From the sequence record NC_070952.1: 64,000 bases of DNA. One strand, given 5' to 3'. The position numbers were made by a program, and so were the translations under genes. Positions 1 through 64,000 of the stretch are shown here, in pieces; within the stretch, counting starts at the first letter, position 1, and the number at the start of each line of letters is the position of its first letter. The notes below the pieces were generated by a model, which saw nothing but the letters and a program-made list of their open reading frames with translations, was not told the origin of the DNA and searched no databases.

Positions 1-336
1 AACTTCTTAGGGCCTAACCCAGCCAGTTTCAAACGTCTGATCGAAGTGGTGTCTTATTTAAACATCTATACGGTGACTAATAAAGCAGACACCCCTTTTA
101 AATTAGTGCTTCCCCGTTTAGCTAAACGAATTGTTAAGGCTGATTTTACAGGGGCGACTAAAGATGACGTACGAGAAGGGTTGAAGAAATGTCCTTTCCT
201 GGATCTGAATGGGTTTGATTTAGATACTCTTACCTGGGATGCAAATGACGGAATCCTCATTGCGTTGTATATTGCAGTGCAATATTACAAAGATTTAGGT
301 TGGGACGTGTTCGATGGCACCTGCCTTAAAAGTTAG
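1..336 (+). CDS. RuvC-like Holliday junction resolvase, C-terminal part (5' end outside window)
   Basis: Frame is open from base 1 (NFLGPNPASFKRLIEVVSYL...). RLAKRIVKADFTGATKDDV and DANDGILIA resemble the RuvC 'K..vtG.g.A.K.qV' and 'DA.AiA' motifs. Confidence 0.5.
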   Translation, partial: NFLGPNPASFKRLIEVVSYLNIYTVTNKADTPFKLVLPRLAKRIVKADFTGATKDDVREGLKKCPFLDLNGFDLDTLTWDANDGILIALYIAVQYYKDLGWDVFDGTCLKS

Positions 337-988
337 AACCAAATACGAAGTTAAACCTTGGGATCGTATACCGGTTGTACTCCGGGCGCTCTCTGGGTTT
401 AACTCGTGCTTAACAGTGTCCGTAATGAGTGTCGTCTTTATCTGGTCTGTGCATTTAAGTGTAACGACCGGTAAAGCCACATGGCCTGAGTTCATGACCG
501 GTTTGTTAATGATCATCGGACCTATCATTATTACGATCAACTTTGTTAATGCAAAATCTATTATTTCAACTATCGTGGGTGTGACCGATGAAGTAGAAGG
601 ACGACCAATAGGTGACAGTACGGTAATACCGACTCAACCCTCTGTTATGGTGGCGTCTGCTACGGGAATTGTTTCACAACACGACATTGCCTTTGAGCGT
701 GAAATCGTTGGACCAACAACAGTTCTACTAAGGGCCATTGCTGGTACAGTCTCCACGCATGTTATTTGTTTTTGCAGTTTGTTGTTTACCTGGACCATTC
801 ACGATTCAATGATTGCTGGTAATTCCCTTCCTGGCGATGCCCAGTTGTTTATGGTGGTGATTGGACCGATTATAACATCTTGGAATTTTGTTCGTGCTAA
901 CGCGACATTAAACGCGGTTATCAAAGGAACCAGTGCAATTAACGTATGGCGAGACCGACTTGCAAACATGTTATCAACACAGAAATAA
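314..988 (+). CDS. Integral membrane protein, about 4 TM, built from two internal repeats
   Basis: Four hydrophobic segments; the repeat F.W..H.S...G......IGPII...NFV.A occurs twice. Confidence 0.75.
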   Translation: MAPALKVRTKYEVKPWDRIPVVLRALSGFNSCLTVSVMSVVFIWSVHLSVTTGKATWPEFMTGLLMIIGPIIITINFVNAKSIISTIVGVTDEVEGRPIGDSTVIPTQPSVMVASATGIVSQHDIAFEREIVGPTTVLLRAIAGTVSTHVICFCSLLFTWTIHDSMIAGNSLPGDAQLFMVVIGPIITSWNFVRANATLNAVIKGTSAINVWRDRLANMLSTQK

Positions 989-994
989 ACATAC

Positions 995-1025
995 TACTCT
1001 ACCTCCCACAACGGGAGGTAGAGTA
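995..1025. terminator. Bidirectional intrinsic terminator between convergent genes
   Basis: 13-bp stem tactctacctccc/gggaggtagagta with a 5-nt loop. Confidence 0.75.
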
Positions 1026-1036
1026 TATATGCTGTT

Positions 1037-1567
1037 TTATTTTTTATTAAGTAAAGCTTTAGCGTCGTCCGTAACCTTATTAACCACTTTGTCTTTAAGA
1101 CTAATCTCGGTAGCCTTGTCATCATTTAAATTATCAATGATCGCAGTGACATTCCCGGAAAGTTTATCTACAACCTGATTGAGTAGATTGATCTTTTCAT
1201 TAGCGGCATCAAGTTCTTTAGTTGTGGTGATCAGTACTAAACGAGTTTCCCGATAACACCCACCAAAGTCGGCTTGGGTCTGACAGTCATTATTAGTAAG
1301 ATAGTAATCTAACTTAGCGGCATTAGACTCTCTGGGTTTCCAGTCTTTCGTATACACGTTAGACGGTATATCAATGAGACTGTCCTTTAGATTCGCTAAC
1401 TGGCTTTTGTACAGATCCATTCTTGCTATTTGCGTCTTTGCTTCCACGTACGTTCCCGCTTCCGAGATTGTTGTTTTGTGGCTGCACCCCATTACCGTAA
1501 AGATCATCAAGAGTAAGCTCATTGTTTTGAGCATTCCCATAACCATACTTTTCATACATTGTCCCAT
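1037..1567 (-). CDS. Lipoprotein, putative o-spanin (Rz1-like); true start may be a slightly downstream Met
   Basis: Signal peptide ends in lipobox VMG-C, followed by a coiled-coil. It overlaps the 3' end of the upstream TM gene in another frame. Confidence 0.6.
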   Translation of the reverse strand: MGQCMKSMVMGMLKTMSLLLMIFTVMGCSHKTTISEAGTYVEAKTQIARMDLYKSQLANLKDSLIDIPSNVYTKDWKPRESNAAKLDYYLTNNDCQTQADFGGCYRETRLVLITTTKELDAANEKINLLNQVVDKLSGNVTAIIDNLNDDKATEISLKDKVVNKVTDDAKALLNKK

Positions 1568-1817
1568 AATTTTGATTACGATCTAGTTCACCTCGGGACG
1601 CCTTGGATTGTAGATCATTAAACCAGTTACGCTGTGCGTCAGCGAGTTTAGTCATGTTATCTGAAGCTACCCCTAACTTATCTACTACAGTTGCGAGGCG
1701 CTCAACAGTGGCTTTATCCAGGTTACTGTCCGGTTTAAAGATGAGGTAACCGCCGATCATAAATGCAATGATCCATAAGGCGATTGTACTCAGTGCTTTC
1801 AGTTTTTCATCCATCAT
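1371..1817 (-). CDS. Putative i-spanin (Rz-like)
   Basis: Single N-terminal TM, then a helical periplasmic region. The low-complexity tail lies in the overlap with the lipoprotein gene. Confidence 0.55.
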   Translation of the reverse strand: MMDEKLKALSTIALWIIAFMIGGYLIFKPDSNLDKATVERLATVVDKLGVASDNMTKLADAQRNWFNDLQSKASRGELDRNQNYGTMYEKYGYGNAQNNELTLDDLYGNGVQPQNNNLGSGNVRGSKDANSKNGSVQKPVSESKGQSH

Positions 1818-3037
1818 GAAGCCTTTAATGAAATACCGTGAATCTTAAACATCCACCCTCTCGATAACGTTCCGGGGTCACCTTGGTTAACGGCATCATT
1901 TAGTAAGACGTTACCACCCAGTGCACCGGCAGTCATGAACGGGTATTTGTTATAGACTCGTAGGTCGTGGTTTAACAAACGTTGTTTGATTCCGTAGCTA
2001 CGAATATACGGAGTCGGGAACATCCCATTGTCTAGCACTACTGGATGTTGGAACGTTTCAGTGGTGTGCAAGGCGTTAGGATAGTGGAAGGTAGTCAATG
2101 GTGTTACATCGATCCCTAAGCTTGGGTTGTCAACGATCACAAAGAAACTGTTATGCGCCGTTAATGCCTGGCGTTTATAAGCTTCAAAGTTAGCGAGGAC
2201 AGTTAATTTCGGAGTACGTGTATACCCCTTATAATTGAGGTAGTGATGTGCAACATCAAACGCCCCCAAATCAATTGCCACACGATCTTCGGCAATTCGA
2301 TACACTATGCTTGGATCAACCATGAACTGACCATTCACCACGATATAGATTGTTTTACCAACAATATCGGTTAATTGGCAAGACCAACGTTTACCACCAT
2401 CAAAAGTTTCTTCTAATAAAAGATCATCGGTAATCGGAACCGTTTTGACTTTTCCTAACTTTTCGAAATTTAATGCACCAATGCGAAGATCATTACGGTG
2501 TTTAATGTAATCTAATCCCGCACCTTTTAAGAAGATACCATCACTACGGGAAACCGATCGCATGAATACCCCGTTCACTGTAAACAGCGAGTAATCATTG
2601 ATCTTACCGTAATCGAGGTTATGATACATATAGTGTTCAATACGAACATCAGGAGCCATATCTGAAAACAAATCGGCTTGCCTATCATTTGCAAGATTTA
2701 AATCAGCCGGATAATGGAAATACCCATAAGTGAATATCCTTTCCAGTTTAACATACTGGTACGTGTCGCCTGGGAAGACCCCTGCTGACTTAAGGTTATT
2801 TTCATTTTGGGATGTTAACCACTCCCCGATATCCATTGACGGATTGGCGGCGAAAGAAAAGCGATAATCTTCAAGAGAGATAGACATGTCAACTTTATAA
2901 AAGCCATCATTAATGACAATATAAAGAATGTCAAACAGTTTCTCTAAATCCGCTACACTATAGTCTTTGATATCCACAATGTGGTAACCTGGTCTATAGT
3001 TTTTATATCGCCCCACCGAATATTTATAAGTATACAT
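1814..3037 (-). CDS. Hypothetical protein, probable virion/baseplate structural protein
   Basis: 407-aa ORF adjacent to the tail gene cluster; its stop overlaps the next start (ATGA). Confidence 0.6.
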   Translation of the reverse strand: MYTYKYSVGRYKNYRPGYHIVDIKDYSVADLEKLFDILYIVINDGFYKVDMSISLEDYRFSFAANPSMDIGEWLTSQNENNLKSAGVFPGDTYQYVKLERIFTYGYFHYPADLNLANDRQADLFSDMAPDVRIEHYMYHNLDYGKINDYSLFTVNGVFMRSVSRSDGIFLKGAGLDYIKHRNDLRIGALNFEKLGKVKTVPITDDLLLEETFDGGKRWSCQLTDIVGKTIYIVVNGQFMVDPSIVYRIAEDRVAIDLGAFDVAHHYLNYKGYTRTPKLTVLANFEAYKRQALTAHNSFFVIVDNPSLGIDVTPLTTFHYPNALHTTETFQHPVVLDNGMFPTPYIRSYGIKQRLLNHDLRVYNKYPFMTAGALGGNVLLNDAVNQGDPGTLSRGWMFKIHGISLKAS

Positions 3038-3073
3038 GCGTTAAAAAACCCTTTTTTCAGAGGAACATAATTA

Positions 3074-3835
3074 ATGTCAAATGATGCAAAACTTCAGGTA
3101 CTCGGCAAGATCACGTATGCTTGGAATCCGTTCCAGGACAATGTGGCAAACCGAATCACTGGTGAAGAGCAGCAGGCTGACGCGAACGGTGCAGGAATTA
3201 TTGTTCCACGATGCGGTCCGTTCTTTAGTCGCAATGTTGTCATCAGATTAAAAGAGTCCGGTCGCGCACTCTCTTTCGAAGCTGGTGAGTATTCTTTCCT
3301 TTACCCGTTCGGTGCGTTTAATGAACGCTACAACCGTTTAGCCTGGGGCGCTATTCAGATTAAAGGGGTCAGTGATCCTGCTGATTTCGAAATCGATTAC
3401 GACACCATTGGTGGTGATTTCGTTCTGAGCGATCTGGCTTATGCTGAGGCAGTGGCTAACCAGTTAACCTCTCCACGTACCACGGATTGGAATAACATCG
3501 TTAACTTGCCGCTGGTGTGGCCTGCTGACCCTCATCAACATCCTGCATCAGATACCATGAACTACGGTGACCTGATTGTCTGGATGCGTTCTTATATGGA
3601 CGCGATTACCCAGAACCCGGATGCCACGTGGATGAGTCGTTTCCAGGAACATTTGGAAGCCGATCTTCAGAAAGCACATAAAGCCAGCCTTGTCATGTTG
3701 GGTGTGAACAACCTGGAAGATTGGGCAATGGCCGTAGCACCGGGTGACATTCAGGGCAACGCCATGGATCTGTTGGTCAACGTCTCTTTCTGTAAAGCAC
3801 TGATTCGCGGTTATAATACCGGTGAATGGCAATAA
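3074..3835 (+). CDS. Virion structural protein; short paralog of the tail-fibre N-terminal domain
   Basis: IVP..GPFF, W..I.N.P..WP..PH.H motifs are shared with the N-termini of 3890 and 7639. Confidence 0.7.
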   Translation: MSNDAKLQVLGKITYAWNPFQDNVANRITGEEQQADANGAGIIVPRCGPFFSRNVVIRLKESGRALSFEAGEYSFLYPFGAFNERYNRLAWGAIQIKGVSDPADFEIDYDTIGGDFVLSDLAYAEAVANQLTSPRTTDWNNIVNLPLVWPADPHQHPASDTMNYGDLIVWMRSYMDAITQNPDATWMSRFQEHLEADLQKAHKASLVMLGVNNLEDWAMAVAPGDIQGNAMDLLVNVSFCKALIRGYNTGEWQ

Positions 3836-3842
3836 TCCTAAC

Positions 3843-3869
3843 CTTAACTGGGGTTCGTCCCCAGTTAAG
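3843..3869 (+). terminator. Stem-loop, putative terminator
   Basis: cttaactgggg-ttcgt-ccccagttaag. Confidence 0.6.
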
Positions 3870-3889
3870 TCTTATAAGGTCTTTGTACA

Positions 3890-6800
3890 ATGATCAAAGA
3901 AGATATTCCTTTATATAAACTTGATCTCACCGGGACATCGAAATTTAACCTGGTGTTACAAGAACCCAAAAGCAGAACCGAGGTTGTTAACAACCAAATC
4001 TTTATTCCACCAAAAGGTCCGTTCTATCAGAAGTCTTTTAAGATGTTTGATAATTCAGGCAAACCATTAGTGGAAGGGGAAGACTACGAGTTCTACGGTA
4101 TCATGGCGAAGTTAACCCAGTATACCGGTAAGCCTGTCGGGTTGTTTGTTCGAATTCTGAAAGACAGTATTGTTGATTGGAAAATGGATTACCAGGTAGT
4201 GGGTAACTTTAATGTTATCACCAATGAAATCCTGAACATGTTACAAAGCATCTACCAAGATGACCGTTATGTGATGTGGGACAATATCGACAACAAGCCA
4301 TTGTGGTACATTCCCGATCTTCATCAACATGACTTGGCGTATGATATTTTTGGGTTCACTGATTTGGTTAAAGAACTGAATCGTGTCGCCACCTATGTTA
4401 CCGCAACCAGCTCAGCAACCGAATTTATGTTGCAAAGTTTCCAAGATCACTTGGCGGTGTACATCGACGGTTATAAAGATATCTTAACCAAGATGCTGAA
4501 CCGTCACATTGGTAACAAAACAGATGCACATGGTGTAAACAAAGCAGGTATCGGGTTAGCTAATGTCGCTAACGTTCGTGTCGCCACTTTAGACGAGACT
4601 TTAGACGGTACCCGTGACGATTTACGCATTACGGTTTACAACGCTGCTAAAGCCGCTGAAGCATCCTCAGGACGTAACGACAAACTCTTCCCATCTGGTT
4701 CATTACCTATTTTGCGTTATGGGTCAGATACCTTTATTCCTCCTACCATTGGTGGAAGCTTTGAAGGGCTGGGCGGAACCTCTCGTCGCAGCGGAGCCAT
4801 TGTTGAAACTGACGGCACTCTGTTAGTGATGACTCACCGCAATAACGGTAAGTACCGTGGCCTGTATTTCACCCGTTGTGTAAACTGGCAAGAAGCCTCC
4901 CCGAATTACGACTTCACATCGTATCTTTATCAACACCCAACAGCCACCGCGGCTGGCGCTACCCTCGATACTATTATTAACGGATCTAACCGTTACATCA
5001 TGGTTGTCGGTGATCGTGCCAAGAACTTGTGGTGGTGGTGTGAAACTCACGGGACCTTTAACCCAGACCGTCACACCTTGATTCCGTTATCGGGTGAGTG
5101 GGTAAGCCAGGATATGGCTGCCCCGTACAATATCTCTGATGTGTACGAAATTTCCAGTCTGGCATGTGTCCTTGCAGATCAGAACTACGCTGACTATTGG
5201 TCACTGGTCCAACCGTACCAGATTGCTGAGTTCATTAAACGTCGGCCTACCCAGTATCCAGATTACGATACCCTTGGCGGTGTGGTGTGGGGGAATGGTG
5301 CGATTATCAATGCCGGTGCAAGCTTTAATATCGTTGCAGGAAAATCGGGAACAATCAAACGTGCGATTGTGGATTTCACCCACCCTATCTTTGGTAACTT
5401 CAAAGATAAGTACTGGTCACCGTGGTTACCAAAAGTTGAAAACATTAATGGCAGTTATGTTACCACCTCGGCGTATGCTAAATACGATCCACCGATTGTT
5501 AACGTATTAAACTTCCGTTCTATTTTTGCTTACTGGTTAAACAACGGAAACTTTGGTGAGTATTCTTTCCGTTACGAACACATCGGTCAGAACTCGGGAC
5601 TTAACATGTCCCTTCAAAACCAAGTTGTGTATCGTGCCACGCTGAAGATTACCCGTAACGGTAATGATTTTACTGTGGTGGTTGACCCTGCAGCAGGCTG
5701 TAAAGATCTTTACACGATTGATATCAGTAATAAGACTGTCAAAGATTATGACCTGTATATCAAAAATATGACAACCAGTTTCATTGCGGCCAAAGATCTT
5801 GATCAGGTAGGTAGCACGGTATTGACTGGTGGGTATGTGCAATTCAGTCAAGGCACTGCAGGTACGTCATTCCCTCCGGCGTATACAGTGGGCAAAGCAA
5901 CGTTCCTGGAATCCGCCCAGGCTTTGTTGTTACCACCTAACGGGGAAGCCAATTTCGACCTGAACTATGATCACCTTACGTTCACTGAAACAAACCCATT
6001 AGGAATGGCGACGCAGTTTTCCACGCAACGTCTCCTTTCGGCCAGTGATACTGATTATACTAAGGCCGGTTATTTGGTCCGTCAGTTTATTGGGACAACC
6101 CCTCAGTGGTTCTTTAGACCGACCGCGTACATGAATGCCAACTGGGACCATGTGCCACCGCCGTTGACCAGTAGTTTTAGTGGAAGAAATCTTCAGCACT
6201 ATCCGTTTACTCCCACCGGCTATACATGCACAATGGGCTTCCAAGTATTCCCAGGAACTCAGATGCCAATTGTTGGGGCGAACAACAGCACTAACCAGAA
6301 GAAATTCTTGGGTGCAACGTGCGACACAACCATCACCGGGATCCCGCCAACGGATAACCCTAATGGTGTTGGTAGGGCATTGGGTGACAGCATCCTCCCT
6401 TACGAGGTTTCCACTAAACTTGTAGACGGAGTAATGACCGTAACGCCGACCATTGCGATCGATCTTAAAACTGCATTGACAAATGTCATTGTTCCGGCAT
6501 TTGCAGCAGCAGGGATCAGTGAGTACTACACCAGAGAAACATGGGCTGTCCATTTGGCGTTAAACCCAACTGGTGAATGGCATGCAATCTGGGTCGTATT
6601 CTCAATGAATGCACCTGATCAAGTAATGGCAGCGATGGTTACAACGCTGACCCCAACTGGTACACCGACTCAGCAAAACGGATACGCACTTTATCCTAAT
6701 GCCGGTGTGACTCAGAAGTCGGCGGTTAAGACGTTACTCAGAACACCTGTTGGTCCGAATAACGCATTAAGCCATCCGCGGTATAATGTTGGAAATGGCG

Positions 6801-7576
6801 CCAGTATTCCTTTCTTCCTGGGAACACCTTATAAAGGGACAATCAGTGGAGCTAAGGATCTCTCAGCGTACAGTGTCATCATGAATACCTCGACACGCTT
6901 CAATACTTACGGTGGCGGCATGCCAACTCCGTTCGTGATGGAGATCAAAGCTGACGGTTCTGAGATAACCAAACTTGGGTTCGTCTTTATCCAAGATTTC
7001 GGTGGGGACAACACTGTGTCAGGTTCTCCTTATTATGGACCCGGTAATGCGGCAAACGGCGCAACCATCTTTGAAGGCGCAGCTATCGCATCTACCATCT
7101 ATGATCAGGAACGAGGGATCTACGACAGTGTGATTGGTGGAAACTTCTCAAGCGTGTTTGAAATCGGGATGAGCAACATTCTTACCCCGCAATTCACAGT
7201 GTATTTCCAGCAAGTCTTGAACGTATTGATCGCTGGCAAGATGTACGACATTCCTGCAACGTACATTGATATCTTGACCATTGACTCCAGTCCTGCAAAT
7301 AAAACGTTCTACGTCTATCTGCAGTATTCCAGTGGACAAGGTGTCTATGCTATCACGCGAGATGTCCGACCTGAATCCAGTTCCCAAGCATTGATCGCTA
7401 AAGTTATTTGCGGACCAACACAGATTGACCGTATTGAACCGTATAACCGGTTTACTATGGACGGAGCACAAGTCTCAGCGAAACGTGAAGGTTCCGCTAT
7501 TCTGGCATCTTCCGGTTCTGTGTTTGATATTGGGGACACTTCAACCATTTTGTTGAACACTGACTTCATTTCATAA
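3890..7576 (+). CDS. Tail fibre/baseplate protein, phiKZ gp131-like family (1228 aa)
   Basis: Family N-terminal domain, H...AHGV.K..IGL..V.N fibre motif, PP.I.GSFEGLGG motif, beta-rich body and shared C-terminal domain. Confidence 0.7.
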   Translation: MIKEDIPLYKLDLTGTSKFNLVLQEPKSRTEVVNNQIFIPPKGPFYQKSFKMFDNSGKPLVEGEDYEFYGIMAKLTQYTGKPVGLFVRILKDSIVDWKMDYQVVGNFNVITNEILNMLQSIYQDDRYVMWDNIDNKPLWYIPDLHQHDLAYDIFGFTDLVKELNRVATYVTATSSATEFMLQSFQDHLAVYIDGYKDILTKMLNRHIGNKTDAHGVNKAGIGLANVANVRVATLDETLDGTRDDLRITVYNAAKAAEASSGRNDKLFPSGSLPILRYGSDTFIPPTIGGSFEGLGGTSRRSGAIVETDGTLLVMTHRNNGKYRGLYFTRCVNWQEASPNYDFTSYLYQHPTATAAGATLDTIINGSNRYIMVVGDRAKNLWWWCETHGTFNPDRHTLIPLSGEWVSQDMAAPYNISDVYEISSLACVLADQNYADYWSLVQPYQIAEFIKRRPTQYPDYDTLGGVVWGNGAIINAGASFNIVAGKSGTIKRAIVDFTHPIFGNFKDKYWSPWLPKVENINGSYVTTSAYAKYDPPIVNVLNFRSIFAYWLNNGNFGEYSFRYEHIGQNSGLNMSLQNQVVYRATLKITRNGNDFTVVVDPAAGCKDLYTIDISNKTVKDYDLYIKNMTTSFIAAKDLDQVGSTVLTGGYVQFSQGTAGTSFPPAYTVGKATFLESAQALLLPPNGEANFDLNYDHLTFTETNPLGMATQFSTQRLLSASDTDYTKAGYLVRQFIGTTPQWFFRPTAYMNANWDHVPPPLTSSFSGRNLQHYPFTPTGYTCTMGFQVFPGTQMPIVGANNSTNQKKFLGATCDTTITGIPPTDNPNGVGRALGDSILPYEVSTKLVDGVMTVTPTIAIDLKTALTNVIVPAFAAAGISEYYTRETWAVHLALNPTGEWHAIWVVFSMNAPDQVMAAMVTTLTPTGTPTQQNGYALYPNAGVTQKSAVKTLLRTPVGPNNALSHPRYNVGNGASIPFFLGTPYKGTISGAKDLSAYSVIMNTSTRFNTYGGGMPTPFVMEIKADGSEITKLGFVFIQDFGGDNTVSGSPYYGPGNAANGATIFEGAAIASTIYDQERGIYDSVIGGNFSSVFEIGMSNILTPQFTVYFQQVLNVLIAGKMYDIPATYIDILTIDSSPANKTFYVYLQYSSGQGVYAITRDVRPESSSQALIAKVICGPTQIDRIEPYNRFTMDGAQVSAKREGSAILASSGSVFDIGDTSTILLNTDFIS

Positions 7577-7588
7577 AACATAAAAAAC

Positions 7589-7618
7589 TAATAGAGCGAT
7601 CTTTTGATCGCTCTATTA
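7589..7618 (+). terminator. Intrinsic terminator
   Basis: taatagagcgatc-tttt-gatcgctctatta followed by a T-rich tract. Confidence 0.75.
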
Positions 7619-7638
7619 TTTATTTTATCGAGGTTTAG

Positions 7639-10600
7639 ATGAAAGATATTCAATTAATCGACATTGACTACTCAGGAAAGAACACTGAGTATAAAAAGGA
7701 AGACACGGTCGATTTGTCCAAAATCTCTTCACCTTGGATTGTACCAGAAGAAGGTCCGTTCTATAAAGACTCTCTGCGTGTTATCAAAGGTGGACTGGAT
7801 ATTGATTCTGATAAGTTCAAAGCGGTATCGGATGTTACTGATTTAACAAAGCTAACCGGACGCGGTGTTTGTCTGTACGTAGAACTTGCTGATGACATTT
7901 TAGCAAGTAAAGGAGAAGTAACCGTTATTTACCAGAAAGTGGGTAAACCTGTTATTTCTGTTAAGACATTACTCCAGATGCTCGAAGATATGGTCATCGA
8001 TGGGAAACCCGTTGATTGGGACACTCAGGTTGGCAACAAACCTGGTAGTGTCTGGCCAGCATTGCATTCTCACGATATTCAAAACCCAAATGAGTTAGTG
8101 GGTTTTGGTGGACTGGTTGAGCTGTTTACCTTATTCACCAACACACAGATCACTGACTCCGGTAAAGCGGTTGAGATTCTGGAAAAAGTTCAGACGGAGA
8201 TGTATACCCGTTTAGACTATATTCAGAAACTGAAGTGGGGTGCAATTATGGATCACGTCCGTAATTACAACAACCCACACGGTGTGGTCCCCGCGGATGT
8301 TGATGCAGACAAGTTATCCAACTTCTTCTTGGCAACACCCCAGCAAGACGCTGAAGGGTTGCGTAGTGATCTGTACTCAACACCATTGGGTCTCGATCGG
8401 TTAATCAGCGAGACTCAACCGGTTACTGAGAACTTCATTGTTCAGGCTGAGTTACCATTTGGGTATTACGGTTCCGGGATTTATCTTCCCCCTCCTATTA
8501 CTGGTTCATTTGAAGGACTGGGTGGAGATTCAGAAAACTCTGCATTTAACCTGGAAGGTAATGGTTGGTTGGTGTGCCTGTTCCGTGCATTTGATGGACG
8601 TGTTAAGAATCTGTATTACGCGTATAAAACCGATTTCACCGATCGTGATGGAACCCGTACTCCGTGGCTGGATACCTATGTTCAGTATCAACATCCAACC
8701 ATCGCTGCTGCGAATAAAACTGCCAATATAACTATTGACGGTTCAGATGGTAATGTACTGATGTTGGGTGACCAACCAGACCCGAAAGGCAATATTACCG
8801 GTAACGGTAATTGGTGGATTTGTGCCGCTAACTCAACTTTCGATCCAAACAGCCATACATTAAAACCTGTTACCATTCAACCGGTACTCGATCGCTGTAT
8901 GGCGGTTGCCGGTGTGACCGCTCGGCCTTCTTGCTTTAAAATCAGTAAAGTGGGTGACTGGGTGTATCTGTTCGCAACCCTCAGTAGTTTTACCGGGGAT
9001 GACAGCTGGCCTGCCAGTAACCCAAGTTGGCGGTCAGATAACTGGCAGACATTGATGTTCCGCTTCCCGTATAAAGACCTTTTGGATGATACTAAAACGT
9101 CAATAAGTTTCACCAGCGTTAATGTGACTTATGACACATTGTGGCGGGAACGTAAAACGGGTAAGCCAAACTTCATTCCTCAGCGTGTGGTGTTCTCAGA
9201 TATTGCGAATGGTCTTGCAACAGAGTTTGTGAATAAAACATCTAAACCCATTGATAACCAATCTTACTTGAACCGTAAGAAGTCCTGGATCATTGTTGCT
9301 AATCCGAACAACCCAGCACAAGCTAGATTGAAATTGATGATGTCGCCTTTCTGCTCATACACGGACCCTGCTACAAAAGGTCAGCGTGCATTCCAGGGCA
9401 ACATCGTTGCAACCTACGATTGGGATGTGGTGAATAATGTACTCACGTTGAGTTCCAATTTTAGTATGCCAACACTAAATATGGACTCCGGTGGATACGT
9501 TAGTCCGACTCAGCAGCAATTGGATTACGCCATCAATGACAAGTTGGCAAACTTTGTTATCGGGTATGTTGATGTAAACGGTTCTTGGATTCCGGGGTAT
9601 GGGTACATGGTAATGAACTCAGCTCAGACAGGGTCACCACCTTATACGTTCAGAGCCAATCAGTTCAATCGAGATGGTGACATCAGTAAAGATTACGCGT
9701 CAATGGTTCTCCCTAATACATGGACCACCGATAACGGCATTCCTAGTGTATGGGCCCAGCAATTTAAAATGCGTTCTCCTTTCGGTGTTGCTGGTTTCCC
9801 TCGAATGTTCTCAGACCTGTACGCATTAACCACAGGTGTAAGAACCGTTCCGATCGAAGTATTCCGAGCAACGAATGAAAACCAAACCGAGCAGATGTTC
9901 TACCGTATTACAGAAGGTGGGACTGACGACGGGTATGATAAGCGTGATGCGCTCCAGTCGGATTTCATTAGCTTCCCCATTTATGGAAGAAAAACGAACT
10001 CTAACTTTGGCACGGTCCAAGGATTAACTGCCGACATCGGTTACGCCAACCGCCCTAAGCGTAAGAATGCAACCAGTCGTCAAGTGGGGATGTTCAGTTG
10101 GTATCGTCAAGGTATCGATAAGAACCCAGGTGCAGCATTTAACTATTCCCAGACAACAACGACCGGTGCTACTGTTGTGACTAACTCTCCACAGTCTGAT
10201 GGTAGTTTGGTAATCAACCTGGATTTAGATTACAGCTTGGATACTCTTGCTAAGGTATTAACCGCAAAAGCCAATCCGGCTAAACAGGTTCGTATCCCAC
10301 GTTCCGTCTATGTCGATATGGTAATGAATGCCTTGGGTGTTCACGCCAACAGTCTTATCGATCTCTGTGTGGACTTCTTTATTGGACAAGTTCCTGGGTC
10401 TGGTGGTGATCAAGTTTATTCTTTCTGGTCGGCAACATATCACTTAACAGGGTCCCCTGCTTCTGGTCGTATGATTATTGGTCAGTTCACATGGGATGTC
10501 GCATCAACTGGTGCGGATGGAATTCGGGTACTTAAAGTGGTTGGGTTAAATTATCCATTTAAGAGTGCTGGAAACTACTCCCCATCCCCTGCTAACAATC

Positions 10601-11454
10601 TGACCCCCGGTAACGATAATAACATTGTTACTACACGTTTTACGATTGATGCCAATAACCGCTGGAGTATTATTTACGATGCTCAACTTCAGGTGCGTCA
10701 ACGTCATGTAGAAATACTTGATTTTGAATCTGAAGGCAACGGTAATATGGAAATGGTGTTTTTCAGCGGATTACAGATCTCGGTAATCGGTAACGCTATG
10801 AACCCGCGTATCATTTATAATAAACGTAACAATGTGGTTACCAGAGCGACTGCCGCTTGGCGAGAAGGAAACGCCTTCAACCTTGAGTATTCTTGGCAGT
10901 TGTTTGCCAATGCTCAATGGGGTTGGTTGGCGGGGGTAGCTGCAGAATTTTCAGGCGCAGCGATTGACTTGACAATGCCTTGGAATGGGAATGAGGATCT
11001 TTATCGTCCGAATGATCCAGGTGCGAACGTTGACAAGTTGATTATGTACGGTGCAACGTACGTTGAAGGTAACTGGTCCCTGTTTATTAACGCAGATATC
11101 GGTGTCACTTTCAATGGCCAGAACATCATCGCAAAAGCAACCAACTGGGATCTTCGGGATTTAACCGATATTTACCGGAGCCAGGAGTTCTACATCTATT
11201 GTGTTATGGATGGCTCGGTAGCGAAGTATGAAGTTACGAAGATATTACGTAACCATAATGCGACCCACTTCTTAGTTGGTATTGTGACCACCGATGACTT
11301 TGGTATTGTTACCATTGAACGTCGTCAAAGCTTTAGCATTGCAGGCTTCCCATTGACTCGTACGCGTGATATGGGGATCCCAGTCTCTACCGGTGCAATT
11401 ACAGAACAGGGTACTTATAAGTTCCTGAACCGTAGTGAGCTTTACGATAATTAA
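7639..11454 (+). CDS. Tail fibre/baseplate protein, paralog of 3890 (1271 aa)
   Basis: Same N-terminal domain, NPHGV motif, PPPITGSFEGLGG and C-terminal domain as 3890. Confidence 0.7.
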   Translation: MKDIQLIDIDYSGKNTEYKKEDTVDLSKISSPWIVPEEGPFYKDSLRVIKGGLDIDSDKFKAVSDVTDLTKLTGRGVCLYVELADDILASKGEVTVIYQKVGKPVISVKTLLQMLEDMVIDGKPVDWDTQVGNKPGSVWPALHSHDIQNPNELVGFGGLVELFTLFTNTQITDSGKAVEILEKVQTEMYTRLDYIQKLKWGAIMDHVRNYNNPHGVVPADVDADKLSNFFLATPQQDAEGLRSDLYSTPLGLDRLISETQPVTENFIVQAELPFGYYGSGIYLPPPITGSFEGLGGDSENSAFNLEGNGWLVCLFRAFDGRVKNLYYAYKTDFTDRDGTRTPWLDTYVQYQHPTIAAANKTANITIDGSDGNVLMLGDQPDPKGNITGNGNWWICAANSTFDPNSHTLKPVTIQPVLDRCMAVAGVTARPSCFKISKVGDWVYLFATLSSFTGDDSWPASNPSWRSDNWQTLMFRFPYKDLLDDTKTSISFTSVNVTYDTLWRERKTGKPNFIPQRVVFSDIANGLATEFVNKTSKPIDNQSYLNRKKSWIIVANPNNPAQARLKLMMSPFCSYTDPATKGQRAFQGNIVATYDWDVVNNVLTLSSNFSMPTLNMDSGGYVSPTQQQLDYAINDKLANFVIGYVDVNGSWIPGYGYMVMNSAQTGSPPYTFRANQFNRDGDISKDYASMVLPNTWTTDNGIPSVWAQQFKMRSPFGVAGFPRMFSDLYALTTGVRTVPIEVFRATNENQTEQMFYRITEGGTDDGYDKRDALQSDFISFPIYGRKTNSNFGTVQGLTADIGYANRPKRKNATSRQVGMFSWYRQGIDKNPGAAFNYSQTTTTGATVVTNSPQSDGSLVINLDLDYSLDTLAKVLTAKANPAKQVRIPRSVYVDMVMNALGVHANSLIDLCVDFFIGQVPGSGGDQVYSFWSATYHLTGSPASGRMIIGQFTWDVASTGADGIRVLKVVGLNYPFKSAGNYSPSPANNLTPGNDNNIVTTRFTIDANNRWSIIYDAQLQVRQRHVEILDFESEGNGNMEMVFFSGLQISVIGNAMNPRIIYNKRNNVVTRATAAWREGNAFNLEYSWQLFANAQWGWLAGVAAEFSGAAIDLTMPWNGNEDLYRPNDPGANVDKLIMYGATYVEGNWSLFINADIGVTFNGQNIIAKATNWDLRDLTDIYRSQEFYIYCVMDGSVAKYEVTKILRNHNATHFLVGIVTTDDFGIVTIERRQSFSIAGFPLTRTRDMGIPVSTGAITEQGTYKFLNRSELYDN

Positions 11455-11458
11455 TAAA

Positions 11459-11481
11459 GAAGGGGAGAATTTCTCCCCTTC
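11459..11481 (+). terminator. Stem-loop, putative terminator
   Basis: gaaggggagaa-t-ttctccccttc. Confidence 0.55.
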
Positions 11482-11498
11482 ACTTTCAGGAGTAGTTC

Positions 11499-14400
11499 AT
11501 GTATGTAGATCCGAGTATCCCCTTACCGAATCCGGATGAACGAGAGGATTACCTGGGTTCTGTATTGAACGCGATGATCGGCATTCATAATGCTCGAATT
11601 AATAATCGTGGTGAGATCACAGAAATACAGGATAAAGCTGATACCGCTGTCACTAACATTACTGAGATGTTGGATAAGTACATCACAGATATGGACAGTG
11701 CATTGCTTGCCCACACCAGTCAAAAAGGTGCGATTCACGGGGAAACCAAAAAGACCGTTGGATTAGACCTGGTTGATAACTGGCGAATGGGGACACTGGC
11801 TGAACATGTTGCGGGAACCTTGCAGGATGTGTATGCTAACCCAGCCGGTTTACGGGCATTGGTTGAAGCGCGTTTAACGATTGACCCAAGTAAATATGTC
11901 AGGGGTCGATTGATTCCTGTTGCATCCGGTGGTGCCTTAGGTGCTATTCCGCAATGGCCGTTTGACTGGCGTGAAGGTGAAGTAATCCAATCCTTCAAAG
12001 ACCCTCTTTATTACCTGAGTGAAACCCCGTGGCAGTTCCGGTCAGACAGTGGAACTTTTATCCTTCCTTCTATGAACGGAAGCGATGTGTTGACCCAGGT
12101 TACCGCAGATCCCGGCCGGGCTAAACGTGCTACCACTCAGCTCGGTGGAACCAACGTTCGTATCTACAATAAGAACCTGGATGTGCGTCGCTCTCGACCG
12201 TCGCATCTTCGTGGGGAAAGTAACTTCGAACCGAATAACGTTTTGGTGAAAGGTTCTTCCCATATGTTTGATAAACACTCCGTCGGTTACGTTGAAAGTA
12301 ACATGGTGGGTGTGCGTGGATACAACCGTTACCGTTTACCGTTTGATGTTCTCTCCAATAGCGGAGCCTGGACGAATAACTGGAACGGCATCATCGAAGC
12401 CCGTGAGAAGTACGTTTACAATATCATCACCACAGGAGTCTATGACGACTTAGAAGGAACGGGTAAGGATTTGTACCTGTTAATCGAGTTAGGCGTTTAT
12501 AGCTTCACTGAGAACGGTATTGATGCCAAGAATGGCCCAGGTAATCGTGCAGAGACCACCGCGGTCATTAAAGACATTTATAGTACTTTAAACTTCACGG
12601 TTTCCGGTGACAATAAAGTCAAGATCTTAAAGCGTGCCGGTAAACCTGATGCAATCTGTATTAAGCTGAGAGACATTCTTAACTATACCGATGCGCAACT
12701 TCCTGATCTGGTTGATGGGTTTAATGGTGATCGGGTTAGCAAAGTGGCTTTCGCTTGGCGTAACCGATTGAAAGGTGATTTCGCTTTACGTGTTGGTTTG
12801 GGGTTCTGGACTAAAGACCGGAGTTATTACAACAACTACTACATGGATCTTTCATTTGTAGTGGCTGAAAATGACACTGCCAAATCGGCCAACATCAATG
12901 TCACCACCCTGCGTGATTTAACAGCGAACATTCAAACTCTGAATAACAATTTGGAGATTGATAAAGTCGGGCGCTTTGTTCGTTACGGTGGAACGGTTAA
13001 GAACAACATCTTCCACCCGGTTGTGTTTGATGGGATCTTTGATGCCCAGGGCGGACACGTTAAAACGTATACCTTCTATAACCGTCAATATGTCGGCTAT
13101 TATCAGCACAATGTTACCAGCGTTGAAAACTGGTTGGCTAACGGCGACGTCATCGAACCGGTGTTGGTGAAATACCAGTACGCTCAAATGTCCAACCTGA
13201 ATCAGGATGGGATGTACGGTGATCACCTGCGTCATATTCCGTTGAACGTTATTGGTAACCGCATCGATTACCTGACTCTCTCCCGCGACTGGACTCACAA
13301 CTACCGTTGGGCTGTGGCAAAAGTCGAGTTAGACGATGCACCAGAACTCCTCACCCCAACCGGTCACCATCACGGTCCGTGGCGTGAAGGAACAACCTGG
13401 ATTGAAGACACCACTGTTAACGTCCCGTCTTTTGTTATCGGCAATGATCCAACAGCGGCTAACTTTGAAAACAGCTGCTTGGTCTTTAACAACCAGAACG
13501 GTTTCAAAGGGTACGGACGTTACGCCTACGATGTGACCAACTCGCAAACACCATTACAGTTCCTGGACCCAACCTTGCTGGATCAGACGATCACGGCGTA
13601 CGTGGCCCAGAACGGTGGCGGATGGGTACAGAACCATCGGCAGTTCTTCTATTTCAAAGGTATTGTGTTCTGGGTTTCTCAGACCGTTTCTGCCAAAGAG
13701 ATTAAGAGCGATGGAACGGATGCGTATTACGGTTACATCAAAAACGCCTACATTGACGTGCAAGGTGATGTTCGTACGGTCAAGATCAACGGCGCCGTAG
13801 CTGACAGTGCTGCTGCGTTCCCCATGAAGGTGAACAAAGCTGCAAGCTTGAATGTCAGTAACCTCAACATCGTGGGTTGGGATGAGTTTAAAGCGACCGA
13901 TGTGTACCTCATGGTTGTGAACAAATCAGGCACAAAGAACAGTTATCAAGCAATGCTGAACTTGGCACCGTTTAATAACTTCTATTTTGAATTTGATTTG
14001 AGTATTGACTCATCAACCGGTACCGTGACGTTTAACCCAAAAACCGATGCAGTGAATCCGGTGTTCCCTTATTCAGTTGCTAATGGCTACGGGGTTGATT
14101 ACGACCTGTTAACCATGTACGGGACCAAAACCCCTCAGCAGTTCCATATCAACTATCAGACCCCTGTGATGTTGAAGAAGTCCATGTGGAGTTTCCGTAA
14201 GACCCCAGGTGAGTATGCAATTTATACTCAGGCGGTTGGTACGGTAATCGTGCATGGTGGACTGATGAACAGCATTGAAGGTGCGCCACTGTATCCGGTG
14301 GGTTCTGTCATTACTGCAGGCGGGTCTAACGTTTATGTGAAAGCCCCTATCAGTGCCAATACCAATGACTTCCAAGGTAATGATGAACTCTTCATCAAAC

Positions 14401-16595
14401 TGTACGAGTCAACAGCAGCCGGCGGAAGCACTATGTCAGATGGTGCGGTGTTGTACGGGAAGAACTATAACCCTGCAGGTTATGAAACTGAACCGAACTC
14501 CGGTGTGGTACCGTGTGGCTTCTTGAAGGATCAGATCTTTTCCCATTATGATCCCGTCGGTTGGCGTAATGACTTGTTGCCAGTGGTTGATGGTAAGCGC
14601 ATGAACTTCTATGGGTACGGTTCGTCCTTCCCAGCGTTCATGGGAGTATACGGTTCAGGGTTACCGGTTAACCGATTCTTCTTAACGGCGAAACCAACCA
14701 TCGTATCCTGGGACACAGCGCAAAGTCGTTCAGTACCCATTGGGCCAGGGACTAACGTCGTTATTACCATTAACGGTGCAACTCAGACCTATACGGGTAG
14801 CGGTACATTTACAATCCCGACTTCTTTCACGGGAATTGTTGATGTTTCCATTTCCGGTATGACGGCATTGAAGTGGGGGACTGGCTTAACCACACTGAAG
14901 CAGATTGGTACCAGTGTAGTTACCATGGACTTCTCTGGTTCAGCAGGGTTCACGATCTCCTCAGCGCTTCCTAGTCGCTTTACGTCTCTGGCCAGTATGT
15001 TTGCTAACTCAACAGCAACAACCTACCCAGGATTGGATACGTGGGACGTCAGTAGCGTTACGGACATGACGGGAATCTTTAAAGGCGGTGTTAACTTTAA
15101 CCAAAACTTAAGCGCATGGAAAACGACCTCGGTTGCTAGCCTTCAAGATGCGTTTAATGGATGTGTTAAATATAACCAGCCAATGGGAACCTGGAAGACC
15201 ACAACCTGTCGCAGCATGAAGAACATGTTCTACGGTTGTTCGGTGTTCAACCAAGACCTCAGTCCATGGGATACCATCCGTGTTACCGATTTCTCCCAGA
15301 TGTTTATGAACGCAACGGCGTTTAATGGGAACATCAGTAAGTGGAACACCATCTCAGGAAATAACTTCACGTCGATGTTTGAAAATGCTACGGCATTTAA
15401 TATTGACATCAGTACGTGGGTGATGACCGGTGCGCAGTATTTGAAACGCATGTTTGCGAATGCAGTGGCGTTTAATGCAAACCTGGCAGCCTGGGACGTT
15501 TCCGGTGTCACTGACATGTCCGGTACTTTCTCAGGTGCAGTGAAGTTTGCTCGCAACTTGAGTGCCTGGTCTGTGGGTAATGTAACCACCATGTTCGAGA
15601 TGTTCTACAAGACCACTCTGTTCGGTGCTGACGGAACGGCTCCTCTGAGCAACTGGGATACCAGCAAAGTCACCGACATGACTCGCATGTTCAGTCTGTC
15701 AGGTTACAACGCACCGTTGGATGGTTGGAGCTTCGGACCTCAAGCAATACTCACCAGTATGTTTGAATCGTCCATTAACTTCAATCAGGACGTAAGTAGC
15801 TGGGAAGGTAGTAACATCATGTTGGCAGACAGAATGTTTGCAAATACAACGGCATTCCAGATTGATCTGAATAATGTTGCGTTTGATAAATGTACCTCGT
15901 TTGAAAACATGTTCTTGAACTCGACCTTTAACGGTTCCGTTTCTAATTGGACCTTCAGTGATATTGTTGGTATCTCGATGAACTCCATGTTCGAGAACGC
16001 CACCTTCTTCACCGGTAAAGGAATCGATACCTGGAATGTTAGCACGGTTAGTAATTTCGGGGATATGTTCTACTCCGCAACGAACTTCAATGCCAACATC
16101 GGTGGTTGGAATGTTTCCTTTGGTACTAACTTCCGCAACATGTTCAGAGCGACCAAACTGTTCAACCGGGATATCTCTTCGTGGGATATGTCAATGGCGA
16201 TTGATCTCTCAGATATGTTCCGTGAAGCCAAAGCCTTTAACCAACCTATCGGTTCTTGGGATGTTGGTAGTGTTCAACAGTTCCATGGGATGTTCTGCTA
16301 TAACACGATCTTTAACCAAGACCTCAGTACTTGGGATACAGGATCAGGTCTTGACTTCAACCGTATGTTTGCGGGCGGTGTTGAGAATGGTGTCAACTTG
16401 GGTAACAGTGTGTTCAACCAAGATATCGGTAACTGGAATGTGGGCAAGTCAACTATCCTTAATGGCATGTTCATTAACAGTCCGGTGTTCAACCAGGATC
16501 TTTCTCGTTGGGTTGTTACTCAGAAACCTACCCATGACGGGTTCTCTGATAACGCCACAGTGTGGACCAAGCCAAAACCAAACTTCCTTAACTAA
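11499..16595 (+). CDS. Tail fibre protein with C-terminal DUF285/BspA-type repeat domain (1698 aa)
   Basis: IHGETKKTVGLDLVDN fibre motif and family C-domain, followed by about 19-20 W.VS.VT.M..MF....FN..L repeats. Confidence 0.75.
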   Translation: MYVDPSIPLPNPDEREDYLGSVLNAMIGIHNARINNRGEITEIQDKADTAVTNITEMLDKYITDMDSALLAHTSQKGAIHGETKKTVGLDLVDNWRMGTLAEHVAGTLQDVYANPAGLRALVEARLTIDPSKYVRGRLIPVASGGALGAIPQWPFDWREGEVIQSFKDPLYYLSETPWQFRSDSGTFILPSMNGSDVLTQVTADPGRAKRATTQLGGTNVRIYNKNLDVRRSRPSHLRGESNFEPNNVLVKGSSHMFDKHSVGYVESNMVGVRGYNRYRLPFDVLSNSGAWTNNWNGIIEAREKYVYNIITTGVYDDLEGTGKDLYLLIELGVYSFTENGIDAKNGPGNRAETTAVIKDIYSTLNFTVSGDNKVKILKRAGKPDAICIKLRDILNYTDAQLPDLVDGFNGDRVSKVAFAWRNRLKGDFALRVGLGFWTKDRSYYNNYYMDLSFVVAENDTAKSANINVTTLRDLTANIQTLNNNLEIDKVGRFVRYGGTVKNNIFHPVVFDGIFDAQGGHVKTYTFYNRQYVGYYQHNVTSVENWLANGDVIEPVLVKYQYAQMSNLNQDGMYGDHLRHIPLNVIGNRIDYLTLSRDWTHNYRWAVAKVELDDAPELLTPTGHHHGPWREGTTWIEDTTVNVPSFVIGNDPTAANFENSCLVFNNQNGFKGYGRYAYDVTNSQTPLQFLDPTLLDQTITAYVAQNGGGWVQNHRQFFYFKGIVFWVSQTVSAKEIKSDGTDAYYGYIKNAYIDVQGDVRTVKINGAVADSAAAFPMKVNKAASLNVSNLNIVGWDEFKATDVYLMVVNKSGTKNSYQAMLNLAPFNNFYFEFDLSIDSSTGTVTFNPKTDAVNPVFPYSVANGYGVDYDLLTMYGTKTPQQFHINYQTPVMLKKSMWSFRKTPGEYAIYTQAVGTVIVHGGLMNSIEGAPLYPVGSVITAGGSNVYVKAPISANTNDFQGNDELFIKLYESTAAGGSTMSDGAVLYGKNYNPAGYETEPNSGVVPCGFLKDQIFSHYDPVGWRNDLLPVVDGKRMNFYGYGSSFPAFMGVYGSGLPVNRFFLTAKPTIVSWDTAQSRSVPIGPGTNVVITINGATQTYTGSGTFTIPTSFTGIVDVSISGMTALKWGTGLTTLKQIGTSVVTMDFSGSAGFTISSALPSRFTSLASMFANSTATTYPGLDTWDVSSVTDMTGIFKGGVNFNQNLSAWKTTSVASLQDAFNGCVKYNQPMGTWKTTTCRSMKNMFYGCSVFNQDLSPWDTIRVTDFSQMFMNATAFNGNISKWNTISGNNFTSMFENATAFNIDISTWVMTGAQYLKRMFANAVAFNANLAAWDVSGVTDMSGTFSGAVKFARNLSAWSVGNVTTMFEMFYKTTLFGADGTAPLSNWDTSKVTDMTRMFSLSGYNAPLDGWSFGPQAILTSMFESSINFNQDVSSWEGSNIMLADRMFANTTAFQIDLNNVAFDKCTSFENMFLNSTFNGSVSNWTFSDIVGISMNSMFENATFFTGKGIDTWNVSTVSNFGDMFYSATNFNANIGGWNVSFGTNFRNMFRATKLFNRDISSWDMSMAIDLSDMFREAKAFNQPIGSWDVGSVQQFHGMFCYNTIFNQDLSTWDTGSGLDFNRMFAGGVENGVNLGNSVFNQDIGNWNVGKSTILNGMFINSPVFNQDLSRWVVTQKPTHDGFSDNATVWTKPKPNFLN
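15027..16520 (+). repeat. Tandem ~25-aa DUF285/BspA-like protein repeats
   Basis: About 19-20 units counted by eye, e.g. WDVSSVTDMTGIF, WDVSGVTDMSGTF, WDTSKVTDMTRMF, WNVSTVSNFGDMF. Confidence 0.85.
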
Positions 16596-16603
16596 GTCAT
16601 ACT

Positions 16604-16633
16604 CTCCTACTTCCCCAGTTGGGGAAGTAGGAG
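16604..16633. terminator. Bidirectional terminator between convergent genes
   Basis: 14-bp stem ctcctacttcccca/tggggaagtaggag. Confidence 0.75.
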
Positions 16634-16642
16634 TTATGTTTG

Positions 16643-17605
16643 TTATCCAGCTAATCCATCCGTCTCGGATCCACCTTTCTGAACACCTTTGTGAACGTGT
16701 CCAATATAGGTAACATTATCAATGGTCCAGCCACCACTCACAGTACCTGCACCACCAGATTGACTGAAACTACCCTTAATAGTGGTGTTACCAGTCTGAT
16801 CGTAGTTACCTTCATGCGTCACGTTACCTTTCAAATTAAAGGTAGGTGAATCCCACGTCGTGGCTTGGGTGGCAACATTAATGGAGTTACCTGCCTTGAT
16901 GACCATGTCTTTACACTGCATCAATATCTTATCTGTGGCTTTCATGATCAACGTGTCTTCACAAGACATCGTGATATTTTTCTTTTCGAAATTAAAGAAA
17001 GTCTTTTCAGCATTGATATACGAGAAAGCATGTGCCATCGAGTTTAATGACACCACGTTCTCCTCACCATCCACAATACTAAACTGTCCGGTACCTGTAT
17101 TCAGTTCCATCACATAGCTGGTCGGTTCACCGTTACCCTGACCTGTAATGAGCTGGATTTTCTTTTGGTGGGTACTGAGTAACATCATGTAATAGTTATC
17201 GGAATTCACCGGGCTATTTTCATTGACATTAGGGGAAGATGAGAAGGCCCAGATTATCGTTTCCAGACGAAGTGTTCCGTCCATCCCAAAGTACGTCCAA
17301 CGGAAAGTGTTCTGTCCCTGGAACTTGTAAATGACTACTTTACTCCCCACACGCACATCGGGTGCTGTAACCCGGTTTGTGTTTACCCCCATCCATTTTG
17401 CAGAGATGGTGTTCGTCTGTAAAGTTGTACTGGAGTTTGTATCTCCTGTGGGAGTTTGTGTAGTTACATTTTTAGTCTCTGCAGTGGTTTCAACCGCACC
17501 ATCTGTTTCTGGAAACAGAGACTTAATGTGTACCTGTATTTCATCGGTATTGGTGTCTTTGTCCATAGCGACCGTACCAACACCGTAGCACTCAAGAATA
17601 TTCAT
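16643..17605 (-). CDS. Baseplate central spike (P2 gpV / phi92 gp138-like)
   Basis: OB-like N-terminus, beta-helical repeats and a C-terminal GHVHKGV apex with the HxH metal-binding motif. Confidence 0.7.
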   Translation of the reverse strand: MNILECYGVGTVAMDKDTNTDEIQVHIKSLFPETDGAVETTAETKNVTTQTPTGDTNSSTTLQTNTISAKWMGVNTNRVTAPDVRVGSKVVIYKFQGQNTFRWTYFGMDGTLRLETIIWAFSSSPNVNENSPVNSDNYYMMLLSTHQKKIQLITGQGNGEPTSYVMELNTGTGQFSIVDGEENVVSLNSMAHAFSYINAEKTFFNFEKKNITMSCEDTLIMKATDKILMQCKDMVIKAGNSINVATQATTWDSPTFNLKGNVTHEGNYDQTGNTTIKGSFSQSGGAGTVSGGWTIDNVTYIGHVHKGVQKGGSETDGLAG

Positions 17606-17625
17606 ATTAGACCTTTGAGGGTATT

Positions 17626-20115
17626 ATGATAACCAAATTGATTCTAAAGAATTATACCCCGTTGTTTAAAAAGAATGTAACATTCGTCGAATTGAACACG
17701 AAGAATATGTTTAACATCATTCTGGGGCGTAATGGATTCGGCAAGACTTCTCTTTTAAAAGAGCTTACACCATTCCCGCCTGACAACGCGGATTATGAAC
17801 CGGGTGGATATAAAGAAGTTCATATCGTTTTAGGGAAAGATACGTATATCCTCAAATCATCCACGGGGAAATCATCAGAACACCATTTCATTCATAACAA
17901 TAAAAACTTGAATGACGGGAATACACTTCTGGTGCAACGTGAATTAGTGAAGATGCATTTTGGCATTACTCAAAACATCAAGAACTTTATCACCGGGCTA
18001 GATGTAAGGGATCTTTTTACCACATTGTCATCAGCGCGCCGCAAAGACCTCCTGATGGCGATTAACCCTAATGACACCACTTATGCGCTTAAGATGTTTG
18101 ACAAGCTTAAATCAAACCACAATGCGCTTAAAGGTGGGTTAAAGACCCAGCGTCACCGTTTAGTGGTTGAAGAAGGACGATTAGCGCAACTGGCTGCATT
18201 GGATTCAGAGAAACTGCAAGACGAGATCCGAGTGCTAGACAGTCAAATCAAGAACGCGTTAATCATTCATGGTGAGTTACAACACATCAATCATGAAAGC
18301 ATTAATCCGCTTAAAGAAGAGATTGGGAATATCACGTCTTTCTTGATGGGTAATAACACCGTGGTGAAAGACCCTATGTCTGTGTTGCTGCAGCGTAAGG
18401 AAAGTCTGAACGGTAACCTGGATTATTACAAAGGTCGGGAGATTCGTTTCTCTACTATGTTAACCGAGTTTGCTACTCAGTTGGCAGGTCTTGATAATGC
18501 GGGTGCTAATCTTGACAGTTATAAGCATCGCCTTTCTAACATATTAACTCAGCGTGAAGAAGCTCAAGTGCGGTTTGACTATCTGACCTCTCGCTTTGCT
18601 GAACACAGTGAGTTTGTTCCTCAACCTACCGATGAACGGGATTTCGATCACTTCGTTAAACGTGGTGACAGTTTCATTTATCAGATTCGCTCAATAAACC
18701 GAGCCATCGATATGGACATCACCTCCGGCAAGTTTAAAGACATCCAACAGCGGTTAACTACTGCCACTCATGAGTCGGATAACTTAAAGCGCAAGATGAA
18801 CGAGATCAACCACACTCTTGATCATTATGAACGCGCTGAATCGCTTGACTGTCCAAAATGTGAACATCGGTTTAAACCTGGCTTTACCGAGGTGAATCCT
18901 GAGGCACTGAAGAAACAGTTAGCGGGAATGCTTGACCAACGTGCGGTGCTGCAGACGCAGATTCAAAAATACACGGGCTATATCGAGGACAACCAAGGTT
19001 GGTATGACACGATGATGGATATGTTACGTTTCTCTCAAGGTTCAGAGATTCCACATATCTATAGCGCACTGATCCGTAACTACGGCATCGGTAAACGTGA
19101 CACCAACGTGTTAATCAGTCTGGTTGAGAATTCTATCGAGTATAACACCGTCAAAGAAATGATTCTTACTTTGGACCAAGAGAAGGACTCTGTTGAGAAA
19201 CAGATTAAGTTCTTGGAAAGTTCGGATGTGGAAACACTCTTTAAACGAGCAGAATGGGTTGAACGTGAACTGGCCAGCACCCAACGGTCAATTCGTCGTG
19301 TGCTCAGTAAGCTTGATGTGGTCCGTACTCAACTGGAATACATTAATGAAGATATCCAACGTCGTGATCGACTCGGCTTCCTCATGGATGAACTCACTGA
19401 GCGCCTGCACAAGAACGGACAGTTTAAAATCAAGTTACGGGTGGAAGAAGTCATTAACGATTTAACTCCCCGTAAAGAACAGCTGATTTCCAATCTGATT
19501 CGAGCAGAGTCATTGCATTCTGTTATCCAGTCAATAAAAGATAACGTTCTCGATTTAGAACGTCGTGAGAAACATACTCAACTTTTATTGGATGGATTGT
19601 CACCGGTTAAAGGGTTGATCGGATATCTAATGAACGATTTCTTGAAATCAGTTGTGGCGAATGTGAATGCCATCATTCAGCCGATTTGGACTAACCGATT
19701 GTCTGTATTAAGTTGTTCAACTTCGAAGTCAGAAGAAGATGTGGAATTGAGCTATAACTTCCCATTGGTGTCTGGTAGTGAGAACAAAGCCAGTAAAGAT
19801 ATTGGTGACGGGTCTGGTGGTGAGCGAGAGATCATTAACTTTGCTTTCCGTTTGGTCTTGCGTCGTTATCTTGGTGAGCGTTGTCCGGTACCATTAATGA
19901 TGGATGAAGTAGGGGTTGCTTTTGATGAACTCCATCGTGGTCGTTTCTTTGCGTATATCGCTGAACAGACTCGACTTGATAAGCTGCCACAAACTTTCAT
20001 GATCAGCCATAACTACAAAGAGTATGCGGGTAACTTCTCAGCCAATATCATCGCGCTGAACACAGAAGGGATCCGAGTAGGTTTTGCTGTTAATGAACAC
20101 AGCGTAATTCGTTAA
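17626..20115 (+). CDS. SbcC/Rad50-like SMC ATPase (recombination nuclease subunit)
   Basis: Walker A GRNGFGKTS, coiled coils, zinc hook CPKC, signature SGGE, Walker B MMDE, H-loop ISH. Confidence 0.9.
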   Translation: MITKLILKNYTPLFKKNVTFVELNTKNMFNIILGRNGFGKTSLLKELTPFPPDNADYEPGGYKEVHIVLGKDTYILKSSTGKSSEHHFIHNNKNLNDGNTLLVQRELVKMHFGITQNIKNFITGLDVRDLFTTLSSARRKDLLMAINPNDTTYALKMFDKLKSNHNALKGGLKTQRHRLVVEEGRLAQLAALDSEKLQDEIRVLDSQIKNALIIHGELQHINHESINPLKEEIGNITSFLMGNNTVVKDPMSVLLQRKESLNGNLDYYKGREIRFSTMLTEFATQLAGLDNAGANLDSYKHRLSNILTQREEAQVRFDYLTSRFAEHSEFVPQPTDERDFDHFVKRGDSFIYQIRSINRAIDMDITSGKFKDIQQRLTTATHESDNLKRKMNEINHTLDHYERAESLDCPKCEHRFKPGFTEVNPEALKKQLAGMLDQRAVLQTQIQKYTGYIEDNQGWYDTMMDMLRFSQGSEIPHIYSALIRNYGIGKRDTNVLISLVENSIEYNTVKEMILTLDQEKDSVEKQIKFLESSDVETLFKRAEWVERELASTQRSIRRVLSKLDVVRTQLEYINEDIQRRDRLGFLMDELTERLHKNGQFKIKLRVEEVINDLTPRKEQLISNLIRAESLHSVIQSIKDNVLDLERREKHTQLLLDGLSPVKGLIGYLMNDFLKSVVANVNAIIQPIWTNRLSVLSCSTSKSEEDVELSYNFPLVSGSENKASKDIGDGSGGEREIINFAFRLVLRRYLGERCPVPLMMDEVGVAFDELHRGRFFAYIAEQTRLDKLPQTFMISHNYKEYAGNFSANIIALNTEGIRVGFAVNEHSVIR

Positions 20116-20118
20116 TTT

Positions 20119-20136
20119 AGGGGAGAGTTCTCCCCT
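20119..20136 (+). terminator. Stem-loop, putative terminator
   Basis: aggggaga-gt-tctcccct followed by cttt. Confidence 0.5.
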
Positions 20137-20160
20137 CTTTACTCATATATAGGAAGTACA

Positions 20161-20772
20161 ATGGAACTACTTTATCCAATCGCCTCAGCAGAAACTCGTC
20201 ACTTGTTTGTGGATCCATCAATTTATGGTGTTTGGGATATCATCGATCCATCATACACAAAGCTGGGATACCGCTCTGGTTATCTTAAACCAGGAAAGAT
20301 TTCTAATCTGGTTCAATTGTGTCGTCCAAAAGAAGTAACGTTTTCTGTTACCGAAGAGATTGACTTGGATGATTTCCATATTGAAGATATTTTATTCTGC
20401 ATGTATCACGACGGGCACTGGCAGCAGTTCCGCGTTTTCCACCATGTCAAGGTTGAAAAACTTGACGCCGGTAACTGGGGATTGAATGGAACACTGGTCA
20501 TCCCTACCCGACAAATCATCAATACTGAAACTGGTGAAAAGGGAATTACGATCAAAGGCACCGATATCCTCAATATCGAATTAACGTTAAACTACGCTCG
20601 CGGTACGCGCTGTTTAGAGTTCTCCACAGAAGGAACCTACGACAACGGGAAACCGCAGATTTTGGGTATCACTCTGGACATGAAATACAAAGACTCCAAG
20701 TCAGAAATTCCCAAGTTTAAAACACAGATGAAAGAAGTCACACAAACTTATCATCGTGAAATTGTCGCCTAA
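20161..20772 (+). CDS. Hypothetical protein
   Basis: 203-aa ORF with RBS, bounded by hairpins. Confidence 0.7.
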   Translation: MELLYPIASAETRHLFVDPSIYGVWDIIDPSYTKLGYRSGYLKPGKISNLVQLCRPKEVTFSVTEEIDLDDFHIEDILFCMYHDGHWQQFRVFHHVKVEKLDAGNWGLNGTLVIPTRQIINTETGEKGITIKGTDILNIELTLNYARGTRCLEFSTEGTYDNGKPQILGITLDMKYKDSKSEIPKFKTQMKEVTQTYHREIVA

Positions 20773-20787
20773 CGAATACAATATAAT

Positions 20788-20820
20788 AAAGTCTCTTGGG
20801 GGTAAACTCTGAGAGACTTT
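20788..20820 (+). terminator. Intrinsic terminator
   Basis: aaagtctcttggg...ctctgagagacttt. Confidence 0.6.
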
Positions 20821-20891
20821 AATTCTTTGCTAAACACAGCGTTTATATATCGGTTAAAACCCGGTGTATGAAAAAATAATTAACGTATATC

Positions 20892-20918
20892 TTTTTAGGC
20901 AGATATTATCATTATGTA
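20892..20918 (+). promoter_or_regulatory. Putative phage early promoter (T-tract + ATATTATCA..TGTA)
   Basis: Motif recurs at 29978 and 40191, always intergenic; it resembles the phiKZ early TATATTAC element. Confidence 0.5.
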
Positions 20919-20968
20919 AAAGAAAAGTGATTATTCTTTTAACTAACTTTAAACCAATAGGTACTAAA

Positions 20969-21751
20969 ATGAAACCCACAAATATTCTTTCTATCGTATT
21001 AGCAATGGTGCTGGTATGGATGGGGAGTCTTTCGGCAGCTCACGCATCAGTTGGGGCTAAACCAAACGACTACACAAAGAAGGTCATGTCGGAGCGTTTT
21101 AACAAGGTTAAAGCTGATCTTTATTATGCATCAAAAACCACAGGCATGGATATGGGTGATCTTACAGCCATTGCCAGTATCGAGTCAGATTTAAGAACGA
21201 GTGCACAGAGTAGACACTCATCAGCCTCCGGTATGTTAGGACATACCAAAGGTACTTGGGCGGCAGACCGCAAAACTTATCACACACAAGTGGGACTTTC
21301 CTCAAACGTCGCAAGGTCAAACGCACGGGCGAGTCTACTGATTGGTGCTGCAGGTCTAATGGATTCAAAAAGATATCTTGTTGAACGCACTCACTTATCC
21401 GAATCTCAGGTGAAACTTGGTGACCAATACATGACCCATTTTCTAGGGCGTGATATGGCGGTACGAGTCCTGAACAGTAATAGCAATACTCCCATGAGTC
21501 GTCTTGTGAAGATCTCAAAAGGTAACTATGGTTTATTCGTCAAGCCCAACGGCAAAGTCCGAACAGCGCGCGAATTCCGAACCTTCTTGAATACGATCGT
21601 GGAACAAGAACGGGCAGCATATATCGAACAAATAAAACAATATAAAACGGCACAGCGGACGAAAGATATTAAACGAGACTTTCCAACTGCTGATGACGAA
21701 CTTCTTATGGCTCAAGCAAACACTGCTCAATATATCGGTTGGGGGTCATAA
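20969..21751 (+). CDS. Lytic transglycosylase (SLT-like, phiKZ gp144-type catalytic domain) with N-terminal signal peptide; putative endolysin
   Basis: AIASIES (catalytic Glu), SSASGM, KGTW and YMTHFLG motifs. Start reassigned to ATG 20969 (MKPTNILSIVLAMVLVWMGSLSAAHA). Confidence 0.75.
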   Translation: MKPTNILSIVLAMVLVWMGSLSAAHASVGAKPNDYTKKVMSERFNKVKADLYYASKTTGMDMGDLTAIASIESDLRTSAQSRHSSASGMLGHTKGTWAADRKTYHTQVGLSSNVARSNARASLLIGAAGLMDSKRYLVERTHLSESQVKLGDQYMTHFLGRDMAVRVLNSNSNTPMSRLVKISKGNYGLFVKPNGKVRTAREFRTFLNTIVEQERAAYIEQIKQYKTAQRTKDIKRDFPTADDELLMAQANTAQYIGWGS

Positions 21752-21814
21752 AAACTTAATTTTGACACACATAGTGATGTTTTGAAAGGAACATATTTTA
21801 ATTGAGGAAGAATC

Positions 21815-22084
21815 ATGATTATGAACCAACGCAGCATACCTTGTGCCTGCGACCCACTCACGTGGATTCTAACTCCGGATATGGGCGTCGGACAAAACAT
21901 CACCAACGCGGTGATCGATGTGCAAGATGATCCATTCGGAGGCAAAACTGGTACCCTGAGCTTTGCTGGACGGGTAAAAGCATTTTTGACTTTTGACGAT
22001 ACTGGTATTTTGATTAGCTACACATTGGCGGACACCGATGCCTCTACTCAAAGCTCTGTGGAAAACATTCTTGCTACCATGTAA
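21815..22084 (+). CDS. Hypothetical protein
   Basis: 89-aa ORF with GAGG RBS, followed by a hairpin. Confidence 0.65.
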   Translation: MIMNQRSIPCACDPLTWILTPDMGVGQNITNAVIDVQDDPFGGKTGTLSFAGRVKAFLTFDDTGILISYTLADTDASTQSSVENILATM

Positions 22085-22088
22085 AACT

Positions 22089-22120
22089 TAACTTGGGATG
22101 GGTAACTCCATCCCAAGTTA
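22089..22120 (+). terminator. Intrinsic terminator
   Basis: taacttgggatgg-gtaact-ccatcccaagtta. Confidence 0.65.
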
Positions 22121-22217
22121 CTCCTATGTTTGTTTCTTATAAATAAAAATAATTTAATAATCAACAGCGAGTTATATTTATTATACTCAACAACACGAAA
22201 AAAATTAAGAGGTCACC

Positions 22218-24185
22218 ATGTCGGATGTAATCAAACGCCTTCTAGAGTTAGAGGGTCAATTGAAATATCATGATTATCTTTACTTTGAATTAGATAACCC
22301 CCAGATCAGCGACGATCAGTATGAAGGTCTCTCCAGTGAATATCGGAAACTTCGTGAAGAACGCCCTGATTATAAAACGGCATATGGTCAAGGGTTTGTT
22401 GCGCCTGATCCGTCAATGGAACTGGTGCCTATTATTGAACCTATGCTGTCTGTCAGCAAAAAGAAAACCAAAGAAGAGTACTTGGGTTGGGTAAAAGACA
22501 AAACTGAATCGAACGGGATTCACGAGGACAAGCTCGATGGCATGGCGCTCAGGATTATCTATGTGGACGGGGATCTTGCTCGGATTCATACTCGGGGTGA
22601 TGGTATCAATGGTGCCGATGTGTCTCATCGTCGACAACTTCTACTTAATGTGCCAGACCATATTCCAACTGATGTAGATAAAGGTCGCACCGAATACACT
22701 GGTGAAGCGTTCTGTACCTTTAAAGACTTTGACAATTATGTCAAGTTACACGGGTTGGATCCGGACGACACAGACCCACGTTCCACCGTGTCAGGGTTAA
22801 TGAAACGTCATAAAGCCAGTGACCGTGATCGTGGACTCCCTATCTACTTTAAAGTTTATGGGGCAAGCCGGAGCGTCCGTGAACGGTTTGAAACTTATAC
22901 CGAGTTGCGTGAACACTTTACGGATATCGGTTTTGATGTTCCGATGTTGATCGATGGCGGTATGCTGCAGGAGTTTTTGAACCTGCCACATAAACCGGCA
23001 TTGGAATATCCCATTGACGGGATTGTGGTAAAGGACAACAACCTGCGCCACTGGGACGTTACCCAAGGTAATGAATACTGGACGTATGCAACGTGTTATA
23101 AGTTCCCAAGCATGAGCATGAACACAACGGTAAAAGGTATTGACTGGTCTTTATCGATGAAAGGGCAGTTGATCGGCACCATTGTTTATGATCCTGTCAA
23201 TTACGAAGGAACGAAGCTATCACGTGCCAAACTCGATTACGCTCAAAGTTATTTTGATAAAGGGTTGAGTGTGGGGTCGGTTATTCAGATCACCAAATCT
23301 AACGAAGTCATTCCACGCATTGTGGGTCTGGTGTCTGTTGGGGATGGAACGCGTTTGAAATACCCTGACCACTGTCCGTTCTGTAATGAAATGGTTTCAT
23401 TGGATAAAGAAGCCGGCACAGCGTTTTGTGAGAACGACGCTTGTGAAGGTCAGTTGGTTCGCCAATTGATTCGTCTGGCAGACCGTAAAGATGGACTGGA
23501 TATCAAAGGCCTGGGAGATGTAGGGATTCAGGCGTTACTGGATCACGGGTTCTTGTCTCGACCTGCTGACCTGTTCAACCTGACCGAAGACGATCTGATC
23601 AATTCAGGGATTCATCGGGGAGCAGCCGAATCGGTCATTGCACAAATCAAAGATCTGAACCGTTTTGATCTTCACCGCTGGTTGTGTGCTTTGGGTATCC
23701 CAGGGTTGGGTAAAGTACGTTCTGTTGAGATCAGTAACTTCTCGGGTAAAAACCGTCGTAATGACGGACTGCAGTTTAGTAACCTGGAAGACCTGATCGG
23801 ATTACTGACTGATCCAAAATTCCTCTCTGATTTGTTCGGATTAGACGGACTGGTCATTGGGAACTATGTTCTTCAGAACCAAGAAGAAGTAACCGATTTC
23901 CTGAGCCATTATGATTTCACACTGGAACGGATGCCGGCTCTGGATGGAATCCCAGTTGCGATCACTGGCGGTTGGGTAGCAATGACACGTGACATTCTGA
24001 AAGATAAGCTCGGTGAAGCTGGATTTATCCTCAGTGATAAAGTCACTAAGTCCTGCAAGTTTTTATTGGTCGGAGATTCACCTTCTGCCAGTAAAATGGA
24101 GAAAGCTAAAAAATACAACATTCCTGTTATTGACATTCGTTCAATTCATGATCTGAATGTTATTGTGACTGTTTTGTCTAATTAA
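22218..24185 (+). CDS. ligA: NAD+-dependent DNA ligase
   Basis: Adenylation motif EDKLDG, YPIDGIVVK, OB domain, C4 zinc finger (CPFC...C...C), HhH motifs and C-terminal BRCT (ASKMEKA). Confidence 0.93.
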   Translation: MSDVIKRLLELEGQLKYHDYLYFELDNPQISDDQYEGLSSEYRKLREERPDYKTAYGQGFVAPDPSMELVPIIEPMLSVSKKKTKEEYLGWVKDKTESNGIHEDKLDGMALRIIYVDGDLARIHTRGDGINGADVSHRRQLLLNVPDHIPTDVDKGRTEYTGEAFCTFKDFDNYVKLHGLDPDDTDPRSTVSGLMKRHKASDRDRGLPIYFKVYGASRSVRERFETYTELREHFTDIGFDVPMLIDGGMLQEFLNLPHKPALEYPIDGIVVKDNNLRHWDVTQGNEYWTYATCYKFPSMSMNTTVKGIDWSLSMKGQLIGTIVYDPVNYEGTKLSRAKLDYAQSYFDKGLSVGSVIQITKSNEVIPRIVGLVSVGDGTRLKYPDHCPFCNEMVSLDKEAGTAFCENDACEGQLVRQLIRLADRKDGLDIKGLGDVGIQALLDHGFLSRPADLFNLTEDDLINSGIHRGAAESVIAQIKDLNRFDLHRWLCALGIPGLGKVRSVEISNFSGKNRRNDGLQFSNLEDLIGLLTDPKFLSDLFGLDGLVIGNYVLQNQEEVTDFLSHYDFTLERMPALDGIPVAITGGWVAMTRDILKDKLGEAGFILSDKVTKSCKFLLVGDSPSASKMEKAKKYNIPVIDIRSIHDLNVIVTVLSN

Positions 24186-24230
24186 TACAGCACCGGCTCG
24201 AAAGGGTCGGACTCTTTTGTGGAGAAAGGT

Positions 24231-24689
24231 ATGACTGATATTAAAGATGGCGAATTAACTTTACGCATAAAAGATCGTGTCAATATCGGATTAAGGGATC
24301 ATGGGGTAGTTGGACTGCACCGGGTTGGTTTTGAAATCTATCTCCGCAATAAGGGGTATTCCGGCATCATCGGGGCGGACGATCTTTTCAAGTACGGGCA
24401 ATATGAAGTAAACAAAAATGGACGATCATCGTTTCTTATCTTTAAAGACATTCCGTACTCTGCTGTGGAACTTCTTTGTGGTGAGCATGATTTTGGTGAC
24501 CGCACTTTCTCTTTCGAGATGGAAGTAGAGGTTGATGAAGACCAAGTCGTCCATACTGGCAGAACAATGATGCATGGTGATAATCATGTCTCATTCATTG
24601 GTGCTGCTTTCTGGTTTGAGCAAGTTAAAATGGTAGGTTCGTTGCCTGCTAAATTTAGACGATTTAAAGGAGAATGTAAAGATGCCTAG
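24231..24689 (+). CDS. Hypothetical protein
   Basis: ORF with start reassigned to the ATG after AAAGGT. Confidence 0.65.
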   Translation: MTDIKDGELTLRIKDRVNIGLRDHGVVGLHRVGFEIYLRNKGYSGIIGADDLFKYGQYEVNKNGRSSFLIFKDIPYSAVELLCGEHDFGDRTFSFEMEVEVDEDQVVHTGRTMMHGDNHVSFIGAAFWFEQVKMVGSLPAKFRRFKGECKDA

Positions 24690-25008
24690 AATTACCCTAA
24701 CAGTACGTGGTGGGATTCCTGAGAAACTCAAAAATGAGGTTGAGGACGTCATCTCAGATTGTCAGCTGCAAGATACCCTTTTTGTTATGGACATCAAATC
24801 GCACTCGATCGAACTGTTTGTAGATGGCGAGCAGATTGCTCAGGTCGGGTATTTTATCAATGCCGTGAAGATCAAGTTCAATCTGTCGATTGTTAAACAA
24901 GGTCAGTTTAATCACCTGGGTGATTACATCGTTGCCTTTGGTAAACTCCAGGACGGTGCGGTAGTTAAAGCCATGCAAGATCAAGCAAAAGGACTGTTCG
25001 GAAAATGA
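24682..25008 (+). CDS. Hypothetical protein
   Basis: 108-aa ORF with AGGAG RBS, translationally coupled. Confidence 0.65.
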   Translation: MPRITLTVRGGIPEKLKNEVEDVISDCQLQDTLFVMDIKSHSIELFVDGEQIAQVGYFINAVKIKFNLSIVKQGQFNHLGDYIVAFGKLQDGAVVKAMQDQAKGLFGK

Positions 25009-25622
25009 ATATTGAAGCGGTATACCAAGGCTGGACTATGGGCGAAGGTCGTAACAGACTGGCCGTCGTAATCACCAACCGAGAACATGATCGGGGTGGT
25101 CAACTAGGACGCACTGATGAATACGGATCTGTTGTTACCATCGGTGAAGGTAATGATCGGTTGATTACCATCCTTTCAATCACTGATCTTAAACACCCCA
25201 ACTGTAAATCATCACTGGCTGATATTCTCACTACCCACTCTCGTCAAATGAAGTTAGGAACGTTTGGGGAAGTACACGCTCCCCATCATTCTGATTATGA
25301 ACTTCTTATCACCCCACTTCGTCGATTAGGCATAGACCATATCCACGATGACGTGAAGGAGTATGTTCAGATTCCTTTCTTCTTTGCTGGTGATCAACAC
25401 TGGGAATTCAGAACAAAAGCTATCGGGGTTTACGTTGCCTATCGCAAGTATGATGGGAGTTACTATACAACGAAGATTGAACGAACCCTGGATAATTTTG
25501 TACACCCATTGCGTGAAGGTGTGCCTGATAATAACATCATTAGCCGTAAAGAGGTGATTGAATTCACTTCCTTAACTGCTAAGCCGTTAGACTTTTCCGA
25601 CGCCACAAACCTGTTTAATTAA
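25005..25622 (+). CDS. Hypothetical protein
   Basis: 205-aa ORF with ATGA overlap. Confidence 0.65.
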   Translation: MNIEAVYQGWTMGEGRNRLAVVITNREHDRGGQLGRTDEYGSVVTIGEGNDRLITILSITDLKHPNCKSSLADILTTHSRQMKLGTFGEVHAPHHSDYELLITPLRRLGIDHIHDDVKEYVQIPFFFAGDQHWEFRTKAIGVYVAYRKYDGSYYTTKIERTLDNFVHPLREGVPDNNIISRKEVIEFTSLTAKPLDFSDATNLFN

Positions 25623-25629
25623 AGCTGAT

Positions 25630-25655
25630 AGCTCCTGGGGTAAAACCTGGGAGTT
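25630..25655 (+). terminator. Stem-loop, putative terminator
   Basis: agctcctggg-gtaaaa-cctgggagtt. Confidence 0.5.
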
Positions 25656-25705
25656 AAATTTTAATCACGCTACCATAATAGGAGTACAATAATTGGAGGT
25701 GTACC

Positions 25706-26239
25706 ATGGAGTACATTGTTTATACTGACGGGAGTTGTTTGGATAACAACCCAGCAGGCGGGCCCGGTGGTTTTGCTTGGGTAGCTTCTTATGGTGATCT
25801 TAAAACAGAACACTCTAAAGGTTACTTTAAGTCGACCAACAACCGCATGGAAATTATGGCTATTATTGATGTACTTTCCCAAATCCAGGAACGTTCTGTT
25901 GTAAAGATTCACACTGACAGTCAATACACTATTGATGGTGCTACAAAGTGGGTGTTTGGTTGGATTAAAAATGGATGGAGAAGACAACCACAGCCTGGTG
26001 TATTTGAAGATGTAAAAAATGCCGATTTGTTTAAACGTCTTCATGCACTCACTCGCTTTCATAAAGTTGAGTTCATTAAAGTCAAAGCTCACTCAGGGGT
26101 TCCTGATAATGAGCGTTGTGACGTATTAGCCAAAGCGGCAGCTGCGCAACCTTCTGAAATAGATGAGGGATTCATACCGTCTCTTCCTACACAGAAGACA
26201 GCATCTAAACCATGGCATCGTTATAAAAAGTCAGCATAA
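25706..26239 (+). CDS. rnhA: Ribonuclease HI
   Basis: YTDGSC, TNNRMEIMA, TDSQY, VKAHSG..DNERCD.LA: the full RNase HI motif set. Confidence 0.93.
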   Translation: MEYIVYTDGSCLDNNPAGGPGGFAWVASYGDLKTEHSKGYFKSTNNRMEIMAIIDVLSQIQERSVVKIHTDSQYTIDGATKWVFGWIKNGWRRQPQPGVFEDVKNADLFKRLHALTRFHKVEFIKVKAHSGVPDNERCDVLAKAAAAQPSEIDEGFIPSLPTQKTASKPWHRYKKSA

Positions 26240-26246
26240 TAATATA

Positions 26247-26279
26247 GACAGGTACTGGAGAACATCCAGTACCTTGTTT
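26247..26279 (+). terminator. Intrinsic terminator
   Basis: gacaggtactgga-gaaca-tccagtaccttgtt followed by a T-rich tract. Confidence 0.65.
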
Positions 26280-26329
26280 ATCTCTTTGTTTATTTTTTGA
26301 TTTTATGTCTTATAACCCGAGGTTAGATA

Positions 26330-28480
26330 ATGAAACTTGTTGCCTCTGCTTTTCCTGCTGTAGGTAAAAGCACAATCTTTGACGAAGCAAAAGCGCGTGG
26401 CTTAAAGCCATCCCATGTCTTCTTCAACGATTTCACAAAAGAATACGAGATCCAAGTTCCGTCTGGAGATGGTATTCCCGTATTCGATTCGGACAGCTCT
26501 AAGTTCGATAAAGAATTCTTTCCAACTAACTACGTCAACCATATCAAAAATACACTTGAAAGTCTGGACGATGTTATCATCTTGGTATCCAGTCATAAAG
26601 ATGTACGTGAGATGCTGCGTAGTCAAGGTATCAAATATACCTTAGCGTATCCTGCGCGTGAACTCAAAGAAGAGTACATTCAGCGTTACATTAAACGTGG
26701 TAATGCTGAAGGCTTCATCGGTATGATGAAGAACTCCTGGAATGACTTCATTGATTCTTGTGAAGAAGATCCAACCCCAAGCAAAATCGTGTTGGGTGAG
26801 GGTGAGTTCCTGGGTGAAGACTATCTCAAAGGTGATCTTTCAGATCTCGCTGGGATGGAAAACATGAATGACGGACCTATTGATTTCGCTGCGCGTCTTG
26901 AACGTATGAATGACCGCCGTGATCCATTAGGTATCGAAAATGAAGGTGAACCTGTTATGCAATATGACGGTGTATTACATTTCCCTGACGGCTCTACGGG
27001 TAAAATGACCGACCAAGTAGAAGTTGTCCGTTACAATAAAGAGTGGGAAGACTACCTGGCTGAAAACCCAGAAGCTGATGTCTCCTACATGCCGATTGAA
27101 ATTATGGGTGGTGAATCTCTGGGAGATATCATTCATGTGCCTGGTGGTACAGTTGATATGGCGCAGCCTGGTTGGTATGGCGAATACCAGAAAACCTGTG
27201 ACGCTGTTCTGGTCGAGAAACCAGATACCCTGATCACTGCGACTATCGTTGATGTGAATGCCGGTCCTGAAGTGACTGACCAGCAGACCCTCCCAACCGA
27301 TAACCCAGAACCTACCATTCTGAACACACCAGAAGGGACTGAAGAGTCTACCCTTACTGCTGAAGCTCCAGAAGGTGGCGTTGCCGCTGTTGATGCTGCA
27401 ACCATTGCAGAACCAGGTCCAGAAGTTAGTACCGAAGCTGCCGAACGTAATCCAATGGTTGATCCTGATTTTGTTGAAGCCATTGAACCGGCTAGTCCAG
27501 ATCGTGCAGAGATCATTGAAGCCAAATACGATATGCAGAATGACATCGAAGCGTTGACTGATGTTATTACTACATATAACGATGCAGGCGATGATAGTGC
27601 AGGTATGGAGAAATTCGCTGACGGTAGCGAATTACTGACTGCTGCTTCTGTTGACATCAAAGAACGTTATGGTGTCGAGATCGAACCGACTATCGGTGGT
27701 ATGGAAGGGTTCTTAGATTCACTCAAAGACGCATTTGGTAAATTAACCAAGAAGTCTAAAGAGATCCCGACTAAACAGCAGATGGCTCAAATTAAGAAAC
27801 ATATCTACGAAGCAGAAAAAGCTTTCGAAGTGTATGGTTCTGAACAATGGCAATCAGAACAGAAGTTCATCAATGTGGGCAAGGTAAAACTGCAAGTGCC
27901 CGGTGAATTGGAAAACATCAATTCGGCCAATGACATTGAAAGCATTCTGAAGCTTGTTAACAAGCGCGCCATTGATACCGTAAACAAGTATCAGAAGAAT
28001 ACCAGTGCTCGCGTACAAAGCGCTGTGAAGGTATTCAACGCGTTTAAAGGTAAACCTACCGACACTCCGATTTCTGAAGTGGAAGCGTTGTTACCAATTA
28101 AACCTGAAGAGTTAACCGGTGCGGTTAAGGATAGCGGACTCGATGATCTGAATCTGACCCTTAAGAGCATTGAGCTTCCGGTCCTTAATAAAGATGCAAT
28201 CAAAGAAGTAATCAAAGTGGTTAAAACCATTATCGATACTTCGGTGCACTTTATCAAGATGGACGAGTCGCTTATTGACAGCTCTTTAAGCGAAGATGAT
28301 TTCTACAACAGTAAGTTCTGGGATCATCACCTCAACTCCAAGCCAGCTCGTCAAGTTTGGAGTGCCGGTTACTACTTTGACAGTATCGACGAGTTCAGTA
28401 AAGTAGGTACTGAGTACGATAAGAAAATGGTTGTCATTGCCAAGTTCTTAGAGCAGTGGGTATTAAGTTCCGTTAAATAA
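26330..28480 (+). CDS. Fusion of an N-terminal P-loop kinase-like domain, an acidic linker and a putative internal head protein domain
   Basis: SAFPAVGKS P-loop with DSDSS and LVSSH motifs; AGME/GGME motifs of the S/A/G-X-E prohead-protease type; helical C-domain starts GFLDSLKDAF. Confidence 0.6.
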   Translation: MKLVASAFPAVGKSTIFDEAKARGLKPSHVFFNDFTKEYEIQVPSGDGIPVFDSDSSKFDKEFFPTNYVNHIKNTLESLDDVIILVSSHKDVREMLRSQGIKYTLAYPARELKEEYIQRYIKRGNAEGFIGMMKNSWNDFIDSCEEDPTPSKIVLGEGEFLGEDYLKGDLSDLAGMENMNDGPIDFAARLERMNDRRDPLGIENEGEPVMQYDGVLHFPDGSTGKMTDQVEVVRYNKEWEDYLAENPEADVSYMPIEIMGGESLGDIIHVPGGTVDMAQPGWYGEYQKTCDAVLVEKPDTLITATIVDVNAGPEVTDQQTLPTDNPEPTILNTPEGTEESTLTAEAPEGGVAAVDAATIAEPGPEVSTEAAERNPMVDPDFVEAIEPASPDRAEIIEAKYDMQNDIEALTDVITTYNDAGDDSAGMEKFADGSELLTAASVDIKERYGVEIEPTIGGMEGFLDSLKDAFGKLTKKSKEIPTKQQMAQIKKHIYEAEKAFEVYGSEQWQSEQKFINVGKVKLQVPGELENINSANDIESILKLVNKRAIDTVNKYQKNTSARVQSAVKVFNAFKGKPTDTPISEVEALLPIKPEELTGAVKDSGLDDLNLTLKSIELPVLNKDAIKEVIKVVKTIIDTSVHFIKMDESLIDSSLSEDDFYNSKFWDHHLNSKPARQVWSAGYYFDSIDEFSKVGTEYDKKMVVIAKFLEQWVLSSVK

Positions 28481-28491
28481 AAACACCAATA

Positions 28492-28522
28492 AGAAATAGA
28501 TGGGGGAAACCTCATCTATTCT
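28492..28522 (+). terminator. Intrinsic terminator
   Basis: agaaatagatggg-ggaa-acctcatctattct followed by tttttgttt. Confidence 0.65.
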
Positions 28523-28589
28523 TTTTGTTTGTTTACACATAGTTGCGCTAGTTGTACAATAACACTGGTCTAATAAAATAAGGGCATTT

Positions 28590-29900
28590 ATGGCACGTCA
28601 TTCTGATATTCGTATTTTTCTGGGTAAAACATTTCCATTAACTACATTACGCGATAATGCTCAGTTTATCAAATTACTCTCTGATCCAAATGACAAACTC
28701 AATGAGCCAGGTACTTCATTCAGTATCACGTTCAACAGTCAGGTGTTTCAGGTTACCCAGACATCAAAAGAAAAGATCTTGGTAGGAGACGATAACCTTT
28801 TCCAATTACAAGATCTGAACAAAGCTATCTCTGAATTTATCATGTTGTTAGATAAACATGGTGATATTCCGTATACCGATCTCTTCTTTAAGAAAGGGAC
28901 GTATCCAGAAACGTTATACTTTACGGATACAAGCAAGGCGATACTCAACGCCAAACTTTATGCCAGTGCAATGAAACGTGTTTATAACTGGTATCGTTTT
29001 GGATCGGACAATCCGATCTATGTTAACCACTATGCTGCTCAGAAATTAATTGCCAGTGCTGTCATTGACACCATCGGTTATGTTAACGGTGAACCAGTGG
29101 TCAATTTTAACATCATTCAAAATGATGAGATTATTCATAGCGCCAAAATTCATTTACCTTTCCTGATTAAAACGGAAACGACTGTTAGTAAACATGCACC
29201 GAAGATAACGTGCTTGAATGAAGTAAAGACACTGATCAACCAGGTACAAAGTGCTAACCCTAAAGTTACCACTATTAACATGATTGAAAAGGTGGCAAAT
29301 GTTTTGCTGGCTCATCAGGACAATACCGGTGAAACGTATGTTACACTTCAAACGGCAGATCCTACGGTAAAACTGATCGGGGTGAACACTCCTAATCTGG
29401 GCGGTGTAAGATTTATTGAAACCTACATTGATGGGCGAAATGTTAAACCGCTTAATCACGACCCGATTACGATTGGATCACTGATCGGCGGTTTGTCATT
29501 ACTTCGTCGTGAGTATGGGGATGATTACCCTGAGATTGCCCAGGTTAATCCTGTCACCATTCCTATCACGGCAGATTGCTTTACCGGCACTTTCTTTATT
29601 GGTAAGAAAGTTTACCAGGATATCTTGGGGTACATCAAATCAAGAACGCGTAAAGGACAATACACCATTTCTCACTTTGATGAGAAAGGTATTAAAGTTC
29701 GTTATGTGTCCTGGATGAACGGTAAGCCTTATTATTCGATCGAGTGCGCTGACAAAGGTAATATCTTTATCTTTGATCGGTATTTCACATTGAATGAAAT
29801 TATCCAAGAAGCAAGTAAAGAAGAAACCGTGTTACTTGAAATTACACATAAGTCAGTGATGTCTCGAATTAAACGCGCATTCACCAATATCTTTGCGTAA
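28590..29900 (+). CDS. Hypothetical protein
   Basis: 436-aa ORF; no motif recognised. Confidence 0.7.
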   Translation: MARHSDIRIFLGKTFPLTTLRDNAQFIKLLSDPNDKLNEPGTSFSITFNSQVFQVTQTSKEKILVGDDNLFQLQDLNKAISEFIMLLDKHGDIPYTDLFFKKGTYPETLYFTDTSKAILNAKLYASAMKRVYNWYRFGSDNPIYVNHYAAQKLIASAVIDTIGYVNGEPVVNFNIIQNDEIIHSAKIHLPFLIKTETTVSKHAPKITCLNEVKTLINQVQSANPKVTTINMIEKVANVLLAHQDNTGETYVTLQTADPTVKLIGVNTPNLGGVRFIETYIDGRNVKPLNHDPITIGSLIGGLSLLRREYGDDYPEIAQVNPVTIPITADCFTGTFFIGKKVYQDILGYIKSRTRKGQYTISHFDEKGIKVRYVSWMNGKPYYSIECADKGNIFIFDRYFTLNEIIQEASKEETVLLEITHKSVMSRIKRAFTNIFA

Positions 29901-29906
29901 CGAATG

Positions 29907-29934
29907 CTGAATACCCTCAATTGAGGGTATTCAG
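29907..29934 (+). terminator. Perfect 28-bp palindrome, putative terminator
   Basis: ctgaataccctcaa|ttgagggtattcag followed by tttt. Confidence 0.7.
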
Positions 29935-29977
29935 TTTTATAGTCACTATTTTTTTTTCTACCTATAAGGATACAAAC

Positions 29978-29995
29978 AGATATTATCAAGGTGTA
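29978..29995 (+). promoter_or_regulatory. Putative phage early promoter
   Basis: agatattatcaaggtgta, the same motif as 20901 and 40191. Confidence 0.5.
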
Positions 29996-30044
29996 TAAAC
30001 AATTATGTTTTCCATCTACTTACTTTAGATTAGAGGTATTCACT

Positions 30045-30404
30045 ATGCGTTACACTACTGCTAATGTTACCAAAGCAAAAGCTATGTTGGTCTCCCGTAT
30101 GAGCTATCTGGTTAACCTCCGCCTGAAATATGTTTCTGGTCGTGGTCTGGCAGAACGCATCAATATGTCCGCTAACATCATCTCTAAGCTGCGTAACAAC
30201 AACACCAAGGGAATCAGCTTCGAAGCTGTCCTCGAAGCAGCAGAACGTCTTGACGTGCGTTATACGTTAACCATGAGTCATGATGGCAGTGGTCATCGTG
30301 ATGTTCAATTGCAAATGGAAGATATTGAATCTTCTCGTGTCCGCGGTCTTGAACACAGTTATAAACTGAACGTGTCCGGTACAACTCGTTCACCGGGTTA
30401 TTAA
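30045..30404 (+). CDS. XRE/Cro-type helix-turn-helix protein
   Basis: GRGLAERINMSANIISKLRNN..KGISFEAVLEAAERL matches the XRE HTH pattern; start at the ATG after GAGG. Confidence 0.65.
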   Translation: MRYTTANVTKAKAMLVSRMSYLVNLRLKYVSGRGLAERINMSANIISKLRNNNTKGISFEAVLEAAERLDVRYTLTMSHDGSGHRDVQLQMEDIESSRVRGLEHSYKLNVSGTTRSPGY

Positions 30405-30411
30405 ATTTAAT

Positions 30412-30435
30412 AAGGGGAAGGGAACCCTTCCCCTT
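30412..30435 (+). terminator. Stem-loop, putative terminator
   Basis: aaggggaaggg-aa-cccttcccctt followed by tt. Confidence 0.6.
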
Positions 30436-30447
30436 TTGGAGAAACAC

Positions 30448-30777
30448 ATGTCGGTAGAATACTTCACTCCGTCAGAAGAAGATATCCGAATCGGTCTTTT
30501 ATGGATGAATTGGTATAAAATGTGGAACGAATTTTTCAATGACTATGATGGCGATATCATTGATTCTAGCGCCGCTGTAACCTCTGAATTTGCTTTGCCT
30601 TCCCAACCTATTCCACTGACATTCAATCCAAAGTTTGGTAAAGATTTTACTCCTGTTGCTGTTCAGTGTGTACTCCCTGAAGCTCAGATTAACCCCACAT
30701 ACCGCGTTAGAGAAGTGAAGGATATCGGCGGTAAGAAACTCATCTTTTATTACCAAGAACTTCCTAAGGATAAATAG
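30448..30777 (+). CDS. Hypothetical protein
   Basis: ORF with ATG after GGAGA. Confidence 0.65.
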   Translation: MSVEYFTPSEEDIRIGLLWMNWYKMWNEFFNDYDGDIIDSSAAVTSEFALPSQPIPLTFNPKFGKDFTPVAVQCVLPEAQINPTYRVREVKDIGGKKLIFYYQELPKDK

Positions 30778-31700
30778 TGAAAAAGAATTTTAATCATAAT
30801 CCGTTCGTGTTTGGTATTACCGTTCCTTTTAATGGTTGCTATTTAAAGGATCCTTATTTTGTTACCAATAAAGAAGGTAACACCCAGGACGGTACGGCTA
30901 ACGGCGGTGGTTGGCATGTACTGGGTAATCGGATCATCGAAAATGCCGATGTCGCTCATCTTCGTTTTGCTGGTGATAAAGAAAGCGACTGGGTTCGTAT
31001 GTCCGGTGGTTTACGTTCAACCCGAAACATCGAGTACTTCGGTAAGCATTATCCGACCTGGTGTGGAAATGAACATGGGTTTCTTTATCTTGATGAAATC
31101 CCTGAAGGACACACCGCCGTTCCAGTTAAGCTTTTCGCATACAAAAATAAGAAAGATCCGTTAGCGGTTCCTACTATCTTTGTTGCACAAGCAAAGGTCG
31201 TGAAAAATGAACCCGATGTTAAATACGGTTCGGTAGAAGACATTCAACAGTATGTCAATCACTCAGCCTTCTGGATGGATCCAAATAGTTCAGTGTTATC
31301 CAGCGGTGAAATCATGGCCTCTATCTATCAATTGGTTCGATTCAACAAAACACTGATTCATAAAGAAAAGGAATCTCAACGGTTGATCAAACTGTTTGAG
31401 GATGTTGGAATTGATGAGTTGAAATACGTCAGTGCCTTCTCCTATCATCTGAGACATTTCTGTTCTAATGAGGAACGTTACTCATTAACACTGCGTGATA
31501 ACCCAGTGGTGTTTAATACAGCGAATATCTATTTAAAAGATAATGCCGTATCAAATGTAATGTGGCGGTTCATTAATGATAAACGGGGTCCTCTTACAAA
31601 TAAGGTCGATGAACCTTACTGGGATGAACTCTCTAAATTTATTCTCTCTCCTTTAGATAACTACGGTCCGTACAAAAAACGAACTATCAAAAAGGATTAA
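30777..31700 (+). CDS. Hypothetical protein
   Basis: 307-aa ORF, GTG start coupled to the upstream stop. Confidence 0.65.
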   Translation: MKKNFNHNPFVFGITVPFNGCYLKDPYFVTNKEGNTQDGTANGGGWHVLGNRIIENADVAHLRFAGDKESDWVRMSGGLRSTRNIEYFGKHYPTWCGNEHGFLYLDEIPEGHTAVPVKLFAYKNKKDPLAVPTIFVAQAKVVKNEPDVKYGSVEDIQQYVNHSAFWMDPNSSVLSSGEIMASIYQLVRFNKTLIHKEKESQRLIKLFEDVGIDELKYVSAFSYHLRHFCSNEERYSLTLRDNPVVFNTANIYLKDNAVSNVMWRFINDKRGPLTNKVDEPYWDELSKFILSPLDNYGPYKKRTIKKD

Positions 31701-31736
31701 TTTTAATACGGAAGCGATGTAAGACTACACACACTT

Positions 31737-31744
31737 TATATTAC
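31737..31744 (+). promoter_or_regulatory. Possible early promoter element TATATTAC
   Basis: Exact match to the phiKZ early promoter core, intergenic, 20 nt upstream of the ATG. Confidence 0.4.
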
Positions 31745-31763
31745 TTTGCTTAAGGATTCACCC

Positions 31764-32357
31764 ATGTTAAATTTAGACCCTTCTAATACACTGGTACGTG
31801 AAATGCATCATTATAAGCCGTGTATCCAAGCTGGTCTCAAGTTGGTTGAAATGGATCAATTGCCGGGCTGTCCGGTACGTGCTGTATTGCAAGCATACCC
31901 AAGTATGCATCAGGATATCTTTCAGCGTATCAAGCTGGTAGGGGTAACCAAGGTTATTGCTAACCCAGGTTACACACTGGATATGTATGCCGATGAACTT
32001 GCCGCGACTTTAAAAGGTAATGGCGGAAACTGGATTGCCCTTATCTTCGATACCAAGTCGGTGGATAAAGTTTATCAGCATCAAGTACGTGTCTTCCTTT
32101 ATCAGGCCGTGTATCACTATAACCTGAAAATTACGCAAGAGCCACTGTTTGCTTTTCGTAACACCGTAGAGTATTCCGAAGAGATTGACAACTTTGTGGA
32201 TACCTTTACTTGCGTGGATGATGCACGTTGTAATCGGCTAGTATTCACCACCGAGTATGCGTTATGTAACGTTGCTCGTGAGTTAGTTGAAACCGGTTCG
32301 ATTACAAGCGGTCTGCGTTTTATCGAAAAACTTAAACCTTCATTGATCTTCTCCTAA
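31764..32357 (+). CDS. Hypothetical protein
   Basis: ORF with ATG after AAGGA. Confidence 0.7.
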   Translation: MLNLDPSNTLVREMHHYKPCIQAGLKLVEMDQLPGCPVRAVLQAYPSMHQDIFQRIKLVGVTKVIANPGYTLDMYADELAATLKGNGGNWIALIFDTKSVDKVYQHQVRVFLYQAVYHYNLKITQEPLFAFRNTVEYSEEIDNFVDTFTCVDDARCNRLVFTTEYALCNVARELVETGSITSGLRFIEKLKPSLIFS

Positions 32358-32359
32358 TA

Positions 32360-32387
32360 AATAGAGGGGGAGGAATCCCCTTCTATT
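32360..32387 (+). terminator. Stem-loop
   Basis: aatagagggg...ccccttctatt. Confidence 0.45.
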
Positions 32388-32397
32388 AAGGATATGT

Positions 32398-32580
32398 ATG
32401 GCAAAGAACTTTATAACGGGTGAACTGATAAAGGTATTATCCCTTGTCATTACTTCATCTGTTAACGCTGAACAGTACCGGAATTACGAACCGGAAACGG
32501 TAGCTGGTAATTCCCGTCAGAAACGTATCATGGGTGGTAAACACTCATGGCCTGAAGCCAAACGTAAAGGTAAACGATAA
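32398..32580 (+). CDS. Small basic protein with shared C-terminal motif
   Basis: AAGGA RBS; ends GNSRQKRIMGGKHSWPEAKRKGKR. Confidence 0.65.
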   Translation: MAKNFITGELIKVLSLVITSSVNAEQYRNYEPETVAGNSRQKRIMGGKHSWPEAKRKGKR

Positions 32581-32777
32581 TGAAAGATGGTAGCATAACA
32601 ACGTATGTCACCTATCGTCAGAATCGAGACAATAGAATTGAGCTGATCCATAGTTCAACCCACCCCACTCCTAAAGACAATCCAATTACCGTTAAAGGTA
32701 ACAGTCGTCAGGAAGTTGTCCAGGGTAAACGTCATTCCTGGCCAGTAACTAAGAAAAGAAAAGGGTTTAAATCATGA
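32580..32777 (+). CDS. Small basic protein with shared C-terminal motif
   Basis: Coupled to the upstream gene; ends GNSRQEVVQGKRHSWPVTKKRKGFKS. Confidence 0.65.
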   Translation: MKDGSITTYVTYRQNRDNRIELIHSSTHPTPKDNPITVKGNSRQEVVQGKRHSWPVTKKRKGFKS

Positions 32778-34111
32778 TTGAATGGGTAATGGGTCTGTAC
32801 CAATCGGTACTGGATCAATCGGCGCATATGCCGCAGGCGCAAGCGGCGCTTATCACCATCTCTTCTGTTTCAATTGCAGGTCTGATCGGTTTCTTGTTAA
32901 TCAAGTTACCGAGAACCATTGGTAATTTCGTTCGTAACCAATGTATGTCCTCACTGATCTTTAATACGGCGAGTTCGACCTACAGCGAATATAACCAACT
33001 CCAGTACATCGCTTTCTTACAGTGGTTTAGTAAGAATGCCTGGTTTAACTGGAGTCGTGTTATTTCTTTTGACGGCGATCCCCGTAAAATAGCTAAAGGT
33101 TCCGTAGGACCCGGAGTAGGTACGCATCTCTTTATGTTTAACCGGAGATTCTTCTTCTTCCGTATTGCGGAGCTGGAGAGTAACGGGTCAGCCTACTCTA
33201 AATTTAAAATCTCCATTCATGTGTTGAGCCGAAATAAAGAGCATCTTCATAAACTGATGGATACGTTTATGTTAAAGAGCGATACTGAAAATACGATTAC
33301 AGTGTACGAATCCGGTAAGCAAGAATGGAACTGGGTTACGACACTTGAACGTCGCGGTATCGAAAACTATGTGCTCAGTGAGAAAGTTAAACGCGAACTC
33401 ATCAAACCTCTAATGGAATTCCAGAACAACAAAGACTGGTATATCAAACGTGGTCTGGATTACAAGTTCACCGCTTTACTCTATGGACCGCCAGGTACGG
33501 GTAAAAGCTCACTGGCTCGTTTAATTGCATCAATGTTAAACCGAGATCTTTATTTGTTGAATATGGGTTCTGCAGATAACTATCTTCGTTTATTCCAAGG
33601 TGCCAAAGGCGGGCTTGTGTTAATGGAAGACATTGACGCTTTTGGAATCACTCGTAAACGCACCAACGAAGAAACCGATGTTCAAGAGGGTGCGACTATC
33701 TCTGGTGTGGAAGATTCTAATAACGCAGAAGACCTCGTGGGTAGTGCTATTTCTGAGTTTATGTCAGGGTCACTGTCAGAGCTCTTAAACGCATTACAGG
33801 GCGTTCTTCCTTTGGATGACCTCATTGTACTGATGACCACCAACCATCCTGAGAAACTGGATTCTGCGTTGATTCGTGACGGTCGTGTGGATGTCCGTAT
33901 TGAAATAGGATATCTCAACACAGCCGATATCGCCTGTTATTACAAACTGGTCTATGAGCAGGACTACACTGGAGAAGAGTTCCCTTCTCTTGCCGCCGCT
34001 ACCGTGCATAAAGCTTTCCTGATGAACAAGTTTTCACCTGAAGGCTTTGTCAGTAACCTGATGGCAAAGAAAGAAGATAACGTAATCCAGCTAACCGCTA
34101 ACGGAGAATAA
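32774..34111 (+). CDS. BCS1-like membrane-anchored AAA+ ATPase
   Basis: N-terminal TM; Walker A GPPGTGKS; Walker B LMEDID; MTTNHPEKLDSALIRDGRVD (sensor 1 / Arg finger). Confidence 0.8.
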   Translation: MIEWVMGLYQSVLDQSAHMPQAQAALITISSVSIAGLIGFLLIKLPRTIGNFVRNQCMSSLIFNTASSTYSEYNQLQYIAFLQWFSKNAWFNWSRVISFDGDPRKIAKGSVGPGVGTHLFMFNRRFFFFRIAELESNGSAYSKFKISIHVLSRNKEHLHKLMDTFMLKSDTENTITVYESGKQEWNWVTTLERRGIENYVLSEKVKRELIKPLMEFQNNKDWYIKRGLDYKFTALLYGPPGTGKSSLARLIASMLNRDLYLLNMGSADNYLRLFQGAKGGLVLMEDIDAFGITRKRTNEETDVQEGATISGVEDSNNAEDLVGSAISEFMSGSLSELLNALQGVLPLDDLIVLMTTNHPEKLDSALIRDGRVDVRIEIGYLNTADIACYYKLVYEQDYTGEEFPSLAAATVHKAFLMNKFSPEGFVSNLMAKKEDNVIQLTANGE

Positions 34112-34115
34112 ACTT

Positions 34116-34475
34116 ATGTCAGTAAAGGGATTACCTAAACTCACACCCAGTCAGTACAAAATGATGAACGGTCAATTAGGTTCTGTGATTGTTCATAAAG
34201 GTGAGTTTATTGTATTGTCCATGGATGGGCAATGGCGCGGTATTACCGAACCTTATGCTGTCGAAGCACCTACCTGTATCGATGAGGATACAGCCATCGA
34301 ACATCGCCTTATTAGTACCGAGAAAGATACTATTATTGATGGGCGATTCCTGGCTTGGCAAATTGGCGGGCAATGGTGGTTGTACATTACCTCTTATACC
34401 TATCTCAGTGATAACGCTAAACCGATAAAAGGTAAACCTTATCTGATTCAATATCACGAATATAAAGGGTCATAA
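34116..34475 (+). CDS. Hypothetical protein (family with 36531 and 36878)
   Basis: Shared N-terminal L..L.....V.KGE.I pattern. Confidence 0.65.
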   Translation: MSVKGLPKLTPSQYKMMNGQLGSVIVHKGEFIVLSMDGQWRGITEPYAVEAPTCIDEDTAIEHRLISTEKDTIIDGRFLAWQIGGQWWLYITSYTYLSDNAKPIKGKPYLIQYHEYKGS

Positions 34476-34479
34476 TAAA

Positions 34480-34833
34480 ATGTCTGACATTGATAAACAT
34501 ACTCAGGGGATTAAACTCCCTAAGTCGACTAGATACCTTCTAAGTGTGTTGAAAGAAGAATCTTTACATTTTATCAAAGCAGGACAATTTCTTAAACATG
34601 CTGAAATTAATAAAAGCAAGTTTAAAGCGATGTCTAAGCGCCGTCAGAAAGTTTACATGGGTTTCTTTACATCCATGTATAATTACAATACCGGTAAGTT
34701 AGCTGACCGTCGTCGATATAAAGAAAGATTCATTCGTGGCTTACCTATTTATAGTGTGGTTGATGAACCAACGTTGGCGCCTTTTAATCGTTTTTGGGAA
34801 GCCTGGGCTGCTCACTTGTTTGAAGACAAGTAA
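34480..34833 (+). CDS. Hypothetical basic protein
   Basis: 117-aa ORF within the operon. Confidence 0.65.
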   Translation: MSDIDKHTQGIKLPKSTRYLLSVLKEESLHFIKAGQFLKHAEINKSKFKAMSKRRQKVYMGFFTSMYNYNTGKLADRRRYKERFIRGLPIYSVVDEPTLAPFNRFWEAWAAHLFEDK

Positions 34834-34862
34834 TCCTTTTTAACCATTAAGGTAGTAAATAC

Positions 34863-35099
34863 ATGATACCAGAACAATTAAACTCGATATTCTATCTTAT
34901 CTCAGCGGTTGGGGTGTACCTTCTGATGGAGATAATCAATGTTGGGTACCATGTTATCAAAGCCATCCAAATCAAAGATGATAAGAAGGCACTTGATAGC
35001 CATCTCTCTTCATATCGAATTAGAGCGATACTTAGTTTTGTAACTTTTGTTATTATTATGTTGGCCACTCTGTATAAACTGGGAATGCCGTTATATTAA
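34863..35099 (+). CDS. Small membrane protein (2 TM)
   Basis: Two hydrophobic segments. Confidence 0.6.
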   Translation: MIPEQLNSIFYLISAVGVYLLMEIINVGYHVIKAIQIKDDKKALDSHLSSYRIRAILSFVTFVIIMLATLYKLGMPLY

Positions 35100-35126
35100 T
35101 TCTTTGACTTAACGTTGGAGAAGATT

Positions 35127-35267
35127 ATGCCCAGTGTATCTGAGAAACAAAAGAAGTTTATGGCGGTAGTTGCTCACTCACCTGAGTTTGCTAAAAAGGT
35201 TGGGGTTCCTCAATCGGTAGGCAAAGAGTACAACGACGCTGACAAAGCTAAAGTCCAAAAGAAATAA
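35127..35267 (+). CDS. 46-aa small protein absent from the ORF track
   Basis: GGAG RBS. MPSVSEKQKKFMAVVAHSPEFAKKVGVPQSVGKEYNDADKAKVQKK resembles a small phage protein family I recall. Confidence 0.7.
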   Translation: MPSVSEKQKKFMAVVAHSPEFAKKVGVPQSVGKEYNDADKAKVQKK

Positions 35268-35275
35268 TACTACAG

Positions 35276-35305
35276 AGCGTATCTAGGGATATCCCTAGAT
35301 ACGCT
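35276..35305. repeat. Perfect 30-bp palindrome
   Basis: agcgtatctagggat|atccctagatacgct. Confidence 0.85.
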
Positions 35306-35342
35306 TAGAGGAGTTTATTATGCTCGCACGACTAGATAATAC

Positions 35343-35669
35343 GTGCCCAAAGATGAAACTCATGCCCGTACTACTATCACCTCTGATGAAGTGAATGAAC
35401 TCGCCCATGAGATCAACGAGCTATTTTCCAGTTGCACTCTGTGGGTTAAAGGCGAACCCATCGTAACCAATGTGGATAAATGGATTAAACGTCTTGATGA
35501 AATGAAGGAAAAGTACGGTAGCAATTTTTTAGCCACGGCCTATAATACCCGTTCCCTGTTAGAGAGAATGGAACAGGAAAAGGCATACGTTGACGCTATG
35601 AATAAAGCAAACCCATACCCAACAAAAATTGGTAGGAGTGGATCATGTCAAAAGAAATCAGGTTACTAA
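35343..35669 (+). CDS. Hypothetical protein, paralog of the central domain of 35645; start uncertain
   Basis: VDKWIKRLDEMKEKYG versus VDEWISRINSMKEKYG. Confidence 0.6.
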   Translation: MPKDETHARTTITSDEVNELAHEINELFSSCTLWVKGEPIVTNVDKWIKRLDEMKEKYGSNFLATAYNTRSLLERMEQEKAYVDAMNKANPYPTKIGRSGSCQKKSGY

Positions 35670-36529
35670 TTCAAGAACGTCTGAAAGGTTTTAAAGTAGG
35701 CGTGACTCAGGGTGATGTTGATAGTTCCGTGTTTGATAACGCTACTATGTTAAAAATCGAAGAACTGTCAAAAGAGTTTGATCAAACGCTGGTTATTGAA
35801 ATCATGCGGAATAAGTATCGCCTCTCTAACATGACTATCGACAGCATCCCTGCTAAGAGGGAAGTAGAGGTATATCAAGACCATTACCTTGTAGATAACA
35901 TTTCATCTCGTGAAGAAGTCGTCAATTTATCCACTGAGATGTGTAAACTGTTTGATGAGCTGGTTGATTCTTCCCCTGACAGTAACTATCTGGTTAAAGA
36001 TGTTGATGAATGGATTTCACGTATCAACAGCATGAAAGAGAAATACGGTTATCGCCCATTCACCCAGATGTACGAAGTTGTTCACGGGATCAGAAAGATA
36101 ATGTGGTCCGAGGGACTTCCTGAATTACAGGCTGGTCAGGAATACGCCAAGCGCCGTGAAGAGGAGTATCGCCAAGATATACATCGCTCTTTAGAAAGAA
36201 TGAACAGTCGCAAGGGTAGCGATAACACTCTTTCACGTCATGCCGAAATTCAGAAGATAAGGGAAGAGTTAAACAACGGTGGACCGTTCTTTGAATTAAC
36301 TGCTGACCAACAAACTGTAAAACAGGCTTTGTTTATCGATGTTGTCCATGATAACGTCTCCCGTAATAATTTCCTCTCTCACTTATTGGGTAGTTCGATA
36401 GTTACTACCTATCAGGGCAGTGGTGGTCATGGTTATGATATTCCTACCAACGGTGGACGTCATAAAAAAGTGGTTACGGGTAAAGCCGGTAACAGTTATC
36501 CAATTCCCAAACGTCGCGGTGTAAAATAA
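35645..36529 (+). CDS. Hypothetical protein with shared basic C-terminal motif
   Basis: AGGAG RBS; ends GGRHKKVVTGKAGNSYPIPKRRGVK. Confidence 0.7.
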   Translation: MSKEIRLLIQERLKGFKVGVTQGDVDSSVFDNATMLKIEELSKEFDQTLVIEIMRNKYRLSNMTIDSIPAKREVEVYQDHYLVDNISSREEVVNLSTEMCKLFDELVDSSPDSNYLVKDVDEWISRINSMKEKYGYRPFTQMYEVVHGIRKIMWSEGLPELQAGQEYAKRREEEYRQDIHRSLERMNSRKGSDNTLSRHAEIQKIREELNNGGPFFELTADQQTVKQALFIDVVHDNVSRNNFLSHLLGSSIVTTYQGSGGHGYDIPTNGGRHKKVVTGKAGNSYPIPKRRGVK

Positions 36530-36530
36530 C

Positions 36531-36869
36531 ATGGATAAAGTTTTATTAACCTCGCTTGATATGTACGAGTGTCAAGCACTCCATAATGAACTTGCTAAAG
36601 CTTATGTTCGAAAGGGTAAGTGTTTCATCTATATTGGTGAAAGACGTTTTGAAGTTCCTGCTTTACGTAAAGAAGATCAATGGGAAGACGAAGATCTGTC
36701 GGAGTCTGTTAAAACACACAGCTTCGATTTCTCCAACGACTTCACTTATGAAGGTCGAATCTATTTCAACCAAAATGCACAAGGGTGGATAATGGGGATC
36801 ACGGATCCATCCAACCGTTCTAACCCATTGGTGGTGTTACGTCTGGCACCGCGACCTACTGTTAACTAA
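36531..36869 (+). CDS. Hypothetical protein (family with 34116 and 36878)
   Basis: YVRKGKCFIY motif. Confidence 0.65.
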   Translation: MDKVLLTSLDMYECQALHNELAKAYVRKGKCFIYIGERRFEVPALRKEDQWEDEDLSESVKTHSFDFSNDFTYEGRIYFNQNAQGWIMGITDPSNRSNPLVVLRLAPRPTVN

Positions 36870-36877
36870 GGGTAATC

Positions 36878-37255
36878 ATGACTGTTCGTCAATTAGAAGA
36901 AATGGATTTCTTTGACTTAAAGCTCTTAGCTGAGAAGAAAGGAATCTTTTATGTTCGCGATGGGGAAGTGTTCATTTATCACGGTAATGATAAACTGAAA
37001 ATTGATCCTAATCATCCTGGGGTAATCGATCCATTTAAGTTGGAAGAGAACATAGGTGTTGAATCTACCAGTCTTAAAATTGGTGATCAAACAGCGCAGA
37101 AGTTAGATCCCACTAAAGACACCAAAGGAAATGGATACTTCTGGTTCTGGCAACACGAAGAGTATTTTGTACTTTGCTTTATAACAGAAACCAGTAAACA
37201 CCATAAAGGTACTGTGTATATGCTGCGTGCCGGTAACGCAACTGACTCATTGTGA
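36878..37255 (+). CDS. Hypothetical protein (family with 34116 and 36531)
   Basis: YVRDGEVFIY motif. Confidence 0.65.
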   Translation: MTVRQLEEMDFFDLKLLAEKKGIFYVRDGEVFIYHGNDKLKIDPNHPGVIDPFKLEENIGVESTSLKIGDQTAQKLDPTKDTKGNGYFWFWQHEEYFVLCFITETSKHHKGTVYMLRAGNATDSL

Positions 37256-37264
37256 GGAATATTG

Positions 37265-37555
37265 ATGTCAAGAAATTCTCCTAGCTCCCAGGCTAAAATT
37301 ATTGTCTTTTTAATCTTCGGTCTCATCGCTGCGTTCTGTGTTATCAGTGTGTGGAATCCAGGAGATGAAGAGAAACGTATCCTGGAAGCTAACGGTGTAG
37401 AGTCTGCTGAGATTTCTACTCTGGCTTTTTGGGGTTGTCCTGATAAGCAATACGGGTATCACTTCAAAGGTAAGAATGAACGGGGTAAAGACGTTCAGGG
37501 AGTGATGTGTAAAAATGGGTTATTTCTGGGTTCATGGAACGTGAGGTATAACTAA
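37265..37555 (+). CDS. Small membrane-anchored protein with two Cys
   Basis: N-terminal TM followed by WGCPD...F...N..G..V.GV.C. Confidence 0.65.
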   Translation: MSRNSPSSQAKIIVFLIFGLIAAFCVISVWNPGDEEKRILEANGVESAEISTLAFWGCPDKQYGYHFKGKNERGKDVQGVMCKNGLFLGSWNVRYN

Positions 37556-38004
37556 TGTTTAAAGCAATCTGGAAAGGATTTAAATGGTTCTTCTCGGTTA
37601 AAGAGAAAACCCATAACAGCGTTTCCCGTAAGCATGGATTCACTCATGTTAAGGTTAATGCTCATGCCGAGCCAATAAAGGTATACGGTAAACCAGAAAA
37701 CCAAAGTGCTGATATCAACGAGACCTACGATAAGATGGTCGAGCTTCGTCAAGAACGTTACAGTACTGAACGTGAAGCGGATACCATTGAAGCAGCCAAG
37801 AAAGAACTGTGGGTTCCTCGGGGTATGACCTCAGACCACCTGGATCATATCCTAGTGAGTTGCGGGTTTCAAAAGACCATTCGTCAAGGCGATAAGCTGA
37901 TCCATGACCCACGGTTGATTCAGGCTCTTAACTACGGTATAAACATGTATGCCGCTAAAGTAGCTTCTGATTTGGAAGCTATTTTATTAAATGATAAACA
38001 GTAA
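37555..38004 (+). CDS. Hypothetical protein
   Basis: 149-aa ORF with coupled start. Confidence 0.65.
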   Translation: MFKAIWKGFKWFFSVKEKTHNSVSRKHGFTHVKVNAHAEPIKVYGKPENQSADINETYDKMVELRQERYSTEREADTIEAAKKELWVPRGMTSDHLDHILVSCGFQKTIRQGDKLIHDPRLIQALNYGINMYAAKVASDLEAILLNDKQ

Positions 38005-38070
38005 TAAATAAATACTTCTAATCGCATAAGGTGGACTAAAATTCACCTTACTTAAAAGGTAATAAAGATT

Positions 38071-39408
38071 ATGGTTAAGAAAGTGAAAGAACTGGATGTA
38101 GACGTGGCTGATACTATCGCTTTGAATGCTGCGGATGAAGTCAGTGTGTCACCTACAGAAGGCTTGTCGGTAATTGATGAAGAAGATATTCCTTTCTTGA
38201 AAAAGAATCCCCGCGTTGGGATTCGTCCTTGGCGAGGTAAAGTAACCGACGAGCCGGTTGTTGAAATTGCCGGTAAAACGTTTACTTTGCGCGATGTGGA
38301 AGATAAAGAAGTCGTCGATTTGAATTTGATTGGTCACCGGTTTCGCGAAAGCAAAAATATTCTTGCTTCTAGCGCGCGGAATCCATCCATCGGTCATAGT
38401 GGGTATTGGGAAACAACTAATGTATTGAGCCGTAAAGATGTTAAATTTAAACATGTCAATATTGATGGAGTTGACATTTATATCAGTAATGGTTCTCGCC
38501 TTATCGTTACTGAATCTTTCTCTACCGATGAGTACTATAATAGTCATACCGGTAAAAGTACCATCAAACCCGTTTTAATTTTATTGGCCAGTGAGATTAA
38601 AGCTAAGTCATTGACGCTGGTTGGTAAAACTGTACTTCGAAATAGCACCATCAGTAATGAAGGGTCGATAACATTGATTGACGCTACCTTACGAACTTCT
38701 TCAGTGAGTAGTAACGGACAATATTCGACTATTGATAGTTCATTCTTCCAAGGTTGTTATATCAGCACCGGCGGGGCGATCACTATCAGTGATGCCAATA
38801 TTTCTGAACTTTCGGTGAATGGAGTGGGTACCCTTTCTTTTGATCGTGTCACCGGCGGTTATGGTTTCAATTTAACGGCTTATGGTCAAGGTTCGGCAGG
38901 ACAGATATCGCTGGCGGTATTTAACCAATGTCTTTATGAGCACAATTTCCATCCTTATGGGATTAACGATAAGGACTACAGTCCAGCGTTAGATTTCCCA
39001 AAAATTAGCAACCTGACATTGGAAATCACCAAACGAATCGACTACGGTATGTTTGCGGGGACTAGACCTCTTCCTTTTGTTCGCATGAATCAAGCTGACA
39101 TTATGGTTGAAGGTCAAATCTTCAGTGTAAAAGAATTCTTCCCTGAATTACTTACCAAACAAGAACCACCAAAGATTCAAGAAGAAGGCTACCGTCCTGG
39201 TGGTTTCTTCCCATCTCCAATGCCGGCGTACACACCGGTCCATGGGAACTATTCTCGAGGCAGTGCTCTGTGGAATAAAGCAGCGGCCATTGCTTTTGGG
39301 AAAGAGAAGGCAGTGATTGGCAAAATTGGAGAAAGCATTGTCACTTCACTGCTGGATCAAATCCGGTCTCGTATTAACCTCTATATCGAGACCTCAACAC
39401 TAAACTAG
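38071..39408 (+). CDS. Hypothetical protein with a possible beta-helical middle region
   Basis: 445 aa with an S/T/I-rich short-period segment. Confidence 0.65.
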   Translation: MVKKVKELDVDVADTIALNAADEVSVSPTEGLSVIDEEDIPFLKKNPRVGIRPWRGKVTDEPVVEIAGKTFTLRDVEDKEVVDLNLIGHRFRESKNILASSARNPSIGHSGYWETTNVLSRKDVKFKHVNIDGVDIYISNGSRLIVTESFSTDEYYNSHTGKSTIKPVLILLASEIKAKSLTLVGKTVLRNSTISNEGSITLIDATLRTSSVSSNGQYSTIDSSFFQGCYISTGGAITISDANISELSVNGVGTLSFDRVTGGYGFNLTAYGQGSAGQISLAVFNQCLYEHNFHPYGINDKDYSPALDFPKISNLTLEITKRIDYGMFAGTRPLPFVRMNQADIMVEGQIFSVKEFFPELLTKQEPPKIQEEGYRPGGFFPSPMPAYTPVHGNYSRGSALWNKAAAIAFGKEKAVIGKIGESIVTSLLDQIRSRINLYIETSTLN

Positions 39409-39426
39409 AAAATATAAGGAGTCATT

Positions 39427-40134
39427 ATGTCTGACTTTGATACGGAAATCTTTAACCGAAACATCTCTACCGAATTACTTCGGTTGATGAGCGTTTTTGG
39501 TAACCTTCATGTCCACGTATCCGGGGAGGCGAAAGTTGACTTCCGTGGTGCATTGGGACAAAATAACGCCTGGGTAGGAATGACGAGTACAATTATTTCT
39601 GGTGATATTGGTTGTCTGCGCCCTTATGAATCTTATCCGACCTGTGCATTGGATAATGCGCTTGACTTCTTGTATAACCTGGAGTGTGCTCCACACCTCA
39701 ATAGTAGTATCAACGAAGAACATGTTCCAGATTCGGTACAGTGGAAAGCATTTGTAGATGAAATAGAAAAGGAAATGAAAAACCTGGTTGATACCAACTA
39801 CAAGAAACTGTACCAATTTGAACTGAAGTTGGAAGGGGCGAAAGTTCCAACTGTCATTGTAACATTGAAACCACTCTGTAACGAATTTGTATCCGGTGAA
39901 TTTATTGCCGCTAACAAGTACTCGTTCCTGGGTGTAATTGATGACTTTGACCAACCCAAGCTTAAGTCATGTTTTATTGTGGCTAACGGTAAGGAATATG
40001 AGGTTGAATTGGCTAAACTCATTTACTTCCGTAATAAGGCGTTCTTTGCTCCTGACAAAGGTGACTACTTAGTCAAAGACGAAGATACGGGGTTCTACGT
40101 TGTACTGCCTAAAGAAGACTACTCTATTCACTAA
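39427..40134 (+). CDS. Hypothetical protein
   Basis: AGGAG RBS; C-terminal KGDYLVKDED.GFY resembles PGDYG-type motifs. Confidence 0.65.
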   Translation: MSDFDTEIFNRNISTELLRLMSVFGNLHVHVSGEAKVDFRGALGQNNAWVGMTSTIISGDIGCLRPYESYPTCALDNALDFLYNLECAPHLNSSINEEHVPDSVQWKAFVDEIEKEMKNLVDTNYKKLYQFELKLEGAKVPTVIVTLKPLCNEFVSGEFIAANKYSFLGVIDDFDQPKLKSCFIVANGKEYEVELAKLIYFRNKAFFAPDKGDYLVKDEDTGFYVVLPKEDYSIH

Positions 40135-40136
40135 CT

Positions 40137-40169
40137 AAAAGGACGGGGGCGAAAGCTCTCGTCCCTTTT
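40137..40169 (+). terminator. Intrinsic terminator with GAAA loop
   Basis: ggacgggggc-gaaa-gctctcgtcc followed by ctttt. Confidence 0.7.
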
Positions 40170-40180
40170 CACTTACATTA

Positions 40181-40208
40181 TTTTTTGGCTCTATATTATC
40201 ATGGTGTA
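40181..40208 (+). promoter_or_regulatory. Putative phage early promoter
   Basis: ttttttggctctatattatcatggtgta directly after a terminator. Confidence 0.55.
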
Positions 40209-40236
40209 ATGTAAATCAAATATTTAAGGATTTGTT

Positions 40237-40395
40237 ATGGATAGTAAAACAGCAGAAGTTAATGAAATCCTCATTGAACTTGCTGACCGTCTGGGTACTC
40301 TTCAGTTGAAACTCAAAGAAGCTGAAGGTGAAGAACGTGAGCGTCTAATGGAAATAGCGCATACCGTCCGTAAAGATTTAGATACGCTGATTTAA
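40237..40395 (+). CDS. 52-aa helical protein absent from the ORF track
   Basis: AAGGA RBS; MDSKTAEVNEILIELADRLGTLQLKLKEAEGEERERLMEIAHTVRKDLDTLI. Confidence 0.65.
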   Translation: MDSKTAEVNEILIELADRLGTLQLKLKEAEGEERERLMEIAHTVRKDLDTLI

Positions 40396-40444
40396 ACAAC
40401 GGTAGTTAACCCCCAACCCCATTATTGATTAGAAGGAAAGACCA

Positions 40445-40918
40445 ATGAACACCCCAGCTAAAAAGCCATTCACTCCAGCTCCACGCATGAACATCCTGAA
40501 AGACCAGCTTAAAGACCAGCGCTTTGGTTTGATTAACAAAGTCAAGGTTCTGCGTGAACAACGCCAAGCACTGAAAGGTGTGAAGGGTTCTGGTCAGCAG
40601 TGGGCTGAACTGTGCGCTCAGATTGATGAGCTGCAAGCGAAGATCGACCTGCTCAGCAAATCCCTGGGTCTGCCAGTGAAAGACCGTAATGTTCTCAACG
40701 CTGCGCTGACTTTAGAAGGTCGCCAAGCTTCTGGTTCTTCACCATGTCTTTACACAGACGGTAAGACCGCCACTGATCTCGGTTATAAACTCGCTCCGTC
40801 AATTGCAGATAAACCTCAGCATCATCAGAAACATTCTCCTGAAGGCCGTGTTGATCTTGTTGGTAATCAGGGCAATAGTTGGGATGATCACCAGTCTACC
40901 CCTGAAGACTTCAAATAA
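40445..40918 (+). CDS. Coiled-coil hypothetical protein
   Basis: AAGGA RBS; heptad-like N-terminal half. Confidence 0.7.
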   Translation: MNTPAKKPFTPAPRMNILKDQLKDQRFGLINKVKVLREQRQALKGVKGSGQQWAELCAQIDELQAKIDLLSKSLGLPVKDRNVLNAALTLEGRQASGSSPCLYTDGKTATDLGYKLAPSIADKPQHHQKHSPEGRVDLVGNQGNSWDDHQSTPEDFK

Positions 40919-40962
40919 GTCTTTCTAATGGAGGGAGGAAACTCCCTCGTTGTGAGGTCCTC

Positions 40963-41100
40963 GTGGAATATCAAATCTGTAGTGGTTGTCGCTGTAAGTT
41001 GTGTGACGATGAGACCTTTGGCATTTATGAGGTGTGGTGCTACAACTGTTGGCACCGTATCGGTAAAACAATCGAAACTGATGAAGAAGAGGATGAATAA
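40963..41100 (+). CDS. 45-aa zinc-finger-like protein absent from the ORF track
   Basis: GAGG RBS and GTG start; CSGCRC.L...E.FG.....CYNC has the same spacing as the motif in 41872. Confidence 0.6.
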   Translation: MEYQICSGCRCKLCDDETFGIYEVWCYNCWHRIGKTIETDEEEDE

Positions 41101-41667
41101 ATGAAAGACATCTTTAGCCCGCATGTTCGTGAAGTTCATATTACTGAAAGTCGTAAGCTGCATTTGCGTGTCACGGGTATCGGTCAGGCGATTGACATTC
41201 TCTCTTTCATTTCAGCTTCTCTGAAAATCTTGGGACCTAAAAATCCTGAAGCCTCAGTGGTGCTTGGTGAGAAAGGTTGTGAGGGAACAGAAAAGGTAGT
41301 GATCTATTACGCCCAGAAAGAGAAACCGCACCACAAGAATGTTTACGTTGTTAATCTGAGCCCAAATTGTCGTTCCGCAACAACGCTTATCTTCAACGAA
41401 GATGATGTCGTTAAAGTTGATAAGCGATTGAAGCAATTGATTCGTCGTTTTGCTCAAGAGGTAGAAAAGGTTCAGTCACGTAAACCTACTTCAGCTACCT
41501 GTAATGTAAACACCCAGATGGTAGGTCGTATCAGACCTTTAAATGATGTAAATGTTACTAAACTTATCGGTGAGCCGATGGAATGTCGTGATGGTCGTTA
41601 TTATCCATCAAAAGCTTATCTGCATCAGCGTGTATTAGTGCTGGGTAGAAAGAAGGAAAGTGAATGA
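41101..41667 (+). CDS. Hypothetical protein
   Basis: 188-aa ORF with coupled start. Confidence 0.65.
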   Translation: MKDIFSPHVREVHITESRKLHLRVTGIGQAIDILSFISASLKILGPKNPEASVVLGEKGCEGTEKVVIYYAQKEKPHHKNVYVVNLSPNCRSATTLIFNEDDVVKVDKRLKQLIRRFAQEVEKVQSRKPTSATCNVNTQMVGRIRPLNDVNVTKLIGEPMECRDGRYYPSKAYLHQRVLVLGRKKESE

Positions 41668-41879
41668 CAAGACAGGAACATCTTGAACAACTTCAAGAAA
41701 ATCTTCGTAGAGCACGAGCTTACGGAGATCGACTTAAGGCAAACGAAATCGTTCTCGAGATTTATGACCTTGAGAAAGTTAAAGATGAAGAGTATGTGAC
41801 GTATACCCGTGTAAATAAAATGTACGCCTCACATTCTGTCGTCTCCGGTATTCAATCTGGAAAGATTAAGAATGGGTAA
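41664..41879 (+). CDS. Small hypothetical protein
   Basis: AAGGA RBS, overlapping operon arrangement. Confidence 0.6.
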   Translation: MTRQEHLEQLQENLRRARAYGDRLKANEIVLEIYDLEKVKDEEYVTYTRVNKMYASHSVVSGIQSGKIKNG

Positions 41880-42102
41880 ACCTTTCGGCAGTATCTTAGA
41901 AGGCGCTGTGGTACGCAAGATTAACAATCTTAAGTTAGCCGCCGGCCAAATGAACGAAAAACTGAAAATGTCTTTCGTTAACAAAACCCCATACAGTAAA
42001 TGTATGGATTGTGGATGTCCTTTAACTCAGACCGAAGTATACGGCGAGTGGGACGATTATTGTATTGATTGTTATATAGAGGAAAGTTCAAATGAAAAAT
42101 GA
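41872..42102 (+). CDS. Small zinc-finger-like protein
   Basis: CMDCGC.L...E.YG.....CIDC. Confidence 0.6.
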   Translation: MGKPFGSILEGAVVRKINNLKLAAGQMNEKLKMSFVNKTPYSKCMDCGCPLTQTEVYGEWDDYCIDCYIEESSNEK

Positions 42103-42295
42103 TTTCGCTGCAGTACTGAAACGTGTTATGGGCCGTATGAATAACCGCACTACTTCTACCACTCAGGTTACTGAAGTGACTCTGGAAGAACAGCTGCGTA
42201 TTCTGGCTCGTGTTAAAGCACAGAACAATGTGGACCGTTCCCACACCAACCCACGTCGTGTTAACCGTGATCTTAACGAGTTTTATAAAGGATAA
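42092..42295 (+). CDS. Small basic hypothetical protein
   Basis: GAGG RBS, coupled. Confidence 0.6.
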   Translation: MKNDFAAVLKRVMGRMNNRTTSTTQVTEVTLEEQLRILARVKAQNNVDRSHTNPRRVNRDLNEFYKG

Positions 42296-42298
42296 GTT

Positions 42299-42520
42299 AT
42301 GTCGAACAAGAAAGTTATTTCGGTTGGTCGTACCAAAGCCAGACGTATCGTGGGAATTGATCCCAAGAACATGACGCGTCTTCAGCGTGACACCATGATC
42401 GGATATCATATAGCCGATATTCGGCTGGCGGTGGCGGCTGACATGTATGGTGATGTTATCATGTTCGCAAATCGTATTAAGCTGCTCGCTGAGTTTAATG
42501 AAGCCGAGAAAACCGAGTAA
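42299..42520 (+). CDS. Small hypothetical protein
   Basis: AAGGA RBS. Confidence 0.6.
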   Translation: MSNKKVISVGRTKARRIVGIDPKNMTRLQRDTMIGYHIADIRLAVAADMYGDVIMFANRIKLLAEFNEAEKTE

Positions 42521-42576
42521 GAGTTATTTACTTGTAAGACCTCATATTAAAATTGATAAAGAAGGAAAGTAGCAAA

Positions 42577-43209
42577 ATGGCAAAGCCCAAGAAAGTTCGC
42601 ACTAAAAAGTTTAATCCTAATATGGCAATGAGTCACCACGTTGCCGCGGCATTAAACAGTGCGATCAATAAGTTTTACATCATCGGGGATATGAATCACG
42701 ACCCGATGTCATTCCATACCAGTCAAGTTAATATGACGCTGAAAGGTTTGGCGTTAAAAATTGGCCTGCAAGAAATGACCAAATTCTTTTATAAAGAACG
42801 TCGTAATTGGATGTTTGCTGTATACCATTTCTTTAAGGTAGATGGAAAGATGGAAGTGGTTCCATCTATCATGCGGATTGAGGACGCGCTTCTGAATGAA
42901 GTTGCTGACGCCGCAGAAGAAAACATTCAACTTCTAAAAGACTCGATCATCGGCACAGATGAAGGTTTAACAGAAGAGAATTATGTTTTCTATGGGTATT
43001 ACATTAATTACGAAGACGGTCTTCGTATGGACCTGATGGAAGATGACATAATTAATTCCCTGTTCAAGGTCAACAATGACTTTGAAGAGATTAAACCTGA
43101 GGTGCGCACCTGCACCGCCGAAAAAGTCCTGCGTGCTATCGCTGGTGAAAAATTCTCACTGGCCAATAGTCATGCTATCAAAACTAATATGATCGAGGAG
43201 ATTGCATAA
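42577..43209 (+). CDS. Hypothetical protein
   Basis: ATG after AAGGA (MAKPKKVRTKK...). Confidence 0.7.
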   Translation: MAKPKKVRTKKFNPNMAMSHHVAAALNSAINKFYIIGDMNHDPMSFHTSQVNMTLKGLALKIGLQEMTKFFYKERRNWMFAVYHFFKVDGKMEVVPSIMRIEDALLNEVADAAEENIQLLKDSIIGTDEGLTEENYVFYGYYINYEDGLRMDLMEDDIINSLFKVNNDFEEIKPEVRTCTAEKVLRAIAGEKFSLANSHAIKTNMIEEIA

Positions 43210-43562
43210 TGTTACACGTATTAAAATTCACTAGCTACGCCGAAGTACATGACGAGTTCACCGTTGATATGACTCTGACTGCAGAGTTCGAAGGCGAGAC
43301 CCTGACTGCTACTTCACCAACCATCGCCCAGTCTAAAGCGGTTGATTCCGTTCTGGATAAAAGTGTTCGTTCCCTTGTTGAAGATATTGTGGAACAAGCT
43401 TTGAAAATTTCTGCTGAAAAGAAACTGTTGGATATCAATCTTGGCGGCATGACCTTCCAAGATAAAATGTCCATGTTCTTTATTCGCCAGACCGTTGGCT
43501 TCACTAACGACATGTACAAGTCCTGTCGTAACGTCAATGTGATCTTACTGGGTATCTGGTAA
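43209..43562 (+). CDS. Hypothetical protein
   Basis: GAGGAG RBS, TAATG coupling. Confidence 0.65.
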   Translation: MLHVLKFTSYAEVHDEFTVDMTLTAEFEGETLTATSPTIAQSKAVDSVLDKSVRSLVEDIVEQALKISAEKKLLDINLGGMTFQDKMSMFFIRQTVGFTNDMYKSCRNVNVILLGIW

Positions 43563-44053
43563 TGTTTGGATTGAAGAAGAGAATGCGGTACGGGAGTACT
43601 CGTATCGTATTTGTGTTTGATAAGTTTGTCATCAAGGTTCCCTACTATAAGAATTGGAAACGGTTCTTAAAGGGATTGATCTCTAATCTTAATGAGGTCA
43701 TGCTCTCTTCTTCTTATCCCGATTCACGTTATTTGGTTCCGGTCACTTGGAGTCTTCCAGGTGGCTGGTTACTTGTAATGCCTAATGTCAGAGATTGTGC
43801 TGAGCCATTGGTCACTGCTTTCATGGTTGATTTATTCCGGTGTTATGATCCGGAGGACCAAGAAGCCGATGAGGTCAAACGCTACTGCGAATACATCGTT
43901 GACAATTACGGTATGTACAAAGGTAAACCAATGTGTCGTGATTACGGAACATACATGCCTGTCGCTGCAACGCAACAGGTTATTGATCGAGAGCTGGATA
44001 TGCGTGACTGGGTCCTGCAAGAAAGGATAAAAGATGCTGAAATCTGCGAATAA
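43562..44053 (+). CDS. Minimal protein-kinase-like fold protein
   Basis: GSTRIVF...VIKVP (Gly-loop-like strand and beta-3 Lys), N.NE helix, DNYG and DYG motifs. Confidence 0.5.
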   Translation: MFGLKKRMRYGSTRIVFVFDKFVIKVPYYKNWKRFLKGLISNLNEVMLSSSYPDSRYLVPVTWSLPGGWLLVMPNVRDCAEPLVTAFMVDLFRCYDPEDQEADEVKRYCEYIVDNYGMYKGKPMCRDYGTYMPVAATQQVIDRELDMRDWVLQERIKDAEICE

Positions 44054-44528
44054 AATAAGTTTCTGGCGCAACCCAACGGGATGGTTAATCCGTTGGGTGA
44101 CTAAATCCAATATGCCCTTGTTGTGGAAAGCAGACATTATTCGTTGGCATATGAACTGGAAGACATATCGGCGCCACTTCAAAGATCAACTATTGGGTAC
44201 GTTTGTTGTTGTGACCGTGAGTACTCTGGAAGATTGGACTATTGTCAAAGGAAAGTTTACTGAGTCACGTGTTCGCCGAATTAAGTATCGGTGGAAACGC
44301 GCAAAGATTCCCTTTGCTTATCCCAAGATTCGTTGTGGAGTCCAATGTGTCGACGAACAGGCAACGCCGTTGGGCGATATTCCATTTGAAACATTGGCTT
44401 TAGTCAATGACAGGATGTTTGAATATCGCCAGCGTGTCGAAGCCTCTAACGAAAAGCGCGCCAACCATCAGAAGTTAAAAGCTTCTATCATTGATCACAA
44501 ATTTCAGGAGTACAATCATGACGCCTAG
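44034..44528 (+). CDS. Hypothetical basic protein
   Basis: 164-aa ORF overlapping its neighbours. Confidence 0.6.
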   Translation: MLKSANKISFWRNPTGWLIRWVTKSNMPLLWKADIIRWHMNWKTYRRHFKDQLLGTFVVVTVSTLEDWTIVKGKFTESRVRRIKYRWKRAKIPFAYPKIRCGVQCVDEQATPLGDIPFETLALVNDRMFEYRQRVEASNEKRANHQKLKASIIDHKFQEYNHDA

Positions 44529-45276
44529 AACAAAAGAACTGATTACGCTGACAGATATTGATGTACAGTCTAATCGTCCAGAGATCGCCATTACCATGTC
44601 CGGTGGTCTGCATGCACTGAAGGGGATTACGGTTCACCAGAACATCTGGGAAACCATTGGCTTCTTGGCCTGTGAACTTACCACCGCCCCACCTGTCATT
44701 CGTGATATTAGTTTTAAGGGTCCTGCAGATCTCAGGAAGTTCTTTCACTTTGATATTGACTCAGACTTGGCTCTGAAAATGGCGGCTCAGTATCACGAGC
44801 TGGGAGATTGCGATCTTACCCGAATGAACGAAGATATTATCAACGGGTTTGATGAAGTCAATGGTAATAACACAGTTTCTCAGTCAGTGGGTTGTTCTAA
44901 CCTGGCCGTAGGTATCAGTACTGGTAAAATCGATTTGACTGACAAAGAACCAGAAATGGATTGGGCAGATAAGTTGGCCAACATTATCTTTGCGGGCGAT
45001 GCCTATGACCCTGAACAACAGGGTGTAAATTTCGTTCATGAAGATCTTGATGATAACAAAGAAGTTGATCTGAATGTCGTTCAGGCGGTGGGGAATGTAT
45101 TTGTAACTGGAGTGATTGGGGATGTGAATATCCGCATCTACAAGTCCCACGTCGTCCAGGTGTTTATCGGTACAGATGAGGGGTTCGGTGAATATCCAAC
45201 ACAGATATTCAGTATCGATAATAAAAAGTCATTCATTACTTCCGTTCAGCGTCTGATTTCAACACAACTTTCTTAA
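44518..45276 (+). CDS. Hypothetical acidic protein
   Basis: ATG after AGGAG. Confidence 0.7.
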   Translation: MTPRTKELITLTDIDVQSNRPEIAITMSGGLHALKGITVHQNIWETIGFLACELTTAPPVIRDISFKGPADLRKFFHFDIDSDLALKMAAQYHELGDCDLTRMNEDIINGFDEVNGNNTVSQSVGCSNLAVGISTGKIDLTDKEPEMDWADKLANIIFAGDAYDPEQQGVNFVHEDLDDNKEVDLNVVQAVGNVFVTGVIGDVNIRIYKSHVVQVFIGTDEGFGEYPTQIFSIDNKKSFITSVQRLISTQLS

Positions 45277-45282
45277 TAACTC

Positions 45283-45310
45283 GCTTAGGTATCCATATGG
45301 ATACCTAAGC
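45283..45310 (+). terminator. Perfect 28-bp palindrome, putative terminator
   Basis: gcttaggtatccat|atggatacctaagc followed by tttt. Confidence 0.7.
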
Positions 45311-45331
45311 TTTTAACTGTGAGAATTTTTT

Positions 45332-45814
45332 ATGTTACTTTCCCGTATTACCAAATATGAACTTGATATGCCACGTGATGAGAAAGTCGAATTCACAATG
45401 AGTGAGTTAATTGCTTTTATTATCTGGTGTGTTTTAGCTTATCACAAGAAATGTCCTGAACTTAAATTGAACGGCATGAACATCCGTCGGGATGGTGAAG
45501 TGATTAAGATTGGAAATTGTAAAGGTGCGTTGGCTGTGGGTAATATTCCGAACCTGGTGTCGGAGATGACCACACTCATGCCATACTTCACATTTCCATC
45601 GGTAATGAGTATTCCAGAACGCTGTTTAAACAGCGTTCGTTTCAAGGGTGAGTTATTGGGTTACTTCGATGCAAATAACGAGAGCTTGCTTCCTGTGGTG
45701 TTACGGCCCGATACGGTAGAAGAAAAGTTTCATGTTATTCTTGGTAAGGAGTTCACGGGAAAGAGTAATTTCTCTCGGTATAAATTTAAAGATCTTAGCA
45801 AAGGTCAAATTTAA
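45332..45814 (+). CDS. Hypothetical protein
   Basis: 160-aa ORF. Confidence 0.65.
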   Translation: MLLSRITKYELDMPRDEKVEFTMSELIAFIIWCVLAYHKKCPELKLNGMNIRRDGEVIKIGNCKGALAVGNIPNLVSEMTTLMPYFTFPSVMSIPERCLNSVRFKGELLGYFDANNESLLPVVLRPDTVEEKFHVILGKEFTGKSNFSRYKFKDLSKGQI

Positions 45815-45824
45815 GGGTTGCGTT

Positions 45825-46250
45825 ATGTATAGTTTAATAAATCCGTGGATTAGATTCTATATCATATATACCTTTTTGAATATCGGGTTCGCGTATTGCA
45901 TGAACTTCGTTATTTATTACAATGACGATCCTGTTGGTACTGCGCTGTTAATGATAGTCCTGGGATATCTGGTGTCCCTTTTTGGAATTGTTCAAATCTA
46001 TAAAAAATATTACAGAGAAGGGCTTATCAGAAAAGCCGGGCTGACTTATAGTCAGGCTGAGGATTATGTTAATATTGGCATTAATCGCACCTTCTTTGAA
46101 AAGGGTGATGACACCGCAACGATACTGAAGAACATGGGGATGTTTCAGAATCAGGCCGATAAATTAGAACCACAACCTAAACCTAAAGAGTTTATTGATT
46201 ATATCAATAAGTATCCTAAATTTTATCAGATATTAAAACACTACCATTAA
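45825..46250 (+). CDS. Membrane protein (2 TM)
   Basis: Two hydrophobic segments; start reassigned to ATG 45825. Confidence 0.6.
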   Translation: MYSLINPWIRFYIIYTFLNIGFAYCMNFVIYYNDDPVGTALLMIVLGYLVSLFGIVQIYKKYYREGLIRKAGLTYSQAEDYVNIGINRTFFEKGDDTATILKNMGMFQNQADKLEPQPKPKEFIDYINKYPKFYQILKHYH

Positions 46251-46265
46251 TTAAGGAACTAATAA

Positions 46266-46613
46266 ATGAAACATGTAGTTGTTCTTGTAATAGCGGTAGG
46301 TATGATCGGGGTAGGTGTGTTCATGGATACTCCGCATGCCTTGGCTGAGAACATCTCGGGTAATCATTATGTTAAAGGTAAGATTCTGGCCGTAGAGTCC
46401 TGTTTTAACAGTAAGTCAAAATCGGATTCTAATTGCCTGAGTGTTATTGAAAGTAATGGTAGTAAACACACCGCTATGGTCATCGGTGATCCTCAACTGG
46501 GTCACACTGTCTATCTCGAATGTGAAACGAACAATGGGTTCACTCACTGCAACAAAGAGTGGGGAACATCTGTAGGTGAACGTTATTTACAAGGTGGCGA
46601 GATCACCCAATAA
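46266..46613 (+). CDS. Secreted/periplasmic Cys-containing protein
   Basis: Signal peptide ending PHALA; four Cys in two likely disulfide pairs. Confidence 0.65.
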   Translation: MKHVVVLVIAVGMIGVGVFMDTPHALAENISGNHYVKGKILAVESCFNSKSKSDSNCLSVIESNGSKHTAMVIGDPQLGHTVYLECETNNGFTHCNKEWGTSVGERYLQGGEITQ

Positions 46614-46622
46614 GGAATTGAC

Positions 46623-47141
46623 ATGACTATTAATGTTATTACGTTGTTTGAAATTGAAATCGGTGGACCACTTCAGAAACGCAGCTTAGATAAAACATAT
46701 CTTACTGCCTTGTCTATCTGGTTGGTTGAAGGGATTAATAACCCAGATGTTCCACCATTAAGTTTCCTTACTAACCCGTTTATCTGGCGTGTTAACCCAG
46801 AGAAAGGCGATCCGTACTTTAAAGTGTCTGGTTGCGATACCGGAATGAACTTCCTGGAAGCACGACAACTAATGGAAGATATCGGTAAGTTGGCGTCAGA
46901 CTATCTACTTATGGATGATACTTATCCTGATTGGTATGACCATCCCAAAAATAACATGCCGGGGGACGATGGTCGGTATAAGGTAAGGGCTCTGGAAGAC
47001 GGGTTACTGACCTACATCGATGGTCATCGTGATATGCCAATTCTCCCTATCGCATTGAAGTTGGATAAAGAATCTGCGTCCTACAAGTTTATTGTGGGAT
47101 CAAAAGAATCTGGATCTTCACCTTACTACAAATTTGGATAA
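46623..47141 (+). CDS. Hypothetical protein
   Basis: AAGGA RBS. Confidence 0.65.
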   Translation: MTINVITLFEIEIGGPLQKRSLDKTYLTALSIWLVEGINNPDVPPLSFLTNPFIWRVNPEKGDPYFKVSGCDTGMNFLEARQLMEDIGKLASDYLLMDDTYPDWYDHPKNNMPGDDGRYKVRALEDGLLTYIDGHRDMPILPIALKLDKESASYKFIVGSKESGSSPYYKFG

Positions 47142-47146
47142 CTATT

Positions 47147-47695
47147 ATGAATTTTTCTATAGCTGAAAATCATAAACACGATCTCTATATCGGTGACTTG
47201 GTCATTGAATTCACCTCGTTTGACTTATGTGCCCTGTGTATTTACTTGGCATATGTGGCAAATACCGAAAGTGAGAAATGTCATCAGTTCTTACTTAATA
47301 AGGATACTGATAAAAATACTTTCAGTATCTATTACGGTCACGATGATATATTTATCATAAACAGTGACGATAATCCATCACAAGAAGTCACTCGAGATGA
47401 GTTACGTATACTGGGTGGGATTATTGCTGAGTACACTCAGTATGATCAATACACTGAACGTATGTTGGGGACTGGCGAGTGGGAGATTCCAGAAGCGGAG
47501 CTTTATTACCACCTTACTTCAACAGACGTTGTTGCGATCGTGTATCAAAACCATCCTGAAATATCTAATGTTTATGTTGGCCTGTATCTCAGTGATACGG
47601 GGTGCTGTTGGGGTGTAATTGGTCCACATCAAAGCAACGACGAGTTCGATCGTAACTTCGTATTCACTAAAGAAATTTTAGCGGGACAAATCTAA
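47147..47695 (+). CDS. Hypothetical protein
   Basis: 182-aa ORF, last gene of the plus-strand block. Confidence 0.65.
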   Translation: MNFSIAENHKHDLYIGDLVIEFTSFDLCALCIYLAYVANTESEKCHQFLLNKDTDKNTFSIYYGHDDIFIINSDDNPSQEVTRDELRILGGIIAEYTQYDQYTERMLGTGEWEIPEAELYYHLTSTDVVAIVYQNHPEISNVYVGLYLSDTGCCWGVIGPHQSNDEFDRNFVFTKEILAGQI

Positions 47696-47705
47696 ACAAA
47701 CATAA

Positions 47706-47736
47706 TAGAGAACCTACCCAATGGGTAGGTTCTCTA
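47706..47736. terminator. Bidirectional terminator at the strand switch
   Basis: tagagaacctaccca-a-tgggtaggttctcta with a T-tract. Confidence 0.75.
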
Positions 47737-47866
47737 GTTTAGTCTTATTTTTTTTTGTTTAATAAAGGGATTACCCTGAGTGATATCCAGAACCTTTATT
47801 CAAACTCTGGTGTTGTCAAATGCTTACTCCACATAAACATCTTACTCAACAGCAGAACTTATCAAT

Positions 47867-48751
47867 TTATAAATTGATAAGCGTGCCGATAGTTACATTG
47901 ACTTTGGTGGTATAGCTCCACACTAATCCATTAACAACATAGTCAAACGTGTAATTCACCGTTCTCACTATGGATAACAGATCCACCTTAATGACTACGA
48001 AGCTTCCATCATCATTAAATTTCAAGTAACTGTCTGCGGCTTTAATATTTTTAACGAGCTTGGTCACATCTTTGGTTCCATCCATAATCTTGAATGGAAA
48101 CGCCTGCACACTACCCTTACCTTTAAGATTAATCACACCGGTAGTTGTGATGACTAGAGTGGGTTTCAGTGCGTAAGTCAATACAGATTTGGCACCACTT
48201 GAATAATACTGGGCAACTAATGATTGTTCTTTAGTGGGTAGTAGATTGACATCAGCGCTACTATTGATCTTTACCCTCACCCCATCTTTATTCCGAGAGA
48301 CAATAGTAATATTGTCACCCACCGTTGATAGTTTAAGGAAAGCGTCGGTAGCAATTACTGATTGAGTTCCATTCAGCCATTTTATCGTTATATCAACTTC
48401 TTCGCCTGGGATCCATTTAAACGTCGATGGATTAATACTAAATACAGCAAGTGATGCAGGAAGAACAGAAACATCCAATTCTTTCGTAACGGTCTTTATG
48501 TCTTCACCCTCCAACTCAGTGTCTGGATAAGTGAATGTAATTTTGCCTTTACCAGAAGAAACGGCTTGTGCAATCACAGGGATGTACGCACTGACTTTAT
48601 CCATACCGGTCAGGTCTTTACCCAATAAGATCATGCCCTTCATGTCAGTCTTAGTCCAGTCAACCATTATTCTATCTATAACAGGCTTACCCTCAAATGT
48701 AGGTGTAATTTTAATTGAACCTGTTTGTCCTTCAAGGATTTTAATATTCAT
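47867..48751 (-). CDS. Three-domain Ig-like repeat protein (putative fibre cap)
   Basis: Same three domain types as the 3445-aa protein; begins one strand into an A-type domain and has no C-terminal extension. Confidence 0.7.
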   Translation of the reverse strand: MNIKILEGQTGSIKITPTFEGKPVIDRIMVDWTKTDMKGMILLGKDLTGMDKVSAYIPVIAQAVSSGKGKITFTYPDTELEGEDIKTVTKELDVSVLPASLAVFSINPSTFKWIPGEEVDITIKWLNGTQSVIATDAFLKLSTVGDNITIVSRNKDGVRVKINSSADVNLLPTKEQSLVAQYYSSGAKSVLTYALKPTLVITTTGVINLKGKGSVQAFPFKIMDGTKDVTKLVKNIKAADSYLKFNDDGSFVVIKVDLLSIVRTVNYTFDYVVNGLVWSYTTKVNVTIGTLINL

Positions 48752-48771
48752 TACTGCTCCCGTTAATAAGA

Positions 48772-48804
48772 AGAGGAGAGGACCCCTTGCGGAATCCTCT
48801 CTCT
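48772..48804 (-). terminator. Intra-operon terminator with GCAA loop (minus strand)
   Basis: On minus: agagagaggattcc-gcaa-ggggtcctctcctct followed by tctt. Confidence 0.55.
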
Positions 48805-48811
48805 AATTAGA

Positions 48812-49486
48812 TTACTGTTCCATCTGAACATCAAAACGATTAGTAGGGATACTACCGTCGTTGATGTTGGTATTAAGAACAACGTCAGCTTCCAGAGAGT
48901 AAGCTTCGCCGTTATCAGTACCAGCAATGGTAACTTTAGCGGTTGCGGTAACAACTTCAGATTCGCTTGACTGGATAGATTTGAAGGTATCGACACCGTC
49001 AACGATGCTGAACTCAAACTTATCAGCAATGCTAGCTGCATCAACAGTCACACTGGTTACAGAACTGGAGATGTCTTCATCACCCTTCATAACTTTGAAG
49101 GTCAGTGGCTGAGTAGCCCACAGGTCCATTGTCAGAGGGGTAGAGACATCAGCCAGTGAAGCAGCAACTTCAGCAGCGGTAATGGTCAGGTTGATAGTCC
49201 TGGTTGAGGTGCCCCAGTTAGGTGTATCTTCATGACCGGCGCCAGCTTTAGTATACTGGAAAACGATCGTTGCTTCTTGAACACCAACAGCGATTGCGGT
49301 CAGGGGAACAGTCAGCAAACCAGTAGCACTGTCGGCGACCAGGTCACCCAAGGTAACCAGACCTTTGAAATCTGAGGCATCGGTGTCAATTACGACATCA
49401 CCGACAACGTTAACGTTCTCAAAGAGAGGTTTAACAACAACGTTGCCAACTTGGCCGTTGACAATACTCAGTTCTTTATCTGCCAT
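48812..49486 (-). CDS. Two-domain Ig-like repeat protein with C-terminal NRF strand
   Basis: A+B domains; ends IPTNRFDVQMEQ; strong TAAGGA RBS. Confidence 0.75.
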   Translation of the reverse strand: MADKELSIVNGQVGNVVVKPLFENVNVVGDVVIDTDASDFKGLVTLGDLVADSATGLLTVPLTAIAVGVQEATIVFQYTKAGAGHEDTPNWGTSTRTINLTITAAEVAASLADVSTPLTMDLWATQPLTFKVMKGDEDISSSVTSVTVDAASIADKFEFSIVDGVDTFKSIQSSESEVVTATAKVTIAGTDNGEAYSLEADVVLNTNINDGSIPTNRFDVQMEQ

Positions 49487-49502
49487 TTTTACTAATCCTT
49501 AA

Positions 49503-50693
49503 TTATACAAATTCGATATTGAAACGATTAGCAGGAATACCAGTTGTATTGGCCTTCACTACCACGTCAATAGTCATTGGAATGACGTGCTCGGTACCTT
49601 GATAGGTAACGTACACATCTACCATAGCATCGATAATAAGATCTTCATCGGTGCGTGCGGTAACAGCTTGGTACCCCCAGTGGGTATCGTCGACTTTAAC
49701 AAGCTCGATAGCGTCGTTAGGATCAGTTCGATCAACAACGTTTGTAACACTTGATGTAATATCCGTATCACTCAGCATTACTTTATAATTAATCGGTTTG
49801 GTTTCCCACAGATTCAAGGTCATATCTGTAGTACCATCTTCGATAGTTGGCTCAACAACCTCTGCAGTTATTGTGAACTTAACTGGGAGTGTAACGACAT
49901 CGCCGTCACCTTGCCCGCCAAACACATTAACCATCAGGTTGAGAGTATCATCGCCAGCTTTGGTTGCTGTCCAAGGGATATTGAGGAATCCATCGGCATA
50001 GCTAGCGTCGCCCAACGTGATGTAATCCAGCATAACAGTGCCAGGATACACACCTGCTGCCGACGTCACATCGTTATTACGTTGGATAACCTTAACTTTC
50101 AAGGTTCCCGTATCGCCATTTGCTGCTGATACTGTATCTGGATCAACAGTACCTTTGATGATTACTCCGTCCCAGGCTGCTATAACAAAAGGTACCGTTA
50201 CAGTTTCTGATCTAGTATCATCACCAATTTGCAGATCGTAGGTATACACAACATTTTCAGTGTGTTCGGTGCTTTCAGCATCTTGAACATACCAGCCTGT
50301 TGGTGTACCTGTTACATAAGCATTGTCAGCAATAACCACATTACTGATGCTCGACGTTTTATCTGTGCCGTTTACATCGACTGTAAACGGAACCCCTTCA
50401 CCTTCTTCCCAGATAGTTACATTCTGAGTGATTGGTGTTGTTGTAATAACAGTAGGTTTATGAATGAACGTCATAGGAACGACAAGTTTATGTGTTCCTT
50501 TATAGAGAAATGTCAGGTTAAGATTATACGTTGTTTCCTGTTCAACATCACCCAAAAAAGAGTACGTAATCGTACTCTCTTCGATTTTGGAAATCTGGAC
50601 GACCGGATGATCGTCCAGGGTAATGACTAAATCAGAATCCAAGTTACTTAACGTCTGACCATTAACACGTAACGACTGGTTAGTGTCGGTCAT
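49503..50693 (-). CDS. Four-domain Ig-like repeat protein with C-terminal NRF strand
   Basis: Partial C, B, A, B domains; ends IPANRFNIEFV; AAGGA RBS. Confidence 0.75.
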   Translation of the reverse strand: MTDTNQSLRVNGQTLSNLDSDLVITLDDHPVVQISKIEESTITYSFLGDVEQETTYNLNLTFLYKGTHKLVVPMTFIHKPTVITTTPITQNVTIWEEGEGVPFTVDVNGTDKTSSISNVVIADNAYVTGTPTGWYVQDAESTEHTENVVYTYDLQIGDDTRSETVTVPFVIAAWDGVIIKGTVDPDTVSAANGDTGTLKVKVIQRNNDVTSAAGVYPGTVMLDYITLGDASYADGFLNIPWTATKAGDDTLNLMVNVFGGQGDGDVVTLPVKFTITAEVVEPTIEDGTTDMTLNLWETKPINYKVMLSDTDITSSVTNVVDRTDPNDAIELVKVDDTHWGYQAVTARTDEDLIIDAMVDVYVTYQGTEHVIPMTIDVVVKANTTGIPANRFNIEFV

Positions 50694-50707
50694 GAAATAA
50701 CTTTCCT

Positions 50708-53700
50708 TTATTCGTCAGTTGGAAGAATGACACTCTGAGTCAGAGTTACAGGTGTGTTTTGATAACCGGTACCAGAGGTTTCGAAGTCTTCAGATTCTTC
50801 CATCGAAGCGTAATTCACTTCAGCAGGAACAATAATATCCAAATAATCCTTACCACTAACATTTCCGGTCGCACCATTCACCGTAATATGGATAGTCAGG
50901 TTATCTTTACCAACTTTGGTGCCGGTGACAGGAATAACAACTGTACCATTATCTCCAGTGGTTGGAGCCCCAAACGTCACCAGACCTTTTGCATCACTAC
51001 TACCAGGAACGAACGTCACATTGCCCGCTAATGTGTCATCACCAACTTTACCCGTCAAGATAACCTGCCCTGTTTCACCGTAGGTGATCGGGGTCATGCT
51101 TCCTGTTGCAGAGACAGGTTGGGTTTCTTCATTAGGTTGGATACTGAAGACCACATCTTGATTTACGGTCCATGTAGAATAACCATTATTCACGGTTACT
51201 TGATAACTCACGGTATCAGACAGTGTCTTATAATTATCACTGGCAATGATAGTCCACGCATTGTTCAGACCAGGTCCCACTTTCACACGGTTGTTAGCCG
51301 CTGTGCCAGCAATCGAAATAATCCAATTTGACGGGACAGGGTTCCCACTCACATTAATAATGAATGGAAGCGTCGAACTAGTGTCGTTAAGTTTTCCACT
51401 GACCACCTGAACATTACTTACGGTTGGTTGTCCGGTATAACCTTTAACCAGGTAATTAACATTCTGATCGACTACCAGGTTATTACCTTTATACGTAATC
51501 GCATAGCTGATAGTCACCGTGGTGTTTGTATCGCCAGTACGCGCATTGTAGCAATACCACTTACCGTTTTGCAGCTTGATGTAATCGTTGCTTGAAACAG
51601 CGGTGATGGTTGCTTGAGAGGTAATATCCGTACCCGCATCATCGGTGAGTTTAAACGGCAGTCCACCACTTTGGTTCAAGTTGGCTTCAACTGTTTGTAA
51701 TCCACTGACGGTTGGGAAGGTCAGGTTCGAGATTTGCGTGACATCCACAAAGAAACTGGATTGGTTTACAACGCCACCTAACGGGTTAACAGTAAACTTG
51801 ACTCGGGTGGTTTTCTGAGGAGTAGAAGTTAACTCTTTCAGGAACCATACCGGCTCAAATCCAACGTTTGAAGCATATCCGACACCCAAGATATTTGGAT
51901 CCGTAATGGCAGCACCCGTTGTTGTATTCCCGCCAACGTTATTCTGGATAAGATCCAGACCACGTCTAATCCGATAGTTCAAGCGAATGGTGGTACCTGC
52001 AGAGGTGCCATCGCCGTAACTACCTGAGAGAGTCGCGTCATTGGAAATCACATAGAAACGATCAGGCAGATAAACGTAAGACGGTACAGTGACTTTAACG
52101 TAATCCTTACCTTCAACAGCCGTTGCATCGTTCTCCTTAGAAAGAAGGCCGAAATACAATGTACCGTTTTGGCTGACGTCCATATCGGTCAACCCAGTTG
52201 GGAAGAAGGCTGCGTAGTAATAAACGCCGCTTGTTAATGTCACAGTGACTGTCTTAGGTGTTCCACTTGTGCAACCAGGGAAGTTAGACTTGCTTGTCCA
52301 AACACCGAAAGTCTTATTCAGTGTGTTAACATCAAGCGCCACACCTCGGTAAGATCCATTTACAGTCAGCGCTGTCGTGTTGTTGGCCGTTGTTCCAGTA
52401 CTGACCTGACCGGTGATGCCGTTGTTAAAGGTAGCGAGGTTACTCAAAGCAATAACAAGGTCGATACCGTTATACGCAGCAATGGTAAACTGAACCGCCT
52501 GAACAACAGTGTGATCACGAACACCATCTGTATAGACAACAGTAAATTCAATTTGAGCAACTGTACTCGCATTGATGTTATTGTAGATTTCCCACCAACG
52601 TGTCGTAGTACCTGGAGTGGTTTCAGGACGACGCACATACGGGTTATCTTTAATAGTCACAGATTTGATCGAACTGGTTGGAATTGCTTTACCGTTCTGG
52701 GTTATCGTAAATGCAGGTCCGCCCACATCCCACACTTTTCCGCTTACCGCAGTTGGTGTAGTAACAATCGTGTCGCCAGCCTTCGTCCCTTTAATCACCA
52801 CTTTCTGATTATAGGTGCGTGTGCTGTTGACAGCGACGCTGTTTAGTGTTGCGGTACATTTCATAGCAACCGTAGCATCTACAGTGATGTCATCACCACG
52901 GTTATCGTAATCAACTTGGAAGTTGATACCGGTCGCCGTCGCAAAGTTCGTTGTAGGTTTGCTCAGTACCCCACTTAATGCTGCTGCATTACTTAACGTC
53001 CATGCCATACCGCCAGCGTTGGCTGCAATCACGTTTTGTGCAACGTCTTTACCGACACTGAATTTAACCGGTGCGGAAAGCACTGAACCAAACTGCCCCG
53101 TTGCCGTTGCAGGTTCTGTATCACCAGGATACAAGAACAAGGCATTCTGATAAATGACCGCGTTAGGAACATCGATCTCAAGGTAGTTTTTACCAAGAGT
53201 TCCGGCTGGCCATTGATCGTAACCGGCACCAATAAAGTTAACCGGAAGCTTAACCCCCACTTGTTGGATGGTAGACCCGAAGGAATAATAGACCCAGTTT
53301 GAAGGAGTAACAAAGTCAATGGTACCGAACATCATTCCGGTATTGTTATTGACGGATCTTAACAATGCCGTACTACTTGAACGCTGGTTGTAAGGAACGT
53401 TTTGACCTCGGAATGTCATGCCGAAGAAGAATGACTTACTTGGTGATGGAGCGACCGCGACAGGTGTGGCAGAGAAATTTGTCAGACTCCAGGTCAACTC
53501 ATTACCGTCATACGCTGCAAGCGTCACAGGCAGAATGACTTTAATGATCCTTCCGTTATAAGCAGCCGGTAATGCGATACCGACAGTCAAGTTGAATGAC
53601 TGTGCCGGAATAGCCGTATCACTGTAAAGCTGAATGGTTGGGTTGGTGTCAGTAGAGATAACTCGGAACAAGTCATTACTGAGTGAAGCAACCCTGGACG

Positions 53701-56700
53701 CGGTTACCAGTTCAGTATCGCCATCCTTAATGCTCACCATCGCACCAAGACGCTGACGTCCCCACATTGTCCAGCTGTTGGAGCCGAGGTCCGTAACCGT
53801 AAGGTCATAGAAACTGGTACTGACAGATACACGATCAACACCAATTGTTGGTGAAGCACTGGCATCAGCTTTATCCCATACAAAGATCATTGACCCTTGA
53901 TAAACCTGAGTCATCTCTATTTTGAGATAAGTGATTCCAGTCGTGTCGTCATAACGCTGACTAACTACTTTAAAGTAGTCCGCAAACTTCTGCGTGCCAT
54001 TACCAGACAGTTCAGGTTTGAATACTCCTTTACTGTACTTGTAGTTACGCCATAACAGTGTGAACGGAAGTTCAGCTTGGTCACCCACATCCTGCATCAG
54101 GTTTTTAGCAATGCTGGTAGAACCTTGGAACTCAGGTGTTGGGTTTGCACCGTCACCCGGCCTAATATAAATAAAGTTTCCATCAACAGAAACAGTGCTG
54201 CCACGATAAGGAACATTCAATTTCCATTTCGTTGTACGACTCTGTTGACTACTACTGTAATTTTTATTAGTGATCCACCACCACGTCCCTGCTACTGGGT
54301 TGTCCAGAGAGAGTTGCATGTAGTTCGATGTAACCGGATCCCCAGACCCTACCATGTCATCGACACAACTTGTTGGTACCGCTTGCGCAGTAACGTCAAC
54401 ACCACCGGTAACCACTTTAAATGGATTTGGTCCATAGGTCCACAAGTAGCCCAAGGTGTTAGTCGGGGCTGACTGAGTCACTACTGGCCAATCGGCTGGA
54501 CGTTTCAAGGTTACTGGGTAGTCGAACGTCCCTTTAGTTACATAACCCGTAGTTGGGTCAGTATACGTAAAGGTCATTGGAACAGTTGTCGGACCATCTG
54601 CGGTAGTAAATGGTGCGGTAATTTGAACAGTAATTGTGGATCCCGCCAGAGAAGTAATCTTCATTACTTTCTCATCAACCACTTTAATAACTAAAGCAGT
54701 ATTGGTATTCACAATCTGAGTATTGGTACTCAGTAAGCGAACCACCAATGCCCCTGTTACTGTATCACCGTCTCCACCTGTTACACCAGCTGCTGAAACA
54801 CCGACCAAGGAGTTTTCTTTGATATTGAGAGGAAGATCTGTAAAGCCGTAATCCACGTTCTCAACACCAGGAGTAACCCCGTCTTTCCATTTCCAGCAAA
54901 TCCGGGCGGTATCGTTTCCTTTAGCGAGTGCATTCAGCGTAAAGTTCTGCTGCATGTTACCGCCACTTACCGAGAATCCGGTAATAGAAACCAGTCCTTT
55001 CAAATCGGTTCGAGAAGGATCATACAACGATGTTGTTCCCAATACCGCTGCTGAGTTCTTATAGGTTCCCTTGAGGATCAATCCAACAGAAGCTTTACCA
55101 GTAAGATCGAGATACGTGTCCCAGCTTGCTGGGGTGATCTGAGGGTACCAGGTTTTCTGGTTCCAGGCTGCTATAGTGAAATTAATGTCCACCAAGGCAG
55201 ACCACGGCCACGAACGGTATTGTCCAATTACCCGACCAGGGACAGCATGAGTTGTCTGCGTTGTTTCCCCATAGATAATCTCATATGTTTTAGCAGGACC
55301 ACCCAGCGTGACGTACTTGTCATCTGTCTCTCCGTAGTTAGAGATAGAGGTAACACCGGAAGAGATATTCACCCCACCACACATTACCGTCGGTGACAAA
55401 CCGCCCTTTGAGAACACCTGCAACTCAGCTGTTGGCCAACCAGAGAAGTCTGGAGCTGGGCTGGTATACACCAGAGGAATCTCAACACGTCGGCTGTAGT
55501 TAGACCCGCCGTACTTGTACACCAAGTTAATGAAGTCAGAAACATTGACCGATTGGTTAGGCGCAACAATACCCGCTAAGGTGTAGTTGAAAGATGATGC
55601 ATTCCAACTGCTTAATTGCAGTACGTTCGCATTGGTAGACGAAGCTGCTCCTACTTCACGCGTGGCAGTTAAATTACCTGCAGCAATTTCAGCGGCATTG
55701 TCAATTGGAATTCCACCGAACAGGATTTGCAGATTGTAAACACCCGTATCGGTATTTCCGCCTGTCAGCAAGTTGTCACGGTTACCGATCTCAAGACCCA
55801 ACTCACCCATCACCTGGACATTAACATCAACAGACGCAACATCACGTGGATCAGGTGTGGTACCCGCATCAGGTGACCAGAAGACCAGAGTCATCTTATC
55901 CACACCTGCTTTGGCACCAGTGAAAGTAATAACGTAATTGTTGTTAACTACTTTATAGTCTTTCAGTGTGAGTTCAGCAGGAATCGTTGACAGATCCGGT
56001 TTAAAGGTAGCGTTAGCACCTGCTGGCTTGTCCTTATAAATAGGGGAACAAGTCAGGACAGTGTCATTGCCCAATGAACCTTCAATGCTGGTCGGACTCG
56101 CAGTCACTTTAAAGCGAACACTTGAAGAACCGGTTATGCGGAACGATGCATCGAAATTGACCGTTTGAAGTGCGTCAGTTCCGTCTACTTTGTAATACGC
56201 AGTCATTGGAATAGACTGAGTAGTCGTTGTAGGTTCTGCACCAATAATCTCGTAACCACGTGGAGGCGTCACTTCGATGTATTTGTTTTTCGCTCCATCA
56301 CGAAGATCAAAATGATCAATGGTACTTAACGTCACGCCGTTGAACTGAATAGCCTGTCGGAAGCTACCCAATGACCAGATAGTGACAGCAACATTATCAT
56401 TGTTGATAACAGCGACCGGTCCCATGCTTACTGCAGCACTTGTATTAAAGGTTGCAGTCTTAGGTTGCGGTGCACCCACTTCATAAGTGATGTTGATGGT
56501 CTCAGGATAAACCTTGGTTGACCCTGCGATATCAGAACGCGTTCCTTTAACGATAATCCCGTCTTTACTGGTACCCGTGATTGTAATGCCATGGACATCG
56601 GCATTCGCTAACGCGTACTTCACTCCAGGGGAGTTTGGCGGTAAATCGTAGTCACCGTACTTCAGTTGAACTTTGATCGTTGCCGTCTTACCCCAATCCA

Positions 56701-59700
56701 CAGAAACAGCGTCGTCGTAACTCACCAAAGTAAATGGTTCATTGCTAGACTGACTGGTGACTGTAAATTCGATGTAAACGAAATCAGTACCTTCTTTTTG
56801 CATACTGACATCGGACGGTGTGCCACCGCGAACGTAACAGAGTTTCATGTTACTGACGGCTTGACCGGCTAACGTGTAAGGAAGTTGGTAACTTGCAAGT
56901 GATCCATCTGCGTTGTACACCGGAACCAAATCCCCAATGGAGATGTTGGAAGGAACAGTGGAACGTGTGGCATCAATTGTCATGTCTGGTGACGGATAAC
57001 CGACATAGAGCGCTAACAAGTTGATGTTTGCAGGAATACCCGCCTGACCGTCAATCTTGGTTTGATTGGTGGTTACACGGAAATAGGTTCCATCCCAGCG
57101 ATTGATGGTGAACTTCTCAAGCACATCAATTTCATAATCAGCACCGCCCATGCTATAACCCAACAGCAGCGGTAACTGACCTACAGCTGTTCCGGCTGTT
57201 GAACCATTGGTGACATACCACTCTTGCTTGGCAGTCATGGTAACATTGGTACCACCGGCTGGCGCTACTTTATAACTGGTGATTGTTACAGTACGACCAC
57301 GTTCATCTATCAGGGTGATTGGAATCGCACCGCGATCAAAGACACTCGCTGTGATGGTCGGGTTGTTTCCAACCGAAACACTTGGAACACGAATCGTTGC
57401 CGGAACTGTCAAGGTTTTGGTATAAACTTTACCGGACACTTGATCGGTGTATTTAATCCCAATAGAGACCGTATAGTTGTAACTGGTTCCTACTGTCCCG
57501 CCTTTAGCCAACAAGAACTTCAGGCTACCTGCCAACGTGTCTTCAAGGGTAATGGCGTCTGCGACATCAACCGTTGTGGTAATTTCCATGTTGGCATCGG
57601 TCAGATCAACCGGCGTACCTGCCACATTCAAGGTCAGTGGATAATCCACTGTGTCCTCGTAGAAGCCACGGATATTGTCACCTTGGGTAATGATGTTTAG
57701 ATCATCCGGCCATGCAACCTTCGTGTCGATACTGATGCTGGTTGTGTTGGTCACATCACCACTCACACCAAACACCAACTTCATTGTACCATTACCACCC
57801 TTCGTTAAAGTATAGGGGATAACATACAACGCACGTCCACTGTCATACGCAGGCGTACCAAGAACCACAGTTGCTGGAATGGTCGACTTACTGACATCCA
57901 ACGCAACTTTGTCTGTTCCCACGTTTCCTTTATAAAGGAAGGTCGCGGTGATCTCACCACTGGTACCCGAAGCAGCATCAATTTTGTCTGGGGTATGGGA
58001 GTCAGCGATAAAGGTCACACCGTCCCAAGCAGCCAAGTTAAACTTGAAGTCGGCTGGGAGCATTTGTCCTGTGCTCAAGCCCACTGAGTAATACAAGTTC
58101 AGACCGACAATCTTTGAGGTTGCGGTAGTCTCTGCGAAAATTACTTCCCAGTTCAGTTTATTCACAGAAACATATTTGTTTCCAGAAACAACCAGTGTCT
58201 GGGACAATGCTGAAGTCCAATCCTTATCACCGGCCATCAATTTAAGCGGGAAGGTATTTTTATCCCAGATCTTGGCATCGATGGTCTGCGAAGCAGTGTA
58301 AAGAACTTCCATTGGTGGGAAGGTGGTACGCACAGTAAACGGTAAAGACAAGTTATACTGTTTACCATCAGCTGGATCAGTGTACTGAAGTCTCAGCGGA
58401 GAGTTCTCTGCAAGCGAACGCCCTACATAAGTCCATACGTCATTTATGAATGTCAATGACTCTGAACCAATATTGGTGATCTTCGCCGTACCGGTACCCG
58501 TTTTGGTGATTACCAGATTCGGGTCATTCAGTGAAAGCTTGGTACCAGAGAACTCGATATTGAGCGGCAGGTCTTTTGGTTTATCAACATCCAAATCAAT
58601 CAACGTTGGGGCATCAATAGCCTTCAGGATTTTGATCTGTACAATGTTGACATTAAGCCACAGACGTGCAATGTCGGTTTTAGCCGGGGTTGCATCCGCT
58701 TTAAGTTTACTGAAGATACACCCTTCTGACACCCCACCCTTATTTTTGGTATATGTGATCTGATACTGATTCTTAGCAGCGTCATAAGACATATTCTTAA
58801 AGGTGATGAATTCAGGCTGAACAATAAAGTCAGACATGAGTTCGCTGTCTGCAGTCACATCGTCCGCACCTTTAAAGACTTTAAAGGTCAGCTGGTAATC
58901 TTTATCTGAATTACCGGCAATGGTGAACGAAGTCGGAACAGCAACGAGGTTGGTATTGTACGGACCATCGCCCTCTCCCGGACTGTCAGGGTTGTTTTCC
59001 CCACCCGGTGCACTTGGGTCGGTTGGACCATCTGGACCGCCAGGACCGGTTCCTGTTTCGCCTGGTGCTGGACCGCCACCTGGGTTCGCCGGGTCATCAT
59101 CGTTTACAGGGAGATCTGGGTTAGTCTGACCCGGAACATATTTGGCAATGACAAAATCTTGCGCAAATTTGTAGGTCTTGACTACGCCATCAACCTGAGC
59201 GGTAAACGTAAAGTTCGCCGTGTAGTTAATGTCCTGGGTTTCACTGGCTTGTTTAACAAACCACTGATTAGGAACCTCTGGACGGTTAACGATATACTGC
59301 TGATCAACATTAGCAATTGGATCAACGGTCACAGAGCGGATTAGTCCATTGCTATTCTCACCGTTAACTTCCAGGTACCATGTTGGTCCACCGGTCTGAT
59401 AACGATTGACCGTACGTGGCTGAGGTGGCATTGGAACAATACGCACAATCGAATCAAGTTTAACTTCAACCTGAACAACGAAAGATTTAGTTTGCAGTAC
59501 ACCACGCGGATCTAACCACTGGTAAACCTGGGTAAAGGTATCGCGGGCTGATGTTCCTGGAATCTGGGAATCGTTAATCAATTCCCAACTTACAGTGGTG
59601 CTATCAACAGAAGTGATATCAACCAACTGTTTACTGCCTTGCGGTCCCGTTGCAATGCTCAGGTCCGTTAACGGAATAACCTGGTCCCCGTACGTAACCA

Positions 59701-61045
59701 CAGGCTTATAGCTGCCGGTCGCATCAATATAGCCTTGAAGCAATGTCGGTACACCTGTCACATTAAAGGCAGGTAGCGTTTCTGGCTTAACGATGATGAT
59801 GTTAACGAAGCCGGTTGCTTTGACAATCGTTCCGTTATCGTTGTAGTTGAATACCCCACTTGCAAGATCTGAAATCTTATCAACGGTATTACCGAAGTTA
59901 GCATTTACAGTTCCTTGATACACCATCGAGAAATCCCGATTGGTTTTGACGTATTGCAAGTTACTGCGACCAGTACTGGATTTCAATGCAGTAGGCGGAA
60001 TCAGAATCTCAACCACAGCACCTTTATAGCTTGCTGTTAATGTCACCTGAATGGTATCGCCATTTGTAGCGGTAACATCAGACGGTACAGAAACCACGGT
60101 CAAGTCATTCGGTAAATCTTTCTCGATCTTTAAATCGATATAGAAATTCTTATGGACTAAACGACCGTTCCAGTCATAGGTGACACGCACAACAATCTGG
60201 TCATTAATTTCAGCAGTTGCTGAACCATAGATTGTTTCACCGTCAATATCCAGCAAATCAGTTGAACGCTCAAGAATGGCATATCCAGACTGAGTGCTTA
60301 ACTCGACGGTTGCGACGGTAGTGATGTCCTGTGACCCTGCGAACAAATACGTGTTCGGGATCGTAAAGGTTTCACCACGGCGACTGGTAATAGAAGCAGG
60401 AAGGTTGGACGTAATCTCAGGAAGCTGGGCTTCTGAAAGAACCAGTTCATAAATGAACAGTGGATACACACCCCGACCAAATGACGGGTCAGTGATGGTA
60501 ACCGTACCGCACTCCAGAGTTTCCCAGTTAATGGAGTTTAAGCTCTCACGCTCAGTAACATACTTTTCAAAGAACAAGTTACCGAAAGCCTGCATTGGAC
60601 CTTCATGAGTTTCTGCCTGTTCCTGAGTAACTAAGACCCCATAGGTGTCTTCATCTTTCAGGTATAACAGTGTCGGCTCAACAGGTGCTTGAAGGGCTTT
60701 GACATAAGCTTTTAATTGATCAACATCATTGATCTCCACCAAGGGAATGGCGAAGTCAGTTAAGATGTCATCCATCTGAACATATTTGATATCAATGTCC
60801 ACACGAGCAAAGCCCGTTTTACGCGACACGATACAAACACGCACTACTCCGTCTGGAAACGTAACAGCGCTCTCAATAACAAGATCACCTGCAACCAGCC
60901 CGTCATAACGTTGTTTTGATAAAGCCAGCTCATCCTCAGGTCCCGTAATTTCCAAACTGGCAATACGGTCTTTAAGGAACTTAATCACTGGGGTATAAAG
61001 AGGGTCATTAATAACCTTCTTATTAACCTTGACTAATTCTGCCAT
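50708..61045 (-). CDS. Giant 3445-aa Ig-like repeat virion fibre/adhesin-like protein
   Basis: About 100-aa T/V/G-rich beta-sandwich repeats, recurrent F.I.AW(D/N)G junctions and a Gly/Pro hinge; AGGAG RBS. Confidence 0.75.
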   Translation of the reverse strand: MAELVKVNKKVINDPLYTPVIKFLKDRIASLEITGPEDELALSKQRYDGLVAGDLVIESAVTFPDGVVRVCIVSRKTGFARVDIDIKYVQMDDILTDFAIPLVEINDVDQLKAYVKALQAPVEPTLLYLKDEDTYGVLVTQEQAETHEGPMQAFGNLFFEKYVTERESLNSINWETLECGTVTITDPSFGRGVYPLFIYELVLSEAQLPEITSNLPASITSRRGETFTIPNTYLFAGSQDITTVATVELSTQSGYAILERSTDLLDIDGETIYGSATAEINDQIVVRVTYDWNGRLVHKNFYIDLKIEKDLPNDLTVVSVPSDVTATNGDTIQVTLTASYKGAVVEILIPPTALKSSTGRSNLQYVKTNRDFSMVYQGTVNANFGNTVDKISDLASGVFNYNDNGTIVKATGFVNIIIVKPETLPAFNVTGVPTLLQGYIDATGSYKPVVTYGDQVIPLTDLSIATGPQGSKQLVDITSVDSTTVSWELINDSQIPGTSARDTFTQVYQWLDPRGVLQTKSFVVQVEVKLDSIVRIVPMPPQPRTVNRYQTGGPTWYLEVNGENSNGLIRSVTVDPIANVDQQYIVNRPEVPNQWFVKQASETQDINYTANFTFTAQVDGVVKTYKFAQDFVIAKYVPGQTNPDLPVNDDDPANPGGGPAPGETGTGPGGPDGPTDPSAPGGENNPDSPGEGDGPYNTNLVAVPTSFTIAGNSDKDYQLTFKVFKGADDVTADSELMSDFIVQPEFITFKNMSYDAAKNQYQITYTKNKGGVSEGCIFSKLKADATPAKTDIARLWLNVNIVQIKILKAIDAPTLIDLDVDKPKDLPLNIEFSGTKLSLNDPNLVITKTGTGTAKITNIGSESLTFINDVWTYVGRSLAENSPLRLQYTDPADGKQYNLSLPFTVRTTFPPMEVLYTASQTIDAKIWDKNTFPLKLMAGDKDWTSALSQTLVVSGNKYVSVNKLNWEVIFAETTATSKIVGLNLYYSVGLSTGQMLPADFKFNLAAWDGVTFIADSHTPDKIDAASGTSGEITATFLYKGNVGTDKVALDVSKSTIPATVVLGTPAYDSGRALYVIPYTLTKGGNGTMKLVFGVSGDVTNTTSISIDTKVAWPDDLNIITQGDNIRGFYEDTVDYPLTLNVAGTPVDLTDANMEITTTVDVADAITLEDTLAGSLKFLLAKGGTVGTSYNYTVSIGIKYTDQVSGKVYTKTLTVPATIRVPSVSVGNNPTITASVFDRGAIPITLIDERGRTVTITSYKVAPAGGTNVTMTAKQEWYVTNGSTAGTAVGQLPLLLGYSMGGADYEIDVLEKFTINRWDGTYFRVTTNQTKIDGQAGIPANINLLALYVGYPSPDMTIDATRSTVPSNISIGDLVPVYNADGSLASYQLPYTLAGQAVSNMKLCYVRGGTPSDVSMQKEGTDFVYIEFTVTSQSSNEPFTLVSYDDAVSVDWGKTATIKVQLKYGDYDLPPNSPGVKYALANADVHGITITGTSKDGIIVKGTRSDIAGSTKVYPETINITYEVGAPQPKTATFNTSAAVSMGPVAVINNDNVAVTIWSLGSFRQAIQFNGVTLSTIDHFDLRDGAKNKYIEVTPPRGYEIIGAEPTTTTQSIPMTAYYKVDGTDALQTVNFDASFRITGSSSVRFKVTASPTSIEGSLGNDTVLTCSPIYKDKPAGANATFKPDLSTIPAELTLKDYKVVNNNYVITFTGAKAGVDKMTLVFWSPDAGTTPDPRDVASVDVNVQVMGELGLEIGNRDNLLTGGNTDTGVYNLQILFGGIPIDNAAEIAAGNLTATREVGAASSTNANVLQLSSWNASSFNYTLAGIVAPNQSVNVSDFINLVYKYGGSNYSRRVEIPLVYTSPAPDFSGWPTAELQVFSKGGLSPTVMCGGVNISSGVTSISNYGETDDKYVTLGGPAKTYEIIYGETTQTTHAVPGRVIGQYRSWPWSALVDINFTIAAWNQKTWYPQITPASWDTYLDLTGKASVGLILKGTYKNSAAVLGTTSLYDPSRTDLKGLVSITGFSVSGGNMQQNFTLNALAKGNDTARICWKWKDGVTPGVENVDYGFTDLPLNIKENSLVGVSAAGVTGGDGDTVTGALVVRLLSTNTQIVNTNTALVIKVVDEKVMKITSLAGSTITVQITAPFTTADGPTTVPMTFTYTDPTTGYVTKGTFDYPVTLKRPADWPVVTQSAPTNTLGYLWTYGPNPFKVVTGGVDVTAQAVPTSCVDDMVGSGDPVTSNYMQLSLDNPVAGTWWWITNKNYSSSQQSRTTKWKLNVPYRGSTVSVDGNFIYIRPGDGANPTPEFQGSTSIAKNLMQDVGDQAELPFTLLWRNYKYSKGVFKPELSGNGTQKFADYFKVVSQRYDDTTGITYLKIEMTQVYQGSMIFVWDKADASASPTIGVDRVSVSTSFYDLTVTDLGSNSWTMWGRQRLGAMVSIKDGDTELVTASRVASLSNDLFRVISTDTNPTIQLYSDTAIPAQSFNLTVGIALPAAYNGRIIKVILPVTLAAYDGNELTWSLTNFSATPVAVAPSPSKSFFFGMTFRGQNVPYNQRSSSTALLRSVNNNTGMMFGTIDFVTPSNWVYYSFGSTIQQVGVKLPVNFIGAGYDQWPAGTLGKNYLEIDVPNAVIYQNALFLYPGDTEPATATGQFGSVLSAPVKFSVGKDVAQNVIAANAGGMAWTLSNAAALSGVLSKPTTNFATATGINFQVDYDNRGDDITVDATVAMKCTATLNSVAVNSTRTYNQKVVIKGTKAGDTIVTTPTAVSGKVWDVGGPAFTITQNGKAIPTSSIKSVTIKDNPYVRRPETTPGTTTRWWEIYNNINASTVAQIEFTVVYTDGVRDHTVVQAVQFTIAAYNGIDLVIALSNLATFNNGITGQVSTGTTANNTTALTVNGSYRGVALDVNTLNKTFGVWTSKSNFPGCTSGTPKTVTVTLTSGVYYYAAFFPTGLTDMDVSQNGTLYFGLLSKENDATAVEGKDYVKVTVPSYVYLPDRFYVISNDATLSGSYGDGTSAGTTIRLNYRIRRGLDLIQNNVGGNTTTGAAITDPNILGVGYASNVGFEPVWFLKELTSTPQKTTRVKFTVNPLGGVVNQSSFFVDVTQISNLTFPTVSGLQTVEANLNQSGGLPFKLTDDAGTDITSQATITAVSSNDYIKLQNGKWYCYNARTGDTNTTVTISYAITYKGNNLVVDQNVNYLVKGYTGQPTVSNVQVVSGKLNDTSSTLPFIINVSGNPVPSNWIISIAGTAANNRVKVGPGLNNAWTIIASDNYKTLSDTVSYQVTVNNGYSTWTVNQDVVFSIQPNEETQPVSATGSMTPITYGETGQVILTGKVGDDTLAGNVTFVPGSSDAKGLVTFGAPTTGDNGTVVIPVTGTKVGKDNLTIHITVNGATGNVSGKDYLDIIVPAEVNYASMEESEDFETSGTGYQNTPVTLTQSVILPTDE
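58960..59135 (-). repeat. Gly/Pro/Asp low-complexity linker inside the giant protein
   Basis: PGQTNPDLPVNDDDPANPGGGPAPGETGTGPGGPDGPTDPSAPGGENNPDSPGEGDGP. Confidence 0.8.
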
Positions 61046-61129
61046 TTGACAGATCTCCTGATATATATAAATATTCTAAGGTAATAAAAATAGCTAAAGC
61101 AAAGAATCCGAACACGCCTACATTATAAC

Positions 61130-61159
61130 TAGAACTTCTGGGACATCCCAGAAGTTCTA
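61130..61159 (-). terminator. Near-perfect palindrome, putative terminator
   Basis: tagaacttctggga-ca-tcccagaagttcta. Confidence 0.65.
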
Positions 61160-61163
61160 TGTG

Positions 61164-63314
61164 TTATTTGGTAAAGGAGAAACTGATCGGGTAAACTGTC
61201 TGGTCAGCAAAACTGAACTTCATTGTCGTTGCTGCTTCAAACACCGGTGAGTTAATATCATAGATATCAAACTGCACCATCAGAAGGCCTTTCTTCGGAT
61301 CGTATTCGGAATACGTCTTCCCAAGTTTAACGCCTTTTTGTTTATCCCAGGATTCGTTATTTAACTGCACTTCACTTGGCGGAGAACTGATCCAACCTTG
61401 AAGGGAGAAATAAACATTTACTTTACTATCACCAATGAACTCGTGTTCAACATACCGAGCAGTACCGGGTTCACGATAACGGGCATCGATCGGTGGAAGG
61501 TGAATAAAGTTACCCAACCCAGATGCGGTTGCAATAGGGGCGATGAAAAGACTGTCGCCATTTTTTAAATCCACAGGGATTGAAATTGCTAACGCACCGA
61601 ATGACTGGTTATACATCTTCTTGTAGGTTGTTGCTTTTACACCGTTAAGCGTAAGCTCGGTAATTTCAGCATTCATTGGGTACTTGTTATCGGTCCCACG
61701 TAATGACCAGATAGACTCAATGTACACTTGTCCACTGACCGGGTCTTTACGGTAACTCCAAACTGGCAAATCCGAAGTGACCTCATAAACAACGTCAATT
61801 TTAACACTGCCCGAATAACTAGATGAAATAGGTTTATCAGTGTTAAAGGTGAAGTTCAGTTTAACCAGGGCACGTTCATCCTCAACTTCAATGGCGGTGT
61901 TAGGGACGCTGAAAGATAACACCCCTTGATCCGCATCGTAGTTTTGACTCTTGATCGTCGCACCGTTGTTAAACTTATCCAAGGTAACTGCATCGAAGAT
62001 ATCGCCGTTGTTTTGACGAACAAACAAATTGAAGTGAACTTCATCGTCGACTACTGTTCCAAGACCCGCAGTGACTCGAACCGGCAGTACATCACTTCCT
62101 ACCAGGATAGAATCTTCAAAGGGAACAGATTTCTCAATTCCAAAAGGAGACAGATCAACACTACCCGTTAAGGTCAACGTGTTTTGCTGATGAGGGTTCG
62201 GAACCACTTTACGCGACAGAATGATCTTGTTACCAACAACACCTGATTCACACCCGCTGGTTACATCCGTTAAATGAAAACCAACCACCGGTGTACCGTC
62301 TTTCCAGAAAACGTGAGCATAGAGTGTTTCTTGTTTTCTTTTATAGGTGTGGCTGTCGATAACGATATTGATATCTGTCTGACCGTTACTCCAACGTTTA
62401 ATTGGCGCACTACCTGTCAGGAAGATAGGAGCATTTTGATTGCTGACTTCATTCAGGTGTAATTTGATCTTCGCTGTACCTTGGTCTTTGACATCAGAAA
62501 TAGGAACATCAAAATGGATAACACCATCAATGATCGAAAAATCTTGAATCTGGTTCGCAATCCCATAAGTCCCGTTATCAAATTGGAATTTTACCGGCAG
62601 GTTTACCGTGACCGTGGTATTAGGGTCAGCCAGGACAACAGAAACCCCTAACAGGTTTTTACCAACCTGAGTGACCTCTACTACAGCGTCATTGGTTTTA
62701 ACTTTCGTTCTGGCAACCCAGTTATATTGCACGCCGTCTACTTCAGCTGCACCCATGACTGCATACGTTTCTTCTCCTCCATTATTAATCGGAGTATAGA
62801 ACGCATAAGGGATACGTTTCTCTTTGGACGGAATCGCTACAGCGACGCCATCGATTTCACGAGTGGCTTTAAGTGCTAATGGATAACGCAGAAGTTTACC
62901 TTCGGTGGTTCCAACTTCAAAACGCATTACACCACCATCAAACGTGATTGGAGTAACCGTTAATGGTGATGGTCCTGGCAGAGTAACATAGAACCGAACT
63001 GGAATGGTTTCGCCGTCCACTACGCCTGAAGTTTGCAGAACCAATTCAACAGGTCCAGTGATGGGGGTCAGTTTGATGTCAAACCAATACATCCCGGTCA
63101 GTGGATCGTAGTATTCATTGAAAGATGTTGCGTTCCCGCCAGGTAGATTATTACCGGACATAAAGGAACGGGAAATAGTAAGACCATCAATGGGTGATTT
63201 GTCATCAGCCCAAACAAGTAAACACGCAACGGTAAGAATATCGCCGGTCAATGCCCCATCGGTTCTGAAATAAATGTCACGGCCATTCACAGCGACTTTC
63301 GCTTCATTGTTCAT
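61164..63314 (-). CDS. Beta-rich 716-aa hypothetical protein, possibly Ig-like virion protein
   Basis: V/T/G-rich alternating strands; GAGG RBS. Confidence 0.65.
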   Translation of the reverse strand: MNNEAKVAVNGRDIYFRTDGALTGDILTVACLLVWADDKSPIDGLTISRSFMSGNNLPGGNATSFNEYYDPLTGMYWFDIKLTPITGPVELVLQTSGVVDGETIPVRFYVTLPGPSPLTVTPITFDGGVMRFEVGTTEGKLLRYPLALKATREIDGVAVAIPSKEKRIPYAFYTPINNGGEETYAVMGAAEVDGVQYNWVARTKVKTNDAVVEVTQVGKNLLGVSVVLADPNTTVTVNLPVKFQFDNGTYGIANQIQDFSIIDGVIHFDVPISDVKDQGTAKIKLHLNEVSNQNAPIFLTGSAPIKRWSNGQTDINIVIDSHTYKRKQETLYAHVFWKDGTPVVGFHLTDVTSGCESGVVGNKIILSRKVVPNPHQQNTLTLTGSVDLSPFGIEKSVPFEDSILVGSDVLPVRVTAGLGTVVDDEVHFNLFVRQNNGDIFDAVTLDKFNNGATIKSQNYDADQGVLSFSVPNTAIEVEDERALVKLNFTFNTDKPISSSYSGSVKIDVVYEVTSDLPVWSYRKDPVSGQVYIESIWSLRGTDNKYPMNAEITELTLNGVKATTYKKMYNQSFGALAISIPVDLKNGDSLFIAPIATASGLGNFIHLPPIDARYREPGTARYVEHEFIGDSKVNVYFSLQGWISSPPSEVQLNNESWDKQKGVKLGKTYSEYDPKKGLLMVQFDIYDINSPVFEAATTMKFSFADQTVYPISFSFTK

Positions 63315-63370
63315 AAATCCTCTTCTATAAAAAGTTCTAAATTCGTGCTGAGCATAGAATTTTCATAATG

Positions 63371-63395
63371 GAGAGTTGGGGGTTACCCAACTCTC
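63371..63395 (-). terminator. Stem-loop after nrdB
   Basis: gagagttggg-ggtta-cccaactctc. Confidence 0.6.
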
Positions 63396-63408
63396 TCACT
63401 ATAGTTAA

Positions 63409-63999
63409 TTACAGTTGGAAATCGTCGAACGCATCAGCGGAAACTTCGGAATCAATCTGCCCAACCAGGTAAGATGATACTTCAACTTCCTGAGGAGCCA
63501 CCTGAACGTTGTCAGAGACCAACCAGGCATTGATCCATGGGATTGGATTAGAGCGGTTCTGATAAGGCATATCGAGACCCACAGCACTCATACGAATGTT
63601 GGTGATATATTCGATGTACTGACAGATAATATCTTTATTCAGACCGATCATGGAACCACCTTCAAACAGGTAATCTGCCCAGTCTTTCTCTTGCTCTGCA
63701 GCCAGTTTGAACATCGCTTGAACTTCATCACGACATTCTTCAGCAATCTCCTGAAGTTCAGGGTCGTCACGACCTGTCCACATCATATTCAGCATGTGCT
63801 GAGTACCGGTCATATGGAGCGCTTCGTCCCTGGCAATGAGCTTAATGATCTTGGCATTACCTTCCATCAGCGAACGTTCGGCAAACGCAAATGAACATGC
63901 GAAGGAGACATAGAAACGAATGGCTTCCAAGGCATTAACAGAATGCAGACAGATATAAAGTTTCTTCTTCAAATCCCGCAGAGAGATGCGAACTTTCTC
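63409..63999 (-). CDS. nrdB: Class Ia ribonucleotide reductase beta subunit, 3' part (continues beyond window)
   Basis: [27 protein letters not shown] (iron ligands) and the C-terminal [16 protein letters not shown] tail as in E. coli NrdB. Confidence 0.95.
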
Positions 64000-64000
64000 A

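Follow-up and report, generated by a model that had tools for sequence, protein, structure and literature searches.

Four consecutive genes on one strand of Erwinia phage AH04, a 262 kb jumbo phage related to Pseudomonas phage OBP, appear to encode a chain of proteins, gp197, gp196, gp195 and gp194, which we interpret as consecutive subunits of one long, thin Ig-domain fibre, most likely a virion appendage whose subunits are strand-linked head to tail (estimated probability about 60%). Sequence comparison supports a role of the tails at the C-termini and of the truncated domains at the N-termini of these proteins as cognate connectors between consecutive gene products. From this connector system, which we regard as real and conserved and which is probably undescribed so far, we infer a plausible mechanism comprising strand insertion, contact between tail and acceptor, polymerisation of gp195 and location in the virion. 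The subunits would be made separately in the cytoplasm and would join head to tail without covalent links. At each joint, a short conserved C-terminal peptide, unstructured on its own, would fill the missing edge strand of the next subunit, the socket being that subunit's first Ig-like domain without its first strand or strands; the inserted peptide would thereby restore a junction of which these proteins contain continuous versions at other places. Two plug-and-socket pairs, orthogonal to each other, would set the subunit order, that is, tail 2 of gp197 would enter the acceptor-2 domain of gp196 and tail 1 of gp196 the acceptor-1 domain of gp195. With acceptor 1 at one end and tail 1 at the other, gp195 could also add to itself, and gp194, which has an acceptor but no tail, would end the chain where it is present.

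The features of the locus are listed in Table 1; positions refer to the window, i.e. the whole stretch of 64,000 nucleotides that was analysed. A start and a ribosome-binding site of its own precede each chain gene, and the spacers are out of frame or contain a second stop, so that the products are separate. Around the chain lie phage genes, which encode ribonucleotide reductase and small hypothetical proteins. No Pfam family was found for gp194 to gp198: searches of Pfam and PHROG at E values up to 0.1 returned only chance-level matches, and curated Ig-like families (Big_2, I-set, FN3 and others) were not matched. The upstream neighbour gp198 has a 722-aa homologue at the same position in phage Kc263, and family and structure searches retrieved neither a matching family nor a solved relative for it; its membership in the gp194-gp197 system is uncertain.

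Table 1. Genes, domains, terminal peptides and hairpins of the AH04 locus (window coordinates).
Feature	Position	Strand	Description	Basis
gp198	61164..63314	-	716 aa; conserved neighbour upstream of the giant gene	
gp197	50708..61045	-	3445 aa; first (anchor) subunit	ORF and sequence
Hinge of gp197	58955..59134	-	Gly/Pro/Asp-rich, low complexity; residues ~638-697, between N-terminal region and Ig-like array	
Tail type 2 of gp197	50711..50788	-	Last 26 residues, DFETSGTGYQNTPVTLTQSVILPTDE; proposed donor for gp196 N-terminal domain	
gp196	49503..50693	-	396 aa; adaptor subunit	ORF, profiles, AlphaFold2
Acceptor-2 domain	50460..50693	-	gp196 residues 1-78; Ig-like	
Covalent counterpart of donor strand	50145..50165	-	VIIKGTV, gp196 residues 177-183; links the first B domain, which ends in WDG, to the A domain; pLDDT below 50	
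Tail type 1 of gp196	49506..49547	-	TTGIPANRFNIEFV; proposed donor strand for gp195 A domain	
gp195	48812..49486	-	224 aa; candidate self-polymerising unit	ORF, conservation, AlphaFold2, Foldseek
Acceptor-1 domain	49172..49486	-	gp195 residues 1-105; Ig-like A domain without first short strand	Junction profile
Tail type 1 of gp195	48815..48853	-	SIPTNRFDVQMEQ	
Hairpin, terminator-like	48776..48801	-	11-bp stem; between gp195 stop and gp194 start	
gp194	47867..48751	-	294 aa; proposed distal cap or tip	ORF, profile matches
Hairpin, bidirectional terminator-like	47706..47736	.	14-bp stem; between convergent gp193 and gp194; closes the gene chain	

In gp195, an acceptor-1 A domain is followed by a B domain and this by a type 1 tail; the AlphaFold2 model of the protein (mean pLDDT 90.6) contains two beta-sandwich domains followed by an unstructured tail. 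Foldseek matched the model best to tandem I-set-like Ig domains (E 1e-7 to 1e-5); the titin Z1Z2 chains were the top structural matches, which at 7-18% identity indicate the general tandem Ig-like fold only. Among viral models, members of its own family came first, followed by Ig-bearing phage structural proteins. gp196 comprises an acceptor-2 domain, a B domain, a short covalent strand, an A domain, a second B domain and a type 1 tail. Three of its four domains are modelled confidently (residues 1-171 and 283-379), and residues 175-279 are modelled without confidence. The short covalent segment, with a pLDDT below 50, falls into this low-confidence stretch and would form a beta-strand of the A domain. 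The models of gp195 and gp196 and the Foldseek matches of gp195 establish the tandem Ig-like beta-sandwich fold. In gp197, a non-Ig N-terminal region, which is common to the relatives Kc263 and P0056, and a Gly/Pro-rich hinge precede approximately 30 Ig-like domains, and in relatives a similar Gly/Pro/Asp-rich stretch lies ahead of the first A domain. Profile matches show that the array includes copies of the A type and of the B type, some of them covalently joined from B to A. A preliminary description of this DNA had stated that each B domain of the giant protein runs into an A domain. Such junctions exist, and both junction strings quoted there are present in the 3445-aa product, but the statement is too general: about six B-to-A junctions are visible and the domain order is more complex.

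The same description had proposed that gp196 and gp195 add one strand after their last Ig-like domain, that gp195 and gp194 start one strand late and that gp194 ends flush after its B domain. The peptides quoted for this are found exactly in the translations of the three genes, and all three proposals hold when measured against profiles. The B-domain profile ends at NINDG in gp195 and at KANTTG in gp196, with 13-14 residues beyond, and gp194 stops 4-5 residues past the profile end. The tail of gp196 starts directly at the end of the B profile and is, in the monomer model, a low-pLDDT coil that does not fold back. For comparison of the N-termini, a junction profile of 52 positions was used that covers 41 covalent junctions, in which an A domain directly continues the end of another domain. 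Twelve proteins of the gp195-like and gp194-like kinds align with their N-termini only from position 25-37 of this profile, and positions 15-24, which represent the short first strand, are absent from these acceptors; gp195 and gp194 thus begin about one strand late. The B-end motif is separated from the A-domain turn by 13-19 residues in covalent junctions (mode 15), as compared to just 6-10 residues ahead of this turn in the split proteins. The tail occupies the position of the covalent first strand in paralogous junctions, and several covalent segments share its R-F-x-V core; alignment of the donor tails with the covalent-junction profile was not significant.

The two kinds of ends are also confined to protein termini. 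In an exhaustive profile search, all matches to B domain plus tail ended on the last residue of the protein, and acceptor matches began at residues 1-5, save for one internal covalent copy. All 47 proteins that carry the tail 1 motif, 95-4123 aa in length, have it 3-4 residues before the C-terminus and none has it internally. The tail is conserved better than any other part of gp195: across 22 homologues with overall identities of 53-78%, I213, P214, T215, N216, R217, F218 and V220 are invariant. This invariance together with the strictly C-terminal position of the motif indicates more than chance. Acceptors are distinguished by residues of their own: Glu23 and Tyr78 are each present in 19 of 23 acceptors as compared to one of 41 covalent copies. 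In the acceptor, the tail would contact a conserved K-P-x-F-E segment with which the second strand ends, and Arg217 may face Glu23.

Pairing of tails and acceptors follows a fixed grammar in related phages. Cognate terminal elements were compared in nine loci, i.e. AH04, OBP, SXP01, pEt-SU, Kc263 and four metagenomic contigs, which together provide 27 gene junctions. All obey one order: an anchor with tail 2, a protein with acceptor 2 and either tail 2 or tail 1, a protein with acceptor 1 and tail 1, and optionally an acceptor-1 protein without tail. Members of this family, typified by the OBP gp203-gp207-like chain, have consecutive genes on the same strand, tail 2-acceptor 2 as well as tail 1-acceptor 1 pairs, and one gp195-like gene; AH04 possesses the full set of chain elements. 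gp195 is the sole subunit found in every related locus, and in nine of nine loci tail 1 terminates the protein preceding it. Modular variants also occur, joining a gp194-like body (P0024) or acceptor 2 (P0042) to a B domain and tail 1. The joint between gp197 and gp196 is a second plug-and-socket type, which was absent from the preliminary description. There, gp196 had been regarded as an adaptor to the giant protein, and this role is borne out by its N-terminus, a second kind of acceptor matched by the conserved second tail of gp197. In all relatives, the giant or large protein encoded upstream has a tail 2-like end, and the next gene always starts with an acceptor-2 region; the first 60-80 residues are conserved in every protein downstream of a type 2 tail. 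The acceptor-2 region is confident in the gp196 model. It maps weakly to the B domain by profiles (hhalign E 0.04), and relative to that domain it seems to start about two strands late.

gp194 begins with an acceptor-1 A domain (residues ~1-100, window 48452-48751), which is followed by a middle and a B-like domain. As a cap, which had been its suggested role, it qualifies by having an acceptor and no tail. AH04, OBP and one further locus (L007) are the only ones in which a gp194-like gene comes after the gp195-like one, and the cap is missing from at least five of the nine loci; it is thus optional and not a general terminator. Additional gp194 homologues are encoded by two Serratia phages and one Pantoea phage. 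The hairpin ahead of gp194 might keep expression of the cap below that of gp195.

Tentatively, and at somewhat less than even odds, we extend the proposal to a family of jumbo phages with a variable-length cytoplasmic fibre, built by chaperone-free donor-strand complementation from at least two, possibly three, orthogonal peptide-domain pairs and a self-polymerising gp195-like unit. Self-polymerisation is favoured by the complete genome of Kc263, in which two tail 1 donors are accompanied by a single acceptor-1 protein, the gp195-like protein itself. Indirect support comes from the cap-less relatives, which keep the tail invariant. Free gp195 with two active ends would be expected to polymerise in an uncontrolled manner, and no regulator is evident. 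A possible but doubtful alternative is a chain of defined length, with the junctions as proposed and gp195 being its last or second-last link in single copy, so that the tail would be free or serve as a working tip in phages without cap. Such a chain would agree with the 1:1 pairing of donors (gp196, gp195) and acceptors (gp195, gp194) in AH04, with exactly one gp195-like gene per locus and with the fact that neither a chaperone nor a length regulator is evident. However, an invariant tail in phages that lack the cap or any other acceptor is hard to explain without a partner, and no precedent was found for a free conserved peptide acting as a receptor-binding tip.

Less probable still is that the tails are recognition peptides for another partner, such as an assembly factor (e.g. 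gp198), a dock on capsid or tail, or a host component, and that the N-terminal domains are complete folds. AlphaFold2 predicts the gp195 A domain with high confidence without the added strand, and the domain alone may be stable and complete enough. In the monomer model the gp195 tail is a coil that does not fold back, its pLDDT dropping to 66 and then 47, and many linear binding motifs are similarly disordered; gp198, moreover, is a conserved neighbour without assigned function. This view leaves unexplained why tail type and next N-terminus match at 27 of 27 junctions, why acceptors are truncated exactly at the position of the covalent strand and why they have conserved residues of their own at the predicted docking edge. 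It is quite improbable that strand complementation is followed by a spontaneous isopeptide bond between the invariant tail Asn and an acceptor Lys, as is known from Gram-positive pilin domains and their engineered split versions. Asn216 is invariant, every acceptor has a Lys within its first 3-7 residues and Glu23 is acceptor-specific, but covalent junctions often have an N-terminal Lys as well, which is thus not specific, Lys19 is replaced by Thr in gp194-like acceptors, and no structural model brings the tail Asn and acceptor Lys together. Finally, the idea that a giant gene broke up and left these genes as remnants, with independent or inactive products and vestigial terminal peptides, to which split points inside domains, as a random break could produce, and short spacers (14-60 nt) would lend themselves, is very improbable given that metagenomes and isolates from six host genera show the same gene boundaries, each gene with a start of its own, that the tails are the most conserved segments and that no chain gene examined contains an internal stop.

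The proposed strand-linked fibre resembles several known systems in part. Its joints had been likened to donor-strand exchange in chaperone-usher pili, and the likeness stands in principle. In Pap, Fim and Caf1 pili, an incomplete Ig-like fold is completed by the strand of a neighbour, as we propose here, subunit order arises from strand-groove specificity, and adaptors, a polymerising subunit and a non-donating terminator (PapH logic) are likewise employed. A chaperone-usher system proper was nevertheless rejected. Sec signal peptides are absent from gp194-gp197, whose N-termini pass directly into the first domain with no hydrophobic segment; Pfam searches and inspection of neighbouring genes revealed no PapD-like chaperone or outer-membrane usher gene at the AH04 locus, and no sequence or family relation to chaperone-usher pilins was found. 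The polarity is also reversed: these pilins lack the C-terminal strand and donate an N-terminal one, whereas the AH04 proteins lack the N-terminal strand and would donate a C-terminal one. Moreover, the pili assemble in the periplasm, whereas AH04 assembly would be cytoplasmic and involve multi-domain subunits of up to 3445 aa. Type V pili (FimA/Mfa) of Bacteroidia share the polarity proposed for AH04, as the C-terminal strand of one subunit replaces the absent N-terminal strand of the next. There, the precursor is a lipoprotein that loses its N-terminal strand to a protease at the cell surface, whereas the AH04 subunits, which belong to another fold family, are made without it; gp194 and gp195 lack a lipoprotein signal and begin straight at the second strand.

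In titin Z1Z2-telethonin and in classical cadherin strand swapping, Ig-like domains are likewise connected through edge strands that are added or exchanged and that carry an aromatic anchor residue, but these are pairwise clamps or dimers rather than linear polymers. T4 Hoc and Ig-bearing tail tube, capsid and tip proteins illustrate that Ig-like domains decorate phage structural proteins; in contrast to the chain considered here, these accessory domains are covalently linked within single chains. The literature searched contained no description of a multi-gene chain with cognate terminal peptides. If correct, the proposal would provide the first virus appendage linked by donor strands, with a polarity opposite to chaperone-usher pili, and a natural set of orthogonal peptide-domain connectors. 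The T4 long tail fibres gp34-gp37 offer a parallel for ordered gene products that join end to end into one fibre, the variable distal part coming last. They are trimeric beta-structured rods that need dedicated chaperones, whereas in AH04 short peptides would connect proteins built from Ig-like domains in series. As for the relatives, none of the papers found documents the chain proteins in virions, and electron microscopy of Kc263 is described as revealing only a tail 'with visible fibers'.

Positions 47000-62000 of the window are 100% identical to Erwinia phage AH04 (MZ501267.1; 262,639 bp; genus Meadowvirus; host Erwinia billingiae), whose minus-strand chain of Ig-like-domain proteins comprises the anchor giant gp197, the adaptor gp196, the candidate self-polymerising unit gp195 and the proposed distal cap gp194. 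Upstream of gp197 lie the conserved gene gp198 and a ribonucleotide reductase gene. Searches of gp194-gp198 against Pfam and PHROG gave no family match above noise for any of the five proteins, and searches against PDB sequences revealed no relative among solved structures. Likewise, the N-terminal 700 residues of gp197 and the gp195 alignment retrieved nothing usable from Pfam, PHROGs or PDB. Gene gp198, which in both AH04 and Kosakonia phage Kc263 separates the giant gene from ribonucleotide reductase, could encode an assembly factor or attachment protein. Low-complexity stretches like the one in gp197 also precede the first A domain, one of the two Ig-like domain types of the chain, in relatives.

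Features of the chain locus in AH04 (window coordinates)
Feature	Coordinates	Strand	Annotation or reading
Bidirectional hairpin, perfect 14-bp stem, T-rich flanks on both strands	47706-47736		downstream, between convergent gp193 and gp194; likely bidirectional terminator
gp194	47867-48751	minus	hypothetical protein
Terminator-like hairpin	48776-48801		between gp195 and gp194
gp195	48812-49486	minus	hypothetical protein
gp196	49503-50693	minus	hypothetical protein
gp197, 3445 aa	50708-61045	minus	hypothetical protein
Gly/Pro/Asp/Asn-rich low-complexity stretch of gp197, 60 residues (~638-697)	58955-59134		separates the non-Ig N-terminal region from the Ig-like array; probably a flexible hinge
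gp198, 716 aa	61164-63314		directly upstream of the giant gene

Pairwise comparison aligned gp195 residues 6-221 with gp196 residues 188-394 (30% identity, E 5e-22), gp194 3-118 with gp195 6-137, and gp196 3-331 with gp197 825-1167. With iterated profiles, gp197 shows five A and five B domains, gp196 one A and two B domains, and gp195 and gp194 one of each type. The end of the B profile falls on the ...NINDG / ...KANTTG position, beyond which gp195 and gp196 continue for 13-14 residues (SIPTNRFDVQMEQ; TTGIPANRFNIEFV), and gp194 stops 4-5 residues past it. At the other end, twelve gp195-like or gp194-like N-termini match a 52-position profile, built from 41 covalent junctions (domain-to-domain links inside one chain) of AH04 and its relatives, only from position 25-37; positions 15-24 are missing. 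The distance from the B-end motif to the A-domain turn is 13-19 residues (mode 15) in covalent junctions; in the split proteins, 6-10 residues stand ahead of this turn. The extra C-terminal segment on gp195 and gp196 and the late start of gp195 and gp194, both noticed in the preliminary description, are therefore real. The peptides quoted there for gp194, gp195 and gp196 match the translations exactly, and both quoted internal junction strings are present in gp197. The statement that every B domain leads into an A domain makes this protein look more regular than it is.

A gp195 profile built from 22 homologues gave 38 matches among 1.84 billion representative proteins. All matches to the B domain plus the C-terminal peptide, the proposed donor referred to here as tail 1, end at the last or second-last residue (e.g. 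3424-3634 of 3635; 3998-4122 of 4123). Matches to the proposed receiver, the N-terminally short A domain designated acceptor 1, begin at residues 1-5, with one exception that is a covalent copy inside a 5283-aa protein. None of the 38 matches of this exhaustive search is a natural fusion in which tail 1 lies internally, ahead of an acceptor. Retrieved proteins with the pattern [IV][PH]x[NT]RF[NDS][IV] number 47 and span 95-4123 aa; the pattern invariably stands 3-4 residues before the C-terminus, and no internal copy occurs. The tail is also the longest invariant run of the gp195 alignment (T206, N207, N209, D210, G211, I213-F218, V220), in which homologues are only 53-78% identical overall.

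According to tblastn, the gp195 gene is also present in Shewanella phage SXP01, Pseudomonas phage OBP, Edwardsiella phage pEt-SU and Kc263; weaker matches come from one phage of Pantoea and two of Serratia. Every phage with a match is a jumbo phage of 253-285 kb. Metagenomes contribute about 20 further homologues. Reading every chain gene in nine loci revealed that gene number and size vary widely (AH04: 3445 > 396 > 224 > 294 aa; OBP: 4079 > 1859 > 939 > 230 > 507 aa; SXP01: 3381 > 1533 > 1519 > 1162 > 507 > 222 aa; pEt-SU: 5119 > 3124 > 223 aa; Kc263: 3577 > 1249 > 229 aa), but that the protein ends obey one grammar. The first chain protein carries a conserved non-Ig N-terminus. Upstream proteins end with a second conserved peptide, tail 2 (DFETSGTGYQNTPVTLTQSVILPTDE in AH04), after which the next gene always opens with a conserved domain of ~80 residues, acceptor 2 (gp196 1-78; alignments A3 and A4). 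Tail 1 ends the gp195-like protein and the protein just before the gp195-like gene; the gene following tail 1, where present, opens with acceptor 1. The preliminary description covers only the type 1 junctions; the gp197-to-gp196 joint is a second and equally conserved connector. A third pair exists in SXP01 and one metagenomic contig (L003:1-1949; L010:1-4800), where the first giant protein ends with a conserved tail distinct from tails 1 and 2 (...GKSYATPFKVEVAQ, ...GKTYGTPFKVISPRE) and the following protein has a different N-terminus (MELKQSSAVPF... / MEFKKSLTVPF...). Among relatives, the array is split into two to six genes and adaptors and tips are swapped; modular recombinants include the retrieved proteins P0024, a gp194-like body with a B domain and tail 1, and P0042, which consists of acceptor 2, a B domain and tail 1. 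The original observation is thus confirmed, and it extends to a connector system that is conserved and modular and has two or more orthogonal types of junction. That tails and N-terminal domains serve as cognate connectors between subunits is well supported, with a probability of about 0.8.

AlphaFold2 modelled gp195 from the 22-sequence alignment with a mean pLDDT of 90.6 as two beta-sandwich domains, whose strands run from 4-9 and 13-18 onward to 194-206. The tail (207-224) is coil, and pLDDT drops there to 66 and then 47. The gp196 model (13 sequences, mean pLDDT 69.8) is confident for acceptor 2 (1-78) and both B domains, and its tail is again coil. Residues 175-279, which hold the A domain and, ahead of it, the putative covalent strand VIIKGTV, remain at a pLDDT below 50, because only one homologue shares that domain. 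In Foldseek searches against PDB, gp195 retrieved tandem Ig-like domains at 7-18% identity, titin Z1Z2 chains first, followed by receptor phosphatase Ig1-2 and cadherins; no pilins were among the matches listed. Against viral models, its own uncharacterised family members came first, then generic Ig-bearing virion proteins. In I-set Ig topology, the partner of the first strand is the end of the second, close to the N-terminal pole; by analogy, residues K19-P20-L21-F22-E23 of gp195 would be the segment pairing with the first strand. Glu at position 23 occurs in 19 of 23 acceptors versus 1 of 41 covalent A domains, in which Lys dominates, and the same proportions apply to Tyr78, both being raw counts that ignore kinship. 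This pattern fits a specialised docking edge, and Glu23 of the acceptor perhaps contacts the invariant Arg217 of the tail. Donor tails scored at noise level against the profile of the 41 covalent junctions, since their short length and an insertion before the R-F core defeat the profile. That the joint completes an Ig fold by strand complementation is plausible, and somewhat more probable than not.

The argument that acceptors are closest to covalent A domains with an R-F-x-V first strand was dropped, as pairwise phmmer disagrees: their nearest match is the A domain that comes last in the giant proteins, whose upstream segment differs. As for acceptor 2, profile-profile comparison with the B domain gave E 0.04 at low probability in a register that fits the loss of ~two strands, suggesting a B domain lacking these strands. 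The acceptor-1 profile also matches the last two thirds of acceptor 2 in gp196 (window 50460-50693; E 2.6e-8), which is therefore not an unrelated fold but an A-like Ig domain that has diverged.

In six-frame translation of the whole Kc263 genome, the gp195-like gene is the sole one with an N-terminal acceptor-1 copy (E 5e-28); tail 1 is confined to the adaptor and the gp195-like protein, and tail 2 to the giant protein. With two donors, one kind of acceptor and an invariant tail on the gp195-like protein, this phage is most simply explained if gp195-like subunits join each other, as put forward in the preliminary description. Self-polymerisation of gp195 is nevertheless a tentative proposal, for which the odds are slightly below even. 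The distal tail of the gp195-like protein may instead be free or used otherwise, and in AH04 a one-to-one chain gp196-gp195-gp194 is possible. Only in AH04, OBP and one metagenomic contig is the gp195-like gene succeeded by a gp194-like one, which is absent from this position in SXP01, pEt-SU, Kc263 and two further contigs; the contig of the ninth locus ends after the gp195-like gene. Two phages of Serratia and one of Pantoea also carry gp194 homologues. The caps are diverse (294-598 aa), which is common for distal tips of fibres. The predicted hairpin between gp195 and gp194 would fit a cap that is less abundant than gp195. Each gene from gp194 to gp197 has its own start preceded by a purine-rich stretch, and fusion of the chain proteins by read-through or frameshifting is unlikely, because the frame shifts across both the 14-nt gp197-gp196 spacer and the 16-nt gp196-gp195 spacer, and the in-frame gp195-gp194 spacer (60 nt) contains a second stop.

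Donor-strand complementation is known from bacterial and archaeal surface filaments, and edge-strand joints between Ig domains from titin-telethonin and cadherin strand swapping. The proposed resemblance to chaperone-usher pili holds for the logic we infer here, i.e. an incomplete Ig-like fold completed in trans, with adaptors, a subunit that polymerises and a terminator that donates no strand as proposed parts. However, membership in this class fails on every defining feature tested: unlike these pili, the AH04 chain has no signal peptides, chaperone or usher, and its polarity is reversed. Type V pili share the polarity of the chain, but their lipoprotein precursor and protease step are absent from it. 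The searchable literature yielded no description of a donor-strand joint in a phage fibre, which is not proof of absence, and the papers on Kc263 and ZPAH34 contain no proteome for these genes. A location of the chain proteins in the virion is likely. If the joints are as proposed, a virus too would use donor-strand complementation; its version would operate in the cytoplasm, need neither chaperone nor usher and have the opposite polarity. This would explain how fibre length and composition vary among these phages and assign a function to a block of giant 'hypothetical' genes making up about 5-10% of their genomes. As protein connectors that are natural and mutually orthogonal, the short conserved peptides with their cognate domains would then also deserve interest.

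The Kc263 adaptor (L005:14203-17952) is labelled 'attaching and effacing protein' in GenBank, a name that looks like a transfer from Ig-like similarity and does not show such a function; many more product names in this genome look spuriously transferred as well. The metagenomic gp196 relative P0069 (384 aa; alignment A4) has no tail, and its last ~80 residues lack similarity, most likely due to a frameshift in the short 3-kb contig. Finally, three consecutive large plus-strand ORFs at window 3890-16595 (1228, 1271 and 1698 aa; hypothetical) adjoin a gene annotated as baseplate assembly protein, and Kc263 has the same three (L011:9669-22209). The profiles used show no relation of these ORFs to the Ig chain, and they probably encode large virion or tail proteins.
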